Shown: in pieces, positions 1 through 45,514 of the stretch | Layout of the letters: each line of letters opens with the position of its first letter | Position numbering within the stretch: the stretch's first letter is position 1 | Assembly: GCA_000697335.1 (NCBI GenBank) | Contig: JNEM01008402.1 | Span: forward strand, 1-45,514 | Source of the DNA: Conidiobolus incongruus B7586 | Lineage: Eukaryota | Length of the DNA stretch: 45,514 nt | Direction: 5' to 3' | Program-made: the position numbers and the translations under genes | The notes under the pieces: model-generated | Told to the model about the DNA's origin: nothing | Database searches by the model: none | What the model saw: only the letters and a program-made list of their open reading frames with translations

Positions 1-13428: not shown

Positions 13429-14325
13429 ATGAATGAAGAGGCTACACTATTTTCTTTGGCAGCTATTGAGAAGGGTAAAGGTTTTAATTTAATTGATGAT
13501 GAAGATTTTGCATTTTTAAACGTTTATAAAATGCCTGTTAAAAGGAGAACAAGGCGGATTAAACTAAGGGATTGGATATGTTCTCCAGTATTTCAGTATT
13601 TTATGTCTGGATTAGTCGTTCTTAATTTATGTTTATCTATCACAGAATTCGTTATGGGTATTTTTATAGCCAATGGTACCGTTAAAAATATTCATCGGGT
13701 GGAGTTTGCTCAGGATACTATTTTAAAAGTGAATTTAGGGTTATTAGCATTATTCAATGTGGAAGTGTTAGTGAGAGGTGGGTTAATTGGCTATAAATTA
13801 TATTTTCAAGATGGATGGAATGTATTTGATTTTGTGATTATTTTTCTGTCTTGTATCCTAGAAGCCTTGTATCTAGTGGATTTTTTGAAGGCTTTACAGA
13901 AAGCAGTCACTGTGGGGATGGCGTTTCGACTTTGGAACGCGCTTAGAATCGTTCATTTAATAGGAAGAACTTTGACAAATCAAGAACAAGCTAGGTTGGA
14001 TGTGGCTCAAGAGCATTATCGGTCGATTAAATTGAAGCTTGATGACTTAAAAGGTATGAATTCAAGGTTAACTAAGGAGAAGCTTCGATACCAAAAGAAA
14101 CTGGCCAAATTTGAAAAAGAGCTGGAGCAAATTCAAGCTGAGAACATAAATTTCCATAAAGAATCATGGCAGATGATGGTTCCTATTCACAATTCCTTAA
14201 ATATTCGCTCGAATTACATTAAGGACAAGTCTCTAAGTCGTGTTCCTTCGCTAACCTATTCCAACACAAGTTCAGATTTCTCATTTTCTTCTAACAGACG
14301 TAATTCAGCACTTTGGTTTATATAA
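13429..14325 (+). CDS. Hv1-like stand-alone voltage-sensing-domain protein with C-terminal coiled coil and a non-canonical filter
   Basis: Four TM helices: S1 LVVLNLCLSITE, S2 LALFNVEVLVR, S3 WNVFDFVIIFLSCILE, S4 FRLWNALRIVH (Hv-type RxWxxxR). No pore domain. A heptad-rich coiled coil follows S4. Confidence 0.75.
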   Translation: MNEEATLFSLAAIEKGKGFNLIDDEDFAFLNVYKMPVKRRTRRIKLRDWICSPVFQYFMSGLVVLNLCLSITEFVMGIFIANGTVKNIHRVEFAQDTILKVNLGLLALFNVEVLVRGGLIGYKLYFQDGWNVFDFVIIFLSCILEALYLVDFLKALQKAVTVGMAFRLWNALRIVHLIGRTLTNQEQARLDVAQEHYRSIKLKLDDLKGMNSRLTKEKLRYQKKLAKFEKELEQIQAENINFHKESWQMMVPIHNSLNIRSNYIKDKSLSRVPSLTYSNTSSDFSFSSNRRNSALWFI

Positions 14326-15171
14326 ATAATTTATAATGTTATCAATTAAAATAGTAATATCCGATTGATTCTCTTATTACTATTTTTATTGATTATATTT
14401 ATTTTTAATAACTTAAATAAATTCATTTTAGTTATTATATTATATCAAAATATATATTATTTTTTAAATTTATTGTTTAAAATAGAACAAAATACAGGTT
14501 ACTCATCTCTTATGATACTCCATAGATATGACATACATGAATTAATGTTAGTAACTTCATTTATTCTACAATATAACCAAATTTATTCGATCTTTTCTAT
14601 ATCTTTGAACTATAGTTAGTATGCATTTTGATATTTTGTAAAATTGTAAGCCTATTTCAATAGCTATTAAATCCATAAAAACATTACTGTATATAACAAT
14701 GAGATAAATGATTAAAATATAAATCTTTAACATTAAAAGTTTTTATAATGTAAATCTTAACGATTTACGAATTATTCATCATAAATGTTAATATATTCAA
14801 AACCAAGGATTTTAAAGATCAAATTTAGGAAAATTCTACTAATTTGACTTCAAATTGATTTTAAATAAATTAATAAATTAGAAACTCAAATTGAATTAGC
14901 TTTAACATTATTAAATATAAATTGAAGATCTTATAAAATAAGAGTTTAAATCTATTAAATATATTTTCCAAATAGTATATGTTGATTAACTCTATTTGAT
15001 TACATCTTAATTCATATCAATTTAATATTTCTAATAACAGATCATTTAAAGTAGAATGGCTAAGCAATAAATATGGATAATCGCTTAACACAAAACATTG
15101 GCATAGTATAAATAAAATCATCAAGGACATTATTTTGTAATTTTAATAATTTACTCTAATAAAATTGAAAA

Positions 15172-16593
15172 ATGTTGCTATTGAGCAAATATGTAATATT
15201 ATTAAGCTTATTAATAAGTAAAATCAATTGTGCGGGAGCTAGTATACCACCAATTCCTTTTAGCTTAAAAAGTATAATATCTGAAAGTACCCCACTTTTT
15301 TTCAATCAAACTTTAGATCATAACAACCCATCAAATGGTGCTACATTCAGTCAGAGATACTATGTTAATTCAGATTATTACAAATTGGGAGGTCCTGCAT
15401 TTCTGTACATCAGCGGAGAAAATGAACTCAGTGCATCATCGATCACTTCAGGATTGGCAGCAACATTGGCCAAAAAGTTTGGAGGAATCGTATTCGGATT
15501 GGAGCATCGATTCTATGGCAAGAGTCAACCTTTCAACAGTTTGACAGCTGATAACCTGTCATACTTAACATCGGATCAGGCATTATCAGATTTGGTTAAC
15601 TTTGTTAAAAATATAATTAATCCAACTACTAAACAGCCATTCGATTCTAATACAAAGTGGATAACGATTGGTGGAAGTTATGCTGGCAATCTGTCTGCTT
15701 GGGCCAGAATGATGTACCCAGATATTTTTTTCGGAGCGTTAGCATCTTCAGCACCTCTGAAAGTAAAAGAAGATTTCTTTGAATATGATGAAGAAGTTCA
15801 AAAGGCAATAGGTTCCGAATGTCTCCCATTAGTCAAACTAGTTACCGACTTAGTTGAAGCTATTGTTTTATCCCAAGATCAACAGCAAATCCAAAATTTG
15901 AAGAAAATGCTAACTTGCGAAGAAATCGATGATCCCATACTCCTTTTGTATACTTTTTCAGATTTAGTATCAAATATTGTTCAATATAGTAATCCAAGTA
16001 TGCCAAACAATATTCAAAGTATGTGTGAAGGTTTCAAAAATGTCCATGGACCAGAAGAACAATTGAAGTATTTTAGTGGTGTATTCAAAAAAGAGTTGGA
16101 AAAGATGGGCAAAACGTGTTACCAATTTACATCATATGAAAGTTTACTCTCTCTGATACCTTCTGAAATGCGATCATTCCGACAGTGGACTTATCAGTGT
16201 TGCACTGAGTTCGGATATTGGCAAACTGCACCCCACAAACCAGGCCAAAAATCCTTGCGTTCAAGTTTACTCACCAAGGAATGGTTCAAAAAATTTTATT
16301 GTGGCCCCAAGGTCTTTGGGAAGGAAGTGGGCCCTTCCAATACCAAGCAAATTCGGGAGAGATATATTAAAAATGGGACAATGCCTAGGATCATATTTTC
16401 TAATGGGGAGAATGATCCTTGGAAAGCATTATCGATTACTAAGCGTGCTAGATCTAACTTGGATCAACCTGTTTATATTATTCAAGGCGGGAGTCATGTA
16501 ACTGATCTTGGTCCAGATTATCCTAAAGATTCGGAGAGTTTAAAACATGTAAGAAATAGTATAGCTGCAGATATCGGGCGATGGCTATCATAA
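15172..16593 (+). CDS. Secreted serine peptidase, family S28 (prolylcarboxypeptidase/thymus-specific serine protease-like)
   Basis: Signal peptide, QTLDH..TFSQRY, LEHRFYGKS, GGSYAG (Ser), NGENDPW (Asp), GGSHVTDL (His). Intronless, 473 aa. Confidence 0.92.
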   Translation: MLLLSKYVILLSLLISKINCAGASIPPIPFSLKSIISESTPLFFNQTLDHNNPSNGATFSQRYYVNSDYYKLGGPAFLYISGENELSASSITSGLAATLAKKFGGIVFGLEHRFYGKSQPFNSLTADNLSYLTSDQALSDLVNFVKNIINPTTKQPFDSNTKWITIGGSYAGNLSAWARMMYPDIFFGALASSAPLKVKEDFFEYDEEVQKAIGSECLPLVKLVTDLVEAIVLSQDQQQIQNLKKMLTCEEIDDPILLLYTFSDLVSNIVQYSNPSMPNNIQSMCEGFKNVHGPEEQLKYFSGVFKKELEKMGKTCYQFTSYESLLSLIPSEMRSFRQWTYQCCTEFGYWQTAPHKPGQKSLRSSLLTKEWFKKFYCGPKVFGKEVGPSNTKQIRERYIKNGTMPRIIFSNGENDPWKALSITKRARSNLDQPVYIIQGGSHVTDLGPDYPKDSESLKHVRNSIAADIGRWLS

Positions 16594-17483
16594 AGTAGAA
16601 ATTAAAATCTTTTTAATATACATTTTTGAATTATGAAAAATAAATTATCAAATAATAATCTATTAACTGTTATATAAATTATATATTTTCAAAATTTTAC
16701 TTATTTTACCAATTTTTGAATGAATAACTATTAGCATCAAGACTATGAATCATATTTATGTTTTCAATATTAGATATATCATATTATTTTCGTACAAATA
16801 ATTAGAGATATATAATACTTAATTCAATTCAATGCTCTTTTTATCATGTATTATATATAATATATTTCTTTAGCACTTCTTATATGATTATATTCCTATT
16901 ATGTATTAATTTCCTTTTATAAAATAGGGACAACCTTTATACAAATAATCGAATTTAATCACTCTCTGTGTTTGTAATTTCATATAGTTTTAATAAATTA
17001 TTTATTTGATTCAAGTAATAATCAAAAAAATCATTTATTTTAAATTTTAAAAGAAAAATATTTAATATATTCTAAATAACTCAAGCATCAATTTTTTAAA
17101 TATTAACTGTGTTGTTAATTTGCAAGTATTGACATCAATTTTGATAATAGTTAAAAAAATATAATAATTTGATATATAGTGGAGGAATTGGAAATCAAAA
17201 TTGAATTTGAACGGTTTGTAACAATAATACACATTAATTTTTTTTCACTGTTTCAAATATATTCTCTAGAATATATGAAATAGAAATCAAATGATGGATA
17301 AATTGCTTATATCATTCAAAAATATTAGTAAATTAAAGAATAGATACTCTCAAGGAATAGTTTGAACAACATAAAATAATAAACCTAATAATGATAATGT
17401 ATTATTATTAAATGATATTTTACTTATGTTTTATATATATAATTGGTAAAAATAACACATTAGAGTGATCGATTAAAATTGAT

Positions 17484-18838
17484 CTAAAGTTCTTCATCTT
17501 CAGCATCATCATCTTTCTTAGAATCTTCCTTATCTTTGGATTCTTCGTCAACTTCCTCACCTTCTTCACCCTCTTCAGCTTTCTTGGCCTTTTCTTCTTC
17601 TTCGGCCTTCTTACGTTCTTCTTCAGCCTTCTTTTCAGCTTCTTCGTCAGCCTTCTTCTTGGCTTCCTTTTCAGCGGCTTGCTTGACGACAAAGTTCTTT
17701 TCAGAGAATTCCTTGGCGTATTTAACGTCGTCTGTTATGAGGATATCATCAAAGATAGAGCCGGACTTGACTTGCCAGAGATCGAAACCAATGTAATTGG
17801 AGGTGTATTTACCAATAGACTTATCTTCCTTGTATTCTGGATTGGGAATCTTCTTGGGAGCCCATTCACCCTTGTATTCTGGATTGGCGATTTGCTTAGG
17901 AGCCCATTCACCCTTGTAATCGGGGTTGGGAATAAGAGGAGCTTCCCATTCACCATCAGCATCATCATCCCAGTCTTCAGGCTTCTTGGCATCGGGATCA
18001 ACAATAGTTTCAGGACCATCAACCCAGTCGTCGGGCTTCTTGTCTTCAGGATCAGGAATGAATTGATCTTCAACCCAGTCTTCAGGCTTCTTGTCTTCAG
18101 GATCGTCGATTTCCTTAGGGGGAAGGACAGTCCAGTCGTCGGTAATATTACCAGAGACAGATTCTTCATTGTCGACTAAAATCTTGTAGGTTTGATCAGG
18201 ATGGATGATCAAAGTGTATTGGTGAGAGAAAGAATCATCGGGAACATCGACGTGCTTAGTGATAAGATGGTTTTCATCCTTGTAGTTGAGAATAGCGTGA
18301 ACCTTACGGTCAGAACCACAAATATCAGGCTAAAAAGATGGATAAATAAATCTATATTATAATTTTTAGTATATAATAAACAGATACTTACACCAAACAT
18401 AATATTATATTTGGAATCATCTTTGAATTTTTTCTGATCAAGTTCTTCCAAAATCTATTCACAAGACAAAAGCTCTAGTTAAGTTACAAACTGGTAACAT
18501 GGGATATTTACCTTAACATAACCACCACCACATTCAACAGACTTTTCAAACTTGGCAGAGAATTGAATAACTAAGTCTTTATCAGAGTTATCAAGGGGAG
18601 AGTCGAAAGGAGCAGAAATAGAGTAGAAACGAGCGTCTTCAGAGGTTTGTAAACCTTGAGAAGCTTTCTTATCGCCATAGTATTCACCAGAGCCTAATTG
18701 AAATTTACCGTAGTCCTCCTTAGCTTCAGATTGAACCCACTTCTTGGGGATACTGTCACCAGAGAAAGTTTCTTCAAAGTATACCTTACCAGAGACGGCA
18801 GATAATAATAAGGCAGAGATGAAGGATAATTTATTCAT
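17484..18838 (-). CDS. CRT: Calreticulin, 3 exons: 18838-18512, 18454-18392, 18329-17484
   Basis: Signal peptide, GLQTSEDARFY, ECGGGYVK, YNIMFGPDICG, P-domain repeats (DPEDKKPEDW, GEWAPKQI), IGFDLWQVKSGSIFDDILITDD, acidic tail ending DEEL. No TM segment, so not calnexin. Confidence 0.95.
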
Positions 18839-21157
18839 TATTGTGTAAATGACAATATTAGTCAAAGATTATAAAATTAGGAAATGAATCGAGCACGAAG
18901 TAGGTGACTTGGTTTGATTATATATTCCAATAAATGAGAAAATCCCAATACCAATTGATACCAGTTGAATTCACATTATTTTTTAAAATCTACCAATGAT
19001 ATGTGGACATGTAAAATTCGATACGAATCATCAGTTAATTTGTTCTATTAACATTGAAAATTCTAGAAAATCAAGTTAATTATTTATCTAAACATTGACC
19101 ATATGATTAATTTCATTATATTATCAATATTAATTATTAATAAGGTATTGAATATATCATTTTCAATATAATTTTTATATTATTGCTCAGTTTATCCAAA
19201 CATTTGGACTATTAAACTATTTTCAAAACCATAAATTTACATGGAAAATATATCTGATTTAATAATTTTAAATTTAGTCAAAATTAATATACTTATGTTA
19301 ATCAATACACCAGTCAAGTTATTAATCCACAAGATAAACTAAAATGATACATAAAATTCAATATATATTATTAAATTTCATTTTAATAAATTATTAAAAA
19401 TTTCCAAATAATTTGATTTATGAATAATATGACAATCATTTCGAAACTCTCTACACATTAGTATTCATAACAGATTTTAGTTGATATATGAAAATTAACC
19501 ATATCCTATGTTATAAATATCTCATCAAAATTAGTATGGAATAACTAAAAGGTAATATATAATCCTACCAATTATATGCTAGAATGTGGAAGCTAAAATC
19601 AAAAGTTGAAATTAGATTATTCAAAATACTTTTTTATTTTTATATGGCATTATAGTATTTTCAATTTTGTTAAATATAATGAATTTTTTACATATTTGAA
19701 TATAATTTTAGGATTATCTCAATAGTAGTATAACAAATAGAGAGTGTTTTTTAACTTTCATATTAATCAATAAGGCCCAATATTATTTTTTAGCATTACT
19801 CGCTTGTATGGAAATATTGCTTATTTGTAACGAATTATAGATATAAGGAAAGTTTAATGAAAATTCAAATGAAAACGGGTTTAAATTTTATGCAAGAATA
19901 TTTGGTAAATATTTTTATAATAGAGGCTTGATTTGGACATTGGAGTATCAGAATAATTTTATACTTCAAAATTATCTATCAACCTTTTCGTGTTAAGTAA
20001 ATATATGTAGAAAATTTGATGTTGTGGGTGATTATTGATTAAAATTAATTTCTATGACTCACTTCGTTTATGATTATCATTGATAATCAGATATTTGAAT
20101 CATGTTATTTTTAAATTTCAATTTTCTAGATATTTTTCAGTTATTTAAACAGTTGTATATATTCAAAATAACATAAATAACAAGAAATACAATTCATTTA
20201 AGCTTATTAATTTTAACCTCTGGCTTTGAGTGTAATTCGTATTTTTTTTTATTTTGATCAATAATTAGATTTATTGTTTTTTAGTACTTAATTCTTTATT
20301 TTTATTGTTAATATTTTGATTTTAAAAATGATTAAAATAATGAATCAATAACGAATTAATTATTTATATTATAATTGAATAAATTTGATAACATTTAACC
20401 AATGTTTTATGTTGATATATTGATAGATTATGCTTTCTAAATAATCATATGCCTAGATAAATTAAATAGATAAGATTTTATTCTTTTAAAAAAATAAGAT
20501 GATAAAAAATTCCAAAATATAATTAAATTTCATATTTGGATATTCGTTCTCAATAAAATAAATCATTAAATACTTCAAATTTATTAAATTTTGAAATAGT
20601 ATTACTCTGGGAAATAGTGAATCAGTGAATAAATAAATAAAGGTTATATTGCAAATTGATGATCATATACTTTCAAAGTATAGAATAAATATGAAGCAAA
20701 TGATGAAAATATTGAGATCATGACATTAGGGATTCGTGTAAATAGTTATAATATAACCGATATTATAAATCAGAAAATCTGATTAAATAATAATTGTAAT
20801 TAAGTATGAGCTAAAACATTTTAGTATAGTATTGATATAAATCATAATATAAAATATATGATGTTGCCAAAATAAAGAGAATAATGATGAAAGATTTATC
20901 CCATAATTCCAATTAAATAAATTCAAGAATCAAATTAAATTATAAATTTAGGTGTATGAAAAATTACCTAATCAAAATTAAAAATCAGTTAAAAACTATC
21001 TACAAAATTAATATAAAAATAGATAATTCCATTTCAATTTAAATAACTGATTATCTATTATTATTACTAAATTTACACCAATATATTACTATTTAACATA
21101 TATATCAAATTGAATTTGAGGAAAAATTCGGATCAGATCATAAAATAAATTATCAAA

Positions 21158-21689
21158 ATGAAATTGGTTAGGTAAATATTAATTTAATTATTTTTTAAAC
21201 AATATTTAATATTAATTATTTCTTTTTAATTTTAATTAGATTTTTAATGAAACTTAGTAATGAAGTAGTTACTATTGAATTAAAAAATGGTACCAATGTC
21301 AACGGAACTATAACAGGTAAACAAAATTTATTAATTGTAATAATATGAATTGATACTGATTTTTGAGTAGGTGTTGATATGAGTATGAATACTCATTTAA
21401 AAAATGTTAAAATGACTGTTAAAAATAAAGACCCTATCAGTTTAGACTCTTTAAGTATTCGAGGCAATAATATTCGTTATTATATTTTACCTGATAGTTT
21501 ACCCCTCGATACTTTATTGGTGGATGATACTCCTAAAACTAAGGCTAAAAAGAAAGATGGTAATTTATTAGTATATTTTATTTTTATATTGATATTAATT
21601 ATAATTTTTTAGCTGCTCTCGGTAGAGGTAGAGGTAGAGGAATTCGTGGAAGAGGTAGAGGTCGTGGTCGCGGTAGAGGTGGTCGTTAA
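21158..21689 (+). CDS. SMD1: Small nuclear ribonucleoprotein Sm D1, 4 exons: 21158-21171, 21240-21316, 21371-21559, 21613-21689
   Basis: [34 protein letters not shown]...[21 protein letters not shown] with an RG-repeat tail. Three GT-AG introns. Confidence 0.96.
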
Positions 21690-22069
21690 TGCATTATTAA
21701 ACTTTATATTTTTATGAAAATGATTCAATATATTTTTACTTTTGAAATATTTTTAAAAGTTTTTATTATAATTTTAATTAATTATTTTTCTGATTATTTG
21801 AATTAGCTATATTAAATCTTTTATGCATTATAAATTATAGTATTGTTAATTATTTTAGAACTAAGCTTCTTTCCATTATTATGACTTCATCATGACTAAA
21901 TATTGGAAAATATTTTATAGATTCTATTTGGGTGATATTAAAATATAATTTTTATTAAATTTTAGTTTCAAATTTTAAATATAACTAACATCTTAACAGA
22001 AGATTTTTTATATATAATTTCATTGTATTCATTCAAATTATTTTTTCGATTTAATCATAATAGAGAGTA

Positions 22070-23900
22070 TCAAATAAAATATCCAATGAAATAATGATGG
22101 CGCTGAATTATATGTGTCAAATTTGGTCCTAATTGATTCTCAGTATGGACACTCCATTCATACCTTACTCTTTTATCCTTTCCATATCTCCAAATATCTA
22201 CTACCGATTTTTCACCTCGACGAACAGTTGAGAGATATCTAATTAGGAAATATAGTGGGAACCAACTGAACATACCAGGAGAATGTATTTGAGGATTAAT
22301 TGAAATGATCACGTTTTTATATAGAATAGCTTTAAATTAGCCTGCCAAGCCATGAACAATTCCGTCAACTGGAATGTTAAAAGTGAATTGGGAATGGCGA
22401 CAGTTGTGGAGATTGGTATGAGGCTGAGCTTCAGGATTGAGATGTAAAAATTTCCACACGTGTTCAGGGCCAATTAAATGATATACTGCTTGAGAAATGG
22501 CAAAGCAGGGTGAACGAAATTTAGCTTCCTCTTGATAGCTTTGAGCATTATTGTACAGCTTTGTAGATGATAAGAGTGCCAAATACAAGGTATAATCACT
22601 TAGAATGGAAATTTCATTCGGTTTGAGACATTTTTGAACACCATTGAGATATTCTGGACTAAATTCGTTATCTCCAAAGGAGGTTTCTACGCGATCATAC
22701 CATTCTGCTGTTTTTTATACTGTAAAGTAACAAATAGATTAGGGTTCTTTTCAACAAACAATATTTTAACTGTTCTATTTACGAGGTTGGCAGCTCTTAA
22801 ACTACAATCAATGAGAAGACCACGAACAGCCCCAACAAGCATGATGGAAATGGAGGAATCGCTGGGACGATCCTGAAGTGCATGATAGACAGCTTGCTTA
22901 TATTGACTATATTTCACAGGATCCTGTTCGAATACCTAATAAGTTAAAAAATTCAAATGATGCATAAGGGGCTGTAAGGGAGCTTGTAAACAATCTTGGC
23001 AACCATCAGCGATATCGTCAGTTCCTTGATTTTCTTCTAATTAATATTTTTTACTGAATGATGTAGCTCCATTGGATTTGGAGAATAAAAATCTTAAATA
23101 TTTGTTTTAGCTGGATATTCTTTCATCTCCGGTGTGATTAGAATAGACTTTTTGATAGTCTGATGCTGATATCAAATATTTGGGATTGAGCTATACGAGA
23201 GCTTGATTAGAATATAATGACAACTGTGATAAGCTTAAAATGCTTACTTTTAATGTACTAGCGATGCGTTCCTGAACGAATATAGACAAAGCTGGGAAAC
23301 TTTTTTTATTAAAGATAAAACGAGTAGTAGAAATAATGATCAATTTATAGGATCTGCAATCCATTGACTGAAGTTGTGTAATTGAATGATTGGATCAGAG
23401 GGTAATCTTAATACTAACTGTTATAGTTTAATGATTTAGTAAATTAGTAATAAATTGATTATCTATGTAAATACAAGGGTTTTGATTACAAATATATCAC
23501 AATTAATTCAAAAGATTCCAATAGATACTTGTAAATCAACAGGAACAACAACCTATAATGGATAATAAATACAATTTAAATAATACTAAAAAGCATAATA
23601 TTACTTTTGTATAATTGGCTTTTAACAATATTTGATTTAAATTAAACCAGTATAAATTTAAACCAATATCATTATTCAGTGAGCATTAAAAAATAAAATG
23701 ATTACACTATTCAAATTCTTTATTACCTGACTATACAAATAGTATTGATTAATATTATTTTTGAATATAATGTATTAACAAGTCTATTACTAATTTTCCA
23801 AATAACCGACATTGGTTACTTTCGACATTATTCTTATCTGATTTTTTAAATTGAATTAATTCGGTGCATTTAACTGAATAAAAGCTGGAATATTCTATAT
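22070..23900 (-). pseudogene. PRMT5: Protein arginine N-methyltransferase 5 (PRMT5/Skb1/Hsl7) pseudogene
   Basis: Motifs in order: FIFNKKSFPAL, LQAPLQPLMHHL..TY*VFEQDPVKYSQY (TAG at 22936-22938), GAVRGLL (cf. GAGRGPL), VEKNPN, SFGDNEFSPE, HGLAG*F (TAA at 22337-22339), HSPGMFSWFPLYF. There are frameshifts and a deletion of the DMR..ADIIVSELLG segment near 22685. The 5' boundary is uncertain. Confidence 0.88.
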
Positions 23901-26263
23901 TAAAAATTTATTTATTATAACTTTTTATACACTAGCAATTTAATAAAAATAATTATCTGCAATCGTCAAAAGTAAATCATTTAAATTCCAGCTACTGGTC
24001 TCCAACTGATTTAAATCATTGTCTATATTTTTTGATAGACAGCTTAAATATAAGCTATATCCTTCCCTTTGAACTTATTTACATAAATTATGAATATATG
24101 AGGGGTAGGCATTGTTATCCTTAAATTAATAGTAATAGCCTACAGGAATGGACTTAAAATCTTTTCTCATATTTTCTAATACATAACTAGATACAATTTA
24201 TTAGTATCAATTTATGTTTTTGTGGTTAGTAATACCTTAAAGTCTATTTTTTCATCGGGAAAGGATTTATTTGACAACTTATTGGATGAAATAATAAAAC
24301 CGCAGCATCGCTTAGAAAATACCAAGTATACGTAATAGATATGTAGCATATCATATATTTCCAGTTCATCCAAATGGATAACTGTAGTAATCCCTGGGAC
24401 AGGACCCAATTCATTTAATTTCTTGCTAAAGGAGCATATAAAACAAATGTAGGCAAAACGTAAACAGACATGAGATGGCAATCTTAAAACGAGAAAGAAC
24501 CAGAGGACACAGGCATACAAAGTGTGGGCAGCCACCTTGAAAGAAAAGTGACTTAGAGGTCAGTCGACCTTCACAGAGCAGTCAAGCTTAGCACATGCGA
24601 TGGAACTCGAGACAGAAGAGGAGATATCAATTCGGTGTATGTCATTGATAGACAAGCCTTTGAGGTGGCATTATTCGTCGAGTAAGGGTTATAAGAAGCC
24701 CTCAATACGTTAAAGTTTAATCATTTACCCTCTTTTAATATTTTCTAATTGGATATTTCTCAAATTAATTTTTATGGGATCATTTTTCGAAAATTCACTT
24801 AGTTTGAATAATATTTTCAAATTATCAAATATATATTTATAATAGTTGGTATAAGTATTGATGTGTATAGACTGATATTATTATCAAGGTATCAAGGATA
24901 TAATCTTATCACCAGAACTACTATTATTTATATATATTCTGTAGTATGAAATTTTTTAATTCATTGATACTAGCATTTAAACTACAACATATTAAATTGA
25001 TCAACGCATATAATAAACAAACAATGAAATAATTCAATGGTATTTGATGATGTTATTAATTTTATATTATATTAAAATGACTTCAATAATTGATTCTAAA
25101 ACTTGTGTTTATGTTCAAAACTTTATAGAATAGTTAATATTTCTTTTTTGATGATTTGTCTTTAAATTGTACACTTAATCTTTAATAATATATTTGATTT
25201 ATTACATAGAATTTTTAAAATTTTTCAATATATAACATAAATAAGTAAAGTTGTTAAGAAATATTTCAAAGCAATAATTTACGAGGTTTATTGGTAATCT
25301 TGATGTATGATGATGGTTATACATAATATTATAATAAATGTAATTTGATAGAAATTCAATTAGGATGAAAATAGTTTATGTAAAGAATTTTTTACACCAA
25401 GATTTATATAATGACTGTTTTTTATACTAATATAATCAATTTCATTATTTTTTCTTATCTAAACAAATATTTTTACAATAAATAGCTTGTATAATAACGA
25501 AATGAATCATCATTAAAAATTACGAATATTTAAGTTGTATCAAAATTCGTTTCTTCAATAAAGTCATTTTTTATTATTGAATCTGTTGATTTCTGTTTTT
25601 CAAATTTCAAATTCCCTGAAATATTTTATATTAATCGATAATTGTAGGCTTATTAATATTAACACATTTTTTTGTAAATGATTTTATCATCACATTATAT
25701 AGATTATGACTTGAACAGTTGATTAAATATGAATTTCAAAATATAAAATTTTATATACTATATTTAGTTACAATTAAAATATATAACTTAATTTAACTTT
25801 TAATATTCAAGTATTTTGAAGATGGAAATAATCTAAATTAAGAAACTGAAATATTCGTATCGATGATATATACCAAATTAAGAAATTATTTGATAAACAA
25901 ATTCCATTTCATGATAACCATTATATATAATTTATATTATGGGATTATTAAGTTAATTTTACTAATAATTTCATAAATCATAAAGAGTGATTACGCAAAC
26001 ATCTAAACCTTCAAATTTAGCATTTCCATTTAAACAATTTGTACAGTTCATTAATATAATCATTAATTCTTATTGATTTTATTAATTCCATTATTATAAC
26101 AAATATTAAATCATCTCTTATTCGATTTCAATTTCATTACTTTGATATCAACCTATATAAGATCTGTAAGTATTACTAATTTCACTAAATTACTTCAAGT
26201 CACTAATTATATTTAGGTTTATCAATCGACAACTTTTGAACATAAATAAGTATCATTTAAAAT

Positions 26264-29241
26264 ATGACCACAGCTATTAGTTCAGCTTCTGGCCTTTTGT
26301 CTTTACTTGATGAATCACAATCCGAGGTCCAAGTTTACGCTCTTAAAGAATTAAATGCTATTTTAGATCAATTTTGGGTAGAAATTTCCGATTCTATCGC
26401 CAAAATAGAAATTCTTTACGAATCTGAGGGGTTCGAACAACGTCAATTGGCCGCTTTAGTAGCTTCTAAAGTTTATTTTCATTTGGGAGAATATGAAGAA
26501 TCTTTATCTTTCGCTTTAGGTGCTAAAGAGCTTTTCGATTTGTCAGACAAGAGTCTCTACGTTGAAACTATTATTGGTAATAATTTCCATATTTATTTAT
26601 GATTTTATCTAATTTTAAATTTATTAATTTAGCTCAAGCTATTCAAAAATATATTTCTTTACGTCAAGAAGCTTATGCTGACCCTAAAAATGCCCCTGCT
26701 ATTGATATTCGTTTGAAATCCGTTGTTGAAAAGATGTTTAATCGTTGTATTCAAGAAAAAGAATACAAACAGGTCAGTTTCAAAGTCAATCATTGTAGTT
26801 CCTTCATTAAATCAAATCTTTAGGCTATTGGTATTGCTATTGAGAGTCATCGCTTAGATATTCTTGATACTGTAGTTTCAGTGGGAGACGCACAAGAGTT
26901 ACTTCAATATGTCTTAAACATTGCTCTTACTTTAGTTCGTCATATTCAATACAGAGATGAAATTTTAACCAAATTGGTTGATATGTTTCTTCATTTGCCT
27001 AACCCTGACTATCTCTCAGTCAGTCAATGCTATGTTTATTTAAACGACCCCATTTCTAGCTCTCAATTGATCAAGAAATTGATTGCTGAGGAAAGTACCA
27101 ACGAAAATAATATTTTAACTGCTTATCAAATTGCCTTCGATTTGAGAGATTCAGCTACTCAACACTTTATTAATCAATTATTGAACGATTTCGTTCCTGT
27201 CACAGGCGAAGAGCTCAAAGATTTTTCTGATATTGATTCAATTCCCGTCGATGATTACGTCGCACGCATTAGATATATTTTAACTGGCGAACTTGGTACC
27301 AGATTATATCTCGAATTTTTGAGTCGTCACAACCATGTCGATCTTTCCATTTTGCGTAATACTAAACACTCTATGGATTCTCGTAACTCTTTATGCCATT
27401 CAGCTCTCTCCTTTGCCAATGCATTCATGCATTGTGGTACTACCAGTGACCAATTTTTGAGAATGAATCTTGAATGGCTTTCCAGAGCTACCAACTGGTC
27501 CAAATTTACTGCTACTGCTGCCTTGGGTGTTATTCATAAGGGAAATATTCAAAACAGTATGAAATTATTGACTCCTTATCTTCCTCAAGAAGGATCTAAT
27601 GGTAGTCCCTACTCCGAAGGTGGTGCTCTCCTTGGTCTTGGTTTTATTCACTCCAATCACGGTTCTGGTGTTTTACCCTATCTTCTCGAATCTTTGAAAA
27701 ATGCTAAAGTTGAAGTTATTCAACATGGTGCCGCTTTAGGTTTGGGCGTTGCTGGTATTGCTACTGATGATGAAGATATCTATGAAGCTCTCAAAGGTGT
27801 TTTATTCACTGATAGCGCTGTTGCTGGTCAAGCTGCCGGTTTAAGTATGGGTTTAATTATGCTTGGAACTGGATATACTCATGTTATCAATGAAATGCTG
27901 CAATATGCTCATGAAACTCAACACGAAAAAATTATTATGGGATTAAGCGTTGGTATTTCTTTAATCAACTATGGTCTACAAGAAAAGGCTGATCCCATCA
28001 TTGATCAATTATGCAGCGATAAAGATCACTTACTTCGTTATGGTGGTATGTACACTATTGCTATGGCCTATTGTGGCACTGGTGATAATAAGATGATCCG
28101 TCGTTTACTTCACGTTGCTGTTAGCGATGTCAGTGATGATGTTCGTCGTGCTGCTGTCACTGCCCTTGGTTTCATTCTTTTCAAGACTCCTGAACAGGTT
28201 CCTCGTGTTGTTCAACTTCTTTCTGAAAGTTACAATCCTCATGTCCGTTATGGTGCTACCTTGGCTTTAGGTATCTCTTGCGCTGGTACTGGATTAGCTG
28301 AAGCTATTGAAATCTTAGAACCTATGACCAAAGATCCCATGGACTACGTTCGTCAAGGTGCTTTAATTGCTCTGGCCATGGTTCTCATTCAACAAACAGA
28401 TGCTTCTAACCATAAGGTTGGTGTTGTTCGCAAGCTTTATGAATCTATTTTATCTGATAAGCATGAAGATTTGATGGCCAAGTTTGGTGCTTCTCTTGGT
28501 CAAGGTATTATTGATGCTGGTGGCAGAAATCTTACTATCTCTCTTCAATCTCAACTGGGTTGCATTAACATGCCAGCAATCGTTGGTATGGCCTTATTCA
28601 CTCAATTCTGGTTTTGGTTCCCAATGGCTCACTTTATCTCTTTGGCTTTCAAACCCACTACCATTATTGGTATTGACCAAAATCTCAAAGTTCCTGAATT
28701 CTCCTTCAAATCTAATGCTCGTCCCTCTTTATTTGCTTATCCACCCAAATTCAAGGCTCCTACCACTAGTGTTGTAGAAAAGGCCGCTACTGCAGTCCTT
28801 TCGACCACAGCTAAAGCTAAGGCCAGAGCTAAGAAGCGTGAAAAGTCACAGGATATTGATGCTATGGATGTCGATGAAAAGACAGAAAATCCTACTGTCG
28901 AAGAACCCAAGCCCATAAAATCCAAGAAAGAAGATAAGGATCAAGCCACATCTGCCGATCAAACATCTGAAACTGTTTCCAATATGCATCGTGTTGTTCC
29001 CTTCCAAATCCAGCATATTCAATTCTTGGATTCCAGTAGATACCAACCCATCAAACAGCCAGTTGGAGGTTTCATAATGCTCGCGGACAAGAAGCCCCAT
29101 AGACCTCCTCGCTACATATACCCCAAACCTCCCTCCGAAAAGAAGGAAGAGAAGAAGGCTGCCGCCATTTCAGAAGCTGCTTCCACATCAGCTCAACCAG
29201 CTGCTCCCACTACACAAGAGTCCAGTGGAAACACCGAATGA
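26264..29241 (+). CDS. RPN2: 26S proteasome regulatory subunit Rpn2/PSMD1, 3 exons: 26264-26576, 26633-26772, 26824-29241
   Basis: SASGLLSLLDE..DQFWVEISD, TTSDQFLRMNLEWLSRATNWSKFTATAALGVIH, PC repeats, QFWFWFPMAHF, AVLSTTAKAKAR. Confidence 0.96.
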
Positions 29242-30741
29242 GTAATTGCAAAATGCAAATGACTTTTTATATTATAAAATATTTTGATTAATTTTTTTAT
29301 TATCTAAAATGTGTAATCGACTTATATTATGTTGCTATTTTTATTTATTGATAATATAATATATCAAAAATGTTTTAGACTCATAATATTATTTATATTT
29401 CCTAGAATTGGGCAAAATATTCAAATTTGGCTAATTTTCAATTGAGCTTTTTCGAATTCGAATCATATTTGATATAATTAATAATCGATTAATAGATTGA
29501 AATTTTTTTTTGTAAAATTATTTTTAATAACTTTAAGTAGTAAAAATATTAAATGAATAATTGAATAAATTTTAATGTTTAATTCCAGTATCTTAATTTT
29601 GAAAAATCATGTTAAAATGTCGCAAACTTGAGATAGTTTTAATATTGTATTCACAATAAATTAACATTTTAATATAATTAAAATATTAAATTGATTATCA
29701 TCATCATGGTATATAAAATATCTTTAAAACATTTATAATTTTTACCTTATTAAACTAATTTAAACTTATTATTAATAATGGGATGACATTGTGATAAAGA
29801 AAAATGAAATATGTTAAATCATTTTCAACAAGTAATGAAATTTCATTAATCTTTTTTAGCAATTGTAAATCATTTTGGTTAATACACTCATCATTATTTG
29901 AATATTAATAAACATATATACAATTATCATTAAAAAGCAAAGCTTAATGAATATTTTGGGATATATTATGATCTAATCAATTATTATAAATCGATATATA
30001 AATTATATTATAGATATTAAAAATATAGTTTCAACTCTCAAAATTTGATAAAAAACGAACTATTTATATATTGAATATGATTCAAGTTTCTTTAATTGAT
30101 AAATATAAGTATTCATTTTTATAAGTGTTATATTAATATCAACGAATTGATCATTGATTATATTTACTCAATAATAGTTATTTTTACTATTTTTTATAAT
30201 ATTGAAAAGAATATTATTATGAATGGTAAAATAACTTTTTTAGTTAAACTAATTTTTTAAATTTTGAATAAATATATTGAGTGATATCAAAACAGTAATA
30301 TTCATTCAATATCATTAGCTTATAATATATTAATTACTTATCAATATTCTATGAAGTATCGAATAATTACGCATTTCAAATACCATTCCATTAACAGTAA
30401 CAAAACATGAAATTTGGATTAAAATTCGACAACCACAAAAAAAAACCAAAAGTTTACCCATAAAATCAAAAGTTAGATACCAAATTAATATTCATGGACT
30501 CGTTTTGAACCCAAAAATTCAATTCACAATTCTTATCTGTGAAAAAAATATATATTAACCTAAAATCAATATTTAGGTTGAACTTATTCAACTCTCCCTC
30601 TCACCTAAAAATAATTCTTAAATTATATATCTATACATTAATTATAAATATTTTAGTTAGTTTGATTCTAATAAAATCTATAATAATTGATAATTGGATT
30701 GATATATTAAATTTTTAAATAATTAAAAGAATATTTAAAAT

Positions 30742-33700
30742 ATGTCGGATGCTAAATATTTTCAAAGAGGTAAATATAAAAAGATATATATATATATTAT
30801 TAATAATGATCCATACTATTTCTTTTAAAATGTTATTGACTCATATTTTTATAGGTAAAATTCAGGAGCTTAGAAGTGAGTTAAACTCAGATAAAAGAGA
30901 TCCTAAATTCGTCAAAAAGAAGACTACTTTAAAGAAAATAGTAGCAAATATGACTATGGGGAACGATATGTCCGGTTTATTTCAAGATGTGGTGGGTTGT
31001 ATGAATTTGAATATTCTAGAAATTAAAAAGATGGTGTATTTGTACCTTATTAACTATTCCAAATCCAAACCCGAGCAGGCTGCCCAAGCTGCTCACTACT
31101 TTTTGAGAGATGCTAGTGATCCCAACCCCTTAATTAGGGCTTTGGCTCTTAGGACTATGGGGTATATTCACGTGGATAAGATTACCGAGAGTTTGATAGA
31201 ACCTTTGAGGCAAGGCTTACAAGATCAAGATCCCTACGTGAGAAAGACCGCTGCCGTTTGTGTTGCTAAATTGTATATCCACAATCGTCAATTGGTGAAT
31301 GATGAGGGCTTTATCCCGATGCTTAAGGACCTTTTACTCGATCCCAATCCAGCTGTCGTTGCCAATGCTGTGTCATCTCTCGCCGAAATATCCGAAAGGT
31401 CTCCCGATCTGACACTGCAACTGAATATGCGCATTGCTAGTAAACTCATCGCTGCTTTGAACGAATGTTCGGAATGGGGTCAAGCTTACGTCTTAGATAC
31501 TTTACTTTACGTCGTTCCCCAAGAGCCTGGAGATGCCGAAATGTTAGCAGAACGTATTGCACCTCGTCTCCAGCATGCCAACTCCAGCGTTGTGTTAAAT
31601 GCCATTAAATTGATTATTTACCTGATGAATTATATGGGGAACGAACAAGATGTCAAAAACTTTACCAAAAAACTGTCACCTCCTCTCGTCACTTTATTAT
31701 CTAGCGGTCCCGAAGTACAATACGTGGTCCTTCGTAACATTTTACTCATCATTCAAAAGCATCCAACCATACTTCAGGGCGAAATCAAGGTGTTCTTCTG
31801 TAAATATAACGATCCCATCTATGTTAAGTTAGCCAAATTGGAAATCATCTTCAGACTGACCACTGCCGAAAATGTGAATCAAGTGTTGAGCGAATTGGTC
31901 GAATACGCCTCAGAAGTCGATGTCGATTTCGTCAGAAAGTCAGTGAGAGCCATTGGACGTCTCGCCATCAAGATTCCCTCAGCTACTCAGAAGTGTATCT
32001 CATCCTTACTCGATCTAATTCAAACTAAGGTTAATTATGTTGTTCAAGAAGGTATTGTCGTCATCAAGGACATCTTTAGAAAGTATCCCAACAAGTACGA
32101 AAGTATCATTGGCAAATTATGTGAAAACCTAGATACATTGGACGAGCCCGAAGCTAAAGCTGCCATGATTTGGATTCTTGGTCAATATGCCGATCGTATC
32201 GAGAATTCTGATGAAATTTTGGATGGCTTCTTAGAAAACTTTTTGGAAGAAACACCCGAAGTACAATTATCGCTACTAACAGCAGTAGTCAAATTATTTA
32301 TCAAGAGACCGACAGCTGGTCAAAATCTTGTCCCCAAAGTGTTGAAATGGTCTACCGACGAAGTAGACAATCCCGATTTGAGAGACCGAGGATTTATTTA
32401 TTGGCGTCTCTTGTCCGTTGACCCAGCAGCCGCTAAAACCATTGTGCTCTCAGAGAAACCTGAAATTTCTACAGAAACTGAAAACATTGAAAAGACACTA
32501 TTGGATGAACTTTTATTTCATATTTCTACCCTGTCTTCTGTTTATCACAAAGTTCCCGGGTCATTTATCCCCAATGCTAAGCCTAGATATCTCATTCAAT
32601 CTAAAGTTTTATACTGCTTGGTTTATAAAGGAGATAATGAAAATGACAAGCAATCTGCTCCTACTCAAAAACAAATTCAACAAGCTCCCATTGAAGAACA
32701 GCAAACTACATTCCCTCAAACCTTTGATACTAATAACTTTAACAATGATATCAACTTGGATAATGACTTTTTCAATAATGACTATGTCAATACAGCTGCT
32801 CCTGTTCGCAACAACCATATGGTTGATCTTTTGGAATTTGATGATGGTAATTTCGACTCACCAATGGGCCAAATTTCATCCACTGTGGACTATGGCAACT
32901 CTGAAATGGCCCAATCCAATATCTCTTACGAATCCAACTTACTTGGCCAAAGTGGTTACAACTCTGTGTCATCCATTACTGGTGCCAACATGGCTACCCC
33001 TTACGATCCCTATAAGTCTAGTCAGTTCCCAGGCTATGCTACCAGCAAGAGTATTTTTGGTTTGAATGACGACTCCAATTCCAATTCCTTGATCCTTGGT
33101 CAAAACCCTTCATTAACACCAAACAATGCCAACTCACCCTTCGCATCCCACTCTCAATCTGGCCAATTCTCCCAATCCAATTACAATTCATTCTCCGACT
33201 TCAACACTACCTCCAACTCCTCATTCTACACCGCCAACGCATCTCAGTCCATGACCACTTCCTCAACATCCAACTTCGATCTCCTTTCCGACTTTTCATC
33301 TAATACTATAGGTGGGTCCAGTTCAAACTTCAATTCTGTTGCTTCCAGAAGTAATTCCACTCCATTTGACAATTCCTCTTCGTTAATGGGAGATAATAGC
33401 TTGAATTCTTATCCTATCAGAAGTCATACTACTCCATTTGACAAATCTCAGAATTTGATTAACGATTTGGGTAAGTATTAGAATAACTTTCAAATAATCA
33501 TAGTCTGACGTTTTGTTTAACATAGGCTTAGGTATTGATCATTCCAGTTATTCCAAGATTGACAATGATCCCCGGTCCACTTCCCTTTTCACAACTCCTA
33601 ACGTTAATCAATCCGATTTCTTATCCAACAGTATGAATAACTTGGCTTTGGAAACTGCTTATGTTGCTCCTAAGACTAAATTGTTAGACGCTCAATCCAG

Positions 33701-34417
33701 TCAAGGTTTAGAGATTTTTGGCACGTTCGCTCGTAGGAAAGGTCAAATCCAAATGGAATTACGTCTCGTCAACCGTAACAACGTCCCCTTGTCAGACTTT
33801 GCCCTCCAATTCAACAAGAACCCATACGGTATCACACTGAAGGATCCTCTATACGTCCCAACGCCTCTCGCTCCCATGCAAAGTCACGATGTAGTGGTCA
33901 ACTTGAGTCGCAATGGACCCACAGGACCTTGCACGCCTCCCAATCTACTTCAACTGGCATTCAAATCCAACCTGGGAATATTCTACACGCAGACCACTGT
34001 TTCATTGCATGTACTTTTCAGCGAAGAAGGCTGCCTAGACCAAACGGATTTCCTCAACCAATGGCATCAGTGGTCCGATATGGAAGAACGACGCTTTGAG
34101 GTGTATGGCATCCCATCCATCCCCAGTGTCAAGGCACTCAGGAATAAGTTGCATCTAAACAATGTGTTCACTGTTGCGGATCGTAATATCGATGGCAAGG
34201 TAATTCATCCTCATATACTTATATTACAATTCAATTAATATATTTCGTTTAGAACTATTTATTCATTTCACTCCAACTCGACGACTCTACCCTCTTCCTC
34301 GTCGAACTCACATTCTCTCAAATTCCGGTGACTTCGTGCTCCGTTAGCATCAAACCTAGCAATCATCCATCCGTTCAATTGGTGAACGAAGCTTTGCAAA
34401 ATATTTTAAAATCTTAA
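30742..34417 (+). CDS. APL1: AP-2 adaptor complex beta subunit (beta-adaptin), 4 exons: 30742-30769, 30855-33470, 33526-34199, 34253-34417
   Basis: [34 protein letters not shown] is a fungal AP-2 beta-type N-terminus. It is followed by the adaptin trunk ([28 protein letters not shown]), a long S/N-rich hinge, and appendage domains ([23 protein letters not shown]). AP-2 versus AP-1 was judged by eye. Confidence 0.88.
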
Positions 34418-34639
34418 TTTAATAATATTAAAATTGTAATGGATTTATTTACCAATTATATTGAGTTTTAATATATTGCTTTTCTTATCAATATGCAATG
34501 ATTGAAATTTTGTTGTTTTTTCGGTTTAATTCAAATATTTTTGCCTTAAAACCGTGATGGTATCATCGAATCATAAATTAGCAATTTAATATATTGATTA
34601 TTAATGATTTAATAATGGCAAAATGTTTTTAAACAAATA

Positions 34640-34645
<6 letters not shown>

Positions 34646-34676
<31 letters not shown>
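34646..34676. repeat. (AT)n microsatellite
   Basis: About 15 AT units. Confidence 0.85.
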
Positions 34677-34679
<3 letters not shown>

Positions 34680-34887
34680 AGATAACATCAAAGAATTTCT
34701 AATTATCAAATTATATCAATTAATTTTTTAAATATTTTATATTTTAAAATTTCATTCTAAAGTTTACAGTTTAATTCTCTTTTAGAAATTTGTGATTTTA
34801 AGTTACACAAACAAATCATTTGAATTTCAATATAAATTATGAAATGACCACGAAACATTGAATTTTATTTTTAAATTATAAAATACA

Positions 34888-36078
34888 ATGGTTCATAATC
34901 CCAAACAATTTTATCAGCCTATTAAAATCCCACCAGGTCAAGTTGTATTAAAAGACGATGAAACAGTAGACACTATTCCAAAGTTATTGCAGCCTATCAC
35001 CATCAAGTCAGTTACCTTGGCTAACAGATCAGTTGTGAGTCCCATGTGTATGTACTCCAGCGAAGATGGTTACTTAACCGATTTCCATCTCGTACACTAC
35101 GGAAGATTCGCCTTGGGTGGAGCTGGTTTAATTATTGTAGAAGCTACCGCAGTACAACCCAATGGAAGGATTACACCTAACTGTGCAGGTATCTACTACG
35201 ACGATCACGTGCCCACCCACAAGAGAGTGGTGGATTTCGTTCATAATGTTGGAGGCAAGATCGGGATTCAAATCGGGCACGCCGGTCGTAAGGCGAGTAC
35301 GCTACCGCCATTTCACGAACGTTCCAGAGGAATCGCTTACGCCGAGGATGGTGGCTGGTCCAACGTCGTAGGTCCAAGTGACGAGATTTGGGCCCAGCAG
35401 GGATTCTTACCGCCTCAAGAGCTTACGAAAGAACAAATTAAAGAGCTCATTGAGGCGTTCAAAGATGGTGCCAGACGAGCCAACGAAGCTGGCTATGATG
35501 TATTAGAACTGCACGGTGCTCACGGCTACTTGATCCACTCCTTTGTGAGTCCCATATCGAATCACAGGACCGACGAGTACGGCGGCAGTTTCGACAACCG
35601 TGTGCGATTCCTTTTGGAGATCGTCGATGCTGTCAACCTCGTATGGCCTCAGAACAAGCCCCTATTTGTGCGCTTGAGCTGCACTGACTGGGTAGATGCC
35701 AGCGACACTTGGGATTTGGACCAAACCGTCCAGTTGAGCCAACTTCTCAAACAAAAGAATGTTGATCTGATCGATTGTTCATCTTCTGGAAACTCTCCAC
35801 TCCAAAAGATCCCAGCTGCTCCAGGGTTCCAAGTACCATTTGCCGAACGTATTCGTAAGGATGTAGGAATTTTGACTGGTGCTGTAGGACTCATCACCAC
35901 CGCCAAGGATGCTAATAAATATTTAGAAGATGGCAAAGCTGACTTAATTTTTATGGCGCGTGAATACTTGAGGGATGATGCTTTCGTCAATACTGCTGGT
36001 CTCGAATTGGGTGTTCATGTGAAGTGGTCCAACCAATTTGAGAGAGGAAGGCCTCGACCTAAGCATGAAGCTTTTTAA
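34888..36078 (+). CDS. NADH:flavin oxidoreductase / Old Yellow Enzyme, YqjM/NamA-like
   Basis: NRSVVSPMCMYS, IQIGHAGRKAS, ELHGAHGYLIHSF.SP.SN.RTDEYGGSFDNRVRF, PGFQVPFAERIR. Intronless. Confidence 0.93.
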   Translation: MVHNPKQFYQPIKIPPGQVVLKDDETVDTIPKLLQPITIKSVTLANRSVVSPMCMYSSEDGYLTDFHLVHYGRFALGGAGLIIVEATAVQPNGRITPNCAGIYYDDHVPTHKRVVDFVHNVGGKIGIQIGHAGRKASTLPPFHERSRGIAYAEDGGWSNVVGPSDEIWAQQGFLPPQELTKEQIKELIEAFKDGARRANEAGYDVLELHGAHGYLIHSFVSPISNHRTDEYGGSFDNRVRFLLEIVDAVNLVWPQNKPLFVRLSCTDWVDASDTWDLDQTVQLSQLLKQKNVDLIDCSSSGNSPLQKIPAAPGFQVPFAERIRKDVGILTGAVGLITTAKDANKYLEDGKADLIFMAREYLRDDAFVNTAGLELGVHVKWSNQFERGRPRPKHEAF

Positions 36079-36285
36079 TTAGTTTATCAATATAAATCAC
36101 TAATTTAACAACTTTAGTTGATGACTGATATTATTTAATATACATGTTATATATTTTTAATGATTACGTTAATAATAATTAATTTATTTAATAATATATA
36201 ATATTAATTTTTATATTAATCAATTTTAAATTATATAAATTATTGTAATTTCATTAAAAATGATTATATTACATCAATATTTCAA

Positions 36286-37907
36286 TTATTTTGAATTTTC
36301 AATAACAATACCTAAAAGTTCCCAAGCTCTATGAAATTCTTTGGAAGTTAACTCATCAGTTTGATAATTTTTGCGTAATACTTTAAACATCGACTGCAAA
36401 ATATCTTCCAAGTTGGAATCGTCTTCATCATCGTCTTCCGGATTGAAACCCTTGAAAATTTTTATATTGAGATGGTTTGATTGAATGGTTTGCTTCAGGC
36501 CTTCAAAAGTTATCGTATCACTGTTTTTAGGGAAGAATAATTCCAGTGTTTCAGATATTAATTTCGTTGGCAATTTGTCAATATTCTTTAACTTGTTGCG
36601 GGAATTAGATAGGTTGGGGCTTTTGGAAGACGATCCCGACGTCCTGAAATCATTTATACGGAATTTGCGTCGTTCTTTCGTCAGATCTGGCATCTCTGAA
36701 CCCCATCCTGGTAGTCTTATAACCTAATATTAATTAGTATTGGTGCTAATTTATATTTTGAATAAATTACAATTGCACTACAATTATCTTGTGCCCCGAA
36801 CATTTCAGCTAATTTCACTACTTCTACAGCCGCTGATGTGGGATCGGGACAGGTTTTTATCTAAATTAAAGAATTAAGATGAAAAGCTGATCAATTATGA
36901 AATCATAATGAAATTACAATATCAACAATCTCCTGGTCCGAAATAACTGATAAAATCCCATCCGTTACCAAAGTTAAAAAAGCCAAATCGTCTCCACTAT
37001 AATTCCTCGAGGTGGTATCAGGCTCAGCAATCACTCCATATTTTTTGGCGGATAAATCACCAAATGCTCGGGTGTTGGCGAATTTCCCCATTGTCATATC
37101 TTCGCCAAACGAGTCGGTGATGATGAACCCGCCCAGGGATTTGATTCTAGCTCGCTCTTTCGGTAGGGAGGGATGGTGCTCCACCGATATGACTTCGGAT
37201 CTTCCTGTCTTGGTGTGGCAAACGATAGCCCTAACCAATTAATCAGTGTAATTATACAAAAGGTATAAAAATTACCTAGTATCTCCCACATTAGCCAACG
37301 TAATCGTATATTTCTTTGATTCCCAAAAGGGCAAATCGTCCACTGTCTTAATAATAGCTGTCGCAGCAGTCGCGCCTCCTACCAATTTTTTCTCTCTAAT
37401 TTGCCAGTCGATATCGAGGTAGGTGAGACTTAACAACTGCTCAAGTGTGAGTGGCCTATCACTCAATTTGGTATCCACCCTATTCCTCAACGTAATGGGC
37501 GCATACTTATTCCACTTGGGACCCAACCCCCTATAATTTTCAATGATTTGCTTCAAATCCTTAGGTTCAATACTCTCTAGTCTCTGGGGTAATTTGCACA
37601 CCAGATGATCGACGCATTGAGAACCCCCATGCCCATCAAATAGTCCCGCGAATACCAAATTCTGAGCTGGAAACCCTTTTATACTGAGTGCTCGCACGTT
37701 ATATCGGTCCTCGTTGTATTCTCTATTGTTTCGCGTCGACCTGATACCGATCAAGTGGTTGGAATTGTGTAAATTCACTTTGAGGTTGGGATTACTCCCA
37801 GGTATATAGTGATTAAAGCCATTATCAACGTTCTGGGAATAGAATCGAATAATGTAAGAAGAGATTGGTTTAATTTTTTTAATATTATTGAGTAATAGTT
37901 TTGCCAT
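36286..37907 (-). CDS. Mitochondrial PP2C-family phosphatase (Ptc6/Aup1-like) with C-terminal extension, 4 exons: 37907-37276, 37230-36918, 36860-36771, 36723-36286
   Basis: Basic presequence, REYNEDR, LFDGHGG, ANVGDTR, HHP..PKE..RI, NTRAFGD, LVTDG, AQDNCSAIVIRLPGWG. GT-AG introns join the three track ORFs in frame. Confidence 0.88.
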
Positions 37908-38036
37908 TTTGTTAGAGAGAATGATGATGAATTAAAACTAGTAGAGTTGATTTATCATAAATGAAAGTTTGAAACATGTGACTTTGAAATGATGTCATTA
38001 ATTGTAATTTAAAAAGGTTTTGAGGAAATTCGACAA

Positions 38037-38108
38037 GACGTGTTGGCACAATGGTAGCGCGTCCGCCTCCAGAGCGGAAGGCTGGGAGTTCGAGTCTCTC
38101 ACGCGTCA
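38037..38108 (+). tRNA. tRNA-Trp (anticodon CCA), intronless
   Basis: Acceptor stem GACGTGT/ACGCGTC, D arm GCAC-AATGGTA-GCGC, anticodon stem TCCGC/GCGGA with loop CTCCAGA, T arm GGGAG-TTCGAGT-CTCTC. T-rich tract downstream. Confidence 0.92.
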
Positions 38109-38835
38109 TTTCATTTATTCATCTCAATTATTGTCTCTTTTTGCATTTTCTTTTTCATTTTTTATTTAACACTTACTTAATTCATTTGATATTTTTTACA
38201 ACAAACTTATTCATTTTTAACCTTCACATTATATTATAGTCATGAATTTTTTATATTTTATAATTTTGATTAATTAAATCAATAAATCTAAAATTATTGA
38301 AATCAAGAGTGTAATTTACAAATTATACAAATCTTAATATTAATTCAATAAATATAATATTTTATATAGTGTTTTTATCATGAATTTCCTAAATTAAAAT
38401 TGATATAAAAACAAAATGACTATAAGATATTATTCAAATATATTTTGTTGATAAACTTTGAAACATATTATTAAAATTTGTATATTAATTTTTTAAAATT
38501 TTTAATAAAATTATCCTTAATATGATATAAAATTTAGAAATTTGAAACTTTGGTTAAATTTAAATATATATATTTCATTGCTCTAGATTATAAAGATATT
38601 GAATTACTATGAATTATATAGTTTTTTGATTGTTATAATTTGTTGTTTTAATTTTATTTTTTATTTAATATGCCATTCCCAGAATCTCCTTTGGTCTTGA
38701 GCATTCCTTATAATATTTTATCAAGGCCTAAATAAATCATGACTTTAAACATATATACTTCAATATATTTTTATAATAATATTTAATTGGAATAAATATA
38801 GTATTAAATACAATATTATCATATTTAATCTATTA

Positions 38836-39400
38836 TGAACATTTCTGAATATTCTTGGTATTAAAATACTTTGATAGCTATGAATCTGATTAAGTAGTTT
38901 ATATATCAAAATAAAATTAATAGGGTTAAAATCATATAAATTTCAAATAAATCTAGACTTTATTTGATGTTTAGTATCATATAATTTTAATTTCAGAGAA
39001 AGCAATATATGGCCCAAAAACAAAGCTTGTTATATTAAAAATAAGACCTTGAATAATAAGTCTAATATCTCAAAAAATCCTTGATAATAAAATTATTTTG
39101 ATTATCAATTCAAAATTATAAATATTATGGCTTCAAAATATCATTAAAACATATTTATAAAGCAATTATCTATAAGTCATTATTGCCTATAAAAAGAAGC
39201 TTTGTTATAATAAATTTAAACTTTATAATTTAATCGTGAATAAAACTAATATAAAACTTATAGCTTTAAGGCAAAACATTCAAAAGTATATTATAACAAA
39301 ACAATATATTAATAATTCTTTCGTAAAATATAATTATTATACACTAAAGAACATAGAATTGAATTCAAAAAAATAAATTAAATATAATTTAATGAAAAAT
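38836..39400 (+). pseudogene. tnpA: IS607-family TnpA serine recombinase relic
   Basis: NRVKII*ISNKSRLY (38919-38963, cf. IRTPGGxRLY); KACY.. then DLE**V*YLK (39045-39074, cf. CYARVSS..DLERQVxYLK); NYKYYGF (cf. NYKRxGF); VIIAYKKKLCYNKFKL (from 39176, cf. VVVAYKDRLCRFGFEL). Confidence 0.72.
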
Positions 39401-39418
39401 AATCTTAAAGAAATTTAT

Positions 39419-40530
39419 ATGAAAATCAAGAAAATCAAGTGATTTCCAACTCACAAATAAAGAATACTGATGAAATAGTTAACATAATAAAATTAATAAT
39501 AATATTTATATTAAAGTTATAAGGAATGGAATAGTCAAAATTAAAAAATAAATTAATAATCAAATATTTAAACATGACTTGCGTAAAAAATAAAAACCAG
39601 CAAGTATTAAATGGTCCTTTAGTATTTTAGAACAAGCAATAAATAATTTATTAAAAGTACATGATACAATAATATTACACAAAAGAAAAATACTAAACTC
39701 AAAAATAAAAACAAATAATAAGTTTGAATCAATTGATTGTCACTGTAGATATTTCAATAGATAAATGTTTTTTATTTCGCTTATTTTAATAATATGTTTA
39801 TTTAAAAAGTTAAACTCCTGCCATAAAAACTCAATTATAGTTTTTATTATCAAAAGACAGTGTGGTGAATTTTATTTTAGTGATTTAATTTTGCTAGAAA
39901 TTAAAGATAACTACCAAGTTCATAAGTAATATATAGTTCAGAAAATCATTTTATCCTTTAATCTTGTAATATAAATTTTTATACGAAAATTATTCTGTTT
40001 TATGTAATTATTAAATGTAAAGAAGTTAGTTATTTTTATTTTACTTATTATAAGCTGAAAAAAATAATCACAAAATGAAACCTACTATAGAAAAAATTAT
40101 ACATTAGAAAAAGCAACAACAGATAAAAATTAAAAAGCTTTTAAATAAGGTATATAAATATCTTTAAAATTAATTTCTAGATAATATCGTATTATTTTAT
40201 TTACTAAATTTAAGACTCAAAAGATAAAGAGAAAAACTAACAGATATATTAATAGTAAAAGTATAAGGGTAATGTTAAGGTGGTTTCACTAAAAATTTAA
40301 ACAAAAATTACTCAACAAAACAAGAGAATACCTTTGTTGTGAGCTAATCATTTGCGACAAGCATTATATAAGCAAAAATATTTGGTTATTATGAATATTT
40401 GCATATATAACTTGAATCAAGCAAGATTCTCAAGTTCCTTCAGCGTCATGTAATAATGCATCAAGATATTAATGCTGCTAGGAACATGCTTCTTTGTTAT
40501 CTGACAGTTAGTCCAGCTAAACCTCTATGA
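39419..40530 (+). pseudogene. Fanzor2 / IS607-type TnpB RNA-guided endonuclease relic
   Basis: KIK*FPTHK*R (cf. KIRLYPTxxQ); EQAINNLLK; GEFYF; SFNLVI*IFI at 39954-39983 (cf. RuvC-I ALDPGVRTFM); INSKSIRVMLRWFH*KFKQKLL (cf. SKTARxMLTWSHYxFKQRL); CDKHYISK at 40353 (cf. xEHYTSKTC); degraded zinc finger; QDINAARNMLLCYLT at 40462-40506 (RuvC-III). Confidence 0.85.
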
Positions 40531-40620
40531 TCGGTGTCGTGACATACTCCCTTCGGGTCCCTGGATTTCTTGCAACACTTGTACAAGAGTGATCAATTTT
40601 GATCAATTTTTGACAATTTT
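40500..40620 (+). ncRNA. Candidate omegaRNA (reRNA) scaffold / transposon right end
   Basis: Directly 3' of the Fanzor RuvC-III. It is a GC-richer island with a CC-TTCG-GG tetraloop, a TCTTG...CAAGA hairpin (40568-40588) and three TGA(T)CAATTTT repeats. The call is inferred from position; expression is unknown. Confidence 0.5.
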
Positions 40621-40905
40621 TATTATAACAATTATTCGATAATATTCTTAAATAATTAGAATTTATTAAAAATTACAAATTTAATTGATAAAATAGAAAA
40701 AATTTAAAACCTTTTGAAATTATAAATTTAATAAAAATATTCAGAAAAATTAATATAATTATAATATTTATAATTTATTATAAAAAAATTAATTAAATTT
40801 TATTTAAAAAATTTTTTTTTGGATGCTTATATCAATTATGCCAATTTATTTAATTTATACAAAAATTATTAATATACAACAGAATACCAATATGTTATTT
40901 ATTAA

Positions 40906-43497
40906 TTAATCGTCTTTAGAGTCTTCTTCAGCTTCGATACTCGCTTCGAACCCCGTGAATTCTTCCCCTTCCGAATCGTTCTCCGGTTTAGATGCCATCT
41001 GCTTTGGTTGGTTAGAATTACTATTTGCTGGCTTGACATCAGGTTTGGGTGAGTGCGGCTTTGCAAATGCGTCGCCCGCATAGACGCTGGGACGGTCTTT
41101 CGTGAGGTTAGACGGTTGGTTTTTCTCCTCTTCGGTCACGAAGCTGGGCTTGGATGGACGGGAATGGGGCTGGTGCTGTGGCTGGGATTGATGGTCATAG
41201 TGTGGTTGAGGCTGTGATTGTGACTGATGCTCATGTTGCACTTGATGCTGAGGTTTTGGTGCATTGGAACTAGGTTGTTCATGTGGTTCCGGTTCACTGC
41301 CTGGGCGAGATGCTGAAGAGTTTAACGAATGTCCTTTGGATGAATAGTGAGATTCGTTGGGTTTTATTCCATGTGGCTCTGGATGATTTCCAGATTCATG
41401 ATTTGATTGGGGCTTGGATTCTTCTTTAGGTGGTGAATCTGGTGGTGACTTGGGTGGATTTGGTGAATCATTGGGAGGTGCTGGTTCAGCATTTGGAGCT
41501 GGTGATGGAGCTGGGATTTGAGTTGGTTCGGATGCTGGCTGTGGGTTCTGTTGCGAAGGGACTGGTGAAGGATTAGGAATTTGCTGTGGATTAGGAGATG
41601 GAGCAGGAGCTGGGGCAGGCGACGGTGGAGGAGGAGTGGGAGGGGCGGGAGGAGGGGAAGGAGCAGGAGGACTTGGAGCTGGCGAGGGATTAACTTGGGA
41701 TGCAGAAGCTGCTGGTTGAGGAGGGGCTTGAGGTTGAGCAGGTGCCGGTGCCGGTGCTTGTGGCAGCGTTGGAGGAGAAGGCACTTGAGCTTGCTCCATG
41801 AAATTAATATCTGGAGTTGGTAAAGAGTCTCTATCCTCTTTAGTGAGCGTTCCTTGTGCAATGTTCTGAGGATGGACATCTTCTGGAACAATGACACTGG
41901 TAGGTTGGGCAGCAGGTGCGTCCACTTGGTTATTGTACATAGATATAATTGGAGCAAGATACGCCTCAAGAAGTGAAGCTGCAACTTTGTGTCCATTCAT
42001 TTCTTCTGAGCCACTCAATTCCTTTGGTATTGCTGTCGGTACATTTGATTTCACTTCGGTCGGCTCAGGATAGCTTATATCTTCTTCACTGTCATCACTA
42101 TCCTCACTTCCCGCTGTTGGTGAAGGTTTACTAGCAGATTCTTGTACACTTGGCGAAGGAGCAGCTGTTTCATGGGGTGGGTTGGAAGGCTTAGCATCGG
42201 GTGTATACATTCCATCATTTTTACTTGGCTTGCTAGGCTCAGTTGGGCTTGCTTGGGGCGCCATACTTGATGGAGGAGGAGTTGGCGTAGGTGATTCTGC
42301 TGCTGAAGAGTTTGGAGAACTTGGGCTAGTATTGGGAGTTGGAGAAGCTTGAGCTGACTCTGGAGCAGGAGGGGTTTGCTCAGGTTTTGATGGTGCTGGA
42401 GAATTGCTTTCTGGAGCATTTGATGGAGTGGGAGATGTCTGGGGCTTAATTTCGGTTGGAGTGCCTTCTGGTTTGTTTTCAGGTTTACCTTCAGGCTTGC
42501 TTTCGCTTGAATGACCTTTAAGTGCTTTGACCAGTCCTTCAGAATAAGATGCTTTGATTTCGGAGCAAAAATTCGCTTGTCCTTGAGATACATCCCAAAT
42601 CATAACACCACCAAATGAATTGTACTTGGCCCTGGTTTTCGTTATCAAAGGTGTTAATTTTTTGATAGGCAAATATCCAGTATTTGAAGCTGAGGGAGAA
42701 GCTGGTGCACCAAGATAGATTTTCACATCTTTGTTAATCGATTGTGTCTTTGCCCAGTTATCCCATTGGTCAAAGTTAAACGAATCAGAGCCTAAACCAC
42801 AAGGGTTGTTATAAAATTGGACGAAGGCAGCATCGAGCCAACCCCTTTCCAGTACTGTTTTTAGAGCCGCATCTGGATAAGGGCATTGTGGAGCTGCTGT
42901 GATATAATATTTCTTAGATTCGTCTTTCAGAGTTAGATTCCTTAAAGCATGGGTGAAAGTGGCATAGTTATCAGGAGGCCCTTTTTCGATATCCAGATCG
43001 ATTCCATCTAGTACTGCATCCCCAAATGGTCTAAATTTGGATTTACCTCCCAAGAATAGATTCCACATCTTATCTGCTAGATGATGGGCATGCTTTTCTT
43101 CTTTGATGGTGTAATCTCCTGAGTATCCTCCCATCGACAACACAACAGCTTTGCCTTTGGATTGGCAGTATTTAATATCTTCGCCAACTTCAGGACATTT
43201 CGCTAGATTGGTTCCAGGAAAAGTTTGATGGCAATGCTTTCCCAAATTCAACTCGGGATACAGCGACGGACTTTCGGCGTTAAATTTAGTTAAAAATGAA
43301 ACGACGAACATATCGTAAGTATCATCATTACAGTATTCTCTAAGAGGTTTTTCCATCTTGGAAGCTTCCGCCTCACTCGAACTACCATATGAGTTCTGTC
43401 CCCAATAAGCGATCAGATTTTTATCGCTCTTTATATCAAATGCCAGAGCATTGTTCCAATGATTAATTAATACAAGCGAAAGAGCAATGAATTTCAT
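40906..43497 (-). CDS. Secreted GH18 chitinase (class III/Cts1-like) with a ~530-aa Pro/Ser/Gln-rich tail
   Basis: Signal peptide, YWGQNS, DIKYCQSKGKAVVLSMGG, RPFGDAVLDGIDLDIE (DxxDxDxE), AAPQCPYPD, VQFYNN, FGGVMIWD. ATG at 43497. Confidence 0.93.
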   Translation of the reverse strand: MKFIALSLVLINHWNNALAFDIKSDKNLIAYWGQNSYGSSSEAEASKMEKPLREYCNDDTYDMFVVSFLTKFNAESPSLYPELNLGKHCHQTFPGTNLAKCPEVGEDIKYCQSKGKAVVLSMGGYSGDYTIKEEKHAHHLADKMWNLFLGGKSKFRPFGDAVLDGIDLDIEKGPPDNYATFTHALRNLTLKDESKKYYITAAPQCPYPDAALKTVLERGWLDAAFVQFYNNPCGLGSDSFNFDQWDNWAKTQSINKDVKIYLGAPASPSASNTGYLPIKKLTPLITKTRAKYNSFGGVMIWDVSQGQANFCSEIKASYSEGLVKALKGHSSESKPEGKPENKPEGTPTEIKPQTSPTPSNAPESNSPAPSKPEQTPPAPESAQASPTPNTSPSSPNSSAAESPTPTPPPSSMAPQASPTEPSKPSKNDGMYTPDAKPSNPPHETAAPSPSVQESASKPSPTAGSEDSDDSEEDISYPEPTEVKSNVPTAIPKELSGSEEMNGHKVAASLLEAYLAPIISMYNNQVDAPAAQPTSVIVPEDVHPQNIAQGTLTKEDRDSLPTPDINFMEQAQVPSPPTLPQAPAPAPAQPQAPPQPAASASQVNPSPAPSPPAPSPPPAPPTPPPPSPAPAPAPSPNPQQIPNPSPVPSQQNPQPASEPTQIPAPSPAPNAEPAPPNDSPNPPKSPPDSPPKEESKPQSNHESGNHPEPHGIKPNESHYSSKGHSLNSSASRPGSEPEPHEQPSSNAPKPQHQVQHEHQSQSQPQPHYDHQSQPQHQPHSRPSKPSFVTEEEKNQPSNLTKDRPSVYAGDAFAKPHSPKPDVKPANSNSNQPKQMASKPENDSEGEEFTGFEASIEAEEDSKDD

Positions 43498-44802
43498 CAC
43501 GATCAATATTAATGATAATTAGTGATATCAAGTAATTAATTGATCAAAAATGTTTTAATATAACTTTTGTAATATTGATAATATAGATATATGGCTTATA
43601 ATATTGTATGAAAGAATATAAAAATGATTAATTAAGTATTATACAAAAATGCCCAGGTCTGAAAAACAAAAAAAATAATCTAAGACCAGGTCAACATATA
43701 ATGAAATGTTATAGGAATGATATTTTATCAAGGTATTCCACTAGCTGATCTAATAAGCTTATATATGAATATCTCATAATAATCGTGGTACTCTTGAGGG
43801 AAACCTCTTTACCATTTGAGAACAATTGAAATAGTTACAAATACGTTTCAAAGATTTGATTCTCCACTAAATTTCAATTTCACTAATATCTCTTTATTGA
43901 ACTCAAGTTTCATAAACAATTGCTGAAAATTAAGTTGATGGTTTCAAATTAAGCTCTAATTTGATTGGTTCAATTCGATTATTAAAGTTGTCAAGTGTAT
44001 ATCATCTAATTGTTTCATAATTCCAATCATTCAAATATTATCAAAGATGGGTTCTACAATACTGATACTCATAGTGAATGTTTATTACGTTTGAATATAT
44101 TCTTAAATTAATATAGTTTATAATTAAACAAATGGTAAATCTTTTGATTTGAATACAAAATATATATTTACTTTATTTAATATAATAGCTTAAATTAGTA
44201 TGTTTTAAAAATTTTATCAATGATCATATTCAATATTGCCAAGAATAACTTTGGTGAATTGACTATTATTTAATAATATTTATTGCATATATTTATCACA
44301 TTTAATTTACTATTTATTTTTTCATCATTTTTGAGAATTTGTAATTCCTTCATATTCATAATTTTTGAAACAAATTTTTGATTTTATAGTATTCAATGAT
44401 GAAATGGATAAATATATTTTTGATAATAGTCAAACATTAATAATCAAATATTATGTTACTCATTATTTAAATGTTTGTATACTTTAATTAAGTTTAATTT
44501 AAATAATTTAGGAAGAGCTTAATATAATAGGATAGTATTAAGAAATAGTATTAAAATTTTGTACCAATATTATTATATTGTAGTATTCAATTGAAAAATA
44601 TATTAAAAATATTTGAAATTTTCGGAATAAGTTTATAAAAAATAATGTAAATATGAATATAAATATAATAGTTTAATATTTCGATAAAAATGGTATAATT
44701 TTATAATAATAAAATCCTGAAATTAAAATTATATTAGCATTTATTTTGTTATAAGAATTAATGTATAAGTGTTTGATACTTAAATTTAGTCTTAAGATAT
44801 TG

Positions 44803-45514
44803 TTATTCAATAGCATCTTTGAGTGAGGCTTTGGCTGAACCAGGAGCCAAGGGTTTGGGTTGAGAAGGATCTGGCTTCCAGCCGATCATATGAATAATTT
44901 GGAAGGTAGCGGGAACTGTTCCATCTTCATTACCATGAGCAGCTTGATATATGGAAGCAGCAGCCATCAGTGTATCTCTCTTGATAAAGGGGTGACGAAC
45001 CAATACAGAGTTGCTTTCGCCCATAAGTTGCAAATCATCAATTAATTCAAACATACTAGGATAATTAATAACAATTTCATCAATATCAACGGTGGATAAA
45101 GCGAAACCAGCCCTATTCATTAAATTAACTACATCTCTACTTTCTGCGAATGGGGAGACTCGTGGCGTCATACCACCACCTCTTTCCAATTCAGCCAATT
45201 GAAGAGAAGTCCTAAGTTCGAATAAAGAGTCACCTCCAATCATAGCACCCAAAAAAACACCATCAGGTTTCAAACTCTTTTTAATCTGGATCAAAGTACC
45301 TGGTAAGTCATTGACCCAGTGGAGGGACATGCTACTCATAATAATATCCAAAGAATTCTCTTGGAATGGGAGATATTCTTCATCAACAACCATTCTTTCG
45401 ACCTCAACTTCGTAGGGCTGATCTTCATCACGATACAATAACTTGGGCGAGAGCTCACAATTGATTACCTTTTGAGTAATGGTAGGATCCATAAATTTAG
45501 CAATATGGCCTGAA
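44803..45514 (-). CDS. NDUFAF5: NDUFAF5-like complex I assembly factor (SAM-dependent methyltransferase fold), 3' part; the 5' end lies outside the window
   Basis: DEEYLPF.ENSLD..SSMSLHWVNDLPG..LKPDG, GDSLFELRTSLQLAE.ER.GG..PRVSPF, LQLMGESN, PATFQIIHMIGWKP. Confidence 0.92.
   Translation of the reverse strand, partial: SGHIAKFMDPTITQKVINCELSPKLLYRDEDQPYEVEVERMVVDEEYLPFQENSLDIIMSSMSLHWVNDLPGTLIQIKKSLKPDGVFLGAMIGGDSLFELRTSLQLAELERGGGMTPRVSPFAESRDVVNLMNRAGFALSTVDIDEIVINYPSMFELIDDLQLMGESNSVLVRHPFIKRDTLMAAASIYQAAHGNEDGTVPATFQIIHMIGWKPDPSQPKPLAPGSAKASLKDAIE

What the first reader, a model, noticed from the sequence alone, without database searches (positions are those of the whole stretch)
13429..14325. 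Hv1-like voltage sensor with both selectivity-filter partners replaced by Asn
Seen: an intact pore-less 4-TM voltage sensor plus coiled coil. S1 LVVLN(66)LCLSITE aligns with human Hv1 LVVLD(112)ALLVLAE, and S4 FRLWN(170)ALRIVH aligns with LRLWR(208)VARIIN. The codons are AAT at 13624 and AAC at 13936. The S2 F/E, the S3 D and the Hv signature Trp are retained. Established: D112 is the Hv1 proton-selectivity residue and interacts with R208; neutralising D112 removes proton selectivity and gives anion permeability. Inference: the paired, charge-balanced loss looks like co-evolution rather than decay, pointing to an undescribed Hv paralogue that is anion-conducting, non-selective, or a non-conducting sensor/regulatory subunit.
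Basis: partly seen in the sequence, partly recalled or inferred. Interest (0 to 1): 0.72.

Follow-up and report, generated by a model that had tools for sequence, protein, structure and literature searches.

The report
Fungal proton-channel paralogue lacking its filter

Summary
Observation confirmed. The 298-aa ORF is a pore-less S1-S4 domain plus coiled coil. N66 and N170 sit in ungapped register with hHv1 D112 and R208, and S1 has no other acidic residue between 55 and 72. The pair is not private. Five of five close sequences carry it, among them two C. coronatus paralogues (87% and 53% identical). That species also has a D/K-filter Hv. All 25 Asp-bearing Hv rows have R or K at the second site. 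Two more pathway sites turn polar (V116→S70, S143→N102), and net pathway charge is unchanged. dN/dS against a broken duplicate is about 0.2. Caveats: co-evolution rests on one origin. Asn at the S1 site is the usual Nav/Cav residue (40 of 55 domains), and the trees do not show whether it was gained or kept. Published anion selectivity depends on an unpaired R208, which is missing here. Expression was not seen and no current was measured. Best reading: an Hv-family paralogue, likely a weakly selective, non-proton-specific voltage-gated pore (0.42). Rivals: non-conducting sensor (0.33), residual proton channel (0.18). New variant of a known kind.

The parts
13429..14325 (+). Single-exon ORF, 298 aa, Hv-family pore-less voltage-sensor protein (P0001)
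   Evidence: same length as annotated C. coronatus KXN69225.1, 87% identical
13564..13662 (+). S0 helix and S1 (residues 46-78)
   Evidence: AlphaFold helices at 41-50 and 53-81; alignments
13624..13626 (+). N66, at the hHv1 D112 selectivity site
   Evidence: codon AAT; Asp in 25 of 25 Asp-type rows, Asn in 5 of 5 clade members
13636..13638 (+). S70, at hHv1 V116, the only other S1 site where a carboxyl gives proton selectivity; polar and not acidic here
   Evidence: V or I in 25 of 25 Asp-type rows, S in 5 of 5 and in P0130; PMC3840923 passages
13717..13779 (+). S2 (97-117) with N102 (S143 site), charge-transfer F109, E112 and R116
13813..13875 (+). S3 (129-149) with N131, D134 (D174) and E145 (D185 site)
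13903..13965 (+). S4 (159-179), motif R-x-W-N-x-x-R-x-x-H: two arginines, signature Trp kept
13936..13938 (+). N170, at the hHv1 R208 (R2) site
   Evidence: codon AAC; R in 22 and K in 3 of 25 Asp-type rows
13972..14163 (+). Predicted coiled coil continuing S4 (182-245); dimerisation inferred from Hv1/TMEM266
   Evidence: heptad fit; continuous helix in both models
14164..14208 (+). C-terminal SWQ-x-x-VP-like motif (246-260) shared with the second paralogue and the distant Tyr/Tyr member P0130, absent from the Asp-type rows
   Evidence: alignment

Best explanation
This is a conserved Hv-family paralogue of Conidiobolus-type fungi whose Asp-Arg proton filter is replaced by a neutral polar set (N66, S70, N102, N170), and it likely works as a predicted dimeric, weakly voltage-dependent channel whose voltage-sensor pore would pass small ions without proton specificity. 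Shown: sequence, register, conservation, fold class, and a separate Asp-bearing Hv in a close relative. Inferred: the two remaining S4 arginines (R167, R173) move across F109 and pair with E73/E145 outside and E112/D134 inside, giving about half the usual gating charge. When the neutral N170 lies at the constriction there is neither a carboxylate to relay protons nor a guanidinium to plug the pore or repel cations. That leaves a hydrated, charge-neutral path. Non-selective or cation-compatible flow (about 0.30) is likelier than anion-selective flow (about 0.12). The D/K paralogue would keep the proton-extrusion role.
For: N/N is in 5 of 5 close sequences spanning two paralogues 53% identical. 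The sensor has 82 of 136 positions invariant against 11 of 45 in the N-terminus. Pathway strings differ from the Conidiobolus/Basidiobolus D/K channels mainly at D→N, V→S, S/G→N and K→N, with equal net charge. The changes add polarity, whereas non-conducting TMEM266 has Val and Met at core sites (PMC6392501 section 5). In hHv1, hydrophobic Val/Ile at 112 abolish current, while Asn or Ser at 112 or 116 give non-proton current (PMC4969798 section 12; PMC3840923 passages). Neutralising D112 together with an S4 arginine restores current and gives Na+ or guanidinium flow (D112C/R211C, D112S/R211S, D112N/R211S in the tables of PMC4969798). CiHv1 R258N conducts with 0.50 of wild-type gating charge. 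In Ci-VSP, D129N and R226A each open omega currents (PMC10686229 passages). C. coronatus KXN73556.1 keeps the S1 Asp.
Against: No current was measured. The double mutants that conduct involve R211, not R208; I saw no D112N/R208N mutant in the passages read. hHv1 R208N and R208Q gave no current in oocytes, and CiHv1 D160N is nearly non-conducting (PMC10779229 passages). The review calls the guanidinium result anomalous and not reproduced in HEK cells. R173 could reach N66 in the open state and restore an unpaired positive charge, which would favour anions. The distant clade member P0130 has bulky Tyr at both sites and Lys at the 102 site, so a polar path is not kept across the whole clade. Asn at the S1 site is normal in sensors that do not conduct (40 of 55 Nav/Cav-type domains). 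I had no model coordinates, so side-chain positions come from alignment only.
Confidence: 0.42

Rival explanations
1. A non-conducting voltage or pH sensor, as TMEM266 is: S4 moves and signals through the coiled coil and the conserved C-terminal motif, possibly as a regulatory partner of the D/K paralogue.
For: CiHv1 D160N gives gating currents with almost no ionic current. hHv1 R208N gave no current in oocytes. TMEM266 is an Hv1 relative that dimerises and does not conduct protons. The clade shares a C-terminal motif that Asp-type rows lack, and P0130 has Tyr at both filter sites.
Against: The changes are polar and invariant in both paralogues, not a hydrophobic plug as in TMEM266. Losing one of three gating charges weakens a pure sensor. 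TMEM266 co-expression did not alter Hv1 currents, so the one tested precedent for a regulatory subunit is negative.
Confidence: 0.33
2. Still a proton channel: protons cross on a water wire through a charge-neutral constriction, helped by E145 (longer than D185), E73 and H176.
For: Net pathway charge equals that of the D/K channels. Morgan et al. link neutrality of the constriction to cation permeability. CiHv1 D160N passes a small proton current at a pH gradient of 2. W169, F109, E112 and D134 are kept.
Against: The published minimal filter is a pore-facing carboxyl on S1 at 112 or 116 plus a basic partner, and attempts to move the Asp to S2 or S3 failed. S1 has no acidic residue from 55 to 72. 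All 25 Asp-type rows keep D with R or K.
Confidence: 0.18
3. About origin, not function: the protein is an early-branching stand-alone sensor that never had the Asp, or a detached Nav/Cav sensor, so the S1 Asn is ancestral.
For: S1 Asn, S2 Asn and the S3 W-N-x-x-D pattern are typical of Nav/Cav sensors. In three rooted trees the clade is sister to all Asp-type Hv, with support for that split of 89/72, 92/86 and 93/82, none starred.
Against: It is not nested among Nav/Cav sensors, which stay one group at 99/96 to 100/99. Grouping with domain IV is rejected (p-AU 0.003). None of 55 Nav/Cav rows has the S4 Trp. Without the outgroup the clade joins the Basidiobolus/Conidiobolus D/K channels at 97/92, and with it that grouping is not rejected (p-AU 0.15 and 0.43). 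The best single-domain hit outside the clade is the Basidiobolus Hv. The known range is narrow.
Confidence: 0.25
4. A decaying or unexpressed duplicate, or an assembly artefact.
For: No RNA run was listed, which is no evidence either way. The source runs hold a frameshifted second copy, so this family does produce dead copies.
Against: The frame is intact in 5 of 5 close sequences. S3-S4 is identical at 31 of 31 positions to both orthologues against 29-32 of 45 in the N-terminus. dN/dS is 0.22. The same two Asn occur in paralogues 53% identical.
Confidence: 0.04

Closest known systems
Hv1 / HVCN1 voltage-gated proton channels (hHv1, CiHv1, fungal AoHv1 and SlHv1)
   Same: Pore-less S1-S4 plus coiled coil; S4 Trp, R1 and R3; F150/E153/D174 equivalents; E119 and an acidic D185 site.
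   Different: S1 Asp and S4 R2 are both Asn. V116→Ser, S143→Asn. Zn-site H140 and D123 equivalents are absent. R3 is Arg, not the Lys described for fungal Hv.
D/K-filter Hv of Conidiobolus coronatus (KXN73556.1) and Basidiobolus meristosporus (ORX92032.1, ORY02636.1)
   Same: Nearest group in the Hv-only tree (97/92). Shares W130, E145 and H176 equivalents and the net pathway charge.
   Different: They keep the S1 Asp with Lys at R2. Identity to the query is only 16-22% over the full alignment. Their function is also untested.
TMEM266 (C15orf27, HVRP1)
   Same: Hv1 relative without the S1 carboxyl; coiled coil; coexists with a true Hv in one genome.
   Different: TMEM266 keeps three S4 arginines, has hydrophobic V111 and M185 in the core and a long tail, and is described as vertebrate-restricted. 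This protein has polar substitutions and two arginines.
Non-canonical Hv-like proteins listed by Chaves et al. 2023 (Saccoglossus Gln61 protein, Oikopleura S4 deletion, Limacina Trp-less, Aplysia AcHv3)
   Same: Hv-derived proteins that lost consensus elements after duplication.
   Different: None of those described combines a kept Trp with neutral S1 and R2 sites. AcHv3 lost R1 and still conducts protons.
Omega (gating-pore) currents: Ci-VSP D129N and R226A, engineered Hv1 D112x/R211x
   Same: Neutralising the S1 countercharge or an S4 arginine opens a non-proton path through a sensor.
   Different: Those are mutants, apart from a natural D129N in marmoset VSP noted. Here both charges are neutral in a conserved wild-type gene.

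Membership tests
Hv proton channel (criteria of Chaves et al.) | Four transmembrane helices S1-S4, no S5-S6 pore | tested here: met
   Pfam match ends at profile position 112 of 241. The model of residues 40-210 has pLDDT 84.1, and its top Foldseek row is the Ci-VSP sensor (E 0.002, probability 1.00, TM 0.61/0.75; no row at E<=0.001).
Hv proton channel | Asp or Glu selectivity filter in S1 (position 112, or 116) | tested here: not met
   N66 and S70; no D/E in residues 55-72
Hv proton channel | Conserved Trp in S4 | tested here: met
   W169; invariant in 33 of 33 rows
Hv proton channel | At least two basic residues around the S4 Trp | tested here: met
   R167 and R173
Hv proton channel | Signature RxWRxxR with a basic R2 | tested here: not met
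   N170; R or K in 25 of 25 Asp-type rows
Hv proton channel | C-terminal coiled coil that forms dimers | tested here: inconclusive
   Heptad fit and continuous helix; homodimer not tested
Hv proton channel | Proton-selective, pH-gradient-gated current | not testable with these tools
   needs patch clamp
Hv lineage (descent) | Groups with Hv rather than with Nav/Cav sensors | tested here: met
   Outside the Nav/Cav group in three trees, nearest rows by path are Hv, and grouping with domain IV is rejected at p-AU 0.003. No VSP, TMEM266, TPC or CatSper rows were available.
Hv lineage (descent) | Nested within Asp-bearing Hv, so that Asn is a derived loss | tested here: inconclusive
   97/92 with D/K fungal Hv when unrooted; sister to all Asp-type Hv when rooted, nesting not rejected (p-AU 0.15, 0.43)
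TMEM266 | Three S4 arginines and a hydrophobic residue at the S1 filter site | tested here: not met
   Two arginines and Asn against V111 and R208/R211/R214
Voltage-sensing phosphatase (VSP/TPTE) | Phosphatase domain after S4 | tested here: not met
   Only Ion_trans passes its cut-off in Pfam; the tail is a coiled coil and a low-confidence region
Nav/Cav/bacterial Nav channels | Four or more S4 basic residues and an S5-S6 pore | tested here: not met

The most novel reading that the evidence does not exclude
Conidiobolus-type fungi turned a duplicated proton channel into a natural gating-pore channel: a wild-type, pore-less voltage sensor that conducts ions other than protons through a neutral Asn/Ser constriction. 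It would be the first Hv-family channel with a different selectivity.
Probability: 0.35. Interest if true: 0.85.

Novelty: new variant of a known kind. Interest (0 to 1): 0.6.

Why it matters
[quoted passage not shown] C. coronatus has at least three Hv-family genes, two with both filter charges neutral. This is a natural, well-conserved double mutant at the disputed D112-R208 pair. With single and double Asp/Arg substitutions it can test whether proton selectivity needs a titratable carboxyl or only a charge-neutral water path, and whether R2 or R3 is the partner of D112. If it conducts other ions, it is a new use of the voltage-sensor scaffold.

Tried and rejected
No whole genome is held, so an Asp-bearing Hv in the window's own organism was not checked; tblastn finds no second copy in the window. 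The sequencing-run search listed no RNA holder among 7 runs, which is no evidence on expression. Two runs under a related label gave 0 and 1 laid contigs, also uninformative. Whether the neighbours are duplicated along with the gene is open. The metagenome scan kept 80 loci of 150 confirmed, all distant; a six-frame motif scan of the 80 found no Hv-type S4 in a long frame. Word-index protein searches with the protein and two alignments added no N/N member beyond P0002 and P0003. The first structure model, from 3 sequences, was poor (pLDDT 54.6) and its Foldseek run gave nothing at E<=0.001. In the second Foldseek run no Hv1 entry was among the rows shown. VIA-align gave no result. PDB searches with S1 or S4 alone found nothing relevant. 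The complex prediction of the C. coronatus D/K paralogue with its N/N paralogue returned no verdict (score 0.10, mark 0.34, alignments not used). Three look-ups of earlier findings were empty. I rejected a detached Cav/Nav domain-IV origin and simple decay.

Full report
1. Observation. Window 13429-14325 (+) is one open frame of 298 aa, in AT-rich intergenic DNA between a ribosomal-protein-like gene and an S28 peptidase. Codons 66 and 170 are AAT (13624) and AAC (13936). I checked the register in two ways. By eye against the human Hv1 sequence printed in the supplement of PMC10377628 (part 1 of 8), S1 aligns without gaps from L46 to E73, giving N66=D112, S70=V116 and E73=E119. S4 gives R167/W169/N170/R173/H176 = R205/W207/R208/R211/N214. 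hhalign of a 7-sequence clade profile against a 20-sequence Asp-type Hv profile gives the same ungapped register (probability 99.6, E 6.6e-25). F109, E112, D134 and W169 are kept, and D185 is Glu (E145). There is no pore domain. A model of residues 40-210 from a 34-sequence alignment has mean pLDDT 84.1, with S0, four long helices and S4 running into the tail. Its best Foldseek rows are voltage-sensor domains (Ci-VSP 4g7v, E 0.002, probability 1.00; none at E<=0.001). The ESM Atlas puts Hv1-like clusters first (0.96, 0.93) and TMEM266 third (0.92).

2. Relatives. The word-index search found 2 proteins among 1190 candidates. Their clusters hold C. coronatus KXN69225.1 and KXN71299.1, so the window likely comes from a Conidiobolus-type fungus (inference). 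All five sequences (85-87% and 53% identical to the query) have N66 and N170. A full HMMER search of 1.84 billion representatives gave 327 hits at E<=0.001, of which 150 were listed; the other 177 I did not see. The best single-domain hit outside the clade is Basidiobolus ORX92032.1 (E 1.2e-13). Another hit's cluster holds C. coronatus KXN73556.1, which keeps the S1 Asp and has Lys at R2. That species therefore has at least three Hv-family genes: one D/K and two N/N. Two unnamed sequences extend the clade. P0130 has Tyr at both sites and shares a C-terminal motif. P0088 is a fragment without S1 that has Asn at R2; its placement rests on a long branch. Among 36 Hv-side rows the pairs were D/R 25, N/N 5, D/K 3, Y/Y 1, gap/N 1 and L/K 1; the last is P0146, which reads D/K in another alignment. 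No row had only one of the two charges.

3. Selection. S3-S4 (151-181) is identical at 31 of 31 positions to both orthologues, against 29-32 of 45 in the N-terminus. Across the five sequences 82 of 136 sensor positions are invariant, against 11 of 45 N-terminal ones. Contigs from the probable source sample hold a second copy, roughly 85-99% alike by region. It has a one-base deletion at 13898, before S4, and others at 13783 and 14049; putting all three on one copy is inferred. Using the 40 listed differences of 79 (codons 67-242), there are 21 synonymous and 19 non-synonymous changes, dN/dS 0.22, binomial p 1.5e-5; in the sensor alone 0.20. This averages a live and a dead lineage, and the 5' part is a collapsed contig, so it is a rough figure. 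It shows purifying selection on at least one lineage. No RNA run was listed, so expression is open.

4. Origin. Asn at the S1 site is the commonest residue in Nav/Cav/bacterial Nav sensors (40 of 55 domains), and the S2 Asn and S3 W-N-x-x-D pattern are also Nav/Cav-like. I built trees without the trait columns. With 64 of 91 rows (27 dropped as near-duplicates or for time), Nav/Cav sensors form one group (99/96), and the clade (98/93) is sister to Asp-type Hv with weak support for that split (89/72). Two smaller sets with different outgroups agree (34 and 35 rows), the second also without the Trp and His columns. Grouping with domain IV is rejected (p-AU 0.003). Grouping with the fungal D/K channels is not rejected (0.15, 0.43), and it is the best tree when the outgroup is removed (31 rows, 97/92). 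The likeliest history is duplication of the D/K-type gene followed by fast change, with long-branch pull toward the outgroup, but direction is not proven. No VSP, TMEM266 or TPC rows were available. One origin cannot show co-evolution; the Tyr/Tyr member only shows that both sites stay neutral together.

5. Mechanism. Over 17 positions taken from hHv1 pathway numbering, the clade differs from the D/K channels chiefly by D→N, V→S, S/G→N and K→N, and net charge is -1 in both. S70 and N102 are invariant in the five sequences, while 25 Asp-type rows have V/I and S/G/T. From the literature: proton selectivity needs a pore-facing S1 carboxyl at 112 or 116 with a basic partner, and moves to S2 or S3 failed (PMC4969798 section 12). 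Asn or Ser at 112 or 116 give Cl- current in hHv1, explained by excess positive charge at the external constriction (PMC3840923 passages). Neutralising D112 with R211 restores current and gives Na+ or guanidinium flow, though the review doubts the guanidinium result (PMC4969798 passages). R208N gave no current in hHv1 but conducted in CiHv1 with half the gating charge. CiHv1 D160N is almost non-conducting (PMC10779229 passages). Ci-VSP D129 mutants pass anions and R226A passes cations (PMC10686229 passages). TMEM266 has a hydrophobic core, no proton current and no effect on co-expressed Hv1 (PMC6392501 passages and section 5). I therefore infer a polar, charge-neutral path gated by two arginines. 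A conducting, non-proton-specific channel gets 0.42 (non-selective or cation-compatible about 0.30, anion about 0.12), a non-conducting sensor or subunit 0.33, a residual proton channel 0.18 and decay 0.04. All of this is extrapolated from animal Hv mutants about 20% identical.

6. Comparison with what is known. It fails two defining Hv features (S1 carboxyl, basic R2), so it should not be filed as a proton channel, although UniRef names the orthologues 'Voltage-gated hydrogen channel 1'. It is Hv-like in descent and build. Hv-derived proteins that lost consensus elements are known (PMC10377628 section 16). The same review says R2 is fully conserved (section 19 part 1) and fungi have one Hv each (passages). 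Its supplement does show Lys at R2 in a dinoflagellate (part 5); I read parts 1 and 5 of 8 plus passages, so other variants there may have been missed. Zhao and Tombola's fungal survey does not mention Conidiobolus in its main text (PMC7910559 passages; supplement not read). The four Hv criteria come from PMC10911540 passages. Searches for Conidiobolus with proton channel (2 unrelated papers), Entomophthor with Hv1, six accession numbers and general terms found no description. The library lacks most subscription journals.

7. Verdict. The feature is real and conserved and is undescribed in what I could search. It is a new variant of a known kind. Interest 0.6: a natural double neutralisation of the disputed Hv filter pair, directly testable, but with narrow known range, no expression data and function inferred only.

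Noticed in passing
window 13585-14417, runs X1 and X4: A second, diverged copy of this gene lies elsewhere in the source DNA at about equal depth, with one-base deletions at 13783, 13898 and 14049. Divergence rises from about 1% at the 5' end to about 15% at the 3' end, which could reflect gene conversion or collapsed contigs. The N170 codon is unchanged in it.
   Followed up: partly
P0165 (KXN73556.1), P0016 (ORX92032.1), P0146 (ORY02636.1): Asp-bearing Hv of Conidiobolus and Basidiobolus have the S4 motif R-x-W-K-x-x-R-x-x-H (Lys at R2, Arg at R3), unlike the RxWRxxK described for fungi. Basidiobolus appears to have at least three Hv genes, counting ORX99742.1 listed in PMC7910559. The Conidiobolus one has a long acidic, His-rich S3-S4 loop.
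   Followed up: partly
P0130 and P0088 (unnamed records): Distant clade members. P0130 has Tyr at both filter sites, Lys at the S143 site and Arg at the N214 site. P0088 is a fragment with Asn at R2 and Asp at the S143 site.
   Followed up: partly
P0027: An Hv-like protein with two S1-S4 domains in tandem in one 436-aa chain, both with the S1 Asp and RxWRxxR.
   Followed up: no
window 2936-4132 (-): The ORF looks like a phytochelatin synthase (recalled resemblance, not tested).
   Followed up: no
window 15169-16593 (+): Serine carboxypeptidase of family S28 (Pfam E 1.7e-94); no link to the channel seen.
   Followed up: yes
window 40906-43518 (-): The ORF looks like a GH18 chitinase with a long Pro/Ser/Gln-rich tail (recalled resemblance, not tested).
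   Followed up: no
window 5248-7191, 12183-12530, 17484-18868, 26261-29241, 30719-34238, 34882-36078, 36903-37931, 44803-45513: Ordinary-looking fungal genes by recalled resemblance, not tested: Zn2Cys6 factor, ribosomal protein L35A, calreticulin, proteasome Rpn2, beta-adaptin, old yellow enzyme, PP2C phosphatase, NDUFAF5-type methyltransferase.
   Followed up: no

What the first reader, a model, noticed from the sequence alone, without database searches (positions are those of the whole stretch)
38830..40620. Fossil IS607-type element carrying a Fanzor2 RNA-guided nuclease and its serine recombinase, hidden in intergenic DNA
Seen in the sequence: no ORF is called here, but reading through stops and frameshifts gives two genes in order on one strand. 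The first has IS607 TnpA motifs (IRTPGGxRLY-like HTH, DLERQ-like, AYKDRLCR-like). The second is a TnpB/Fanzor with N-terminal KIxxFPT, RuvC-I DPG-like (39954), ML.W.H.F, (E>K)HYISK just before a zinc-finger remnant, and an almost untouched DINAARNMLL (40465). Established: Fanzor2 proteins are eukaryotic descendants of IS607-associated TnpB, with a DPG motif and a catalytic Glu relocated next to the zinc finger, and they act as omegaRNA-guided DNA endonucleases. Inference: this fungal lineage hosted a complete two-gene prokaryote-style OMEGA transposon, and intact copies elsewhere could be an uncharacterised Fanzor2 family. This copy is dead.
Basis: partly seen in the sequence, partly recalled or inferred. 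Interest (0 to 1): 0.88.

Follow-up and report, generated by a model that had tools for sequence, protein, structure and literature searches.

The report
Dead Fanzor2 transposon with nested transposase
This stretch is a decayed copy of a bacterial-style jumping gene (a transposase plus an RNA-guided Fanzor2 nuclease) in what is likely an insect-fungus (Entomophthorales) genome; it is a known kind of element, but in its intact relatives the front of the nuclease is written in a second reading frame inside the transposase gene, and this copy likely shared that layout.

Summary
Observation confirmed. One reading frame with stops as X found 269 TnpB-family proteins (best E 1.3e-13), nearly all Fanzor2-type. 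A frameshift-aware profile aligns a Fanzor2 collinearly over 39419-40569 (score 303; shuffles max 78). A tnpA remnant at 38835-39363 is weaker but supported (1-2 of 1000 shuffles; DNA profile z 7.9). The copy is dead: two of three catalytic residues and all four zinc-finger Cys are lost. The source runs hold about 28 other diverged fragments. The host is likely Entomophthorales (one gene). Fungal Fanzor2s are already published, including Glomeromycota kin; I found no Entomophthorales record. Added here: in 39 of 42 intact same-strand loci the Fanzor2 ORF overprints tnpA in the +1 frame, with 1.0 stop against 11.9 expected. Cyanobacterial pro-Fanzors share this; canonical IS607s do not. The overprinted motif matches the RNA-contacting RuvC-R part of mimivirus Fanzor2 (weak alignment). 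This scan found that layout before on other DNA; I did not find it in print. New member of a known kind.

The parts
38835..39363 (+). tnpA remnant (IS607 serine recombinase: MerR-like HTH plus resolvase domain), broken by stops and several short indels; the VSS stretch with the catalytic serine appears deleted between 39039 and 39045
   Evidence: glocal profile 1-2 of 1000 shuffles; DNA profile z 7.9; deletion is my reading of the sequence
39028..39418 (+). same DNA read as the remnant of the Fanzor2 N-terminal extension (equivalents of PFWN, LWLPT and NSWF at about 39127-39266), i.e. the second frame over tnpA
   Evidence: P0303, P0304 align from 39204; 13-sequence extension profile: 1 of 500 shuffles glocal, 2 of 500 local, but not the top of 160 AT-rich tiles; not independent of the tnpA match
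39419..40518 (+). Fanzor2 core remnant (HTH/REC, WED, RuvC, zinc finger), 8-13 frameshifts and 11-14 stops by alignment
   Evidence: 34% identity over 346 positions to P0307
39960..39968 (+). RuvC-I DPG position, now N-L-V (catalytic Asp lost)
40359..40361 (+). shifted RuvC-II Glu position six residues before the zinc finger, now Lys
40381..40446 (+). zinc-finger remnant; the four Cys positions read F, Y, F, R; frameshift near 40377
   Evidence: sister fragments show Cys at the first two positions
40465..40494 (+). RuvC-III DINAARNMLL, catalytic Asp retained
40495..40625 (+). right end and inferred omegaRNA region; GC 0.45 against 0.05-0.12 beyond it
   Evidence: GC profile; block at 40539-40551 conserved in 7 of 7 aligned right ends; sister-contig depth falls from 117 to 25 between 40601 and 40628; no fold signal (z -0.23)
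40590..40619 (+). three short direct repeats TGA(T)CAATTT at 40590, 40600, 40611; candidate TnpA binding sites (role recalled for IS607 ends, untested)

Best explanation
This is a dead copy of an IS607-type transposon, with a broken serine-recombinase gene (tnpA) followed by a broken Fanzor2 nuclease gene, likely one of tens of decayed copies in a fungal nuclear genome. Shown: the two remnants, their order, the lost catalytic residues, the sister fragments. Inferred from characterised relatives: when intact, TnpA excised the element and inserted it at a GG-type site without terminal repeats, and Fanzor2, loaded with an omegaRNA made from the right end plus flank, cut the empty donor site so that repair restored the element. 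Shown in intact relatives and inferred for this copy's ancestor: the Fanzor2 ORF started near the tnpA start codon and ran through tnpA in the +1 frame, adding about 150-200 residues that include the W-x-P...NSW motif. Inferred: two start codons a few bases apart would let one mRNA give both proteins by leaky scanning. The copy then decayed by neutral, AT-biased mutation and short indels.
For: Fanzor2 homology. Tree of 150 of 312 sequences: the window falls in a 9-leaf clade (support 0.995) with P0307, P0302, P0304, P0323, P0305, P0321 and Scutellospora P0125, inside a 45-leaf clade with Glomeromycota proteins (0.928). The intact neighbour P0307 hits mimivirus Fanzor2 9B0L first by sequence (E 2.4e-23) and by fold (E 1.2e-19, TM 0.63). 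tnpA at the expected place, strand and length. No terminal inverted repeat (196 of 500 shuffles as good). Sister copies: 28 of 29 contigs laid from run X1 and 34 of 35 from X4 are other, 80-95% alike pieces. Overprinting: 39 of 42 loci, all +1; mean 1.0 stop in +1, 17.7 in +2, 11.9 expected, 41 genes; 7 loci with tnpA on the opposite strand have 24-45 stops; AUGs 4-10 nt apart in 15 of 39. The closest full-length relatives P0303, P0304, P0321, P0323 carry the extension motif.
Against: The tnpA signal is modest: only its C-terminal block is significant alone, and 6 of 33 single TnpA queries reach z>=3. The scoring model assumes GC-to-AT decay. The left end and the target dinucleotide were not mapped. 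No omegaRNA fold signal. The window's match to the extension is not independent of its match to tnpA, so an open +1 frame in this copy's ancestor rests on its relatives. For those closest relatives I have proteins only, not DNA. The window sits on a long branch (1.66) in the tree. Shuffling each gene's own codons gives only 4.3 expected stops, a smaller gap than the GC-weighted null. In 24 of 39 loci the AUGs are not 4-10 nt apart, and my tnpA start call failed in 6. The sister contigs may include other organisms in the run; runs X5 and X7 (same species label, other samples) laid nothing.
Confidence: 0.85

Rival explanations
1. A non-autonomous Fanzor2 (Fanzor2*-like or tnpA-less) whose upstream DNA only keeps the N-terminal extension; tnpA was already lost and the element was moved by another transposase.
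For: 47 of 89 distinct Fanzor2 ORFs in my loci have no same-strand tnpA, and some keep the extension motif without it. Fanzor2* elements with TIRs are described (10.1101/2023.08.09.552727). The extension and tnpA share DNA, so one remnant mimics the other.
Against: The match runs over the full tnpA length from an ATG at 38835, and is strongest in the tnpA frame (VIIAYKKKLCYNKFKL). No TIR found.
Confidence: 0.08
2. The copies are passengers of old giant-virus insertions or segmental duplications, not products of transposition in the fungal nucleus.
For: Fanzor2-IS607 elements are common in giant-virus contigs. [quoted passage not shown]
Against: The flanks here are a tRNA-Trp and ordinary fungal genes. 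Sister-contig depth drops to one copy right at 40625, as expected if only the element is shared. The best viral hit is 45% to P0307, while its cellular or unassigned relatives are 54-79%.
Confidence: 0.06
3. Chance motif matches in AT-rich, Lys-rich intergenic DNA.
For: No Pfam, NCBIfam or PDB hit on the raw frames; first homologue search empty.
Against: Database-wide E 1.3e-13; independent profile far above all shuffles; sister fragments show family residues at all five variant places in the zinc-finger entry.
Confidence: 0.01

Closest known systems
Fanzor2 in IS607-type elements (IS607EU; ISvNY2A, ISvAR158, ISvMimi, Acanthamoeba ACa; PMC3627910, PMC13565253, 10.1101/2023.08.09.552727)
   Same: tnpA serine recombinase plus TnpB-like nuclease with HTH, DPG position, Glu six residues before the zinc finger; no TIR found.
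   Different: Host is likely an Entomophthorales fungus, not listed in the supplements I searched; this copy is dead; the nested +1 layout of relatives is not described in the passages I read.
ApmFz2 / mimivirus L79 (PDB 9B0L; PMC11832414)
   Same: Top sequence and fold match of the intact relative P0307. Its residues 68-85 (W-I-P...N-S-W) resemble the overprinted motif; the paper reports Asn82 and Ser83 contacting the omegaRNA pseudoknot.
   Different: Only 23% identical to P0307. The N-terminal alignment is weak (via L041; not significant alone). The TAM and omegaRNA of the fungal subfamily are untested.
Glomeromycota Fanzor2 proteins (Diversispora, Gigaspora, Rhizophagus, Scutellospora)
   Same: Same clade; listed among Fanzor hits in the supplements of PMC10711439 and PMC10432273. 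Gigaspora model P0349 fuses a TnpA C-terminus to the nuclease.
   Different: Different fungal phylum; no functional test of them seen in the papers I read.
Cyanobacterial pro-Fanzor IS607 (Nostoc PCC 7120 plasmid alpha, Trichormus, Microcoleus phage)
   Same: DPG, shifted Glu, and the same +1 extension with the FWN...LW/LL.P/A..TD...NSWF-type motif.
   Different: Prokaryotic; 31-36% identity to P0307.

Membership tests
Fanzor2 | TnpB-like RuvC plus zinc-finger protein, closer to IS607 TnpB than to Fanzor1 | tested here: met
   model of relative P0307 matches 9B0L at rank 1 and Fanzor1 only at ranks 45 and 50
Fanzor2 | DPG motif in RuvC-I | tested here: inconclusive
   position aligns but reads N-L-V, one base change per codon; 80 of 81 long relatives have DPG
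Fanzor2 | Catalytic Glu six residues before the zinc finger | tested here: inconclusive
   position aligns but reads Lys (one G-to-A change); 78 of 81 long relatives have it
Fanzor2 | N-terminal HTH (PF12323) region | tested here: met
   KIKKIK*FPT at 39422 aligns to the family's K-IRL-P; relatives hit PF12323
Fanzor2 | Encoded in a eukaryotic genome | tested here: met
   flanked by tRNA-Trp and fungal genes; neighbour gene 67% to Conidiobolus coronatus; whole contig in source runs
Fanzor2 | omegaRNA from the right end with pseudoknot | tested here: inconclusive
   conserved block in 7 right ends, no fold signal, no Rfam match, no RNA holder listed
Fanzor2 | RNA-guided DNA cleavage | not testable with these tools
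   this copy cannot be active: RuvC-I Asp, RuvC-II Glu and four Cys lost
IS607 | tnpA serine recombinase with N-terminal MerR-like HTH upstream of tnpB | tested here: met
   modest significance, HTH not significant alone
IS607 | No terminal inverted repeats | tested here: met
   196 of 500 shuffles score as well; decay could hide a TIR
IS607 | Insertion at a GG dinucleotide without target duplication | not tested
   left end and empty site not obtained
Fanzor2* (TIR-captured, non-IS607) | TIRs and target duplication, no tnpA | tested here: not met
   tnpA remnant present, no TIR
Fanzor1 | Divergent clade carried by eukaryotic DDE or Helitron transposons | tested here: not met
   no Fanzor1 was included in the tree

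The most novel reading that the evidence does not exclude
The pro-Fanzor/Fanzor2 lineage built its extra N-terminal domain, including the RNA-contacting RuvC-R part, de novo by overprinting tnpA in the +1 frame, already in cyanobacteria. That put both start codons at the 5' end of one transcript, so a scanning ribosome can make both proteins, which is why this one IS607 clade could invade eukaryotes. This fossil and its sisters record such a complete element transposing in the nucleus of an Entomophthorales fungus.
Probability: 0.35. Interest if true: 0.8.

Novelty: new member of a known kind. Interest (0 to 1): 0.5.

Why it matters
The fossil itself extends complete IS607-Fanzor2 elements to another fungal phylum and points to a large, untested subfamily of compact RNA-guided nucleases (945 proteins at E<=1e-60 from one relative), many intact, so nothing needs resurrecting. 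The family-wide overlap matters more. It offers a testable answer to a question left open by 10.1101/2023.08.09.552727 (why this TnpB clade suited eukaryotes) and an origin for the N-terminal domain that PMC11832414 calls unique to Fanzor2. It also means annotated start codons can cut off that domain, as in the two cyanobacterial records, which would affect anyone cloning these enzymes.

Tried and rejected
No whole genome is held for this window. Pfam and NCBIfam on three X-read frames: 0 families. PDB by sequence: 0. Word-seeded homologue search with an 84-aa piece: 19 candidates, none passed. Viral-contig scans with that piece and with P0274: no relative; genome-contig scan: 1 short locus. 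Low-stringency blastn against AT-rich loci gave only composition noise. Rfam: tRNA only. Right-end RNA fold z -0.23. No RNA holder listed. Runs X5 and X7 laid nothing, which is no proof of absence. The left end was not covered by any read layout, so it stays unmapped. RIP-type silencing rejected: no CpA/TpG or TpA skew (o/e 1.06, 1.07, 0.93). An idea that overprinting is a eukaryote-only adaptation was rejected: it is present in Nostoc, Trichormus and a Microcoleus phage. No second remnant elsewhere in the window (98 AT-rich tiles). A tandem-AUG pair at 38835 could not be shown. A paper for IS607 end repeats was not found, so that role is recalled. The W-x-P...NSW count (6 of 30 overprinted, 6 of 38 others, shuffles <=1) used a crude cut rule and undercounts.

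Full report
Observation. Profile libraries miss the raw frames. An exhaustive phmmer search with one frame (39561-40436, stops as X) returned 269 proteins at E<=1e-3, best 1.3e-13. Of the 150 listed, 81 are at least 380 aa; 80 have DPG and 78 the Glu six residues before the zinc finger; 12 of 13 that I scanned hit PF07282. To avoid circularity I also collected 77 viral loci by a motif scan. Their best tblastn hit in the whole window is here (44%, E 2.8e-16), and a profile of 44 of them scores 175 against a maximum of 69.5 in 100 local shuffles. A profile of 76 search hits aligns collinearly from 39419 to 40569 (303 against 78; 8 frameshifts, 14 stops).

The transposase. Evidence is weaker. A 36-sequence TnpA profile fits 38838-39363 better than all 500 shuffles but ties with the best of 126 AT-rich tiles, and only its C-terminal block is significant alone. 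Six of 33 single queries reach z>=3. A profile rebuilt from 39 Fanzor2-linked genes gives 1 and 2 of 1000 shuffles and beats all 131 other AT-rich tiles; a DNA-level profile gives z 7.9, 0 of 300, 54.7 against 36.7 for the next tile. Place, strand and length are as expected. By my reading the catalytic-serine stretch is deleted near 39040.

State of the copy. Of 22 highly conserved Fanzor columns 8 are kept; RuvC-I Asp, RuvC-II Glu and four Cys are lost; 11 of 15 inferred changes are G/C to A/T, with no RIP-like dinucleotide skew (the aligner assumes such bias). The copy is dead.

Host and copies. The neighbouring flavin oxidoreductase is 67% identical to Conidiobolus coronatus, 62% to Entomophthora and 60% to Neoconidiobolus, so the host is likely Entomophthorales; this rests on one gene. 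Four runs of one sample hold the DNA and may be its source. Laying two of them on 39900-40660 gave, besides the source contig, 28 and 34 other contigs at 80-95% identity, none between 95 and 99%, with depth falling to the single contig past about 40625. Two runs of other samples laid nothing. Of 27 variant places, 11 move toward the family residue, 10 away (4 make stops), 6 are silent: the sisters are decayed too. An intact sister could be too distant from this copy to be laid. No terminal inverted repeat was found; three short direct repeats lie at 40590-40619. A block at 40539-40551 is conserved across 7 right ends, but the RNA fold is no better than shuffles. The left end and target site remain unmapped.

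Relatives. The nearest intact proteins are unnamed metagenome sequences, P0307 first (34% over 346 positions). In a FastTree tree (150 of 312 sequences kept after a 62% identity filter, 7 canonical TnpBs as outgroup, no Fanzor1) the window groups with them and a Scutellospora protein (0.995), inside a clade with Diversispora, Gigaspora and Rhizophagus proteins (0.928), on a long branch. P0307 matches mimivirus Fanzor2 (9B0L) best by sequence and by predicted fold.

Nested genes. Among 89 distinct Fanzor2 ORFs in my loci, 42 have a same-strand tnpA; in 39 the Fanzor2 ORF overlaps it by at least 300 nt, always in the +1 frame (two loci are near-duplicates). Across 41 such tnpA cores the +1 frame has 1.0 stop on average, the +2 frame 17.7; synonymous recoding predicts 11.9, or 4.3 when each gene's own codons are shuffled. 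Controls: seven loci with tnpA on the opposite strand have 24-45 stops; seven other bacterial IS607 tnpA genes have 5-20, mean 12.1 against 13.7 expected. The first Fanzor AUG lies 4-10 nt after the tnpA AUG in 15 of 39. Nostoc, Trichormus and a Microcoleus phage share the layout, so it predates eukaryotes. These loci are related, so counts are not independent events. The extension holds a W-x-P...NSW motif; through L041 it aligns weakly to residues 58-89 of 9B0L, where PMC11832414 places the RuvC-R subdomain and reports Asn82 and Ser83 contacting the omegaRNA pseudoknot. In the window the same DNA fits an extension profile (1 of 500 shuffles, but not the best of 160 tiles). That fit is not independent of the tnpA fit; the claim for this copy's ancestor rests on its closest relatives carrying the extension.

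Mechanism. From characterised systems: IS607 TnpA excises and integrates at GG sites, and TnpB cuts the empty donor joint to promote retention (PMC10690162, passages; shown for a bacterial IStron); Fanzor2s are omegaRNA-guided nucleases with short G-rich TAMs (PMC13565253, PMC10530073, PMC10432273; passages). I infer the same for the ancestor of this copy. Leaky scanning is my inference and is untested.

Literature. Read: 10.1101/2023.08.09.552727 parts 1-5 of 7 and passages; passages of PMC3627910, PMC10530073, PMC13565253, PMC3673617, PMC10690162, PMC10711439, PMC10432273, PMC10691335; passages and section 6 of PMC11832414. Fanzor2 in IS607 elements and in fungi is published. Supplement searches found Glomeromycota but no Conidiobolus or Entomophthora rows (one scanned file was not searchable); a text search for Fanzor with Conidiobolus gave 0 papers. 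The long +1 overlap was not described in these passages or in the listings of searches; PMC3673617 does mention overlapping ORFs in IS607 generally and a 100-aa N-terminal insertion in an Acanthamoeba ORFB. Subscription papers, figures, Repbase and ISfinder were not seen. Eight earlier notes of this scan report the same overlap on other DNA; I saw them after my own tests, and none covered this genome or host group.

Verdict. A real, dead IS607-Fanzor2 copy: a new member of a known kind in a probably new host group. The family's nested coding is the part a specialist would find surprising. Interest 0.5.

Noticed in passing
window 38037-38108: tRNA-Trp(CCA) about 730 nt upstream of the tnpA remnant; no evidence of tRNA targeting.
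   Followed up: no
window 38670-38745: Short GC-richer island in AT-rich DNA just upstream of the element; candidate left end, no match in my loci.
   Followed up: partly
window 40401-40600: The 3' end is much richer in GC (0.34-0.45) than the rest of the element (0.12-0.26); slower decay or higher starting GC, unexplained.
   Followed up: no
window 40273-40394: One sister contig per run skips 120 nt here, an internally deleted copy.
   Followed up: no
L316:976-2709, L317:976-2709: The cyanobacterial TnpB frame is open about 530-560 nt upstream of the annotated start and carries the Fanzor2 extension motif; tnpA there is split and unannotated.
   Followed up: partly
L244, L249, L252, L257, L260, L262, L270, L281, L286, L287: DPG-type, overprinted TnpBs whose zinc finger has lost most or all Cys (SKT-SWTG type) yet keep the shifted Glu.
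   Followed up: no
L033, L041, L050, L107, L308, L311, L315: Fanzor2 loci with tnpA on the opposite strand; L041 and L050 keep a shortened W-x-P...NSW motif although nothing overlaps it.
   Followed up: partly
P0349 (Gigaspora margarita): Gene model joins a TnpA C-terminus to a Fanzor2, a sign of two-gene elements in arbuscular mycorrhizal fungi.
   Followed up: no
L238:3-149: A 1084-nt contig in a bacterial MAG is 88% identical to fungal-type Fanzor2 P0274; likely binning contamination.
   Followed up: no
window 40906-43506 (-), 37272-37907 (-), 2936-4102 (-): Neighbour ORFs look like a GH18 chitinase with a long Pro-rich tail, a PP2C phosphatase and a phytochelatin synthase (labels recalled from motifs, not searched).
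   Followed up: no
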